From positions 83,824,001 through 83,888,000 of the forward strand of contig NC_135808.1 in NCBI RefSeq assembly GCF_964213995.1: DNA of 64,000 bases, written 5' to 3'. A model generated the notes under the pieces. That model was not told the origin of the DNA. It searched no databases and was given only the letters and a program-made list of their open reading frames with translations. Of this stretch, positions 1-64,000 are shown piece after piece. Positions within the stretch are counted from its first letter, which is position 1; each line of letters starts with the position of its first letter. Made by a program: the position numbers and the translations under genes. The stretch comes from Mustelus asterias. Taxonomy: Eukaryota.

Positions 1-160
1 TCACTAAGTCCACTTTCCTACCTTATCTCCATAACTCTTAATTCCCCTATTGATTAAAAAACTAACGACCTCAACCCTGAAAATGTTCTAGGACTCAGCC
101 TCCACAGTTTCCTGGATAAAGAATTCCAAAGATTCACCACTCTTTGAGAAAATAAATTCT
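1..160 (-). mobile_element. CR1-type LINE 3' end fragment
   Basis: The reverse complement encodes FSQRVVNLWNSL, the CR1 ORF2 C-terminal motif (compare FCTQRVVGAWNSLPG in ORF 8617-9705), followed by 3' UTR-like sequence. Confidence 0.8.
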
Positions 161-163
161 GAC

Positions 164-1060
164 GGAATGGGTGACCACCAGGCAGAGCAAGAGGATGAGG
201 CAGGAGTGCATGAATCTCCGTGGCTTTTCCCCTTCAAAACTGATATACCGTTTTGGATACTGTTGAGGGGAATGGCCTCTCTGGGGATAAGAGCAGCAGC
301 CAAATTTGTAGCACCATAGTTGGCTCTACTGCACAGGGGAGGGGCAAAAGGCATAGACAATGCCTCGGGGATTCAATTGTGAGTAAAAAGGTTAGGCATT
401 TCTGTGGCCGCAAAAGAGACTCCTACCTGGTACTATGATCAAGGATGTCTCAGAATGATTGCAGGACATTCTGAAGGGGGTGGATAAAGAGCCCGTTGTC
501 GTAATACACATTGATACAAACGACACAGGTAAAAAATGGGATGAGGTCCTAAAAGCAGAATATAGGGAGCCAGGAAGCAAGTTGAAAAGTAGGATCTCAA
601 AGCTCATTCTTTCAGGATTATTACTAGTGCCACATGCTGGTCAGAGTAGAAACAGCAAGATACATAGGATGACTACATAGCTGAAAAGATGGTATGAGGG
701 GGAGGGTTTCAGATTCCTGGGGTATTGGGACTGGTTCTGGGGGAGGTGGGACCTTTGCAAACTGGTATATCTGTTTTGCAGGGGAAAAGCCACAGGAGAT
801 TCATGTACTCCTGCCTAGTCCTCTTGCTTTTATCCCCTGAGAGGCCATTCCCCTCCACAGTATCCAAAACGGTATATCTGTTTTGCAGGGGGAAAGCCAC
901 AGGAGATTCATGCAGTCCTGCCTAGTCCTCTTGCTCTGCCTGGTGGTCACCCATTCCCTCCTGGGCAGGACTGGGACTAATGTCATGGGGTGGCAAGGGA
1001 GATGGGGGGGGGGGGTGCTTTCTAATGTGGTTGGGAGGGTTTAAATTAATATGGCAGGGG
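164..1060 (+). pseudogene. CR1 ORF1 remnant (SGNH esterase-like)
   Basis: Motifs GDSIV (ORF 253-438) and VVVIHIDTND plus ILSGLL (ORF 459-680) match SGNH blocks known in CR1 ORF1p. Broken by frameshifts and an inverted insert. Confidence 0.75.
764..965 (-). repeat. Inverted duplication of ~164-293 with an internal direct repeat (764-826 ~ 871-935)
   Basis: Minus-strand ORF 709-900 contains DTVEGNGLSGDKS, as does plus-strand ORF 253-438. The DNA match is directly visible. Confidence 0.85.
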
Positions 1061-2771
1061 GGATGGAAACTAATGTAAGGATTCAGATCAGGGATAGTCA
1101 AAAACAAAAGGAAAAGACAACAAGGATAATAAGAAAAGTGATGGGCAGCAAAATCAAGGGGCAGAATTAAATAAGGACACAGTAAAAAATAGTTGGAACG
1201 GGACAAGGAATGTTAAAAGGTCTAGCCTTAAGGTTTTGTGCTTGAACGTTTGGACCTCTCAAAATAAAATGAATGAATTAGTTGTGCAGATAGATGTAAT
1301 GGGATATGATATACTTGGGACTACAGAGCCATTGCACCAAGGTGACCAAGCATGGGAACTAAACATTGAGGGATATTCAATGTTTAGGAAGGGCAGGCAG
1401 AAAGGAAAAGGTGGTGAAGCTGCATTGTTGATTAAAGAAGATATTGATACAATATTGAGGAAAAATATTAGCATAGATGATGTGGAATCTGTATGGATCA
1501 TGTTAAGAAACACCAAGGGGCAGAAAACATTTGTGTAGTGGTATACAGACCACCGAACTATAGTGGTAATGTTGGGAATAGCACTAGACTGGAAATCAAA
1601 GATGTATGTGATCTGGAACATCTGTGATTACAGGTGACTTTAATCCACATATTGATTGGGTGAGTTAAATTATTCACAGCACAATAGAAGAGGAATTTCT
1701 AGAGTGTATACGGGATGATTTTCTGGACCAGTATGTTGAGGAACCAACAAGGGAACAGGCCATCTTGGACTGCGTATTGTGCAATGAGAAAGGATCATTT
1801 GGCAATCTAGTTGTGAAAGAACCCTTAGGGATGAGTGACTATAATATAATAGAATTCTTTAGCGAGGTGGATAGTGAGGAAGTTGATTCTGTGACCAGGG
1901 TCCTCAATCTCAGTAAAGGTAACTATGATGGTATGAGGCATGAGCTGTCTATGATGGACTGGGAAACATTACTTAAAGGAAAGACAGTGGACAGGCAATG
2001 ACAGGCATTCAAGAAATGAATAGGTGAACTCCAAAAGTTGTTTATTCCTATTTGGCGCAAAAGTGGAACGGGAATTGTGGGCAAACCATGGCTTACAAGG
2101 GAAATTAGAGATAGTATTAGATTCAAAGAAGGAGCATACGAATTGGCAAGAAAAAGCAATAGACCTGAGGATTGGGAGCAGTTTAAAATTCCGCAAAGGC
2201 GGACCAAGGGATTGATTAAGAAGGAGAAAATAGAATATAAAAGTCAGATAGCAGGGAGCATAAAAACTGATTGTAAAAGTTTCTGTAGGTATTTAAAGAG
2301 AAAAAGATTGACAAAAATTAATGTAGGCCCCTTACAGTCAGAAATGGGAAATTCATAACAGGGAACAAAGAAATGGCTGAGGAGTTAAATTCATACTTTG
2401 ATTTTGTCTTCACAGAGGAAGACATGAATAATCTACCAGAAGTTTTGAGAAGCACAAGTTTTAGTGAGGAGCGGAAGGAAATCAGTATTAGCAGAGAAAT
2501 AGCTTTGAGGAAATTAATGGAATTGAAGGTGGATAAATCTCCAGGGCCTAATAATCTTTATTCCAGAGTTCTTCAGGAAGTGACCTTAGAAATAGTAGAT
2601 CCATTTGTGGTCATTTTCCAAAATTCTTTGGACTCTGGAATGGTTCCTGCAGATTGGAGGGTAGCTAATGTAAGCCCGCTATTCAAAAAGGGAGGTAGAG
2701 AGAAAACAGGAAACTATAGACTTGTGAGCCTAACGTCAGTAGTAGGAAAGTTGCTAGAGTCCATTATCAAG

Positions 2772-2982
2772 CAAAAGTCCAACAGGTTCATTTGGAATCA
2801 TGAGCTTTTGGAGCGCTGCTCCTTCACCAGATGACTCCTATTCCTCAGCCATTTCACTCACCTGATGAAGGAGCAGTGCTCTGAAAGCTAGTGATTCCAA
2901 ATAAACCTGTTGGACTTTAACCTGGTGCTGTGAGACTTCTTACTGTGCCTACCCCAGTCCAATGCCGGCATCTCCACAGCAT
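2772..2982 (+). mobile_element. Non-autonomous Penelope-derived hairpin element (pLTR fragment plus inverted partial copy)
   Basis: Flanked by the 13-bp TSD GTCCATTATCAAG (2759-2771, 2983-2995). Matches the pLTR at ~55636-55770. Arms ~2774-2834 and ~2858-2918 are inverted repeats. Confidence 0.9.
2858..2894 (+). ncRNA. Minimal type I hammerhead ribozyme motif
   Basis: TCAC-CTGATGA-A-GGAGC agt GCTCT-GAAA-GCTA-GTGA: intact CUGAUGA and GAAA core, stem II, stem I (TCAC/GTGA) and a palindromic AGCT in place of stem III. Confidence 0.8.
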
Positions 2983-4365
2983 GTCCATTATCAAGGATTG
3001 CATAGCACAGAATTTGGAAAGCAATGGTATAATCAGACAAGTCAGCATCGATTAAGAAAAGGAAATCATGCTTGACAAATCTACTGGAATTCTTTGAGGA
3101 TGTAACGAGTAGAGTTGACCGAGGAAAACCAATGGATGTGGATTATTTAGACTTTCAGAAGGTTTTCGACAAGGGCTCACATAGCAGATTACCATGTAAA
3201 GTTATGGGATTGCTGGTAGTGTCCGAAGATGGATGGAAAGCTGGTTGGCAGTCAGAAAGCAAAGAATTGGAATAACTGGGTCTTTTTCTGACTGGCAGGC
3301 AATGACGAATGGGGTACCGCAGGAATCTGTGCTCGGACTCCAACTGTTCACATTATATATTAATGATTTGGATGAGGGAACTAAATGTATTATCTCAAAA
3401 TTTGCTGATGATATAAAATTGAGTGGGAGGGTGAGCTGTGAGGAGGATGCAAACATGCTTCAGTGTGATTTGGACAGGCTGCGTGTGTGGGCATATGCAC
3501 GGCAGATGCAGTAAAATGTGGATAAATGTGAGGTTATCCACTTTTGTAGCAAAAATAGGAAGGCAGATTATTATTTGAATGGGTGTAAATTGAGAGAGGT
3601 GTATATTCAGCGAGACCTTGGTGTGTATCAGTTACTGACAGTAAACACACAGGTACAGCAGGCAATAAAGAAGGCAAATGGTATGTTGGCCTTCATAGCA
3701 AGAGGATTTGAGTATAGGAATAAGGATGTTTTACTGTAACTGTATAGGGTATTGGTGAGGCCACACCTGGAATATTGTGTGCAGTTTTGGTGTTGTTATC
3801 TGAGGAAGGATATAGAGGGAGCACAGAAAATATATATCAGATTGATTCCTGGGATGACAGGACTGTCATATGAGGAGAGTTTAAATCAGTTAGGATTATA
3901 TTCATTGTAGTTTAGAAGTGTAGGAGTGATCTCATAGAAGATTCTAAAATTCTAACAGGATTAGACAGGGTAGACTTGGAAAAAATGTTCCTGATGGTGG
4001 GGGAGTCCGGAGCTAGGAGTCATAGTTGAGGATAAGGGGTAACTTTTAGGACTAAGGTTGGGAGAGATTTCTTCACCCATAGAATTGGGAATCTGTGGAA
4101 TTCACTAGCACAGAGAATAGTTGAGGCCAAAATGTTGTGTGATTTTGTTGAGGTGGCCCCAGAGTAAAGACACGTGCAATACATATAATTAGATAAATTC
4201 TATTTCATGCTAGCAATATATATGGTACTAATCAAAATGGAGTATAATAGTTTGAGAGGCATCATGGGGCTAACTGACTAGCTAACTTGACCATATTCCA
4301 GGGGCTATTCATTAATACAGTAATAGAAAACAGCTCATTCAGCAAAGCCTCTCACTTTAGCTGCC

Positions 4366-5456
4366 ACGGACCCAATGATTCTCGACTATGAAAGAGGCAA
4401 AACTACTGGAGTAGGGATGGTCCTAATGATTCCTGTAGTCACCCAGGCCTCAGGACCATTCCCGCAGTACCAACAAGAACAGGTATTGCAGGTGTCTTTA
4501 TCCTGGGCCTACCTCAACAAAATCACACAACAGTTTGGCCTCAACTATTTTCTGTGATAGTGAATTCCACAGATACACAACTGTCTGGGTGAAGAAATCT
4601 TTCCCCACCTTGGTCCTAAAAGGTTTACCCCTTATTGTGTGAGGCAATACCTCCCTCCGATACTATCTGACCGAAACGTCTGCCATACCAAGGAATAACA
4701 CACTGTATGGGATTTTCCTCACTGGGTGTAAACAACAGGGTGGTATTACGGTGTGTCCTCACCCAGTGGGGAGGGGGAGCTGGATAAATGTGGATTTAAT
4801 CGTGCTGAGGGTTGTGTCTTAGAGATTGAACCTGCTCCCATGCGTTTTGCCAGGACTGGTTACGGGGGCGAAATTACTGCATCTTGACCCCTGAAGAATC
4901 ATATTGTTACAGTAGTTTGCGTTGCCCTATTCCATATCCAAATTTTTGCTTTACCCTCCACGACTAGTCAACTTAGGACGAGCCCGATTAGTCCATGTTA
5001 AACACCGAAAAATGGAAACTATTAATGCCATGGATCAGCTCCATGACCATTTACGAGATAACGGAAAGCCAGAACGAACTCTTTTGCCACATTTAGCTGA
5101 GGTAGTAAAGGAACTGAGACTTTGGGTTGGCCAGTCAGTAAAACTCTACCACAAACTGCAGACTAAAATTAAAAGCCTGGAGCAGGATATCTACCAGAGC
5201 TGGTAGGAAAGGGTATGGGACTGGGGAATGAACATGAATATTCATCCTTGGATTCAGAGAATATCACATATATTAATAGGGGTACAGCTCGTCTTGTCAC
5301 TAGCTTGGGGTGTGCCAGCATGTCGATCATGAGGACAATATATTTTACAAAAGAAGGCTGCAGCTAGGATCAAAGAGAATAGACGGGTATTTACATCAGA
5401 AGGACATATTATTTTGGGACACATTAATTTGATCTTAGACAATTGGAATTCCTGAA
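4366..5456 (+). pseudogene. Frameshifted envelope / fusion glycoprotein-like C-terminal remnant
   Basis: Manual translation across frameshifts gives a Cys-rich segment (GCKQQGGITVCPHPV..DKCGFNRAEGCVLEI..NYCILTPEESYCYSSLRCPIPYPNFCF), a helical heptad-like stretch (ORF 4922-5206), a Trp-rich W*ERVWDW, a hydrophobic ILIGVQLVLSLAWGV and a basic tail. It lies directly upstream of the PPT. Confidence 0.55.
4483..4635 (-). repeat. Inverted copy of 4032-4182 spanning the CR1/LTR junction
   Basis: The reverse complement reads ataaggggtaaacctttagg...gttgaggccaaactgttgtgtgattttgttgaggtaggccc...gcaatac, matching 4032-4182. Confidence 0.9.
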
Positions 5457-5573
5457 ATCACGCGATTGGCCAGCACGTCAGAGGCAGGAAATACCCGGCA
5501 ATTACGAAAAATAGGTTAAACTAATGGTGTCAGTTAATAGTACTAGGGCTAGTCCATTATGAAAAGGGGAGAT

Positions 5574-6144
5574 TGTTAAGGTGGGCCCAGGCTAAAGGCA
5601 CCTGCAATACATATAATTAAATATATATGATATCAAAATGGAGTATAATAGTTTGAGAGGCATCGTGGAGCGAGCTGACTAAATTGACCACATTCCAGGC
5701 GATATTCAGTAATACAGACACAGAAAACAACTTGCTCAGCAGGGCCTCCCACTTTAGCTGCCTCTAAGTCATTGTTAACAGCTCACGAGACAGAGACAAA
5801 GGACCTTTTGTCAAAGTAGAGAGAAGGCCCAAGGACAGTTCATAAAGGGGTCTGGAAAATATGAGAAAGGACACCTATCTGTTAATGAGCGGATTACACA
5901 GCCTCAGGATGCCCAGTTACTAATTTTATTGGACCGATATGTACTGTATGTAATCTGTAACTTTTATGATTGGATTGTGTCCAGCCAGGATGGACTGAGT
6001 TGCTGTGCAAGAATTAATGATTTTCTTTCTTTGGTGGCATTGCACATGGTCTAACCTATGGCTTCTCCCCACCAGCATAATTCAATAAACTGTTTGTTGA
6101 TTGAATCAGATTTGAATGTTGAATGCTTGTTTTGAGTTCATTCA
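5574..6144 (+). repeat. 3' LTR of the 4146-6144 element
   Basis: Starts TGTTAAG right after the PPT, has AATAAA at ~6084 and ends TTCA before the TSD. Confidence 0.8.
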
Positions 6145-8298
6145 ATTTCAAGAAGGAATTAGATATAGCTCTTGCGTTAAAGGGATCAAGGAATTTGGGG
6201 GAAGGCAGGATCATGGTATTGATCAGCCATGATCATAATGAATGCGGAGAAGGCTCAAAGGGCTGAATGGCCCACTCCTGCTTCTATTTTATATGTATGT
6301 TTCTATGCTTCTAATCATAATATCTCTTTCTTTAAATAAGGGGACCAAAAGTGAACACAGTATTCTAAATGAGGCCTCATAAGTACTTTGTACAGTTGGA
6401 GCAATGCCTCTTTACTTTTATACTCCACATCCCCCCCACACCCAAATATAAGACAGCATTCCATATGCTTTTTCTGTTATCTTCTGCTAGCTTTCTGGGT
6501 TTCATGAACAAGGACAACTAAGTTCCTTTGTGCTATAACTTTCTGCAGTCTCTCCATATAAATAATAATCAGCTTTTTCATTTTTTCTTCCAAAATGAAC
6601 AATCTTACATTTTTCCACATTGAATTCCATGTGCCAATTTTCTGCCCACTCACTTCACCCGTCCACATCTCTCTGTAAACTATTTGTATCCTCCTTACAA
6701 TCTGCCTTCTCTCCCACCATTGTATCATCCACAAATTTGGCCACAGTGCACTCTGTTCCTTCCTCCAAATCATTAATACATATTGTGAAGAGTTGTGGTC
6801 CTAGGACTGATTTCCTGTAGCACTCCACTGCTTACAACCCTCCAACCTGAGAAAACCCCCCTTGTTGCTACTCACTACTTCCTTTTAGTTAGCCAATTCT
6901 ATATCCATGCCAGAAGGTTACCTCTAACTCCATCAGCTCCTATCTTGCATAGTGGCACCTTATCAAATGCCTTTTCAAAATCCAAATATACAACATTGTC
7001 TGGTTCTCCTCTATCTATTCTGGCTGATACCACCTCAATGAACTCTGGTAAATTTGTCAGACATGATTTCCCCTTCATGTTGACAATGTTGACTCTGCTT
7101 GATCAGATGCACTTACCAAATGCAGTTCTATTTTCTCCTCAATAATCGGTTCTAATATTTTTCCAATAACTGAAGTTTGACTAACTGGCCTATAGTTTCC
7201 TGCATTCTGCCTCCTTCCCATTTTGAACAAGGGTACTACGTTGGCACTACATTTTGACAAGGTGTAAAAGGAACAGGGTTGTTGTGGTGGGAGATTTTAA
7301 CTTCTCCTATATTGACTGGGACTCACTTAGTGCTAGGGGCGTGGATGGGACAGAGTTTGTAAGGAGCATCCAGGAGGGCTTCTTGAAACAGTATGTAGAT
7401 AGTCCAACTTGGGAAGGGACCATACTGGATCTGGTATTGGGGAATGAGTCCGGCCAGGTGGTCAATGTTTCAGCAGGGGAGCAGTTTGGGAACAGTGACC
7501 ACAATTCCGTAAGCTTTAAGGTACAGATGGATAAAGATAAATATAGTCTTCAAGTTAAGGTGCTAAATTGGGGGAAGGCTAGTTGCAACAATATTAGGCA
7601 GGAACTGAAGAATGTAGATTGGGGGCAGATGTTTGAGGGCAAATCAACATCTGGCATGTGGGAGGCTTTCAAGTGTAAGTTGATAGGAATTCAGGACCAG
7701 CACCCCCTGTAAGGATGAAGGATAAGTGTGGCAAGTTTTGGGAACCTTAGATAACGAGAGATATTGTGAGCCTAGTCAAAGAGAAAAAGGAAGCATTTGT
7801 CAAAGCTTGGAGGCTGGGAACACACGAAACAAGTGTGGAATATAAGGAAAGTAGAAAGAAACTTAAGCAAGGAGTAAGGAGGGCTATAAGGAGTCACGAA
7901 AAAGCATTGGCCAGGAGCATTAAGGAAAGTCCCAAGGCTCTTTATACATACATAAAGAGCAAGAGGGTAGCCAGGGAGAGGGTTGGCCCACTCAAGGATG
8001 AGGGAGGGAATCTATGTGTGGAGCCAGAGGAAATGGGCAAGGTATTAAATGAGTACTTTGTGTCAGTATTCACCAAAGAAAAGGACTTGGTGGATGATGA
8101 GTCTGGGAACGGGTGTGTAGATAGTTTGAGTCATGTTGAGATCAAAAAGGAGGAGGTATTGGGGTTCTTGAGAAACATTAAGGAAGACAAGTCCCCAGGG
8201 CCTGATGAGATATACCACAGAATACTGAGAGAGGCAAGGGAGGAAATTGCTGGGGCCTTGACAGAAATCTTTGTATCCTCCTGGCTACAGGGGAGGTC

Positions 8299-8406
8299 AT
8301 GATGTGGATTTCCACTCCATCTGACGAAGGAGCAGCGCTCCGGAAGCTAGTGGCGTTTGCTACCAAATAAACCTGTTGGACTTTAACCTGGTGTTGTTAG
8401 ACTCCT
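8299..8406 (+). mobile_element. 108-bp Penelope pLTR-derived insert with a mutated hammerhead
   Basis: ~13-bp TSD TACA(G/A)GGGAGGTC (8286-8298, 8407-8419). Contains CTGACGA-A-GGAGC agc GCTCC-GGAA-GCTA-GTG at 8321-8352 (GAAA changed to GGAA). Starts with 10 nt of the inverted pLTR end (ATGATGTGGA). Confidence 0.85.
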
Positions 8407-8616
8407 TACAAGGGAGGTCCCAGAGGATTGGAGAATAGCCAATGTTTTTCCTTTGTTTAAGAAGAGTAGCAAGAATAATCCAGGTAATTACAGGCCGGTG
8501 AGCCTTACATCAGTGGTAGGGAAATTATTGGAGAGGATTCTTCGAGACAGGATTTATTCCCACTTGGAAATAAGTGGACGTATTGGTGAGAGGCAAGTGA
8601 GAGGCAACATGGTTTT

Positions 8617-9705
8617 GTGAAGGGGAGGTCGTGTCTCACGAACTTGATCGAGTTTTTCGAGGAAGGGATGAAGATGGTTGATGAGGGTAGGGCAGTGGAT
8701 GTTGTCTACATAGACTTCAGTAAGGCCTTTGACAAGGCCCCTCATGGCAGACTGGTGCAGAAGGTGGAGTTGCATGGGATCAGAGGTGAGCTAGCAAGGT
8801 GGATACAAAACTGGCTCGGTCAAAGAAGACAGAGGGTAGCAGTGGAAGGGTGTGTTTATGAATGGAGGGCTGTGACAAATGGCGTTCCTCAGGGATCAGT
8901 GCTGGGACCTTTGCTGTTTGTAATATATATAAATGATTTGGAGAAAAACGTAACTGGTTTGATTAGTAAGTTTGTGGACGACACAAAGGTTGGTGGATTT
9001 GTGGATAGTGATGAGGACCATCAGAGGATACAGCAGGATATAGATCAGTTGGAGACTTGGGTGGAGAGATGGCAGATGGAGTTTAATCTGGACAAATGTG
9101 AGGTAATGCATTTTGGAAGGTCTAATACATATAGGAAATATACAGTAAATGACAGAACCCTTAAGACTATTGATATGCAAAGGGATCTGGGTGTACAGGT
9201 ACACAGGTCACTGAAAGTGGCAATGCAGGTGGAGAAGGTAGTCAAGAAGGCATACGGCATGCTTGCCTTCATCGGCCGGGGCATTGAGTTTAAAAATTGG
9301 CAAGTCATGTTGCAGCTTTATAGAACCTTAGTTAGGCTGCACTTGGAATATAGTGTTCAATTTTGGTCACCACACTACCAGAAGGATGTGGAGGCTTTGG
9401 AGAGGGTACAGAAAAGATTTACCTGGATGTTGCCTGTTATGGAGGGCAATAGTTATGAGGAGAGCTTGGAGAAACTCGGTTTGTTCTCACTGGAGCGACA
9501 GAGGTTGAGGGGCGACCTGATAGAAGTCTACAAGATTATGAGAGGCATGGACAGAGTGGATAGTCAAAAGCTTTTTCCCAGGGTGGAAGAGTCAATTACT
9601 AGGGGGCACAGGTTTAAGATGCAAGGGACAAGGTTTAAAAGAGATGTACGAGGCAGATTTTGTACACAGAGAGTAGTGGGTGCCTGGAACTCGTTGCCGG
9701 GGTAG
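8617..9705 (+). CDS. Open portion of CR1 ORF2 reverse transcriptase (362 aa; fragment of a truncated element)
   Basis: SCLTNL, YIDFSKAFD, GVPQGSVLGPLLF, FVDDTK and LEYSVQFWSP motifs. Confidence 0.85.
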   Translation: MKGRSCLTNLIEFFEEGMKMVDEGRAVDVVYIDFSKAFDKAPHGRLVQKVELHGIRGELARWIQNWLGQRRQRVAVEGCVYEWRAVTNGVPQGSVLGPLLFVIYINDLEKNVTGLISKFVDDTKVGGFVDSDEDHQRIQQDIDQLETWVERWQMEFNLDKCEVMHFGRSNTYRKYTVNDRTLKTIDMQRDLGVQVHRSLKVAMQVEKVVKKAYGMLAFIGRGIEFKNWQVMLQLYRTLVRLHLEYSVQFWSPHYQKDVEALERVQKRFTWMLPVMEGNSYEESLEKLGLFSLERQRLRGDLIEVYKIMRGMDRVDSQKLFPRVEESITRGHRFKMQGTRFKRDVRGRFCTQRVVGAWNSLPG

Positions 9706-10974
9706 GTAGTGGAAGCAGATACGGTAGTGACTTTTAAGGGGCATCTTGACAAATACCTGAATAGAATGGGAATAGAGGGATATGGTCCCTGGAAGGATAG
9801 GGGGTTTTAGTTAAGTCGGGCAGCATGGTCGGTGCAGGCTTGGAGGGCCGAAGGGCCTATTTCTGTGCTGTAATTTTCTTTGCTCTTTGTTCTTTGTACA
9901 TTTGGGTACTACATTGGTCCTACATTTCCTAATCCTTTGGCACAGTTCCAGAATCCAAGGAATTTTGTAAAATTACTACCAATGCATCTGTGATCTCTGT
10001 AGCTACATCCTTTAAGACCCTAGGGTGCAAACCATCAGCTCCATGGGCCATGTCAGGCTGTAACCCCATTAGTTTGCCTAAAATTCTCTGGTGATGATGA
10101 CTTTATTTAATTCCTTCCCCTGCCCCCACATTTTTTTTTACTATTTCTGGGATCCTTATAGTATCGTTGACAGTAAAGACCAATACAAAATATCTGCCTA
10201 ACTCATTTACCATTTCCTTGTTCCCCATAATTACTTCCCTGGTTTCATTCTCCAAGGGGCCAGTAATTTCTTTTACTCATTTCTTCCTTTTAATGTACTT
10301 TTAAAAAACTCTTATTGTCTGTTTCTATGTTTCTCACTAGCTTTGCCCTCATAGTTTATTTTCTCTTGCCTGAATAATTTTAGTCCATCTTTGCAGAATT
10401 CTAAATCTATTGAACTCTTCTGGCCTACCACTAACCTTTGCCAGCTTATATATTTCCGCTTTCACATTAGTGCCCACCTTAATTTCCTTGGTTATCCATG
10501 GTAGGTTCTTCCTCCCATTAGAGTCTTTCCTCCTCATTGGGATGTATTTTTGCTCGGTGTCATGAATTATCTCCCTAAGTGTCTGCCACTGCTCATCTAT
10601 TGTTTTGTCTACTAATCTATATGACCAGTCCACTTTGGCCAATCCCATCCTCATACCTTTGTAATTCACCTTTTTATGTTTAACACTAATATTTCAGTCC
10701 CAATGAGCTCACACTAAAGCTGAATGCTAAATTCTAACATGCTGTGATCACTTCTTCCTAGGGGACCCTTAACCTTGAAATCATTTATTAAATCTATCTT
10801 ATTACACATTATCAGATACAAAATAGCCTGATTCCTAGTTGGCTCCATAACAAATTGCTCCAATAAACCATCCTGAAAGCACTCCATGAATTCATTCTCT
10901 TGGCTGCCATTTCCAATATGATTAGCACAATCTATATGAAAATTAAAGTCGCCCATGATAATCTAACATTGATA

Positions 10975-12050
10975 ACCTCTAGTTATGCCCTTCCCAGTTT
11001 AAGGAAACATTATCAAAACCTTTTATAATTTTAAAGGCCTCAATTAGGTCACCCTTCAGCCTTATATTTTCAACAGAAAATCCTTTGATCTGTTCATCAC
11101 TATGTAACGGTACGGTATGCACAGTAGCACAGTGGTTAGCACTGCTGCTTCACAGCTCCAGGGATCTAGGTTTGATTCCCGGCTTGGGTCACTGTCTGTG
11201 TGGAGTTTGCGCATTCTCCTCGTGTCTGCGTGGGTTTCCTCCGGGTGCTCTGGTTTCCTCTCACAGTCCAAAGATGTGTGGGTTAGGTTGATTGGCCATG
11301 CTAAAATTGACCCTTAGTGTCCTGAGATGTGTAGGTTAGAGGGATTAGTAGGTAGGTACGTAGGGATATGGGGGTAGGGCCTGGGTGGGATTGTGGTCGG
11401 TGCAGACTCGATGGGCCAAATGGCCTCTTTCTGCACTGTAGGGTTTCTATGATTTTATGAACTCACACACTTCTGACATCATCCTTATAAATCATCTCAG
11501 CATCTCCGGTGCCTCTACATTATGTTCATGAAATGATGACCAGAATTGGACGCAGTACTCTAATTGTTGTCTAACCGAGGCTCAATTATAGGTTTAGCAT
11601 ACCTTCCCTACTTTTCAAATCATTTGCTTTTTTAAATGACCTTGCTAAAATGAGAACAACTTTTATTGATTGGTGTACTTATACCCTTTGATCCTTTACC
11701 CGAGCTTGACTTGCCCCTTCTAAGTTATGTGAGCTCCCTTGTCTTCCTAACTGAATGGACTAGTGTACATTTATGTGTTGAACGTAATTTGTCAATTATC
11801 TGCCCACCGTACAAGTTTATTCATGTCCTATAATTAATTTGTTGTAATCCAAGTCAGTATTGACTACACTTAAAAGTGATGTCATGTACAGATTTAAAAA
11901 ACATGGTTTTGATTCCAAAGTCAAAATCATTCATATAAATTGTGAACAGAAGTGATTTCGAACACTGATCCTTGTGGAATACCTCTTCACACCTTCTGCT
12001 TTCTGCCTCGCCGGCAGCCAGCAATCCATTATGTTACTTGTTCCTGACTT
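10975..12050 (-). mobile_element. Old CR1 RT/3' fragment interrupted by a SINE
   Basis: Reverse-complement remnants of RLKGDLIEAFKI, EYCVQFWS and GIPQGSV..LFTIYMNDFD. Confidence 0.7.
11113..11460 (+). mobile_element. tRNA-derived SINE (HE1 / V-SINE type) with CR1-like tail
   Basis: A box TAGCACAGTGG, B-box-like GGTTTGATTCCC, V-domain core TGTGTGGAGTTTGC..GGGTTTCCTCCGGGTGCTC.GGTTTCCTC, and a 3' end resembling the CR1 3' UTR. Confidence 0.88.
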
Positions 12051-12812
12051 TGAATTGAAGTGGTGCATCATGTGATATCATAGGATCATCCAAGCTTGAC
12101 CAAGTTGCTAGATTAAGTTTTAAAAGTATTTTCGGTAAAGAAAATACAGAGTGGACATGGTAGGGAATGTAAACCTTTGTTCGGGCCAGGACGCTAATGA
12201 TTGGCCTATGGGTCAGTCCAGGTTAAGCTAAATAATGTGATCTTTGGGTCAGGAGAGAATAAGTAGATGAATTATCTATGAGTTATGCTGTAATAAACTG
12301 ATTGACTGCCATCAGTGGCAGGCTAAGATGTGCAAGTGACTGGGTAAAGTGATAAATCGTCAGGTTGAGAAAACAAGTATCTTAGAAATCTTAGAAACCC
12401 TACAGCGCAGAAAGCGGCCATTCGGCCCATCGAGTCTGCACCGAACACAATCCCACCCAGGCCCTACCCCCATATACCTACATATTTACCCACTAATCCC
12501 TCTAACCTACGCATCCCAGGACACTAAAGGCAATTTGTTTAGCTTGGCCAATCAACCTAACCTGCACATCCCTGGACTGTGGGAGGAAACCGGAGCACCC
12601 GGAGGAAACCCACGCAGACACGAGGAGAATGTGCAAACTCCACACAGACACTGTCAAGTAAGCAAAGTGTGTGGTGTGGAATAAACTGTGGGGATCATTT
12701 GTGTCAAAGGTCAGGTTATTCCGTCATTATTTTGTAAACACATATTGCCGACGTACTGAACTAGAGGAGCAGTGCGTGAGGAGAGTGCTGAACATAACCT
12801 GGAGCAGCGAAG
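11890..12812. repeat. ~650-bp module (CR1 RT scrap + non-coding sequence), copy A, with an inserted SINE
   Basis: Shares ctcttcacaccttctgctttctg, ggacatggtagggaatgtaa and gctaatgattggcctatggg with 18700-19340 and 19445-19845. Confidence 0.8.
12381..12654 (-). mobile_element. 5'-truncated HE1 / V-SINE
   Basis: Reverse complement of the body and tail of the 11113-11460 SINE. Candidate TSD CAAGTA (12374-12379, 12655-12660). Confidence 0.85.
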
Positions 12813-12814
12813 GA

Positions 12815-15800
12815 GCCGAGACGTCAATAGAAAGCGCGCACGAGAGATAAAGGTGAGAGTTCACTAAAAAGTGTGAGAGATAGAGGTGAAGCTTGAATAA
12901 AAAGTGTGTGAGAGAGGTGAGACTTGAATTAAAAGTGTGTGAGAGAGGTGAGACTTGAATAAAAAATTGGAGAGATAGAACTGATACTTCTGTTGTGGGA
13001 AAAATCCACTCGTAGTCAGATCCCGAGATTCCAAAACACAGTTTATTCAACGGAGCTCCATGGAGACAAGACACAAGTCTGTAGCAAACATTCTCTCAGT
13101 AAAATGACGGGAACGGTCCATCTTTATACTTTCTACACAATAGATGGACCGGAGATTTGAACATTATCACATCATTATAGGCAGATACAAACAGATACAG
13201 ACATTTAACATAGTATTGTTCTTATGAATGAGTACATTTCCTATGTCTGTGGCTATCAATGGTTGGTTTCGGCTCATTCACGTGCTAATCGGTTTCCCTG
13301 CATTCATATTTTCCCGCTCTTCCTATGACTAATCTATTCCCTTTGTCTCGGGTTTTTTCCTTATCTAAAAGATGTCTCGATCCTTGGCTTGGCTTCCTGG
13401 GGTGTTTGTTTACTTTAAATCACTGTCTGTGATTTTTAAATGGCTTGTCTGTTGGGTTTGATTTGAAATGATCTTTGTATAAGTGGAAGGCGGTGTCTGT
13501 TTTATGGTTCCTTTCCCAGTTAACTCTTTATGTGCCAGGCAGCTATTTTAAAGTGTGCTTTCCTTACATTTTTCCCCTTACACTTCAATAAAATGTGCGA
13601 GACAGGTAGAGGTGAGACTTGAATAAAAAGTATGTGAGAGCGATGAGACGTAATTAAAAAGGGCGAGAGAGTTCAAACTTCAATAAAAAGCGAGAAACGG
13701 AGATGTGTGAGATGTCGAGGCGAGACTTCATTAAAAATTGTGAGAGAGGTGAGACTTGAATAAAAAGTGAAAGATATATAGGTGATATTTGAAGAAAAGG
13801 CGCGAAAGGGAGCTGGAGGTGAGACCTCAATATAAAGTGCGAGAGAGCGAGATAAAGGTGAGGCTTCATTAAAAGAGCGAGAGAGACAGAGGTGAGGCTT
13901 CAATAGAAACGCGCGAGAGAGTCAGACTTCAATAAGCATTTAGAGCTAAAGAGATGAGACTTGAAACGAGTGAGACAGATAGACGTGAGGCTTCATTAAA
14001 AATTGTGAGCGATAGAAGTGATATTCGAATAAAAAGTGCGAAAGAGAGATTGAGATGAGACTTCAAAAAAAATTGTGAGAGGGATAGAGGTGATTTTTGA
14101 AGAAAGGGTGCGAGACATAGAGGTGAGACTTCAAAAAAAGCGCGCGCGAGGGGCGGGGCTTCATTAAAAAGCGCGGGACAGGTGAGATTTCAATAAAAAG
14201 TGTGAAAGACATACATAGGGTGGGACTTCAATATAATGTGGCAGATAGAGTGAGACCTCATTAAATATTATGAGAGATAGAGGCGAGATTTGAATAAAAA
14301 GGTGCGGAAGAGAGATAGACTTCAATGAAAAGTGCGAAAGATAGAGGTGTGACTTCATGAAAAAGTGCAAGGTGAGACTTCAATAAAAAGTGAGAGGGAG
14401 ATGGAGGTGAGACTTCAATAAAAAAGGGAGCTTGAGGTGAGAGTTCATTATAAAATGCGAGAGGGATATAGGCGAGACTTCAATAAAACGTGTGAAAGAG
14501 ATAGAGGCGAGACTTGAAAAAAAATGAGAGACACTTGAATAAAAGCGCGAAAGCTGGACGTGAGGCGTCAATAAAAGGTTAGAGATACAGAGATGAGACT
14601 TCAATATAAATGCGAGAGAGGGAGATAGAAGGTGAGACTTCATTAAAAATTGTAAGAGGGATAGAAGTGATATTTGAATAAAAAGGCACGAAAGGGAGAT
14701 AGAGGTGAGACTTCATTTTAAATGCGAGAGGGAATTAGAAGTGAAACTTTAATGAAAAGAGTGAGGAGGATAGAGTGATTTTTGAAGAAAAGGCGAGAGA
14801 GGTAAGAATTCATTAAAAAGTGCGCGAGAGAGCGATAGACAGAGGAGAGACTTGAATAAAAAGTGAGAGATAAAGGTGAGACTTCAATAAAAGATTCGAG
14901 AGCATAGAGGTGGGACTTGAATTAAAAATGTGCACAAGAGAGAGGTGAAACTTCATTAAAAATTGTAGGAGAGATAAAGGTGAGAATTCAGTAAAAAGTG
15001 TCAGATAGGGGTGAGATTTGAATTAAAAGGTGCGAAAGTGAAACTTCAATGAAAAGTGAGAAAGGTAGAGGCGAGTCTTCAATATAAATGCGAGAGAGAA
15101 ATAGAGGTGAGACTTAATTAAAAAGCGTGAGAGAGGTGAGACTTTATTAAAAATTGTGGGAAGGAGAAGCGATATTTGAATAAAAAGGTACAACAGAGAG
15201 ATAGAGGTGAGACTTCCATGAAAAGTGAGTGAGAAATTGAGGTGAAACTTCATTAAAAGCGCGAGAGAGATAAAGGTGAGACTTCATTTAAATGGGCGAG
15301 AATAAGAAGTGCGAAACTGAGATAATAGAGGGGAAACGTCAATAAAAAGTGCGCGAAAGAGAGATGGCGGTGAGACTTCAATTCAAGGCAAGAGGGAGTG
15401 AGAGGAGGGACTTCAGTACAGAACCCGAACATTCACTCAAAAGACTCAGAGGGATGGAAAACTGTAAATTCCATAGTGTAAATAAAAAGGGCGAGTTGAA
15501 ACTTCAATATAAAGTGCGAGAGGGAAAAAATGAGAGAGATACTTGAATAAAAAGCGCGGGAGAGGTAGACGTGAGACTTGAATAAAAAGTGAGAGTTTGA
15601 AGTGAGACTTTGAAAAGTGAGAGAGAGACTTAAGTGCGAGAGAGATACAGATGGGACTTCAATAATATAGAGGTGAGACTTGAAAAATAAAGTGTGAAAG
15701 ATGCTTGAATAAAAAGCGCGAGAGATAGACAGACATGAGACTTGAGTAAAATGTGAGAGATACAGAAGTGAGACTTCAAAATAAGTGCGAGATAGAGGTG

Positions 15801-18680
15801 AGACTTCGTTAAAAGCGAGAGAGAGGGAGATAAGGGTGAGATGTCAATAAGAAGTGAGATAAATAAAGGTGAGACTTCATTTAAAAAGGCGAGAATAAAA
15901 AGCGAGAGAGAGATACAGGTGTGATTTGAATAAAAAGTGCGAAAGTGAGATAGAGGGGAAACTTCAATAAAAAGCGCGCGAAAGAGAGATAGTGGTGAGA
16001 CTTTAATAAAACGCAAGAGGGAGTGAGAGGAGGAACTTCATTAAAGAGCCCGAACATTCACTCAAAAGACTCAGCGGGATGAAAAACTGTTGAGTCCATA
16101 GTCCAAATAAAAAGGGCGGGAGAGAGAGCGAATTGAAACTTCAATAAAAAGCGAGAAAAAGAGAGGCGAGACTTCAATAAAAAGTGAGAGTGATAGAGCT
16201 GAGACTTCAATAAAAATTGTGAGAGAGATAGAGGTGATATTTGCATAAGAAGTGTGAGATATAGAGGGGAGACTTCAATAAAAAGCGCGCGAGGGGTGAG
16301 ACTTCGATAAAAAGTGAGAGTTAGAGATGAGGTTTGAAAAATAAGTGAGAGATAGATGTGAGGCTTCATTGAAAATTATGAGAGATAGAGGCGATATTTG
16401 AATAAATGTTACGATAGAATTAGAGGCGAGACTCCCATGAAAAATATGAGAGGGGTGAGATTTCAATAAAAAGTGTGAGAGATATAGAAGTGATATTTGA
16501 ATAAAAGGCACGAAAGAGAGCTAGAGGTGAGACCTCGATAAAAAACGCGAGAGGGCGAGATAAAGGTGAGGCTTCATTAAAAGAGCGAGAGAGACAGAGG
16601 TGAGACTTTAATGGAAACGCGGGAGAGTCAAACTTCCATAGAGAGCTAAAGAGATGAGACTTGAAAAAGGTGAGATAGACGTGAGGCTTCATTAAAAATT
16701 GTGAGCGACAGAAGTGATATTCGAATAAAAAGGTGCGAAAGATTGAGGTGAGACTTCGATAAAAATTGTGAGAGGGATAGAGGTGATTTTTGAAGAAAAT
16801 GCGCGAAAGAGATATGGAGGTGAAACTTTAAAGAGGCGCGCACGAGATAGAGGAGAGACTTCTTTAAAAACTGAGATACAGAAGTGAGACTTCAATATAA
16901 ATGCGAGAGAGGGAGATAGAGGTGAGACCTCAATAAAAGGGCGAGAGAAATAAGGGTGAGATTTCAATAAGTGAGAGATAGAGTGAGACTCATTTAAAAG
17001 GGCGAGAATAAAATGTGCGAGAGAGATAGAATGTAATCTGAATAAAAATCGCAAAAGTGGGATAGAGGGGAAACTTCAATAAAAAGCGCGCGAAAGAGAG
17101 ACAGTGGTGAGACTTCAATAAAACTCATAAAGAAGGAGTGGGAGGAGGGACTGAATAAAAAGTGTGAGAGATAGAGGTGAGACTTGATTAAAAAACGAAA
17201 TAGATAAAACTGAGACTTCAATAAAAAAGTGTGAGAGATAGGGGTGAGACTTGAATAGTTGGTGAGACTTGAATAAAACGCAAGAGGGAGTGAGAGGAGG
17301 GACTTCAGTAAAATGCCGGACATTCAAAAGACTCAGCGGGACTGAAAACTGTTTATTCCATAGTCTAAATAAAAAAGGCGAGACAGAGATTTGAAACTTC
17401 AATAAAAAGCAAGGAATAGAAAGGTGAGAGTTCAATAAAAAGTGAGAGTGAGATAGCGGTGAGACTTGAAAAGCATAGAAGCGCGCGAAAGCTTGAGGTG
17501 AAACTTAAAAGTGCGAGCTAGAGATGAGAGTTGATAAGTGAGAGGGATCGACGTGAGACTTCATTAAAATTGTGAGACAGATGTGAGACTTCAATATAAA
17601 TGCGAGATAGAGGTGAGACTTGAAAAATAAAGAGGAATAAAGGTGAAACTTAAAAAAGAAGCGCGCGACAGAGCTTGAGATGAGACTTAAATAAAAAGTG
17701 AGAGATACAGAGGTGAGACCAATGTCAAAGCGAGAGAGGGAGATAGAGGTTAGACTTCGCCAAAAAGCGGGCGAGGTGAGACTTCAATAAAAGTAGTAAG
17801 AGATGCAGTTGAGACTTCATTGAATATTGAGAGAAAGCGGTGATATTTGAATAAAAAGGCGCAAAAAGATTGAGAGATTTCAATAAAAGCGCGTGCGAGA
17901 ATTGAAATTTCAATTGGAAAAGTGAGGGTGATAAAAGAGACTTCATCAATAAGTGCATGTGAGAGAAATAGAGATGAGACTCCAATAATAAGTGCAAGAG
18001 ATATATAGGTGGGACTTCACTAAAAATTGTGTGAGGTAGAGATGACGTTTGAACAAAAAGACGCGAAAGGGAGATAGAGGTGAGACTTCAGTAAAAAGTG
18101 CGAGTGAGACGGGTGACACTTCAATATAAATGCGACCGAGATGGAGGTGAGGTCTCAATAAAGAATGTGAGAGATGAAATAGAATAAAATCTGCGAGAGG
18201 TGAGACTTCAATGAAAAGTGTGTAAGATACTTGAATAAGAAGTTTGAGAGAGATAGAGGTGAGATTTCAATAAAAAATGAGAGATAGAGGCGATATTTGG
18301 TATAAAAAGGTACGAAAGTGAGATGGAGGTGAGGCTTCAACAAAAAAATCCCACGTGAAAGGGAGGTGAGACTTCATTAGAAGTGTGCGTGAGAAAGAAA
18401 GTGTTGAAACTTCAATAAAAAGCGCGATAGAGATGGTGGGTCAGACGTCAATAAAACGCAAGAGGGAGTGAAAGGAGGGACTAAAGTAAAGAGCCCGGAC
18501 ATTCACTCATAAGACTCAACGGGAATGAAAATTATTGATTCCACCGTCCAAATAAAAAGGGCGAGGGAGAGAGAGTTGAAACTTAAGTAAAAAGCGAGAA
18601 AGACAGACGTGAGAATTCAGTAAACAGGGAAAAGAGGTGAGGCGTTAATTAAAAGCGGGAGGGAGGGACTTGAATAAGGA
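12815..18680. repeat. Satellite 1: diverged ~30-35-bp purine-rich tandem repeat
   Basis: Recurrent GAGATAGAGGTGAGACTTCAATAAAAAGTGCGA-like unit over ~5.9 kb. A short further stretch lies at ~19345-19440. Confidence 0.95.
12991..13582 (-). mobile_element. Solo LTR (592 bp) inside satellite 1
   Basis: TG...CA ends and a 4-bp TSD CTTC (12987-12990, 13583-13586). On the minus strand, TATAAA (~13127) precedes AATAAA (~13047). Confidence 0.85.
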
Positions 18681-18699
18681 GAGCGGGTATTCACTCAGT

Positions 18700-19340
18700 G
18701 TCAGCGATAACAGCGGGGCTAAAAGCTGTTGATTCCAAAATGCAAATCGTTCATAAAAATTGTGAACAGGAGTGGTTCCACCGAAGATCCTCGTGGAACG
18801 CCTCTTCACACCTTCTGCTTTCTGTCTGGCTGGCAGCGAGCAATCCATTCTGTTACTTGTCCCTGAGTTTGCATTGAAGTGGTGGATCATGGGGTATCAT
18901 GCTGTATCATGGGATCACACAGCCTTGACCGAGTTGCTGGTTTAAATTTTGGAAATATTTTCTGTGGACATGGTAGTGAATGTAACCTTTTGGGCAGGCC
19001 AAGAAACTAATGACTGGCCTATGAGACAGTCCAAGTTAAGCTAAGTAATGTGACCTTTGGGTCAGGAGGGAATAAGTTGATGAATGATCTATGAGTTATA
19101 CTATGATAAACTGGTTGACTGACATGGATGCCAGACTAAGATGTGCAGTTGACTGGGCAAAGCGTCAGGATGGGTAAGCAAAGTTTGTGTTGAGGAATGA
19201 ACTGTGGGGATTGTTTTTGTCAAAGGTCAGGTCATTCAGTGATTCTTTTCTAAACGCTTAATTGCAGATGTACTGAACAGGACATGGAAGATAAGAGCAG
19301 TAGTGCGCAAGGAGAGCAGCGAACCCAGTGTGGAGCAGCG
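18700..19340. repeat. Module copy B
   Basis: Collinear with 11890-12812 but without the SINE. Confidence 0.8.
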
Positions 19341-19444
19341 AAGGAAGTGAAATTGCAATACAGAGGTTGAGAAAGAGAAGTGAGACTTCAATAAAAGTCA
19401 AGAGAGGTGAGACTATGGTAAAGAGCGCAGGCATTCACTTGATG

Positions 19445-19845
19445 TGTCAGTGATAAAGTGGGACTAAAAACTGTTGATTCCAAAGTCTAAATCACTAATA
19501 TAAATTCTGAACTGGAGTGATTTCCAGCACTGATCCTTGTGGAACACCTCTTCACACCGTCTGCTTTCTGTCTCGAGGCCAGCTAGCAATCCATGCTGTT
19601 ACATGTCCCTGACTTTGCACTGAAGTGATGTATCATGCTGTATCATGGGATCACCCAGGCTTGACCAAGTTGCTGGTTTAAGTTTTAAAAGTATCTACAA
19701 TTAAAAGAAAATACACCAGAATGGACATGGTAGGGAATGTAATCCTTTGGTTAAAGCAGGAAGCTAATGACTGGCCTATGGGACAATTCATGATAAGCTA
19801 AGCAATGTGATCTTTGGGTCAGGGTAGAATAAGTTGATGAATACT
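19445..19845. repeat. Module copy C (3'-truncated)
   Basis: Collinear with the first ~400 bp of copy B. Confidence 0.8.
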
Positions 19846-20580
19846 ACCCCATACCTGATTATCAAGATCCAGGATGAGGACTTGGACAATGTGGACCACT
19901 TTCCGTCCACTGTCAACAGGGGCAGACATCGATATTGAGCTTCGAAACTGCCTTCCATGTACCAGCACAGCCCTTGGTCACCTGAGGAAGTGTTTGAAGA
20001 CCAGTACCTCAGATCTAGTCTACAGGGGTAGACCCTCCTATACAGCTCAGAGATGCATACCATGTGGTCGTATGTCTCAAAAACCTGGAGAAGTGCCACC
20101 AGCGCTGCTCTGCGCGATGTTGCAAATCCTTTGGAATGATAGATGCACCAACATCAGTGTTCTCGCTCAGATCAATATCCCCAGCATTGAAGCATTGACC
20201 ATTGTCAATCAGCTCTGCGGGGCAGGCCATTTTTGCATGTCTGACACAAGACTCCTAAAATAAGTGCTGTACTCAGAGCTTCAACACAGCAAGTGAGCCC
20301 CAGGAGGCCAGAGAAAATGCATCAAGGACACCCTCAAAACCTCCTTAAAAAGTACAACATCCCCACCGACATCTGGGAATCCCAAGACTGCCTCAAGTGT
20401 GGAAAAATATCCGAGGATAAGCTAAACACCTTGATCTTCATCACCGAGAACAAGCGGAAGCCAAATGTCGATGGAATGGAGCGCATAGCAATCCGCCCAC
20501 TCACCTGCTCCTCAAACCCCATCTGCCCCACCTGTATAAGTTGTGCATTGGACTCCTTAATCACCTGAGAACTTATTTTA
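19846..20580 (+). mobile_element. RTE-clade LINE 3' fragment
   Basis: LQILWNDRCTNISVLAQINIPSIEALTIVNQL..AGH..MSDTRL (ORF 19874-20263) is typical of the RTE C-terminal region. Confidence 0.8.
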
Positions 20581-20671
20581 AGTATAGAACTCAGTGTGGA
20601 GCAGTAAGGGAAGAGAGAAGCATGCTCACTGTGCAGCAACACACCATCGCCAAGATGTATGAGAGCATGAG

Positions 20672-20977
20672 TGATGCGCTATTCAGACACGAGGCTTGAA
20701 GCTCAGTAAATGAAAGGCTTTTATTTACTGTTAACGAAGCTACCAGAACTTATATACACTATCCCAGACTGAAGGGGTCCTGGCCAGAGCAGGGACTCTT
20801 ATACCTCTCCCAGGAGGCGGAGCCCGACTGGGATGTGCCACAACACTACAGTACAAAGGTGTAACAACCCCAACAGCAACAATAGCACAACCCAACAGTA
20901 ACATATGTACATCCTTGTAGTCCTGGCCAGCCCCTGGCTCAGCACTATCCAGTGGGAACCAACGATGGTTCACCACA
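20672..20977 (-). repeat. Gypsy 3' LTR (306 bp)
   Basis: Differs from the 5' LTR by a handful of substitutions and one 11-bp indel (by eye). Confidence 0.95.
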
Positions 20978-21040
20978 TTCACCCCTCCTTTGAGAACAAA
21001 GGCCGGCGGGGTACAAAAAACAGAATAAAGTGTCAGCAGT

Positions 21041-24000
21041 CTATAAGTTCAGATGGTCAGGGGGACCGCACCGTCGTTGTGACCTCCTCAATACCGGCGG
21101 TGACACCGGAGTAGGCACTTGCGGTGGCGTTCTCCCCAAGGCGGCGTCCAGCTGTTCTTCCACGGACTCACAGGCCGGTTGACCCTGAGGTGACGGTAGT
21201 CCAGGGGATCCTGACACGCCCTGTGGTGGCGACCATCTTCTGGGCTCAGGCAAGCTGTACATGGGAGTAAAATGGTTAAGCAATGGTCCCGATGCTGCCT
21301 GCGCCGTGTCCAGGGAAGAAACAAGAGATAAAGGGTTTGTTACAGGGGGTATGGGAGCGACAGGCGTTGCTACGTCCCCTGCTGGCGCCAGGCCTCAGAT
21401 CGAGACCGTGTCCTCTCGCCGGTCAGGGTATGCCACATAGGCATACTGAGGGCTGGCGTGGAGGAGATGGACCTGTTCGACTAACGGGTCGGACTTGCGG
21501 GCCCTTACATGTCGCCGCAGGAGGACGGGTCCTGAGTACGTCAACCAAGATGGTAATAAGGTCCCCGAGGAAGACTTCCGAGGGAATGAGAACATCCTCT
21601 CGTGGGGAGTAGCATTGGTTGCCGTACACAGGAGGGAGCGAATAGAATGGAGCGCATCAGGGAGCACCTCTTACCAATGGGAGACTGGAAGACCTTTTGA
21701 CTTCAACGCCAGTAAGACAGCCTTCCAGACTGTAGCATTCTCGCGTTCCACCTGTCCATTACCCCTAGGGTTGTAGCTCGTGGTCCTACGAGAGGCAATC
21801 CCGTAGGAGAGCAGAAATTGCCTCAAGTCATCGCTCATGAACGACGAGCCCCTGTCGCTATGGATGTAGCCGGGGTACCCGAACAGGGTAAAGAGATCAC
21901 GGAATGCCTTGATAACCGTGGCAGCGGATGTATCAGAGCAGGGAACAACAAAAGGGAACCGAGAGTACTCGTCAATGATATTGAGGAAGTACACATTCCG
22001 ATCTGTTGAGGGAAGGGGGCCCTTAAAATCGACACTCAGTCTCTCGAAGGGACGAGTGGCCTTGACTAAATGTGCCCGGTCAGGTCGGTAAAAGTGCGGT
22101 TTGCATTCCGCGCAAACCCGACAGCTCCTTGTTACTGACCTGACGTCCTCCACCGAGTAAGGCAGGTTGCGGGCTTTTATAAAGTGGTAGAGCCGAGTGA
22201 CCCCAGGATGGCACAGGTCATTATGGAGGGCGTGCAAACGGTCCTCCTGTATACTAGCGCATGTTCCACGCGAGAGGGCATCCGAGGGCTCATTGAGTTT
22301 CCCTGGACGATACATGATGTCGTAGTTATAGGTGGAGAGTTCAATTCTTCACCGCAAGATCTTGTCATTCTTGATCTTGCCCCTCTGCGTGTTGTTAAAC
22401 ATGAACGCCACGGACCGCTGGTCCGTGATCAGGGTGAACCATTTTCCCGCCAAGTAATGGCGCCAGTGCCTGACGGCCTCCACAATGGCCTGGGCCTCCT
22501 TTTCCACCGCTGAACGCCGAATTTCGGGGCCTTGGAGGGTGCGGGAAAAAAATGCGACGGGCCTGCCCGCCTGGTTAAGTGTGGCGGCCAGGGCGAAATC
22601 AGATGCATCGCTCTCCACCTGAAAGGGGATGGACTCGTCTACAGCGTGCATCGTAGCTTTCACGATGTCGGCTTTCAATTTATCGAAGGCCAATAGGGCC
22701 TCTGGCGTTAAGGGAAAAGTCGTGGACTTAATGAGCGGACGGGCTTTGTCCGCGTAGTTAGGAACCCACTGCGCATAATAGGAGAAGAAGCCTAAGCATC
22801 TTCTCAGTGCTTTTGCACTAGCAGGTAAGGGAAGTTCAGAAAGGGGGCGCATACGGTCTGGATCAGGGCCAATGACCCCGTTTTCCACCACGTATCCTAG
22901 GATGGCTAAACGGCGCGTACGAAACACACACTTCTCCCTGTTGTAGGTCAAGTTCAGGCGAGATGCAGTGCATAGGAAGTTCAGGAGGTTCGTGTCGTGG
23001 TCCTGCTGGTCATGGCCGCAGATGGTGACATTATCCAGGTACGGGAAGGTAGCCCGCAGCCCGTTCTGGTCCACCATTCGGTCCATAGCACGCTGGAAGA
23101 CCGAGACCCCATTGGTGACACCAAAGGGAACCCTGAGAAAGTGATACAAGCGACCATCCGCCTCAAAAGCCGTGTATTGTCGGTCCTCTGGGCGAATGGG
23201 GAGTTGGTGGTAGGCAGACTTGAGGTCTATGGTGGAGAACACCCGGTACTGCGCAATCTGATTGACCATATCAGATATGCGCGGGAGGGGGTACGCATCC
23301 AGCTGCGTATATTGGTTAATGGTCTGACTGTAGTCAATGACCATCCGGGGTTTGTTCCCGCTCTTGACCACCACGACCTGCGCTCTCCACGGACAAGCAC
23401 TGGGTTGTATGATCCTTTCTTTGAGGAGCCGCTGAACCTCAGATCTAATGAAGATCCGATCCTCAGTGCTGTAACGCCTACTTTTAGTCGCGATGGGCTT
23501 GCAGCCTGGCACAAGATTCTGGAACAAGGAGGGTGTGGTGATCTTCAGCGTCGAGAGGCTGCAGGCGGGGCGCGTTGGGCAATTTGGAGGCTGCTGTTGT
23601 TTTCCCACTGCCAGTGAAGGGAGTGGCCCACCGTACTGTAGGATTACACTCCTCAAGTGGACTATGAAGTTTAGTCCGAGAAGTACTGGCGCGCAAAGAT
23701 ACGGCAACACAAGGAGCTTGAAACGCTCGTAAACTGTGCCTTGCACCTTCAAGGTTACCACGCAACTCCCTAGCACGGCAACAGACCGGGACCTTGATGC
23801 CATAGAGATTGTCTGTTTGGCAGGTTGAATCTGGAGTCCACACCGCTTCACAGTGTCTGGGTGGATAAAGCTCTCAGTGCTCCCGCTGTCAAACGGACAA
23901 TAAATCACGTGGTCATTTACCTGGATATTCATCATAGATTTGTCAAGTCTATGAGGCTTGGCCTGGTCCAGGATGATCGCCGCCACCGTTGGTTCATGAG

Positions 24001-25026
24001 CGCCACTGCAGGCAGCTGAAGTCGATGAGGAGGACCCCTGCTGGTCGTTCGTGGTCAGTGTCGACCAACATGGCTGCCCCCATGAGTCGCACGTGGGTGA
24101 GGGCGCCAAACTCAGCGACCCCTGGTGGTCATACTCCTCCGACTCCGTCGACCGTAATGGCGTCGTCCTGGTCTCGCACGTGGACGAACCCCGCGACGAC
24201 TTCGACGACGAAGACCCGAGCTCTGAAGAATCGCAGGCCGCACTGCCGTTCCTGGGTTTAGATCGGCACACTTTTGAATAATGCCCTTTTTTACCGCATG
24301 CGGTGCACAACACAGCTTTAGCGGGACACTTTTGCCGAGTATGCTTCGCTCCTCCACAGAAATAGCACCGCGGGCCGCCCGGGGCTGCTGCTGTCGTCTG
24401 GCCCGAATGGGAGCACGCCATTACACAGCATTTCGAACCCGAGGGACAAGGAGGGATTTGCGACTGCTCCTGCTACGTTGTCTCCACATGGTCCTCCGGA
24501 TATAATACTAAGCTTTTGGAGGCCGACTCGAGCATCTCTGCTAACTCGATGGCCTGGGTAAGATTAAGGTTACCCTTCTCCAACAGTTTAAGTCGAATGT
24601 ACGACGATCCGACCCCGGCCACAAACGCATCTCGGGCGATGCCGTACATGCTCTGCTCAGCTGACACAGCTTTGCAGTCACAGCCCCTGGCTAGCTGTAG
24701 GAGCTCGTTCGCATAGTCATCGTTTCGCCAGACTGCCGTTGTCGAGTGGCCAGGAGGTAACGAGCATGTATCTCATTAGGTGGTTTGGTATAGCGCTTCT
24801 TCAGAAGCTCGAGGGCCTTAGGATAATCGGTGGCCGCACGGATCGCGAGGTAGACAGTGTCGCTTACCCTCGCATGGAGGACCCGGAGTCTGTCATCATC
24901 TGTGGTGACCGCTGCGGAGGCTGCCAGGTAGTCCTCGAAACACTTCAGCCAGTGGTCGAAGGTGTTAGAAGCGCCCACCGCACGAGGATCTAGCGTAAGG
25001 CGTTCCAGCTTCAGAATTTGCTCCAT
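21041..25026 (-). pseudogene. Gypsy gag-pol polyprotein, disrupted by a few frameshifts/stops
   Basis: Gag (24691-25026, 24473-24667), double zinc knuckle CYFCGGAKH..CTACGKKGHYSKVC, protease FDSGS, RT FGVTNG..YLDN, RNase H ESDAS..EKEA..TDQ (ORF 22349-24421), and integrase HHCC + D,D,E (ORF 21671-22315). Confidence 0.93.
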
Positions 25027-25063
25027 ACTCTCTCTCTTTTTTTTTCTCGACGAGAGTTTAACG

Positions 25064-25076
25064 ACAGTAAATAAAA
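25064..25076 (-). promoter_or_regulatory. Putative self-priming primer-binding site
   Basis: Lies 1 nt inside the 5' LTR boundary, has no TGG, and is a perfect 13-nt complement of LTR positions 25125-25137. Confidence 0.7.
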
Positions 25077-25077
25077 T

Positions 25078-25394
25078 TGATGCGCTATTCAGACACGAGG
25101 CTTGAAGCTCAGTAAATGAAAGGCTTTTATTTACTGTTAACGAAGCTACCAGAACTTATATACACTATCCCAGACTGAAGGTGTCCCGGCCAGAGCAGGA
25201 TTTCTTATACCTCTCCCAGGAGGCGGAGCCCGACTGGGATGTGCCACAACACTACAGTACAAAGGTGTAACAACCCCACCCTAACCCCAACAGCAACAAT
25301 AGCACAACCCAACAGTAACATATGTACATCCTTGTAGTACTGGCCAGCCCCTGGCTCAGCACTATCCAGTGGGAACCAACGATGGTTCACCACA
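25078..25394 (-). repeat. Gypsy 5' LTR (317 bp)
   Basis: TG...CA ends; minus-strand TATATAAG at 25162-25155; AATAAA within the predicted R region. Confidence 0.95.
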
Positions 25395-26554
25395 ATGAGC
25401 CTTACACCAAATATCAGTAAGACAAGGGTCCTCTACCAATCTGCCCTTGTCACACAGAACTTCCACCCCAATGGTTTTCAAAATCAATGATGAGGCCTTG
25501 GAAAATGTGAACCACTTTACATACCTTGGGACTCTACTGTCAACAAGGGCAGACATCAACAAAGAGCTTCAACACCGCCTTCAGTGCCCCCGCATAATCT
25601 TTGGTTGCCTGAATAAGTATTTGAAGATCAGGCTCTCAGACCCAGCACAAAGCTCATGGTCTATAGGGCAGTACTGAAACCCCACTCCTACATGGCTCAG
25701 TGATCTGGAGAAGTACCATCATTTCTGCCGCTGTAAGATCCTGCAAATCCATTGGCAAGATAGGTTTACTAATGTCAGTGTTCTTGCTCAGGCCACTATC
25801 CCCAGCATCGAAGCATTGACCACACTCAATCAGCTCTGCTGGGCAGGCCACCTTGTCTGCATGTCTGACCCGAGACTCCCAAAACAAGCACTGTACTTAG
25901 AGCTACGACATAGCAGGCGAGCCCCAGGAGGGTAGAGAAAATGCATCAAGGACACCCAAAACCTCCTGAAAACTTACAACATCCTACTGATACCTGGCCC
26001 AAGATCGCCTGAAGTGGCGGAATAGCATTCGAGAAGGGGCTGAACATCTTGATCTTCATCGCTGAGAGTGAGTGGAAGCTAAGTGTCAACAAGGAGAGGA
26101 GTGTGTAGAAATCATCCGACTCATCTACTCCTCCAACCCTCATCTGCTCCACCTGTGATGGAGATTGTAGGTTGTCACTGAGTGTGTAACCTCGTGTGGA
26201 GTAGTACGGAGGGGGAGTGACAAGTCCAGTTTGGAGCAGGGCAGGAAAAAGGTGGTGAACCCAATATGCAGCAGCCACGGGATGAGGATGGTGAACCTAA
26301 TGTGGAGCAGTGGGAAAGGAGAGCGTTGAACCCAGTTTGGAGCACAGAGAGGTGCAGAGTGGCAAAGGTGGTATAAAGAAATACGGAGTCGGTGGGCCGA
26401 TCCCAGTGTTGAACAGTGTGTTTGAAGGAAGGTGAAATCAGTGTGGAGCAGTGTGGGATGAGGATGGTGAATTCAATGTGCAGGAGGAGAATGTAGATCC
26501 CGATGTGAAGCAGATCGTGAGGATTTTCCTGGAGCTAGTGTTGAATACTGCAGG

Positions 26555-27062
26555 GGTATTTCATAATCATTTCATTATTCAATGTCATGTTTACCAGTTC
26601 TAACAGCCCAGTAGATACCAAAGTAAAATACTTTGTGATATTTATGCCATCTCTCTGCAGTTACTTTTGGTATTGTCCTGTCTGTTCTTCAATCATTATA
26701 TTCCTATTCCAGCCTTCAATTTTCTTCATTGATGTGCTGGTGAAATATTTTACTATTTTGGTTTATGTTACTTGAAAAATGGATCTAATTGTTTCTCTTT
26801 ACCTTTGTAATTGTTTTTTGACTTCTCTCCTAATCTCTTCATAGCCTCTATTATCATGGACTTCTCTGTAGTCACTGTATTTAACGTATTTGTCTATCCT
26901 AACCCTCAAGTGTTCCTTATATCTTTAATCATCTATGGAGTTGCACTTGTATTCAATTTCTTCTTTATTCTTTGGCTGAATATATTTCTGCTGCACTCTT
27001 TTGCACCCCATTTTAAATGTTTCCCATGGTTGTTCTACATTGATGCTTGCCAATATTGTTGC
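26555..27062 (-). mobile_element. Old CR1 ORF2 linker fragment, co-amplified with satellite 2 (copy 1 of 4)
   Basis: Minus-strand NVEQPWETFK..VQQKYI. Same left junction ggtatttcataa as the other three copies. Confidence 0.65.
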
Positions 27063-28007
27063 CCAGTGTGAAGCAGTGTGGAGGAGAGTGTGAACCCAGT
27101 ATAAAGCAATGTGGGAGGGGAGTGGTGAACCCAGTGTGGAGCAGTGCGGGAGGAGTGCGGTGAACGCCGTGTGCAGCAGCATGGGAGAAAAGTGGTGAAC
27201 TCTGTGTGAAGCAGCGCGGGAGAAGTGCAGTTAACCCATTGCTGAGTAGAATGGTGAACCCAATGTGCAGTAGCGTGGGAGGAGAGTGGTGAACCCATTG
27301 CAGAGCAGTGCGGGAGCAAAGCAGTGAACCCAGGGTGGATCAGTGTGGGAGGGGAGCATGGTGAACCCAGTATAAAGCAGCATGGCAGGTGTGTGGCATA
27401 TCCCGTTTGGAGCAATGCAGGAGGATGCTGGCAAGCCCTGTGTGGACCAGCATGTATGGACAGTGCCAAACCCAGCATGGGACAGTGTGGGAGAAGGACA
27501 TGGCACATGATGTGCAGCAGTGTGAGAGGAGAGCTGTGAACTCATTGTGGAGAGTTGCGGGTGGTGAGCGCAACCGCATTGTAGGGCAGTTTGGGAGGCG
27601 ATCAGTGAACCTATTGTGGAGCAGCGCTCGAGAAGAATATTGAACACGTTGTGGAGCAGAGTGGGTGCAGAGAGGCAAACCTGGTATAAAACAGCATAGG
27701 AGGAGAGAGAGCCGATCCCAGTGTACAATAGTGTGTTATGAGGGAGGTCAACCCAGTGTGGAGCAGTGTGGAGGAAGGATGGCAAACCCAGTATGGGGCA
27801 GCACTGGAGGAGGCTGCTGTACTCAATATGGAGCAGTGCAGGAAGAGAACTGTGAACCCAGAGTGGAGCAGTGAAGGAGGAAAGCAGTATGCCCAGTGTA
27901 GAACAGCACTGGAGAATGGTGGTATGGACCGGCATGGGAGGAGAGCAGCAAACCCAGTGTGTAGAGAGCAAAAGGTGAGCGTTGAATCCTGTGTTGAATA
28001 GTGCAGC

Positions 28008-28382
28008 GGTATTTCATAACTTATCGCATCATTCAATGTCACATCTACTTGTTCTCACACCCCAATAAACACCAAAGCAAATTACGCTGTTGTTAGTTTT
28101 GGTATTGTCCAGTCTAATCTTTAATGATCATATTCCCATTCAAGCATTCTTTTTTCTTATTGATGTGCCGATGAAATATTTTACTATTTTGTATTACGTT
28201 CCTTGAATATTTGATCTGATATTTCTTCTTTACCATTGTTTTTTCAGTTCTCTCCTAATCTCTTCATAGCCTCTATTATCTTTATTCTTTAGTTGAATAT
28301 AATTCTCCTGCACAATATTGAACACCAGTTTAAATGTTTCCCATTGTTGTTCTATATTGATTTTTGCCAATATTGTTGCCCA
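28008..28382 (-). mobile_element. CR1 linker fragment, copy 2
   Basis: INIEQQWETFKLVFNIVQENYI (ORF 28230-28547); similar to 26555-27062. Confidence 0.65.
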
Positions 28383-28494
28383 ATGTGAAGCAGCATGGGG
28401 TAGAAGAATAGCAGTGTGGGAGGAGAGCGGTGAACCCAGTGTGGGGCAGTGCGAGGGGAAGGGGTGTGGCGGCGGTGAGTGGCGAACCCAGTAT

Positions 28495-28649
28495 ATGATG
28501 TGGAGATGCCGGCGTTGGACTGGGGTGAACACAGTAAGAAGTCTCACAACACCAGGTTAAAGTCCAACAGGTTTATTTGGTAGCAAATACCATGAGCTTT
28601 CGGAGCGCTGCTCCTTCCACTCCATCTGACGAAGGAGCAGCGCTCCGAA
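28495..28649 (-). mobile_element. Penelope pLTR-derived insert with two head-to-head partial hammerheads
   Basis: 28495-28617 matches the pLTR at 55637-55759, followed by an inverted CACTCCATCTGACGAAGGAGCAGCGCTCCGAA (28618-28649). No clear TSD. Confidence 0.85.
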
Positions 28650-28715
28650 GTGTGTGCGCGCAGGAAGTGTGTGGTGTAGCACTGGAGGGAAGTGGGAGGA
28701 AGGCAGCACAATCAG

Positions 28716-29007
28716 TTTGATTTAAATTGATTTATTACTGTCACATGTATTAGTATACAGTGAAAAATATTGTTTCTTGCGTGCTATACAGGCAAAGCAC
28801 ACCGTACATAGAGAAGGAGAGGGTGGAGAATGTAGTGAAACAGTCATAGCTAGGGTGTAGAGAAAGATCAGCTTAATATAAGGTAGGTTCATTCAAAAGT
28901 CTGATGGAAGTAGGGAAGAAGTTGTTCTTGAGTCGGTTGGTATGTGATCTCAGACTTTTGTATCTTTTTCCCAGTGGAAGAAGATGGAAGACAGTATGAC
29001 CGGGATG
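28716..29007 (-). mobile_element. Rex1/Babar-type LINE 3' end
   Basis: HPGHTVFHLLPLGKRYKSLRSHTNRLKNNFFPTSIRLLN, then a 3' UTR with AATAAA and an (AAATC)n-like tail. Confidence 0.8.
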
Positions 29008-29014
29008 TGGAGCA

Positions 29015-30275
29015 CAGTGTGGAGCAGCGCAGGAGGAGAGCGGCGATGGCAGTGTGGAGCAGTGCAGGAAGAGAGCGGCGATGGCAGTGTGGAGCAGTGC
29101 AGGAAGAGAGCGGCGATGGCAGTGTAGAGCAGCGCAGGAGGAGAGCAACAAATCCAATATGTAGCAGTGGAGGAAGAGAGAGGTGAAAACAGTGTGGAGC
29201 AGCCTGGGAGGAGAGCAGGCAGAGTGCGGTGAACCCAGTCGAGCAGTGCGCCTGGATGGCGAACTCAGTAAGAGCAGTGTGGGATGAGAGTGACAAACCC
29301 TGTGTGGAGCAGCGCAGGAGTTGAGTGGTGAACACAGTGTTGAGCAGTGCAGCAGTATAGCAACAAACCCAGTGTGGGAGAAGGGTGTTGAACGCAATAC
29401 TTAAGTTTAAATTTAGTTATTAGTCACAAGTAGGCTTACATTAACACTGCAATGAAGTTACTGTGAAAATCCCAGTGGATTTGTGGAGTAGAGCGGGAGG
29501 ACAGTGGTTAACCCAGTGTGGAACAGCACAATAGAGAGCAACGAACCCAACGTGGAGCAGTGTGGGAGAAGGGCGGTGAATCCAGGCTGGAGCAACACAG
29601 TGGGACGTGAGAGGTGAATGCAGTGTGGAGCAGCAGAGGAGGAGAGCAGTGAACACAATGTAATGCAATGCAGGATGGCAATGGCAAACCCAGTTTGGAG
29701 TGTGGCAGTGGATAAACCCAGTGTGAACAGCACAGGAGAGGAGTGGCGAACACAGCATGGAGCAGCACAGGAGGAGAGTGACAATACCAACGTGGAAGCG
29801 TGTAGGCGGACAGCAGTGAACCCAGTGGATCAGTGCGGGAGGACGGCGAACCGCGTATGGAGCAGAGCTGGGAAGAAAGTGGTGATCCTAATAATGAGGG
29901 CAGAGAGGGGCGAGCTCAGTGTGGAGCAGCGCAGGAGGAGAGCGGCGATGGCAGTGTGGAGCAGTGCAGGAAGAGAGCGGCGATGGCAGTGTGGAGCAGT
30001 GCAGGAAGAGAGCGGCGATGGCAGTGTAGAGCAGCGCAGGAGGAGAGCAACAAATCCAATATGTAGCAGTGGAGGAAGAGAGAGGTGAAAACAGTGTGGA
30101 GCAGCCTGGGAGGAGAGCAGGCAGAGTGCGGTGAACCCAGTCGAGCAGTGCGCCTGGATGGCGAACTCAGTAAGAGCAGTGTGGGATGAGAGTGACAAAC
30201 CCTGTGTGGAGCAGCGCAGGAGTTGAGTGGTGAACACAGTGTTGAGCAATGCAGCAGTATAGCAACAAACCCAGG
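29015..30275. repeat. Recent ~360-bp direct duplication (29015-29372 and 29917-30275)
   Basis: Almost identical DNA; ORFs 28873-29397 and 29916-30314 share long identical peptides. Confidence 0.9.
29400..29473 (-). mobile_element. Short AT-rich insert, probably the 3' tail of a LINE/SINE
   Basis: Non-satellite sequence ending on the minus strand in CTTGTGACTAATAACTAAATTTAAACTT. Family not determined. Confidence 0.45.
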
Positions 30276-30291
30276 GTGGAGCAGTGCGTCA

Positions 30292-30870
30292 GGAGCAACT
30301 ACACCGAGCAGCAACTACAAGAGAAATGCAGGAAACAGCACCAAGCACTGTACATGGCCTTCTTTGATCTCACAAAAGCCTTCAACATTGTCAACCCTGA
30401 GGGATTATAGAGCACTCTCCTCCATTTCAGCTGCTCCAAAGGTTTGTCATCATTCTCCATCTGCTCAACAATGACATGCAAATTGTGATCCTGATCGATG
30501 GATCCACCACAAATCCAATTCACTTTCAGAAAGGGGTTAAGGAATTCTGTGTCATCACACCAACACTCTTCTCAAACTTGCTTCCTGCAATGCTCCATCT
30601 CACCCTGAGCAAGCTGCCTCTGGAGTGTAGGTAAATTACAGGGCAAACAAGAATCTGTTCAGCCTCAGAATGCCTCAAGTGGAGAAAAACCATCTGAGAA
30701 TAAGCTAAGCATCTTGATCTTCATCACCAAGAGCAAGTGGAAGCGAAGCATCGACAGGGAAAGGAGCACATAGCAATCCACCCACTCCTCCAATCCCTAT
30801 CGGCCCCACCTGTAACAGAGATTGTAGGTTGTGCATTGGACTGCTCCGTCACCTGAGAACTTATTTTTGA
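30292..30870 (+). mobile_element. RTE LINE RT/3' fragment (macro-repeat copy, internally deleted)
   Basis: Begins gagcaactacaccgagcagcaactacaagagaaatgcagg (QLQEKCR..LYMAFFDLTKAF). Confidence 0.8.
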
Positions 30871-31514
30871 GCGTGGCACCAAGTATGCAGCTGCGCGGGA
30901 AGAGCATGGTGAACCCAGTATGAAGCTCAGGAGGATGGCAGCGAACCCAGTATGTGCAGTGAATCCAGTATTCCAGCAGCCCGTGAGGTGTGGAGGAGTG
31001 CAGAGGCGGGAGCAGCGATTGCAAGCTGGAAGAGCGTGAGAGGAAGTCGGTGAACCCAGTGTGGAGTAATGCAATAGGAGGGGATTGAACCCAGTGTGGA
31101 GCAGCACGTGAGGAAAGGGAGGACACCAGTATGGAGCAGAGCGTGAGGACAGCAGTCAATGCAGTATGGGGCAGCGTGATAGAGAGCAGTGAACTCAATG
31201 TCCATCAGTGTGGCAGGGGAGTGCCGGACCCAGTGTGGATCAGCACAAGAGGAGAGAGGTGAATCCTGTGTGGAGTGGCAGAGGACAGGATTAGCAAATT
31301 CTGTGCAGAAAACATGTCAGGAGGGCGGTTTTCCCTCTGGAGCAATATGGGAGAAGAGCAGTGAATTCAGTATGGAGCAGTGCAGAGATGAGCGGTGAAC
31401 CCAGTGTGGAGCAGTGCAGGATCGGAGTGGCGAGAGCTGTGTGCAGAAGCATGGGAGGAGAGCGAGAAATCCTGTGGAGCAATATGGAATGAGAGCAGCG
31501 AACCCAGTATTATA

Positions 31515-31885
31515 CAGTGCTCAGGCCGAACAGAATCCCAAGTGGACCAACGGGTCAGTGCCATCCTCATGAGCTCATGAGGCCATCACTGCACTTCATG
31601 AATCTTTGGGACAGAGGTCTTGTGGGAAAGTGAAAAGAAGAAATTAGGAGTATGCAGGCTTGCATTTCCTCGGACTATATACTGGAGCCTGACCTCAGGT
31701 TCTCTTGGACCACCTTGCCACTGCACCAAGGCCTTGCACTGTTAAGCCCATGTGGTAGCTGAATTCTCATTAAGAGAATTCTTGCAAGGCACCTTCCATC
31801 CCTTAAAATGAAGTTCGGGACCTGGAATGGCCTAACCCTCATGGACATCCCCAACAGTGACAGACGGGAACGGCATCCTGCTATT
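31515..31885 (+). mobile_element. RTE LINE 5' UTR and ORF start (duplicated at ~34792-35162)
   Basis: ATGAAGTTCGGGACCTGGAAT (MKFGTWN, start of APE); similar to 41172-41530. Confidence 0.7.
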
Positions 31886-32081
31886 GTGGCCAGTGCAGAA
31901 TAGTGTATTAGCAGGAAAATGAACGCAATGTGGAGCAGTGTGGGATGAGGATGGCGAATCCAATATAGAGCAGTGCAGGAGGAGAACGATGAACCCAATA
32001 TAGAACAGCGCAGAAGAATGTTCAAGGCAATGTAGAGCAGTGTGAGCGGCGAGCATCGGACCCAGTGTGGAACAGTGCAAT

Positions 32082-32572
32082 GGTATTTCATAACTCATTT
32101 CATCATTCAATGTTATATCTGCCTGTTCTAACATCCCAGTAAACATCAAAGCAAAATACTTATTCAATATTCCTGCCATCTCTCTGTTGTTACTTTTGGT
32201 ATTGTTCTGTCTACTCTTTAATGATCATATTCCCATTAAAGCCGTCCTTTTTCTGATTGGTGTGCCGATAAATTACTCTACTCTTTTATTTTATGTTCCT
32301 TCAAAATTTGATCTCATGGTTTCTCTTTACCTTTGTAATTGTTTTTTTGACTTATTTCCTCATCCCTTTCTATTATCATGGACTTCTCTGCAGTCTATGT
32401 ACTTAATATGTTCCTTTTTCCTAACCCTTAAGTGTTCCTTATATCTTTATTCATCTAGAGCTCTACTTGCATTTAATTTCTTATTTGTTCTTTAACTGAA
32501 TATATTTATCCTGCACTCTGTTAAATTGCATTTTAAACGTTTCCCATTGCTTTTCTACATTGATGTTTGCCC
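32082..32572 (-). mobile_element. CR1 linker fragment, copy 3 (copy 4 at ~35359-35849)
   Basis: MAGILNKYFALMFT (ORF 31832-32179) corresponds to CR1 MAEELNSYFDFVFT. Confidence 0.7.
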
Positions 32573-32696
32573 AGAGTGAAGCAGCGCAGGAGGAGAGCGG
32601 CGTACCCAGTGTGCAGCAGCGTGGGAGGAAGAAGGCAGTGAACCCAGTACGGAGCAGTGTGTGGGATGAAGGCGGGGGGAGTGGTGAACCAAATAT

Positions 32697-32845
32697 AAAA
32701 CAGGAAATGATGGCAAATCTCAGCAGGTCTGTCAGCGTTTATGGAGAGAGAATAGAGTCAATGTTCTGAGTCTGGATGCTGAGATTTTCCAGCATTTTCT
32801 TTTTTTGTTTCAGATTCCAGCATCCACAGCAATTTACTTTTATCT
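32697..32845. mobile_element. ~150-bp hairpin element (family 2); further copies at ~33778-33932, 35974-36120 and 36855-37010
   Basis: Inverted arms AAACAGAAAATGCTGGAAAATCT..GC / GCTGAGATTTTCCAGCATTTTCTGTTT, unrelated to the satellite. Confidence 0.7.
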
Positions 32846-35800
32846 CAGTTTAAAGCAGTGAGGGATGTGTATGGTAACCTGGTGTGGAATAATGCGGGTG
32901 CGGAGCGGTGACCCCAGGGTAGAACAACATGAGAGGAAGGCAGTAAGCCCAGTGTGGAGCAGTGCGGGAGGAGAGCTTTGGACCCAGTGTGGAGCAGCAC
33001 AGCAGAAGAGGGAGGAAACCAGTATGGAGCAGATCAGGAGGACAGCGATCAGTCCCCCAGGATGAAACAGTGGAATGGAGGGCACTGAACCCAGTGTGGA
33101 TCAGTGTGTGAGGAGAATGGGGATCTAAGTGTACAGCAGCACAAGAGGTGAGAGGTGAATCCAGTGTGGAGTGGAGCAGCGGAGGACAAGATTGTGCTTA
33201 CCCAGTGTAGAACAACATGTTAGGAGGGCGGTGAACTCTCTGTGGAGCAGGACAGGAGGAGGACGGCGAATCTAGTGTGGAACAGCGCAGGAGGAAATCG
33301 CAAACCCGGTTAAAGCAGTGCGGGAGCAGAGCGGAGAATCCAGTTTGGAATGGCGCGGGGGAGAGCTGCAAACTCAATGTAATGCAATGCAGGACAGAAC
33401 GACGAGCCCAGTTTTGAGTGGTGCAATAGGAGAGCAATGGACCCAGTACGAGCAGCACGAAAGAACGATGGAACCAGTGTGGAGCAATGCGAGAGGAGTA
33501 CGGTGAATTAAATATGGAGCTGTGCAGGCGGAGAATGGTAAACACAGTATGGAGCAATGGAGGAGGAGAGAGGTGAACCCAGTTGAGCAGTGCGCATGGA
33601 TGGTAAACCCTGCAAAGAGCAGTGTGGGAGGAGAACAGTGATCCCAGTGTGGAAGGAATGATTCCAGTGTGTAGCAGCAGCAGCACGGCAGGAGAGCTGT
33701 GAACCCAGTGTGCAGCAGTGTGGGAGGTGGGCAGTGAACCTAATGTGGAGCAGTGCATGGGGTGGTGAACCCAGCCCAAAGCAGAAACAGAAAATGCTGG
33801 AAAACCTTAGCTGGTCTGACAGCATCTATGCAGTGAGAACAGAGTTAACGTTCTGAGTCTGGATGCTGAGATTTTCCAGCATTTTCTGTTTTTGTTTAAG
33901 AGTCCAGCATCCGCAGCAATTTGCTTTTATCTCAGTTTAAAGCAGTGAGGGATGTGTACGGTTACCTGGTGTGGAATAGTGCGGGTGGAGAGCGGTGACC
34001 GCAGGGTAGAACAGCGTGAGAGGAAGGCAGTAAACCCAGTGTGGAGCAATGCGAGACGAGGGCTTTGAATCCAGTGTGGAGCAGCACCTCAGGAGTGTGA
34101 GGAAACCAGTGTGGAGCAGAGCGGGAGGACGGCGGTCAACCCAGTGTGAAGCAGCGCGATAGAGAGCAGTGAACCCAGTGTGGATTATTGTGACAGGAAG
34201 GCAGCTAACCCAGTGTAGAGCAACATGAGAAGTGAGAGGTGAATCCAGTGTGGAGCAATGGAGGACAAGACTGTGCCAACCCAGTGTAGAACAATGTGTT
34301 AGGAGGTCGGTGAACTCTCTTTGGAGCAGGACAGGGGAAGGGTGGTGAACCCGGTGTGGAACAGCGCAGGAGATCAGCGAACCCAGTGAGGAAAGGGAGG
34401 ACACCAGTATGGAGCAGAGCGTGTGGACAGCAGTCAATGCAGAATGGGGCAGCGTGATAGAGAGCAGTGAACTCAATGAACATCAGTGTGGCAGGGGAGT
34501 GCCGGACCCAGTGTGGATCAGCACAAGAGGAGAGAGGTGAATCCTGTGTGGAGCGGCAGAGGACAGGATTAGCAAACTCTATGCAGAAAACATGTCAGGA
34601 GGGCGGTTTTCCCTCTGGAGCAATATGGGAGGAGAGCAGTGAATTCAGTATGGAGCAGTGCAGAGGTGAGCGGTGAACCCAGTGTGGAGCAGTGCAGGAT
34701 CAGAGTGGCGAGAGCTGTGTGCAGAAGCATGGGAGGAGAGCGAGAAAACCTGTGGAGCGATATGGAATAAGAGCAGCGAACCCACATTATACAGTGCTCA
34801 GGCCGAACAGAATCCCAAGCAGACCAACGGGTCAGTGCCATCCTCATGAGCTCATGAGGCCATCACTGCACTTCATGAATCTTTGGGACAGAGGTCTTGT
34901 GGGAAAGTGAAAAGAAGAAATTAGGAGTATGCAGGCTTGCATTTCCTCGGACTATATACTGGAGCCTGACCTCAGGTTCTCTTGGACCCCCTTGCCACTG
35001 CACCAAGGCCTTGCACTGTTAAGCCCATGTGGTAGCTGAATTCTCATTATGAGAATTCTTGCAAGGCACCTTCCATCCCTTAAAATGAAGTTCGGGACCT
35101 GGAATGGCCTAACCCTCATGGACATCCCCAACAGTGACAGACGGGAACGGCATCCTGCTATTGTGGCCAGTGCAGAATAGTGTGTTAGCAGGAAAATGAA
35201 CGCAATGTGGAGCAGTGTGGGATGAGGATGGCGAATCCAATATAGAGCAGTGCAGGAGGAGAACGATGAACCCAATATAGAACAGTGCAGAAGAATGTTC
35301 AAGGCAATGTAGAGCTGTGTGAGTGGAGAGCATTGGACCCAGTGTGGAACAATGCAATGGTATTTCATAACTCATCTCATTATTCAATGCTATATCTGCC
35401 TGTTCTAACATCCCAGTAAACATCAAAGCAAAATACTTATTCAATATTCCTGCCATCTCTCTGTTGTTACTTTTGGTATTGTTCTGTCTACTCTTTAATG
35501 ATCATATTCCCATTAAAGCCGTCCTTTTTCTGATTGGTGTGCCGATAAATTACTTTACTCTTTTATTTTATGTTCCTTCAAAATTTGATCTCATGGTTTC
35601 TCTTTACCTTTGTAATTGTTTTTTTGACTTATTTCCTCATCCCTTTCTATTATCATGGACTTCTCTGCAGTCTATGTACTTAATATGTTCCTTTTTCCTA
35701 ACCCTTAAGTGTTCCTTATATCTTTATTCATCTAGAGCTCTACTTGCATTTAATTTCTTATTTGTTCTTTAACTGAATATATTTATCCTGCACTCTGTTA

Positions 35801-38326
35801 AATTGCATTTTAAACGTTTCCCATTGCTTTTCTACATTGATGTTTGCCCAGAGTGAAGCAGCGCAGGAGGAGAGCGGCGTACCCAGTGTGCAGCAGCATG
35901 GGAGGAAGAAGGTAGTGAACCCAGTACGGAGCAGTGTGTGGGATGAAGGCGGGGGGAGTGGTGAACCAAATATGAAACAGGAAATGATGGCAAATCTCAG
36001 CAGGTCTGTCAGCGTTTATGGAGAGAGAATAGAGTCAATGTTCTGAGTCTGGATGCTGAGATTTTCCAGCATTTTCTTTTTTTGTTTCAGATTCCAGCGT
36101 CCACAGCAATTTACTTTCATCTCAGTTTAAAGCAGTGAGGGATGTGTATGGTAACCTGGTGTGGAATAATGCGGGTGCGGAGCGGTGACCCCAGGGTAGA
36201 ACAACATGAGAGGAAGGCAGTAAGCCCAGTGTGGAGCAGTGCGGGAGGAGAGCTTTGGACCCAGTGTGGAGCAGCACAGCAGAAGAGGGAGGAAACCAGT
36301 ATGGAGCAGATCAGGAGGACAGCGATCAGTCCCCCAGGATGAAACAGTGCAATGGAGGGCACTGAACCCAGTGTGGACCAGTGTGTGAGGAGAATGGGGA
36401 TCTAAGTGTACAGCAGCACAAGAGGTGAGAGGTGAATCCAGTGTGGAGTGGAGCAGCGGAGGACAAGATTGTGCTTACCCAGTATAGAACAACATGTTAG
36501 GAGGGTGGTGAACTCTCTGTGGAGCAGGACAGGAGGAGGACGGCGAATCTAGTGTGGAACAGCGCAGGAGGAAATCGCAAACCCGGTTAAAGCAGTGCGG
36601 GAGCAGAGCGGAGAATCCAGTTTGGAATAGCACGGGGGAGAGCTGCAAACTCAATGTAATGCAATGCAGGACAGAACGACGAGCCCAGTTTTGAGTGATG
36701 CAATAGGAGAGTGATCCCAGTGTGGAACAGTGTGGGAGGAACGATTCCAGTGTATAGCAGCATGGCAGGAGAACTGTGAACCCAGCGTGCAGCAGTGTGG
36801 GAGGTGAGCAGTGAACCTAATGTGGAGCAGTGCATGGGGTGGTGAACACAGCCTAAAACAGAAACAGAAAATGCTGGAAAATCTTAGCTGGTCTGACAGC
36901 ATCTATGCAGTGAGAACAGAGTTAACGTTCTGAGTCTGGATGCTGAGATTTTCCAGCATTTTCTGTTTTTGTTTAAGAGTCCAGCATCCGCGGCAATTTG
37001 CTTTTATCTCAGTTTAAAGCAGTGAGGGATGTGTACGGTTACCTGGTGTGGAATAGTGGGGGTGGAGAGCGGTGACCGCAGGGTAGAACAGCGTGAGAGG
37101 AAGGCAGTAAACCCAGTGTGGAGCAATGCGAGACGAGGGCTTTGAATCCAGTGTGGAGCAGCACCTCAGGAGTGTGAGGAAACCAGTGTGGAGCAGAGCG
37201 GGAGGACGGCGGTCAACCCAGTGTGAAGCAGCGCGATAGAGAGCAGTAAACCCAGTGTGGATCATTGTGACAGAAGAGCAGCTAACCCAGTGTAGAGCAA
37301 CATGAGAAGTGAGAGGAGAATCCAGTGTGGAGTAATGGAGGACAAGATTGTGCCAACCCAGTGTAGAACACCGTGTTAGGAGGTCGGTGAACTCTCTTTG
37401 GAGCAGGACAGGGTAAGGGTGGTGAACCCGGTGTGGAGCAGCGCAGGAGATCAGCGAACCCAGTGTGGAGCTACACGGAAGGAAATGGCAAACCGAGGAT
37501 AACACAATGCAGGAGCAGAGCGGGGAACTCAGTGTGAACCAGTGTGGCAGGGGAAGGAGGAAACCAGCCTGGAGCAGTGCGAGAGGATAGCTTTGAACCT
37601 AGTGTGGAACAGCCCATCAGGAGAGGGAGGAAACCAATATGGAGCAGAGCGGGAGGTCAATGGTTAACCCCATGCGGAGCAGCACGACAGAGAGCACAGT
37701 GTGGATCAGTGTGGCAGGAGAGCGGCTAACCCAGTGCAGAGCAACACAGGAATTAGAGGTGAATCCAGTGTGGAACAATGGAGAGAAGGACAGCGAACCC
37801 AGAGTGGAGCAATGTGGGAGGAAATGGCAAACCCAGGATAAAGCAGTGTGGGAGCAGAACAGGCAACAAAGTGTGGAATGGCATGGGAGGAGAGCTGTGA
37901 ACTCAATATAATGCAATGCAAGATGTGAACAACGAGCCCATTTGGAGTGGTGCAGTAGGAGAGCAATGAACCTATTGCGAGCAGCACGGGATAAGAGCGA
38001 TGAAACCAGTGTGAAACAATGCGAGAGGAGTACGGCAAACCCAGTGTGGAGCAGTGTGGGCGGAGAGCAGTGAACCCAGTCGAGTCGTGTGCATGGATGG
38101 TGAACCCAGATGGTGGGATGAGAGTCATAAAACGTGTGTGGAGCAGCGCCGGAGTTGAGTGATGAACCAAGTGTGAAGCAGCGCAGAAGAGGGACAAAAC
38201 ATACATGGAGCAACGTGGGAGCAGTGTGATAATACCTGTATGCAGCAGCACAGGAGGAGAGCGGTGACCCAGTGTTGAGCAGTGCAGCAATATACCAGCA
38301 AACCCAATGTTTAGCAGTGCAGGAGG

Positions 38327-39680
38327 GGCAACTATACTGAGCAGCAACTACAAGAGAAATGCAGGGAACAGCACCAGCTCTTGAGCATGACCGCCTTTGA
38401 CCTCACATTGTTCAACCTTGTCAACCCTGAGGGATTATGGAGAACTCTCCACCATTTCGGCTGCCTCGAAAGTTTGTCACCATTCTCCACCTGCTCCACA
38501 ATGACATGCAAATTGTGATCCTGACCAATGGATCCACCACAAATCCAATTCACTTTCGGAATAGGGTCAAGCAATTCTGTGTCATCACACCAACTCTCTC
38601 CTCAATCTTGCTTCCTGCAATGCTCCATCTCACTCTCTGCAAGCTGCCACTAGAGGAGAGCGAAAATACAGCACAGCAAGAATCTGTTCAGCATCCAATA
38701 CATGAAGGCCTGATCCAAGGTTGCCCATCCTCTGTCATTGAACTACATAAAGTAAACAATGCTTTCGTCTGTGCCCAATTGGAGGCCTACGTTCTAAGCC
38801 ATCGTCAACACCTTCACCAAGGCGTACGAGAGCATGGGCCTTAAACTAAATGTCCGTAAGACGAAGGTCCTCTTCCAACCTACCCTTGTCACACAGAACT
38901 GCTCCCCCCAATGGTTAACAAAATCGACAACCAGGCCTTGGTAAATGTGGACCACTTTCCATATCTGGGAGACTACTGTCAAAAAGGGAAGACATCGACA
39001 ATGTGCTTGAATACTGTATTCACTGTGCCAGCACAGCTTTCTGTCTCCTGAGGAAATGTTTGAAGATCAGGACCTCAGACATAGCACAAAGCTCATGATC
39101 TGCAGTGTAGTAGTGAAACCCCGCGTCTTATGGGGCTCAGCGATGTGGGCCATGTACAACAGGCATGTCGAAAACCTGGAGAAGAACCACCTCCGCAAGA
39201 TCCTGCAGATCCATTGGCAGGATAGGCACACTAACATCAGTGTCCTTGCTCAGCACAATATCCCTAGCATCGAAACATTGACCATGCTGAGTCAGCTCTG
39301 CTGGGCTTGCCACATCGCCGCTCGTCGGACACAACACTCCCAAAGCAAGTGCTGTACTCAGAGCTTCAATACAGCAGACAAGCCCTAGAAGGGCAGATCA
39401 AATGCATTAAGAACATCCTCAAATCCTCAAAACGTACAACATCCCCACCGACACCAGGGAATCTCATGCCCAAGTCCACCTGAAGTGGATGAAAAGCATC
39501 TGAGAAGGAGCTGAACACCTTGATCTTCACCGCCAAGAGCAAGCAGAAGCAAAGTGTCAACAGGGAAAGTAGCATGTAGCAATCCACCCACTCCTCCAAT
39601 CTCTATCTGCCCCACCTGTGATAGAAGTTGTAGTTTGTGCATTGGACTGCTCCGTCACCTGAGAACTAATTTTTGAGTGT
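38327..39680 (+). mobile_element. RTE LINE RT/3' fragment (macro-repeat copy)
   Basis: Same 5' junction; FVTILHLLHNDM..RVKQFCVITPTL and LRKILQIHWQDRHTNISVL. Confidence 0.85.
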
Positions 39681-41171
39681 TGTACCAAGTGTGGGGCAAC
39701 GCGGGAACGTGGCCCAGTATGCAGCAGCGTGTCAGATGGAGGAAGCCAATATGGAGCAGAGCCAGTGGACAACGGTCAACGCAGTCAGGGGTAGCGTGAT
39801 AGCACTGAACCCAGTATGGAACAGTGTGGGAGGAACGTGGTAAGCCAGTATGCAGCAGTGCGGGAGGAGCGTAGTGAACCCAGTATATGGCAACGTGGTG
39901 TGGAGTAGTGCAGAGGTGGAACAGCAACTGCAAGGTAGAAGAGCATGAGAGGAAGGCAGTGAACCCAACGTAGAGCATTGCGAGTGAAGCGCATTGAACC
40001 CAGTGTGGAGCAGCGCATCAGGAAAGGAAGGAAACCAGTATGCAGCAGTGCGGAAGGACAGCTGTTAATGCAGTTTAAAACAGCGTGATAGAGAACAGTG
40101 AACTCAATGTAGATCAGTACGAGAGGAAAGAGGTGAACCCGGTGAGGAGCAGCGGAGGATGAGATTGGCGAACCCAGTGTGGAACAACATGTTAGGAGAG
40201 CGGTGAATCTAGTGTGGAACAGCACGGTGGGGGGGTGGGGGGTGGGGGGGGTGAACGCAGTGTGGAGCAGCACTGGAGGAGAGCGGTGTATCGATTATGG
40301 AGAAGCGCGGAAGGAAATAGCGAACCCCGTACAAAGTAGTGTGGGAGGAGTGTGTTGAACCGAGCATGGTGTGGTGCTGGAGGAGAGCTGCGAAGCCAAT
40401 ATAATGCAATGCAGGAGGTGAACGATGAACCAGTTTGGAGTGGTAGTAGTAGAATGATGAAACCAGTGCGAGCATCACAGGAGAAGACCAATGAAACTAG
40501 TGTGGAGCCGTGGAGGAGGAGAGCGATGAACCCAATGTGGACCTGTGCAGGCAGAGACTGGTGAACCAAGTGGAGCAGCACAGGAGGACAGCGAAGCAAG
40601 TATGTAGCAGTGCAAGAAGAGAGCTGCGATCCCCTGGTAGAACAGCAATGGATTAGGGTGTTGAATCCAGTGTGGAGCAGATGTGGAAGGGAGCAATGAG
40701 CACAGCGGCAAAACCCAGTATGGAGCAGTGTCGGAGGAGGCTGGTGAACCCAGTTGAGCAGTACAGGAGAAGAACAGAGAACCCAGTGTGGAGCAGTGTA
40801 GGATGAGAGCAGTGTACCCAGTGTGCAGCAGTGCGGGAGCTATGTGGCATTCACTATTTGGAGCTGTGTGGGATGATGATGATGAACCTTGTGTGGGCCA
40901 GCATGGATGGAAAGAAGTGAATCTAGTGTGGAGCAGCGGAGGAGGGGATTGCCAAATCCTACATAAGAACAATGTGTTACGAGGGCAGCGAAATGAGTGT
41001 GGAGGGTAACGGGTGAAAAGCGGTGAACTCAGTGTGGAGTAGCACAGGAGGGGAGCGGCAAACTCAGTATAAGAGGAAATGGTGAATCCAAAATAAGCAA
41101 TGCGGAAGTACAGTGGCAAACCCAATGTGAAGCAGTGTGGCACAAGAGCAGCGAACCCAGTATAAAACAGT

Positions 41172-42850
41172 GCTGAGGCCAAATGCAATTGAATTTTTCC
41201 AAATGGGCCCACAGGCCAAAGCCACCCTCATGAGCTGCATTTCATGAATCCCAGGGAGGGATGTCCTGTTGGAAGGAGAAGAAGAAAGATGAAATATGTG
41301 TGCTTGCAAGTCCTAGGCCCTTATAGCAGAGCTGGATCCCCAGTCCTCTTGGATTTGCTTGCAACCTGATCAGGGCCTTGCTCTGTCAAGCCCATGTGGT
41401 AGCTGGTGTGCAATGGTCACCCTTCGTTAAAATAATTCTCACACAGGCTTCGTCCAGCCCTTAAAATGAAGTTCAGGACCTGGAATGTCCTGGCCCTCAT
41501 GGACAATCCCACAGTAACAGACCAGACTGGTGTTGTGACATCATGGCCTGCGATCTTAAGCTCTTAAACATTGACATCATTGCCCTAAGCGAAACCCGGT
41601 GAGCAGGGGAAGGCCAGCTCAAGGAACAAGGTGGCGGTTACACCGCCTTCCGGAAAGGTAAACCAGAAGAAGTTCACTGTCTTCATGGGGTTGGCTTTGC
41701 CATTAAAAACAAACTTATTGGCCGACTCTGAGACTCCTGCAAGATAAACAAATGCCTCATGGCCCTTTAGCTCACCTTATCCCAGAACCTGTACCCTGCA
41801 GTCATGAGCGTGTACGCCCCACCACAAATCTACAGAACGGTCCAAAGAGGAATTTTACTGCAGCCTCAAAGAATTGCTGGCCTGTATCCCAATGGGTGAC
41901 AAGACGATCCTCCTTGGAGAATGACACGACAGAGTTGGAAAGGACAGAGACCTCTGCAAGGTGTAACTGATGAGAGAGTGGCTCCGGGAAATCCAACATG
42001 AGTGGTACCCTGCTCCTGAAAAAAATGCCTAGGACACGGCCTTGGATCAATCAACGCTGTGTTCCATCAGTGAGATAACACCCTCACTCCCAGCACTGTC
42101 ACCTGTTCAATTACATCATCGTTTGAGTGAGAGAATACAAGGACACGCTTCTCACCTGCACCATGACAGGAATCGACAATTTGCTGGATGGATCACCGTC
42201 CAATCTGCTCTGATCAATATCAATATCAATGTAGCCCCAAAGCAGTTGCAGTAACACAAACAATGTTGCAGGAAAATCAACACTGAGGCACTAAAGACCC
42301 CGATAAGGTAGTCCTATTCAGCTGGTGCCCAGTGACCCAGACATGCAGAATGCCCCCAGCCCTGGTCTGTCCTCAAGACCAGGAAACAGCAACACTGGTT
42401 TGATGGGAACAACCGGGAGAGCTCGGAGCTGATAAGCCACAAGGCTGTTCTGAACCTGAAACACCAACACAACTCGAGAGCAGGAAAGTAGTTTTACAGA
42501 CAGCTGAAGGCTGAGGTTCAGCAAAAACTCCACAAACTGAAGAACAGATGGTGGGTGGAGAAAACACAAGACATTCAACAGTTCACCAACAACCATTACG
42601 AGTGAGGTTTCTTTAACGCAGTCAAGATCACCTATGGCCCAAGCACCCAGGGCCCCACCCCACTGCTGGCCAAACACGCAGAGGTGCTCATTAGGAACAA
42701 AGAGGCAGTCAGCATCTGCTAGAAGGAACATTTCAAAGACATCTTCAACATAGACTCTGTCTTCTACGCAAGTGTCCCCAATTCCATCTCACAGCATGCT
42801 ACCCACATGGAAGCACATCGCAAGATTCCGCGTTAATTGTGTTCTCCCTG
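41172..42850 (+). mobile_element. RTE LINE 5' half (5' UTR, APE endonuclease, linker), degenerate
   Basis: Manual translation: MKFRTWNV, DIIALSETR*AGEGQLKEQGGGYTAF..HGVGFAIKNKL, SVYAPT. Confidence 0.8.
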
Positions 42851-43431
42851 TGGCTGAAGTGTTCTTCCCAGATTTGCAATGTGGTTGCTGCGGAGACCAG
42901 TGAACCCAATATGGAGTGATGCGGGAGCAGAGCTGTGAACTCAATATAATGCGATGTCGGACGTAAACAATGAGTCCAGTTTCGAGTGGTGCAGTAGGAG
43001 AGCAATAAACCCAGTAATGGAGGAGACCAGTATGGAGCAGAGAGGGAGGTCAGAGGTAAATCCTGGGTGGAGCAGCACGAGAGGAAAGAGATGAATCCAG
43101 TGTGGAGCAGCGAGATTGGCGAACCAAATATAGATCAATGTGTTAGGAGGACGGCAAAAGCAGTGTGAAGCAGCACGGGTGTAACTGGCAACTTAGTGTG
43201 AAGCAACGTGGGGGCTGAGCGATGAACCCAGTATGGAGTGATGTGGGATGAAAGCTGCAAATCCAATATAATGCAGGACGCAATCGACGAGTCCAGTTTC
43301 AAGAGCTGCAGTCGGAGAGCAATTGATCCAATATAAGCAGCATGGGAGAAGAACCACTGTGGGGCAATGCAAGAGGTGTACGGAGAATCTAATATGGAGA
43401 GCGATAAAACCTGAAGTTTGTGAAAAAAAAA

Positions 43432-43704
43432 GGCGGCACAGTGGTTAGCACTGCTGCCTCACAGCGTCAGGGACCCGGGTTCAATTCCAGCCCCGTGTTT
43501 GCGTGTGTTTCCTCTGGGTGCTCCGGTTTCCTCCCACAAGTGTGTGGGTTAGGTTGATTGGCCTTGCTAAATTGACCCTGGTGTCAGGGGATTAGCAAGG
43601 TAAATATGTGGGGTTATGGGAGTGGGGCCTGGGTGGGATGGTGGTTGGTGCAGTCTCAATGGGCCAAATGGCCTTCTTGTGCAATGTAAAGATTCTATGA
43701 TTCT
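43432..43704 (+). mobile_element. HE1 / V-SINE with internal deletions
   Basis: GGCACAGTGGTTAGC (A box), GGGTTCAATTCC (B box), GGGTGCTCCGGTTTCCTCCCAC core and a GATTCTATGATTCT tail. Confidence 0.85.
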
Positions 43705-44305
43705 GTCTGGAGCAGTAGAGGAACAGAGAAGTGAACACAGTGTGGACCATCGGGGGAGGAGAATGACAAAACCAGTGTGGCCCAGTGCAGGCACAGTGTG
43801 GTGAATAATGTGCCTGGATGGTGAACCCAGTATGGAGGAGCACGGGTGAAGAGTGGCGATCCCAGTTTAGGAGAGTGTGCGAGAAAGTGGAGGAATCCGG
43901 TGTGGAGCAGCACAGGATGAAAGGAACAAACTGCATCAAACCTGAACAATCAGCAGCATGGGAGGAGAACAGTAAACCGAGGAGAGCAGTGTGGGAGGAG
44001 TGTGGTAAACGCAGTGTTGAGCAGCGCAGGAAGTGATTGGCGATCCCAGTGCAGAGCAGGAACGCAGACCACTCGGAACTCAGGTATTCAGTGCAGGAGG
44101 TGATTGGTGAACCCAGTGTGGAGCAGCGCGCAAGGAGAGTGGCAATCCCAATGTCTGCAGTGCAGGAGGAGATCGGTGAACCACGTTCAGCAGTGCAGGA
44201 GGAGAGCGCCGAACCCAGAGTGGAGCCATGTGGGTGGGTAATGGCAAACCCAGTGTTGAGCAGTGCAGCAGTATAACAGCAAACCCAGGGTAGAGCAGTG
44301 CGGGA

Positions 44306-46540
44306 GGAGCAACTACACCGAGCAGCCATAAGAGAAATGCAGGGAACAGCACCAACCCTTGTACATGGCCTTCATTGATCTCACAAAAGCCTTCAACATT
44401 GTCAGCCCTGAGGGATTATGGAGCACTCTCCTCTGTTTTGGCTGCCCCAAAAAGCTTACCACCATTTTCCATCTGCTCCACAATGAAATGCAAGCCATGA
44501 TTCTGACCAACGGATCCATCACAGATCCAATTCACTTTTGGAATGGAGTTATGCAATTCTGTGTCAAGCCACCAATGTTTTTCTCAATCTTGCTTCCTGC
44601 AATGCTCCATCTCATCCTCAACAAGCTGCTGCTCGAGTAGAGCTAAATTAAAGAACAAACAAGAATCTGTTCAGCATCCAGTACGTGCAGCCCTGATCCA
44701 AGGTCATCGAATCCTCTTTCACTGAACTACATAATGCAAACGACGCTTGCGCAATTGGAAGCCAACCCCCAAGCCATCATCAACACCTTCAAGACGTAGA
44801 AGAACATGGGCCTTACACGAAATATCTGTAAGACAATGGTGCTCTTTCAACCTGCCCTTGTCATGCAGAACTTCCCCCTACCGGTTATGAAAATTGACAA
44901 CAAGGCCTTGGAAAATGTGAACCACTTTCCATAACTTGGGAGCTCACTATTAACAAGGGCAGACAGGAACACTGCCTTCAGAGTGCCAGCATAGTCTTTT
45001 GTCACCTGAGGAAGTCTTTTAAGATCACAAACTCTGATCCAATGAGAGGCTGGTTTGAGTGATGGACTGGGCTTCGTTCACGACCCTTTGTAGTTTCTTG
45101 CGGTCTTGGCAGAGCAGGAGCCATACCAAGCTGTGATACAACCAGAAAGAATGCTTTCTATGGTGCAGCTGTAAAAGTTGGTGAGAGTCGTAGTGGACAT
45201 GCCAAATTTCCTTAACTTCCTGAGAAAGTAGAGGTGTCGGTGAACTTTCTTAACTATAGTGTCGATGTGGAGGGACCAGGACAGGTTGTTGGTGATCTTG
45301 GCACCTAGAAACTTGAAACTCTCGACTATTTCCACTTCATCCTCATTGATGTAGACCGGGGTATGTCCTCCACTACGCTTCCTGAAGTCGAAGACTATCT
45401 CCTTCGTTTTGCTGACTTTGTCGTTGCACCAGTTCACCACATTCTCTATCTCTTTCCTGTACTCTGCCTCATCATTGTTGGAGATCCGACCCACTATCGT
45501 AGTGTCATCGGCAAATTTGAAAATCGAGTTAGAGTGGAATTTGGCCACACAGTCGTGGGTGTATAAGGAGTATAGTAAGGGGCTGAGGACACAACCTTGT
45601 GGGGCATCAGTGTTGAGGGTGATCGTGGAGGAGATGTTGTTGCCTATCCATACTGATTGTGGTCTGTGGGTTAGGAAGTCTAGGATCCAGTCACAGAGGG
45701 AGGAGCCGAGCCCCAGGCCTCGGTGTTTGGAGATGAGTTTTGTAGGAATAATGATGTTGAAGGCTGAACTGTAATCAATAAATAGGAGTCTGACATAAGT
45801 GTCTTTGCTATCCAGGTGTTCCAGGGTTGAGTGTAGGGCCAGGAAGATGGCGTCAGCTGTGGACCTGTTGTGGAGATAGGTGAACTGTAATGAATCCTTG
45901 CAATCTGGGAGCCCGGAATTGATTGATGCCATGACTAACCTTTCGAAGCACTTCTTAACGATGGATGTCAGAGTCACCGGATGATAGTCATTAAGGCACG
46001 TTTCCTGGCTTTTCTTTAGTACAGGGATGGTGGTTATCTTCTTGAAGCAGATAGGGTCCTCAGATTGATGTAATGGGAGGTTAAAGATGACTGCGAATAC
46101 CCCTGCCAGCTGGTCCGCGCAGGATCTGAAAATATCCCCAGCATCGAAGTATTGACCATGCTGAGTCAGTCTGCTGGGCTGGCCACACCGTCCACATGTC
46201 TGACACAAGATTCCCAAAGCAAACGCTGTACTTGGAGCTTCGGTACAGCAAGCAAGCCCCAGGAGGGCAGAGAAAATACATCAAGGACACCCTTAAAGCC
46301 TTCTCAAAATGTACAACATCCCACCCATACCAGGGAATGACTGCCTGAAGTGGATGAAAAGCATCCAAGAAGGAGCTGAACACCTTGATCTTCATCGCCT
46401 AGAGCAAGCGGAAGCAGAACGTTGTCAGGGAAAGGAGCGCATAGCAATCCACCCACTCCTCCAATCCCCATCTGCCCCACCTGTCATAGAGATTGTAGGT
46501 TGTCATTGGACTGCTCCATGATCTGAGAACTTATGTTAAG
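44306..46540 (+). mobile_element. RTE LINE RT/3' fragment (macro-repeat copy) interrupted by a Rex1/Babar piece
   Basis: YMAFIDLTKAFNIVSPEGLWSTLLCFGCPKKL (ORF 44359-44640). Confidence 0.85.
45042..46128 (-). mobile_element. Rex1/Babar-type LINE internal RT fragment (ORF 45078-46217 largely open)
   Basis: [59 protein letters not shown] and KFADDTT. Confidence 0.9.
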
Positions 46541-47223
46541 TGTTGTAGCCAGCATGGAGGAGAGTGGCATGCCCAGTTTGGAGCAGTGTAGGAGAATGGT
46601 GGCAAACCTAGTATAAAGTAGTGTAGGATGAGAATGATGAGCCTAATGAGGAATGGTGGGAAAGGAGAGTGTTTAACTGAGTGTTAGGCAGAGTAGGGCG
46701 TTTAGCAGTGAACTTGTATAATGCAACGTGGGTATAGAGAACTGATCCCAGTGTACAACAGCGTGTTAGTAAGGAGGTAAGTGGTGATCCCAGGGTAGAA
46801 CAACATGAGAGGATGGCGGCAAACAATGTGGAGCAGTGTAGCAGAAAAGGGAGGAAACCAGCATTCAGCAGAGCAGGAGGACAGCAGTCAATCCAGTGTG
46901 GAGCAGCACGAGAGGAGAGACCTGAATCCAGTGTGGAGCAGCGAGAGTTGCGAACCAAGTGTAGAACAATGTGTTAGGAGGACAGCGAAAGTAGTGTAGA
47001 GCAGCGGGTGTGGAATTGGCAACCGAGTATGAAGCACCTCAGGAGCAGGGCGTGATGCGGGAGAGGAGCTGCAAACACAATATAATGTATCATAGGACCT
47101 AAATGACAAGCCCAGTTTCGAGTGGTGAAGCAGGAGATCAATGAACTCAGTGCGAGCAGCATGGGAGAAGAACAATGAAACCAGTGTGGAGCAATCGGAG
47201 AATCGAATATGCAGCACAGGAGG

Positions 47224-48047
47224 TGTGGTAATATAAACAGGGCCTAGTTTTAAGGCTGATAAAATTGGATATCCTAAATTAAAGAATTGGGCGTATTAAA
47301 ATCAAACACAGTCAAACCTTGGGCAGGCCAATTGTACAAATACACAAACATGTCTGGGCCTGACCCATCAATCACCCATCAAAGGTCGTTGCACTCTACT
47401 GATACTTAGCAGGAGATCATTGCACCCCTTTGAAATGCACCGGCCTATTGTTAGAAGCCCAGATCGGGCCAGACTTTCTGTCACCAAGAGTTCCTGCAGT
47501 TAGCTTGTCTGATAACAGGTTACATGTAAGCAACAGCATGGAGATGGACACCTGGGGGCGGACCCTGGTGTGCTGTCAGGCAGACATCAAGAAACCCATT
47601 GGGTATTGGAACCTCCTCCTGGGACCTCATTGGCCGGAAGCCAGAGAAGTTTCTGGAAAGGCAAGCAGACAGGGGGATAAAGGGACACATTTCAGACACA
47701 CCAGGAGCGAAGACGCGACGAGGGAGCCGACCGTGACCATTCGGAAGACTGACCAGAGAAGGAAGGAAGAAGCTGCCACCAAGACTCACCTTCGTGACAA
47801 CGGACCAGAGGGACTCAGAGAATCAAGCCTGCAGTTTAACCAAACCATCTTTGCGGGTAGTATATTTGAATCTGGGGTATCCTCTTGTTTTATGTGGGTA
47901 ATTTAAGGGTTAATAGTGTTATTATTAATAAACTTGTTGAACCTTTACTTGTGTTTGTCCTTTGTCCATCTTGCAAATAAGGATACCGGGTAAAACCTTA
48001 GAGTAAGCAAACTGGTCGAAAGTATCTGAGAATTAACAGGTACAACA
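47224..48047 (+). mobile_element. Solo LTR (824 bp) in satellite 2
   Basis: TGTGGTAA...TACAACA ends, 4-bp TSD GAGG (47220-47223, 48048-48051) and AATAAA at ~47927. Confidence 0.85.
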
Positions 48048-48454
48048 GAGGAGAGCGATAAAACCAGTCTGGAGCACTGGAGGAGGAATGAGGTGTAAAC
48101 TGTGGACTATCATGGGAGAAGAGCAACAAAAGCAATGTGGCTAGTGCAGGCAGAGTGCGGTGAACCCAGTCGAGTAGTGCGCATGGAGGGCAAACCCAGT
48201 ATGGAGCAGCGTGGGAGGAGGGCAGAGATCCCAGTTTAGAAAAGTGTGGGAGGAGGCGGAGGGACGATCCCAGTGTGGAGCAGCGTGTGAGGAGAGCCGT
48301 GATCCCAATGTGGTGCAGCACAGGAAGAGATCAGTGAAACCCATTGAGCTGCGCAGGAGCAGAGCACCGAACCTTGTGTGGAGCCATGTGAATGCATGAT
48401 GACGAATCCAGTGTTGAGCAGCGCAGCAGGAAACCCAGGGGGAGCAGTGTGGGA

Positions 48455-49780
48455 GGAACTACACTCTGGAGCAACTACAAGAGAAACACATGGAACAGCA
48501 CCAGCCCTTGTGCATGACTTTCTTTGAACTCAGAAGAGCCTACAACATTGTCAACCCTGAGAGATTATACAGCATTCTCCTCTGTTTTGGCTGCCCCAAA
48601 TTTTGCCACCATTCTTTCTCATGTACATGCTCTACAATGACATGTAAACCGTGATCCTGACCAACAGTGCCACCACATTCAATTCACACCAGCGCTCTCC
48701 TCAATCTTGCAATCTTCCTGCAATGCTCCATCTCACCCTCAAGCGCTGCTGCTGGAATAGAGCTCAACTGAAGTACAAACAAGAATCTGTTCAGCAGCCA
48801 ATATAAGAAGGCCTGATCCAAGGTCGTCCCATCCTTTGTCATGGAACTGCATACAGCAAATGGTGATTGCATTTGTGCACAATTGGAGGCCAAGTTCCAA
48901 ACTCTGGTCAACACCTTCCCCAAGACGTACATAAGCATGGGCCTTACACTAAATATCCATCCTCTTCCAACCTGCCCTCATCACTCAGAACTGCCCCCCA
49001 CACTAGTCTTAAAATCAACAAGTCCTTGGAAAATGTGTACCATTTTCCATAGATGGGAACCCAGAAGGGCAGACCACAACAATGAACTTCAACCCTGTCT
49101 TCAGTTTGCCAGCATAGCCTTCAGTCGCCTGAGGAATTGTTTGAAGTTCAGGAACTCAGACCCAGGACAAAGCTCGTGGTCTACAGGGCAGTAGTGTTAC
49201 CACCCTCCTAAATGGCTCAGAAACATGGACTCTACAGCAGGCAGGACAAAACTCTGGAGAAGTACCACCAGCGCTGCCTCTGCAAGATCTGGCAAATCCA
49301 TTGGCAGCAAAGGCACACCAACATCAGTGGTCTCGCTCAGGTCCATCTCCTGAGCATTGGAGCTTGACCATGCTGAGTCAGCTCTGCTGGGCTGGCCATA
49401 TCATCGCATGTCCGACATGAGACACCCAAAGCAAACGCTGTACTCGGAGCTTCGATACAGCAAGTGAACCCCAAGAGGGCAGAAAAAAATACATCAAGAA
49501 CACCCTCAAAACCTCCTCAAAATTGACAGCCAGCATTGCCACTAATGCCAGGGAGTCCCGTGCCCAAGTCTGCCTGAAGTGGATAAAAAGCATCCGAGAA
49601 GGAGCTGAACACCTTGCTCTTCATCGCCGAGAGCAAACAGAGGCCGAGCAGTGTCAGGGAAAAGATCACGTAGCGATCCACCCACTCACCCACTTCTCTA
49701 ATCACTATCTGCCCCCCTGTGATAGAGATTGTAGGCTGCCATTCGGCTGCTCCGTAACTTGAGAACTTGTTTTTGAGTGT
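48455..49780 (+). mobile_element. RTE LINE RT/3' fragment (macro-repeat copy)
   Basis: Same 5' junction, collinear with 38327-39680. Confidence 0.85.
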
Positions 49781-50267
49781 TGTAGCCAGTGTGGAGAGTG
49801 GCAACCCCAGTATGGAGCAGTGCAGGAGAATGGTGGCAAACCCAGTGTATATGATCCAGTTGAGGGGCAACGGGACAGGAGAGCGTTTAACCGAGTGTTG
49901 AGCGGAGTGGGGGGTTTAGTGGTGGACTTGTATAATGCAACGCGGGACCAGAGTGCTGACCCCAGTGTACAACAGTGTTTTAGTAAGGTGATAAGTGCCG
50001 ATCCCAGGGTAGAACAGCATGAGAGGACGATGGCAAATACAGTGTGGAGCAGTGCGAGAGATGAGCGCAGAACCCAGTGTGGAGCAACATGTGAGGAGAG
50101 CAGTGATCCCAATGTGCTGCAGTGCAGGAGGAGAACAGCGAAACCCATTGAGCAGCGCAGAAGCAGAGCGGCGAACTCAGTGTGGAGCCAAGTGGATGCA
50201 TAACGACGAAACCAGTATTGAGCAGCACAGCAGTATAGCAGCAAACCCAGAGTGGAGCAGCGCTGGA

Positions 50268-51422
50268 GGAGCAACTACAAGAGAAATATATGGAACAGAA
50301 CCAACTCATGTGCATGACTTTCTTTGATCTCACAAGAGCCTACAACATTGTCATCCCTGAGGGATTTTGGAGTATTCTCCTCCATTCTGGCTGCCCAAAA
50401 TTATTGTCACTACTATTGTCCATCTGCTCTAAAATGACACGTAAACTGTGATCCTGACCAATGTTTCCACCACACGCTCTTCTCAATCTTGCTTCCTACA
50501 ATCCTCCATCTCATCCTTAGAAAACTGCTGCAGGAATAGAGCTCAATTGAAGTACAAACAAAAATCTGTTCAGCATCCAATATGTGCAGGCCTGATCAAG
50601 ATCATCCCATCCTCTGTCATTGAACTACATAAGGCAAACGTGATTGCGTTTTTGCACAATTGGAGTCCAAGCTCCAAACTCTGGTCAACACCTTCCCCAA
50701 GATGTATGAAAGCATGGACCTTACACTAAATATCCAAAAGACAATGGTCCTCTTCCAACCTGACGTTGTCACACAGAACTGCCCTCACACCAGTCATCAA
50801 AATGGACAACATGTCCTTGGAATATCTGGAACACTGACCATACCTTGGGAGCCCAAAAGGACAGACAACAACAACGAGCTTCAACACTGGTAGTCTTGGG
50901 CACAGGGACATGGCCTACGTACAACAGGCACCTCAAAACCCTGTAGAAGTATCACCAGCACTGCCTCTGCAAGATCCTGCAAATCCATTGGCAGCAGAGG
51001 CACACCAACATCAGTGTTCTCGCACAGGTCAATGTCCTGAGCATCGAAGCGTTGACCATGCTGAGTCAGCTCGACTGGTCTGGCCATATCGTCCACATGT
51101 CTGACACGAGACACCCAAAGCAAACAGTGTACTCGAAGCTTCGTTACAGCAAGCGAGCCCCTCAAAACCTCCTCAAAATGTACAACATCCCCACTGACAC
51201 CAGGGAATCCCATGCCCAAGACCGCCTGAAATGGATGAAAAGCATCCGAGAAGGAGCAGAACACCTTGATCTTGAGCAATCGGAAGAGAAGTATTCTCAG
51301 GAAAAGGTGCATGTAGCAAAGCACCCACTTACCTACTCCTCCAATCTCCATTTGCCCCACCTGTGATAGAGATTGTAGGTAGTCATTGGACTGCTCCATC
51401 ATCTGAGAACTTATTTTGAGTG
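50268..51422 (+). mobile_element. RTE LINE RT/3' fragment (macro-repeat copy)
   Basis: Same junction; QLDWSGHIVHMSDTRHPKQTVYSKL (ORF 51052-51366). Confidence 0.85.
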
Positions 51423-52710
51423 TTGTAGCAAGGGTGGAGAAGCACGGGAGGAGAATGGCATGGCCAAAGTGCCACAGCATAGGAGAAGGGTGGCAAATCC
51501 AATATGGAGTAGCATGGGATGAGGATGGTGATCCTAATGAGGAGCAGTGGGAGAGGAGAGTGTTTAACCGAGTGTTGAGCGGAGTGGGGGCGAGTGGTAA
51601 ACTTGTATAACGTAACGCGGGACCAGAGAGCTGATCCCAGTGTACAACAGTGTGTTAGTAGGGAGGTGAGTGCTGATTCCAAGGTTGAACAGCATGAGGG
51701 GACAGAGGCAAACCCAGTGTGGAGCAGTGCGAGAGGGGAGCACTGAACACAGTGGAGCAGTGTGAGAGATAAAAACAGTGTGGAGTAGTGGAGGAGGAGA
51801 GGTAAACAGTGTGAAGCAATGGAGGAGGGGAGAGTTGAATACATTGTGCACCATCGTGGGTGGAGAGCAATGAAACCAGTGTGGAACAGTGTGGACGAAC
51901 AGTGGTGAACCCAATGTGGAGCAGCGTGGGAGGATAGTGACGAACCTAGTATTGGGCATGCAGAACTGTAGAAGCAAACCCAGGGTGGAGCAGTGTGGGA
52001 GGAGCAACTACACTGAGCAGCAACTACAGCGAACTGCAGTGAACAGCACCACCCTGGTACATGGCCTTCTTCGGGTCTTACAGTAAATAACCGTAAGACA
52101 AAGTTCCTCTTCCAACTTCCTCTTGTCACATCGAACTGGCCCCCCTACCAGTTATCAAAATCGACAACAAGGCCTTGGAAAATGTGAACCTGTTTCCATT
52201 CCTTGGGAACTCACTGTCAATAAGCGTAGAACAACAACAACGAGCTTCAACACTGCCTTCAGTCGCCTGAGGAAGTATTTTGTTGCCCAAATAATGCACG
52301 GTAAGTACTCAAATCTTTCAATATTTTTATTAACCTGCAAGCAAGAAGAATAGACACAGTGAACAGTGAATTTCACCATGGTGTTCTGTGTATTCATACA
52401 GAACATGTAGCAGTTACAGTTCACTGTATCTTGCTTTTTGGAATTTTGTGATTGAAAAGGGTCTTATTTTATCCTGTGGCCAAAACAGTGTTTATGGAAC
52501 TAACACACGGCTTAGAATCAGTTGCTTATCCTGAGTACGTAAGCACTGGCCTCATTGAATACCTTGTTTGGCTAAAAATCATTTTCCATTAGTTAATGGA
52601 ACCCAAAAGGACAGGCAACAGCAACGAGCTTCAACACTGTCTTCAGTTTGCCAGTAAGGAGTCTAACAACACCAGGTTAAAGGCCAACATGTTTGTTTGG
52701 TAGCAAATGC

Positions 52711-52745
52711 CACTAGCTTTCGGAGTGCTGCTCCTTCGTCAGGTG
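52711..52745 (-). ncRNA. Minimal type I hammerhead ribozyme motif (3' pLTR)
   Basis: Minus strand CAC-CTGACGA-A-GGAG cagca CTCC-GAAA-GCTA-GTG. Confidence 0.8.
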
Positions 52746-52960
52746 AGTGAGAGCTCTGTTCACAAACAGGGCATATAAAGCCACAAACTCAATTTACAGT
52801 ATAATGAATAATGATTGGAATGCGAGTCTTTACAGCTCATCAAGTCTTAAAGGTACAGACAATGTGAGTGGAGAGAGCATTAGCACAGGTTAAAGAGATG
52901 TGTATTGTCTTCAGACAGGACAGCCAGTGAGACTTTGCAAGTCCAGGCAAGTTGTGGGAG

Positions 52961-55638
52961 TTACAGATAGTGTGACATGAACCCAAGATCCCGGTTGAGG
53001 CCGTCCACATGTGTGTGGAACCTGGCTATCAGTCTCTGCTCAGTGTCTCTGCGCTGCCGTGTGTTGTGAAGGCCGCCTTGGAGAATGCTTACCCGAATAT
53101 CAGAGGCCAAATGCCCGTGACCGCTGAAGTGCTCCCCAACAGGAAGAGAACAGTCTTGCCTGGTGATTGTCAAGCGGTGTTCATTCATCCGTTGTCGTAG
53201 CGTCTGCATGGTTTCCCCAATGTACCATGCTTCGGGACATCCTTTCCTGCAGCGTATCAGGTAGACACCGTTGGCTGAGTTGCAAGAGTAGATACCGTGC
53301 ACCTGGTGGATGGTGTTCTCACGTGAGATGATGGCATCCATGTCAATGATCCGGCACGTCTTGCAGCGGTTGCTGTGGCAGGGTTGTGTGGTGTCGTGGT
53401 CACTGTTCTCCTGAAGGCTGGGTAGTTTGCTGTGGACAATGGTCTGTTTGAGGTTGTGCGGTTGTTTGAAGGCAAGAAGTGGGGGTGTGAGGATGGCCTT
53501 GGCGAGATGTTCGTCTTCATCAATGACATGTTGAAGGCTCTGGAGGAGATGCCGTTGCTTCTCCGCTCCGGGGAAGTACTGGATGACGAAGGGTACTCTG
53601 TCCACCGTGCCCCGTGTTTGTCTTCTGAGGAGGTTGGTGCGGTTATTCGCTGTGGCGCGTCGGAACTGTCGATCAATGAGTCGAGCGCCATATCCTGTTC
53701 TTATGAGGGCATCTTTCAGTGTCTGGAGGTGTCTGTTGTGATCCTCCTAATCCAAGCAGATCCTGTGTATATGGAGGGCTTGTCCGTAGGGGATGGCTTC
53801 TTTTACGTGTTTAGGGTGGAAGCTGGAGAAGTGGAGCATCGTGAGGTTCTCCGTGGGCTTGCGGTACAGTGAGGTGCTGCGGTGACCGTCCTTAATGGAG
53901 ATGCGTGTGTCCAAGAATGCAACCGATTCCGGAGAGTACTCCATGGTGAGTCTGATGGTGGGATGGAACTTGTTGATGTCATCATATAGTTGTCGCAGTG
54001 ATTGTTCACATGAGTCCAAAGGACGAAAATGTCATCGATGTATCTAGTGTATAGCATCGGTTGAAGGTCTTGTGCGGTGAAGAGGTCTTGTTCAAACCTG
54101 TGCATGAAGATGTTGGCATATTGAGGGGCGAATTTGGTCCCCATGGCTGTTCCGTGTGTCTGGATGAAGAACTGGTTGTTGAAGGTGAAGACATTGTGGT
54201 CCAGGATGAAGTGGATGAATTGTAAAATTGCATCTGGAAACTGGCAGTTGTCAGCGTTGAGTACTGAGGCAGTTGCAGAAATGCCATCATCGTGGGGGAT
54301 GCTGGTGTAGAGTGCCGAAACATCCATTGTGACGAGGAGTGCTTCTGATTCAACTGCTCCATTTGTGCTGAGTTTCTGTAGGAAGTCTGTAGTGTCGCAA
54401 CAAAAGCTGGGGGTTCTTTGTACAATGGGTTTCAGGATGCCCTCGACATAGTTGGAGAGGTTCTCGCACAGGGTCCCATTGCCTGATACGATGGGACGGC
54501 CAGGTGTGTTTGCCTTGTGTATCTTTGGGAGGCAGTAGAGATCTCCAACGCGGGGAGTACGTGGGATGAGAGCACGGAGGGTGTTCTGAAGGTCCGGATC
54601 AAAGGTCTTGATCAGAGTGTTGAGTTGACGGGTGTGTTCTTTGGTTGGATCTGCGGGTAACTGTCTGTAGTGTTCCTCGTTGTTCAGTTGTCAGTACACT
54701 TCTTTGCAGTAATCCGTTCTGTTCAGTATGACGATGGCCCCTCCTTTGTCTGCTGGTTTGATGACAATGTTGCGGTTGGTCTTGAGAGCGCAGATGGCAT
54801 TGCGTTGTGCTTGGGTGACGTTCGGGGCTGTCTTGTGAGTGCGGCTGATGAATTTGGTGTTGACGCACCTCCTGATGGCTTGGGCATACATGTCAATTCG
54901 AGGGCAGCGGCTTTCCGGAGAGGTCTAATTCGACTCTTTCCTCTTCGGATGCACTGCGGATCTCTCTGTCGGCTGATCCGGTTCATTGGCTGTCTCAATG
55001 TGTTCGCTGTTGGCCTCTTGGGGTTTGTGGAAGAACTCCAGCAGCCTCATTCGCCTGATGAATTCCTCTGTGTCTGCTGCGAGACTGATGGGGTCTATTT
55101 TGGTGGTGGGGCAAAAATTGAGCCCTCGGCTGAGAACTTCAATTTCATCTGGTTGAAGTGTGTAGTCCGACAAGTTGACAATGGACTTCCCTGTAGTGGT
55201 ACTGTTTTCTACTGTGGTACCGGGGGAGGCTTGGTTGCTGCTGGTGGTGATGCCGAGTTTCTCAAGTTTCCCGTTCTTGGTGTGCATGTAGATGGTATAG
55301 TTCCTTTGTCTCGTCTGCTTGGCAGAGTTTTACAGCTGGTCTGCATCCTGAGCGCAAGTTGAGAATATGGATTCTATCTTGGTTTCCAGGCTGCGGCGTT
55401 TGCTGTAGAGCTGGTGTATGAGGTGTTTGAGGAGTGTGAGAGAGGTGCGACAGCAAAGTCTCTCAGCGTAGTCTGTGTTATAGGTTGACCTGAGTGGGTT
55501 TGTGATCCGTAGTCCTTTCGGTATCTTGTCTGCTTTCTTGCATCTGTGTAGAAACTTGGTATCTGTGTCGATATGCGCGATCTTCTTGGAGATCCTCTCC
55601 ACTTGCAGCCGGCGGTTTGCGGTGTCGATGGTAGTCAT
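52961..55638 (-). pseudogene. Penelope-like RT + GIY-YIG endonuclease ORF, disrupted
   Basis: IVIKPADKGGAIV, MDVSALYTSIPH, GTAMGTKFAPQYANIFM, RYIDDIF, Cys linker PCHSNRCKTC and VYLIRC..WYIGET..RMNEH. Several stops and frameshifts. Confidence 0.93.
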
Positions 55639-55732
55639 GATGTGGAGATGCCGGCGTTGGACTGGGGTAAAAACAGTAAGGAGTCTCACAACACCAGGTT
55701 AAAGTCCAACAGGTTTATTTGGTAGCAAACAC

Positions 55733-55767
55733 CACTAGCTTTCGGAACGCTGCTCCTTCGTCAGGTG
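55733..55767 (-). ncRNA. Minimal type I hammerhead ribozyme motif (5' pLTR)
   Basis: Minus strand CAC-CTGACGA-A-GGAGC agc GTTCC-GAAA-GCTA-GTG, with a G-U wobble in stem II. Confidence 0.8.
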
Positions 55768-55971
55768 AGTGGGAGTTCTGTTCACAAACAGGGCATATAA
55801 AGACACAAACTCAATTTACAGAATAATGAATAATGATTGGAATGCGAGTCTTTACAGCTAATCAAGTCTTAAAGGTATAGACAATGTGAGTGGAGAGAGC
55901 ATTAACACAGGTTAAAGAGATGTGTATTGTCTCCAGACAGGACAGCCAGTGAGACTTTGCAAGTCCAGGAG

Positions 55972-56565
55972 TTACAGATAGTGTGACATGAGCCCAAGAT
56001 CCCGGTTGAGGCCGTCTTCATGTGTGCGGAACCTGGCTATCAGTCTCTGCTCAGCGACTCTGCGCTGTCGTGTGTTGTGAAGGCCGCCTTGGAGAATGCT
56101 TACCCGAATATCAGAGGCCGAATGCTCGTGACCGCTGAAGTGCTCCCCAACAGGAAGAGAACAGTCTTGCCTGGTGATTGTCGAGCGGTGTTCATTCATC
56201 CGTTGTCGTAGCGTCTGCATGGTTTCCCCAATGTACCATGCCTCGGGACATCCTTTCCTGCAGCGTATCAGGTAGACAACGTTGGCCAAGTTGCAAGAGT
56301 ATGTACCATGTACCTGGTGGATGGTGTTCTCACGTGAGATGATGGCATCCGTGTCGATGATCCAGCACGTCTTGCAGCGGTTGCTGTGGCAGGGTTGTGT
56401 GGTGTCGTGGTCACTGTTCTCCTGAAGGCTGGGTAGTTTGCTGCGGATAATGGTCTGTTTGAGGTTGTGCGGTTGTTTGAAGGCAAGAAGTAGGGGCGTG
56501 GGGATGGCCTTGGCGAGATGTTCGTCTTCATCAATGACATGTTGAAGGCTCCGGAGGAGATGCCA
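55972..56565 (-). pseudogene. Duplicated GIY-YIG C-terminal portion of the Penelope-like ORF
   Basis: ORF 55972-56640 is nearly identical to ORF 52961-53605. Confidence 0.9.
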
Positions 56566-58632
56566 TAGCTTCAGTTTGCCAGCACAGCCTTCTGTTGCCT
56601 GAGGAAGTGTTTGAATATCAGGAACACTGACCCAGCACAAAGCTCATGGTCTGCAGGACAGTAGTGTTACCATCCTCCCATGTGGCTCAGAGACATGGAT
56701 TATATATCTCAAAACCCTGGAGAAATACCACCAACGCTGCCTTTGCAACATGCTGCAAATCCATTGACAGCATAGGCACACTAACGTTAGTGTTCTCGCT
56801 CAGGCCAATATCCCCAGTGTCTAAGCATTGACCCTGCTGAGTCAGCTGGCCACATCGTCCACATGTCTGAGACAAGACTCCCAAAGCAAACGCTGTACTT
56901 GGAGCTTCGATACAGGAAGCGAGCCCCAGAAGGGCAGACAAATGCATCTAGAATGCACTCAAAACGTCCACAAAACTTACAACATCAGAGACATCTACAT
57001 CTCTGAGCTATATGGGAGGATGATAACGCTATTGCCCTGTAGACCATGAGTTTTGTATTGGATCTGAGTTCCTGACCTTCAAAGTGTGGAAATTAAGTTG
57101 TAATTCCAGCTATGGCCAAATATTTAATTCACTTTGTTCTGCAAGATTAAGGATGCTCACTTCAAATAAAACAATAAATATAATGAAGCTATAGTTAAAA
57201 GCCGTTAAAAACTGCATCGACACCAGGGAATCCCATGCCCAAGACTGCCTGACATGGATGAAAAGCATCTGAGAAGGAGCTGAACACCTTGATCTTCATC
57301 GTTGAGAGCAATCAGAAGCCAAGCATTGTCAGGGAAAGGAGCGCGTAGTGATCCACCCACTCACCCACTCCTCCAATCCCCATCTGCCCCACCTGTGATA
57401 GAGATTGTAGGCTGTCATTAGAATGCTCCATCACCTGAGAACTTACTTTGAGAGGAGAGTGGCATCCCCAGTGTGGAGCATTGCAGGAGAAGGGTGGCAA
57501 ACCCAGTGTATATTAGTGCGGGATGAGGACGGTGATTCTAATGAGGAGCAGTGGGAGAGGCGAGTGTTGAGCGGAGTGCGGGGTTTAGCAGTGAACTTGT
57601 AAAATGCAATGCGGAACCAGAGAACTGATCGCAATGTACAACAGTGTGCTAGTAAGGAGGTGAGTAGAGATCCCAGGATAGAACAACATGAGAGGACAGC
57701 AGGAAACCCAGTATGGAGCAGTGCGAGAGGGGAACGCTGAGCCCAGTGTGGAGCAGTGTGAAAGGGGAGCGCTGAACCCAGTGTGGAGCAGTGCAGCAGA
57801 AGAGGGATGAAACCAGTATGCAGCAGAGCGGGAAGACACTGGTCAACCCAGTGCGGAGCAGCACGAGAGGAGAGAAATCAATCCTGTGTGGATCAGTGAG
57901 ATTTGTGAACCTAGTGTAGGAGGACGGCGAAAGCAGTGTGGAGCAGCGCGGGTGAAATTGGCAACCGAGTATGAAGCATTGCGGGAGTAGAGCGGTGAAC
58001 CCAGTATGGAGTGACGCCAGAGAGGAGCAGCGAACTCAATATAATGTGAAGCAGGCCATAAACGACAAGCCCAGTTTGGAGCGGTGCAGTAGAAGCTCAA
58101 TGAACCCAGTGTGAAAAGCACAGAAGAGCGATGGAAGCAGTGCAGAGCAATGCGAGAGGAGTATGGCGAGTCAAATATGGAACAGGGCAGGAGGAGAGCA
58201 ATAAATCCAGCAGCGGAGGAGGAGAGAGGTGAGCACCGTGTGGACCACTGTGGGAGGAGAGCGACGAAACTGGTGTGGCCCAGTGCAGGCAGAGTGTGGT
58301 GAACCCAGTAGGGCAGTGCGCAAGGATGGCGAACCCAGTATGAAACAGCGTGGGAGGAGAGCAGAGATTCCAGTTTCAAAGTGTCAAAGGAGATGGAGTG
58401 GTGAACCTGGTGTGGAGCAGTGGCAGAGAAGAGTGGCGATTGCAGTGTGTGCCAGCATGGGTGAGCCCAACGAAACTTGCGTGCAGCAGCATAGGAGGAG
58501 AGTGACAAAACCTTTGTGTAGTAGTGTGGGAGGACAGTGGTAAATCCAAGAGAGCAGCACGGGAGGAGCAGCTGAACCCAGTGTGGAGCAGTGCAGCAGT
58601 CTGGCAGCAAACCCAGGGTGGAGCAGTGTGAA

Positions 58633-59670
58633 GGAACAACTATACTGAGCAGCAACTACAAGAGAAATGCAGGGAACAGCACCAACGCTTCTACATTACC
58701 TTCTTTGAGCTCACAAAAGCCTTCAACATTGTCAACCCTGAGAGATTATGGAGCACTCTTCTCCATTTCGCTGCCCCAAATGTTTGTGACCATTCTCCAC
58801 CTGCTCCACTATGACATGCAAGCCGTGATTCTGACCAAGCAATTCCGTGTCATCACACCAACTCTCTTCTCGATCTTGCTCCCTGCAATGCTCCATCTCA
58901 CCCTCAGCAAGCTGCCGCTGGAGTGGAGCCAAGTTACAGAACAAATAAGAACCCACTCAGCATCCAATACATGCAGGCCTGATCTAAGGTCATCCCATCC
59001 TCTGGCATTGAACTATATAATGTAAACAAGACTTCTTTATGTGCATAATTGGAGGCCATGCTCTAAGCCATCATCAACACCCTCACCAAGACATACGAGA
59101 GCAGGGACCTTCCACTAAATACCCGTAAGACATAGGTCCTCTTCCAACCTGCCCTCATCACACAGAACTTCCCTCCAATTGATTATCAAAATCGGCAACA
59201 AGGTCTTGGAAAATGTGGATCATTTTCCATACCTTGGGAGCCCACTATCCAGAAGGGCAGACAACAGCAACGAGCTTAAACAATGCCTTCAGTGTGCCAG
59301 CACAGTCTTATGTTGTCTGGGGAAGTGTTTGAAGATCAGGAACTCAGATCCAGCACAAAGCTCATGGTCCACAGAGCAGTAGTGTTACAGCCTTCCTAAA
59401 TGGCTCAGAGACGTGGACTATGTAGAGCAGGCATCTCAAAACCCGGGAGAAGTACCACCAGTGCTATCTACACAAGATCCTGCAAATCCATTGGCAGCAT
59501 GGACACACTAATGTCAGTATACTCGCTCAGGTCAATACCTCCAGCATCGAAGCATTGACCATGCTGAATCTGCTCTGCTGGGCAGGCCACATCGTTCGCA
59601 TATCTGAACACCTTGATATTCATTGCCGAAAGCAAATGGAGGCTGAGTGATGTCAAGGATTGGAGCTCAT
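58633..59670 (+). mobile_element. RTE LINE RT/3' fragment (macro-repeat copy)
   Basis: Same junction; KVLENVDHFPYLGSPLS (ORF 59179-59382). Confidence 0.85.
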
Positions 59671-60711
59671 AGAACCTAATGAAGAGCAGTGGGAGAGGAG
59701 AGTGTTTAACTGAGTGTTGATTGGAGTGGGGGCTTTAGTGGAGAACTAGTATCACACAATGCAGGACCAGAGAACTGATCCCAGTGTACAACAGTGTGTT
59801 AGTAAGGGGGTGAGTAGTGATCCCAGGGTAGAACAGCATGAGAGGATGGTGCAAACCCCGTGTGGAGTAGTGTGAGAGGAGAGAGATGAATCCAGTGTGG
59901 AGCAGCGAGATTGGAGAACCAAGTGTAGATCAATGCGTTAGGAGGACGGTGGAAGCAGTGCGGAGCAATGCGGGTCAAATTGACATCCTAGTGTGAAACA
60001 TCGCAGGAGCTCAGCGATGAGCCCAGTATGGAGTTACGTGGGAGGAGAGCTGCGAACACAGTATAATACGACGCAGGACATAAATGACGAGCCCAGTTTT
60101 GAGTGGGGCAGTGGGAGATCAATGAACCAAGTGCAGGCAGCACAAGAGGAGAGCAATTAAACCAGCGTGGAGCAATGCGAGAGGGGTACAGTTTATTGAA
60201 TATGGAGCAGCGCAGGAAGAGAGCGATAAATCCAGTCTGGAGCAGTGGAGGAGCAGAGAGGTGAACACAGTGCGGACAATCGAGGGAGGAGAGTGATGAA
60301 ATTCAGTGTGCCCAAGGCTGTGTGTGGTGAACTTAGTCAAGCAATGCACATGGCTGGTGAACTCAGTATGGAAGAGTGCAGGAGAGATCCCTGTTTGAAA
60401 ATGTGTGCGAGGAGGTGGAGGGACGATTCCAGTGTGGAGCAGTGTGGGAGGAACGCCACAAAACCTCTGTAGCAGTGCGGGATGACTGTGGTGAACCCAG
60501 GGGAGGAGCACGTGTGGAGAACAGCGATCCCAGTGTGGCGTATCACAGTGCAGGATGAGTTCGCTGAGCCTAGTGTGGCGCAGTACAGGAGGCAATCGGT
60601 GAATCCCGTAGACAACGCAGAACCAGTATGCCGAACCCACCGTGGAGCCATGTGGGTGGAAAACAGCAAACCCAGTGTTGAGCAGTATAGCAGCAAGCCG
60701 AAGGTGGAACC

Positions 60712-61248
60712 GTGCAGGTCAGTAGTGTTACCACCCTCCTTTCTCGCTCAGAGACATGGACAGGAGATACATCAAAACCCTGGAAAAATGTTCACCAGTG
60801 CTGCCAAAGCAAGATCCTGCAAATCCATTGACTGCATAGGCACACCAACGTCAGTGTTCTCGCTCAGGTCAATCAGCGCAGCATCGAAGCATTGACAATG
60901 CTGAATCAACCCTGCTGGGCAGGCGACATCATCCTCATGTCTGACATGAGACTCACAAAACAAACGCTATACTTGAAACATCGATACAGCAAGCGAACCC
61001 CAGAAGGGCAGAATAAAGGCATCAAGAACATCTTCAAACCCTCCTCATAACTTACAACAATCAACCGATACCGGGAAAGCATCTAAGAAGGAGCTGAACA
61101 TCTTGATCTCCATCGTGGAAGCCAAGCAGAGTCAGAGAAAGGAGCGTGTAGCAATCTACCCACTCCTCCAATCCCCATTTGCCCCACCTGTGATAGAGAT
61201 TATAGGTTGTCATTGGACTGCTCAGTCACCTGAAAATCAATTTTGAGT
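60712..61248 (+). mobile_element. Shorter RTE LINE 3' fragment
   Basis: caagatcctgcaaatccattg...cagcatcgaagcattgac, collinear with the other copies. Confidence 0.8.
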
Positions 61249-62945
61249 GTTGTAGCAAATGTGGAGAAGCGCAGTAGGAGAGTGGCATGTCCAATGTGGA
61301 GCAGTGCAGCAGAGGAGCGGCAAACCCAATATGGAGTAGCGCGGGATGAGGACAGTGATCCTAATGAGGAGCACTGGGAAAGTTGAGAGTTTAACCGAGT
61401 GCTGAGTGGAGTGGGAGGTTTAGCAGCGAACTTGTATAACGTAATGTGGAATCAGAGAGCTGATCCCAGTGTACAACAGTGTGTTAATAAGGAGGTGAGT
61501 GGTGATCGCAGTATAGAACAGCATGAGAAGACTGGCAATCCCAGTGTGGAGCAGTGCAAAAGGGGAGCACTGAACCCAGAGTGGAACTGCGCAGCAGAAG
61601 GGGAAGGAAACTAGTATGCAGCAGAGCGGGAGGACAGCGGTCAATCCATTGTGGAGCTGCATGAGAGGAGAGAGATGTATCCAGTCTGGAGCAGCGAGAT
61701 TGGTGAACCAAGTGTAGAACAATGTGTTAGGAGGATGGCGAAACCAGTGTGTATCAACATGGTCGAATCGGCAACCCAATATGAAGCAACCCGGGAGCAG
61801 AGCGGAGAACCCAGCATGGAGTGATGTGGGAGAAGAGCTGCAAACTCAATATAATGTGACACAGGACATAAACAATGATCCTATTTGGAGTGGTGCAGCA
61901 AGAGAGCAATGAACCCCGCGTGGGGAGCATGGGAGAAGAGCGATGAAACCAATGTGGAGCAATGCAAGAGAGGTATGGTGAGTCGAATATGGAGCAGCGC
62001 AGGAGGAGATCGATAAATCCAGTTTGGAGCAGTGGAGGAGAAAAGAGGTGAAGACAGAGTGGACCATCATTGGAGCAGAGTGATGAAACCAGTGTCGGCA
62101 GAGTGTGATGAACCCAGTCGAGCAGTGCGCATGGATAGTGATCCCAGTTTGGAGCAGCGCAGGATGAGAGGAACGAAACTTGCATGCAGCAGCGGGGAAG
62201 CAGGGGAATGAAATCTTTCTGTTGCAGTGCAGGAGGACAGTGGTGAACCCAGGGGAGCAGTGTAGGAAGGAGCGGTGAACCCAGTGTGGCGCAGCGCAGG
62301 AGGAGATTAGTGAACCTCGTTGAGCAGCGCAGGAGCAGCGCACCGAACCCAATGCAGAACCATGTGGGTCAATAACGATGAGCCCAGTGTTGGGCAGCAC
62401 AGCAGTATAGCAGCAAACCCAGGGTGGAGCAGTGCAGGAGGAGAGCGCTGAACCCAGTGTGGAGTAGCGCAGCAGAAGAGGGGGGAAACCAGTGTGGCCT
62501 AGTGTAGACAGAGTATGATGAACCCAGTAGAGCAGTGTGAGTGGATGGCAAACCCAGTATGGAGCAGCATGGGAGGTGAGCGGAGACCCCAGTTTAGAAG
62601 AGCGTGGAGGAGGTGGAAGGCCGAGTCAAGTGTGGAGCTCTGTGCCAGGAGAGTGAGGAACCCAGCTTGGGGCAGTGGTGATCCCAGCGTGGAGCAGGAC
62701 AGGATGAGAGGAACAAAACCTCTGTGCAGCAGCACGGGAGGAGAGCGAAGAAAACTTTGTGTAGCAGTGTGGGAAGACAGTGGTGAACCCAGTGTTGAGC
62801 TGCGCAGGAGGAGATCAGTGAACCCCGTGGAGCAATGCAAGAGTGCGCTGAACCCAGTTTGGAGCCACGTGGAAGGATCATGATGAATCCAGCGTTGTGC
62901 AGCACTGCAGTATAGCAGCAAACCCAGGGTGGAGCAGTGTGGGTC

Positions 62946-64000
62946 AGTAATTACATCCAACAGCAACTGCAAGAGAAATACAGAGAGCAGAACCAACCCT
63001 TCTACATGACCTTCTTTGATCTCACTTAAATGCCTTCAACAATGTCAACCCTGAGGGATTATGGAGCTCATAATCCCTCTGTTTTGGCTGCTCCAAAAGT
63101 GTGTCACCATTCTCCACCTGCTCCACAACGACAGCTGTATTCCTGACTAACGGATCCACCACAGAACTAACTCACTTTCAGAATGGGGTCACGCACTCTG
63201 TGTGATCACACCAACGCTCTTCTCGATCTTGCATCCTGCAACGCTCCATCTCACCCTCAGCAAGCTGCCACTGGAGTTGAGCTAAATTACAGAACAATCA
63301 GGAATCTGTTCAGCAGCCAATATGTACAGCCCTGATCCAAGGTCGTCCCATCATCTGCATGGAACCACATTATGCAGACGATGCTCATGCCTGTGCACAA
63401 TTGACGGCTAAGATCCAAGCTATCGTCAACTCCTTCACCAAGACGTGCGGGAGCATGGCCCTTACACTAAATATCTGTAAGACAAACCTGCCCTCACCAC
63501 AGAACTGCCTCCCGAATGGTTATCAAAGTAGGCAACAAGGCCTTGGTAAATGTGGACTTTTTCCATACACTAGGAGCCCACTGTCAACAACGGCAGACAA
63601 CAATGAACTTCAACCCTGTCCTCAGTGTACTAGCACAGCCTTCAGTCGCCTGAAGAAGATCAGGAACTCAAGAGCCAGCACAAAGCTCATGGTCTCCAGG
63701 ACAGATGTGTTACAACCCTCTTATATGGCTCAGAGAGTGGACTATGTACTGCAGGCAACTCAAAACCCTGGAGAGGTACTAGCAGCGCTGACTCTGCAAG
63801 GTCTTGCAAATCCATGGGCAGCATAGGCGCACCAACGTCAGTGCTCTCGGTCAGGTCAATATCCCAACATCGAAGCATTGACTATGCTGAGTCAGCTCTG
63901 CTGGGCTGGCCACATTGTCCATGTATCTGACACAACACTCCCAAAGCAAATGCTGTACTCGGAGCTTCAATACAGCAAGTGAAACCCAGGAGGGCAGAGA
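62946..64000 (+). mobile_element. RTE LINE RT/3' fragment (macro-repeat copy, runs off the window)
   Basis: Same junction; retains HYADDAH (ORF 63359-63826). Confidence 0.85.

Follow-up and report, generated by a model that had tools for sequence, protein, structure and literature searches.

Experimental proof of self-priming, in which an LTR retrotransposon starts reverse transcription from its own RNA, exists to date for Tf1 of fission yeast; for related chromoviruses and one plant Copia lineage it is a prediction. In Tf1 of S. pombe, the primer consists of the first 11 bases and RNase H cuts between bases 11 and 12 (PMC7175516, accessible sections); this cleavage where the paired segment ends on its 3′ side has been shown for Tf1 and is predicted for the element described here. 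The accessible sections of PMC6317226 describe self-priming for the Tf1/sushi group and predict it for Tcn1 and the plant Copia element TAR, and it has also been proposed for Tj1 (PMC4600332, in the portion available). As far as these sources go, Tf1/Tf2, Tj1 and the Tf1/sushi and Tcn1 chromoviruses share the absence of a tRNA site and a primer site that complements the element's own LTR RNA, an arrangement that recurs in the present element. For the plant elements TAR, Houba and Osr-1, which lie outside Tf1/sushi, self-priming was predicted from LTR complementarity (PMC6317226, same sections), so further origins of self-priming have precedent. These elements belong to the Copia superfamily of plants, whereas the element studied here is an animal Gypsy element.

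The Cigr-1 clade, whose founder is Cigr-1 of the tunicate Ciona, is also recorded from molluscs and annelids (PMC6238403, PMC8556966, in the parts available). The mollusc and annelid papers are silent on Cigr primer sites, and the word 'tRNA' occurs in neither main text (PMC6238403, PMC8556966). A literature search, with the original Cigr-1 paper, Repbase and GyDB lying outside it, returned no report on Cigr-1 priming, and priming in this clade appears to be undescribed so far. We analyzed a 64,000-nt stretch of the Mustelus asterias genome (hereafter the window), which carries on its minus strand a Gypsy-type element with a primer site complementary to its own LTR.

Anatomy and placement of the element

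All element features given below lie on the minus strand. The 5′ LTR (25394-25078; 317 nt, TGTGG...CATCA) and the 3′ LTR (20977-20672; 306 nt) differ by six substitutions and one 11-nt gap, and the element is flanked by the 5-bp target-site duplication (TSD) CTCAT (25395..25399, with a second copy at 20667-20671). The window element is a decayed copy from a family of roughly 1000 copies; in its gag-pol region (21041..25026) the reading frame shifts near 24690 and is interrupted by stops near 24474, 22350, 21672 and 21396, and sister-family copies carry open frames of 1269-1423 aa. A double CCHC zinc knuckle in Gag (24266..24367) is seen in the translation and as a weak Pfam match to zf-CCHC_2, followed by Pfam matches to protease, RT and RNase H (22376..23929) and to the integrase zinc finger and core (21767..22249), with a polypurine tract (20978..20991) preceding the 3′ LTR. 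Cigr-1 has a single gag-pol ORF in the order PR-RT-RH-IN and lacks env, and the layout of the present element matches this description. The preliminary description had seen no chromodomain after the integrase, and indeed no Pfam match to one was obtained downstream of the integrase, either in the window pieces or in five of five full-length relatives. An Rfam search gave no match over the element. The RT catalytic motif reads YLDN (23041-23030) in place of YxDD, as it also does in a young sister family (L136-L155) whose LTRs are identical and whose 1349-aa frames are open; YLDN and YLDD are both found across the clade, and Cigr1 itself has YLDD.

The nearest named proteins are those of sharks and rays (73-82%), followed at ~60% by proteins of a nematode, a cnidarian, a tunicate, a sea cucumber and an ant, and many further relatives are assembly contigs. 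A scan of viral contigs found no relatives, and a search of a protein atlas returned generic RT clusters and nothing more specific. In a midpoint-rooted RT-RNase H tree of 42 sequences, from which L115, L109 and L188 were skipped because of short matches, 37 relatives split, with a support of 100/99, from five Gypsy elements of the tRNA type that reside in this genome. These comparators comprised three Mag-type elements, so named by eye against the Mag and SURL-area rows of the available part of PMC8220671 supplement 4, and two elements of another clade. The tree held neither Cigr1 nor any chromovirus, and genome searches with Chromo, SH3_Tf2-1 and DUF4939 yielded no usable chromovirus comparator; Cigr1 and TF1 were compared by eye in the alignment of the same supplement. 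Counted in this way, the RT is identical to Cigr1 at about 115/227 positions (about 51%) and to TF1 at about 59/227 (about 26%), and the motifs PWRAQV, PRMVIDYSQT, LDAYPLP and PFGVTNGVS are common to Cigr1 and the element letter for letter (PMC8220671 supplement 4, available part). Because it shares the diagnostic RT motifs with Cigr1 and this level of identity, both judged by eye, we place the element on its RT in the Cigr-1 clade of Ty3/Gypsy, and in neither Tf1/sushi nor Mag.

A double CCHC knuckle is a trait of Mag elements, and the Gag had initially been described as Mag-like. The knuckle itself is visible in the translation, but an affiliation with Mag is not supported, given the ~51% identity to Cigr1 and the 100/99 split of the RT from the Mag-type elements of this genome, which have a TGG primer site and fall outside the clade in the tree; this split, together with the lack of a tRNA primer site, speaks against Mag membership. 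CsRn1 membership was considered because the LTR starts with TGTGG, as CsRn1 LTRs do (PMC3601003, in the part available), and was rejected, since the tRNA-Trp primer site, CHCC Gag motif and 4-bp TSD of CsRn1 (PMC2582038, in the part available) are all absent.

The primer site and its complement in the LTR

The primer site TTTTATTTACTGT (25076-25064) is separated from the end of the 5′ LTR by a single A (25077), so that spacer and site together span 25064..25077. It carries no TGG and is the exact complement of 13 nt of the LTR (25137-25125). The paired LTR segment includes AATAAA (25131-25126) and is the predicted 3′ end of a self-primer. This arrangement reproduces exactly what the preliminary description reported, namely an A followed by a perfect 13-nt LTR complement in the absence of TGG, and the box TATATAAG, said to lie 25 nt before the paired segment, was likewise recovered at 25162-25155. 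None of 20000 shuffled LTRs contained a 13-nt complement, the longest being 10 nt. Thirty copies of the family were fetched and 29 could be parsed; all 13 pairs are intact in 26 of these 29. The exact junction of LTR end and primer site occurs 990 times in the genome, and copies with mismatches between LTR and primer site also exist (L226, L242 and L268).

We compared the primer site with 67 tRNA calls covering 13 anticodon types, among which the best complement was 4 nt internally and 1 nt at the 3′ end. One TGG-type family, serving as positive control, matched the 3′ end of tRNA-Thr. Other Gypsy-type and retrovirus-like families of the same genome have TGG primer sites, with a self-complement of just 3-8 nt. 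Among the control loci, L176-L185 and L190-L192 form a young Gypsy family whose single ORF reaches ~1995 aa and whose LTR is separated by 4 nt from a tRNA-Thr primer site, and L197, L200 and L201 are decayed endogenous retrovirus-like elements, one of them YVDD and foamy-like and another YIDD with a TGGGGG primer site.

Predicted start, cut and primer

We consider it likely that this Cigr-1-clade element uses its own RNA as the primer for reverse transcription. Its transcript would start at 25176 and adopt a fold in which 25137-25125 is paired with the primer site; the RNA would then be cut right after AAUAAAA, by analogy with Tf1 presumably by RNase H, freeing the 3′ end of a ~52-nt fragment that would act as the primer. 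Each round of reverse transcription would regenerate the primer site from the primer, which would account for the way the site follows the LTR.

The predicted start draws on the conservation of the LTR promoter. An upstream TATA-like box (25202..25209), likely the functional one, is present in 19/19 family and subfamily LTRs at a distance of 83-86 nt from the cut, or 96 nt in one family; these are LTRs related to one another and thus not independent. An initiator-like motif follows 31-33 nt past this box in all 19 (25209 and 25176 in the window); here it reads TCAGT (25174..25178), with the A at 25176 as the predicted start. In most sister families the initiator A is placed 50-55 nt ahead of the predicted cut. 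Because the conserved box and initiator lie this far upstream, the primer is likely to be not the first 11 nt but a 5′ fragment of ~52 nt of which the last 13 nt are paired, and transcription likely starts ~39 nt upstream of the paired segment, which, in contrast to Tf1, would place that segment inside the transcript. In two copying by-products (L345 and L355), homology to the LTR ends 1-2 nt beyond the initiator A and internal sequence follows; both belong to family B, and both switches fall inside microhomology with the acceptor. Searches allowing mismatches revealed no further start-site by-products beyond these two, the end of L282 being ambiguous and four other by-products ending elsewhere. 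In addition, primer sites lengthened to 21-24 nt of LTR complement were found in five elements that are normal in other respects.

These observations bear on the classic Tf1 geometry, which the preliminary description had adopted, with a start at 25135-25137 set by the proximal TATATAAG and a primer made of the first 11-13 nt. The 25-nt spacing between this box and the paired segment suits such a geometry, as does the precedent of Tf1 itself, which uses its first 11 bases (PMC7175516, accessible sections). However, the proximal box is present in 5/19 family and subfamily LTRs and is not conserved, against 19/19 for the upstream TATA-like box and initiator, and neither the two by-products that end at the upstream initiator nor the five elements with 21-24-nt primer sites agree with it. 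We regard the Tf1 geometry as unlikely, promoter conservation and the two by-products pointing to a likely start at 25176 rather than to a primer made of the first ~11 nt.

In the predicted 5′ RNA, the 13-bp helix has pair probabilities of 0.83-0.94 and is extended by an irregular U5 stem, and the total folding energy is ordinary compared with shuffles (z = -0.33). Assembled contigs of four runs cover the element, although contigs cannot show RNA ends. Polypyrimidine-CAG stretches resembling splice acceptors were observed in the LTRs of several metagenome families (L062, L068, L070, L071 and L118), upstream of the paired segment and about 25-65 nt before the predicted cut; they possibly mark an LTR intron.

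The predicted RNA cut falls between AAAA and GCC (25124..25125), a position suggested by the end points of snap-back copies and by a similar context in relatives, most of which have mostly TAAA before and GCC or ACC after the cut. At one locus, L245, the primer site runs on as the reverse complement of the LTR. Six genome pattern searches that fixed the downstream run-through only, and were blind to the upstream side, returned 71 hits at 70 distinct loci. In 37 of the 70, a full LTR is folded back on itself (21 with a TSD); such fold-backs can originate from plus-strand DNA with any primer of this sequence and hence say little on primer identity. A further 17 loci are snap-back products of minus-strand DNA, 14 of them with a 5-bp TSD. 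They consist of a minus-strand copy of U5, a fold-back over its own first 21-30 nt, the spacer and the LTR segment, mostly continuing on through U3, and this copying of the spacer and then the LTR segment fits what would be expected of an attached self-primer.

The turn point lies within 4 nt of the predicted cut, that is, the boundary after AATAAAA, in 13 of the 17 snap-backs, and these 13 represent four family groups. With five loci read by eye added, 14/22 end at the predicted cut, a count that leaves out hits of a pattern selecting junctions at the cut unless the blind pattern also found them; the end point of L281 was read by eye. The remaining eight fall outside the scored window, four past the cut, three clearly before it and one (L284) about 3 nt short. 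Perfect pairing at the turn point amounts to 2-4 nt, a length equalled or exceeded at 8-30 other end points, and the place where the snap-backs stop is therefore not explained by microhomology. Read most simply, the template RNA ended at the cut and the minus strand carried the LTR segment at its start, as it would if grown from a cut self-primer; a more extended series of template switches could also yield this product.

An alternative source of the primer would be the 3′ copy of the segment, at the 3′ LTR end of the same or a second RNA, again cut after AAUAAAA. This would directly explain why run-through copies mostly continue to the start of U3 (62/78 loci by a rough regex, duplicates included), but such continuation is also expected from fold-back on DNA or from normal strand transfer. 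Moreover, with the 5′ template left uncut, minus-strand DNA should run ~52 nt further, whereas 14 of the 22 snap-backs stop at the boundary, and we hold a 3′-copy primer to be quite improbable.

A short stem directly after the predicted cut (25124-25078) opens with GCCT and closes with AGGC or a near variant; it recurs across families (L300, L301, L304, L311 and L323) and may be a recognition element for the cut. We also observed palindromic insertions with two U3 ends and 5-bp TSDs (L289, L290, L292, L294, L346, L349, L354, L357, L359 and L360, and further L376-L378, L389 and L390), which resemble inverted-repeat DNA transposons. Since two U3 ends are flanked by 5-bp TSDs in these insertions, the integrase appears to accept two left ends.

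Covariation of primer site and LTR across families

In each of 33 families and subfamilies, primer site and LTR of the same element are complementary over 11-19 nt, with 32 different 13-mers represented; as this set was chosen for pairing, only the swap control counts in the comparison. Swapped combinations of primer site and LTR paired over a median of 5 nt, and 8/1056 reached 11 nt, all of them involving elements with nearly identical primer sites. Sister families of the same genome, with RTs 84-88% identical, have different primer sites, each of which pairs with its own LTR. An unselected scan of metagenome and MAG loci, restricted to the 54 with enough upstream sequence, revealed a hairpin upstream of gag in 28 (two of them doubtful), compared with 0/52 control windows in pol, and in several of the hairpin-negative loci the LTR ends are absent or damaged. 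Some clade members (L111-L115 and L118) lie in contigs labeled as bacterial MAGs, probably host DNA in the bins.

Compensatory changes between primer site and LTR, which the preliminary description had proposed to look for across related families, were found within families. Specifically, position 8 of the primer site in family C is A with LTR T in 7/7 and C or T with LTR G in 20/22, plus L143 and L144, and in family D, A occurs with T in 13/16 and G with C in 2/2. A further compensatory change within a family distinguishes L039 from L044. The earlier suggestion of self-priming outside Tf1/sushi is thus supported by clade-wide covariation, by compensation within families and by by-products that end at the predicted cut.

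The paired segment usually includes the poly(A) hexamer, a difference from Tf1/sushi, as is the RT motif YLDN. Because the segment usually ends in this hexamer, the helix would mask the poly(A) signal at the 5′ end and leave that at the 3′ end free. It is conceivable that this is the main function of the helix and that some tRNA fragment or host small RNA primes instead, given that the paired segment ends in AATAAAA in the element and in related families of this genome and that the tRNA comparison covered 13 types. Such a scheme, however, needs a different host RNA for each of the 32 sequences, changing in step with each LTR, and the best tRNA complement found reached 4 nt internally and 1 nt at the 3′ end. 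Pairing and boundary are also retained in loci that lack the hexamer or have a non-canonical one (L067, L055, L032, L036-L038, L062 and L070), so hiding the signal is not the sole role of the helix, and in L038 and L115 a canonical AATAAA is located past the cut. Priming by a host RNA therefore seems to us very improbable, and concealment of the poly(A) signal may be a second role of a helix that serves self-priming. Chance complementarity, for which one could cite the AT-rich paired segment and the unremarkable overall fold, is already refuted by the covariation, as well as by the LTR shuffles and the empty control windows in pol, and has a negligible probability.

Whether the same route serves the entire Cigr-1 clade, from cartilaginous fishes to nematodes, cnidarians, tunicates, echinoderms and insects, is a broader proposition, which we favor slightly. 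Its members would self-prime by a non-Tf1 route, with a capped ~50-nt 5′ fragment that is paired over its last 11-19 nt and cut at a conserved boundary between TAAA and GCC, the helix usually hiding the 5′ poly(A) signal, and dozens of integrated intermediates would map the cut and possibly the start. If true, a second, animal-wide Gypsy lineage would have dispensed with the tRNA primer, implying that this primer was replaced on more than one occasion or was repeatedly lost from an older state. The elements would also escape tRNA-derived small RNAs that target primer sites, and annotation pipelines that require a tRNA primer site would under-call the clade. The by-products yield exact predictions for the window element, a start at 25176 and a cut at 25125/25124, and illustrate how, in general, the mode of priming can be deduced from a genome.

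Within the window, degenerate minisatellites with units of ~33-35 nt and a strong purine skew form two fields that flank the element (about 15000-18600 and about 26200-34600), and a 2.3-kb duplication of 98% identity lies at 31108-33434 and 34386-36711. Other RT-bearing fragments, with Pfam matches to endonuclease and RT or to RT alone, were found at 7227-9705 on the plus strand and at 45078-46280 and 53803-54690 on the minus strand; these are probably non-LTR retrotransposons.
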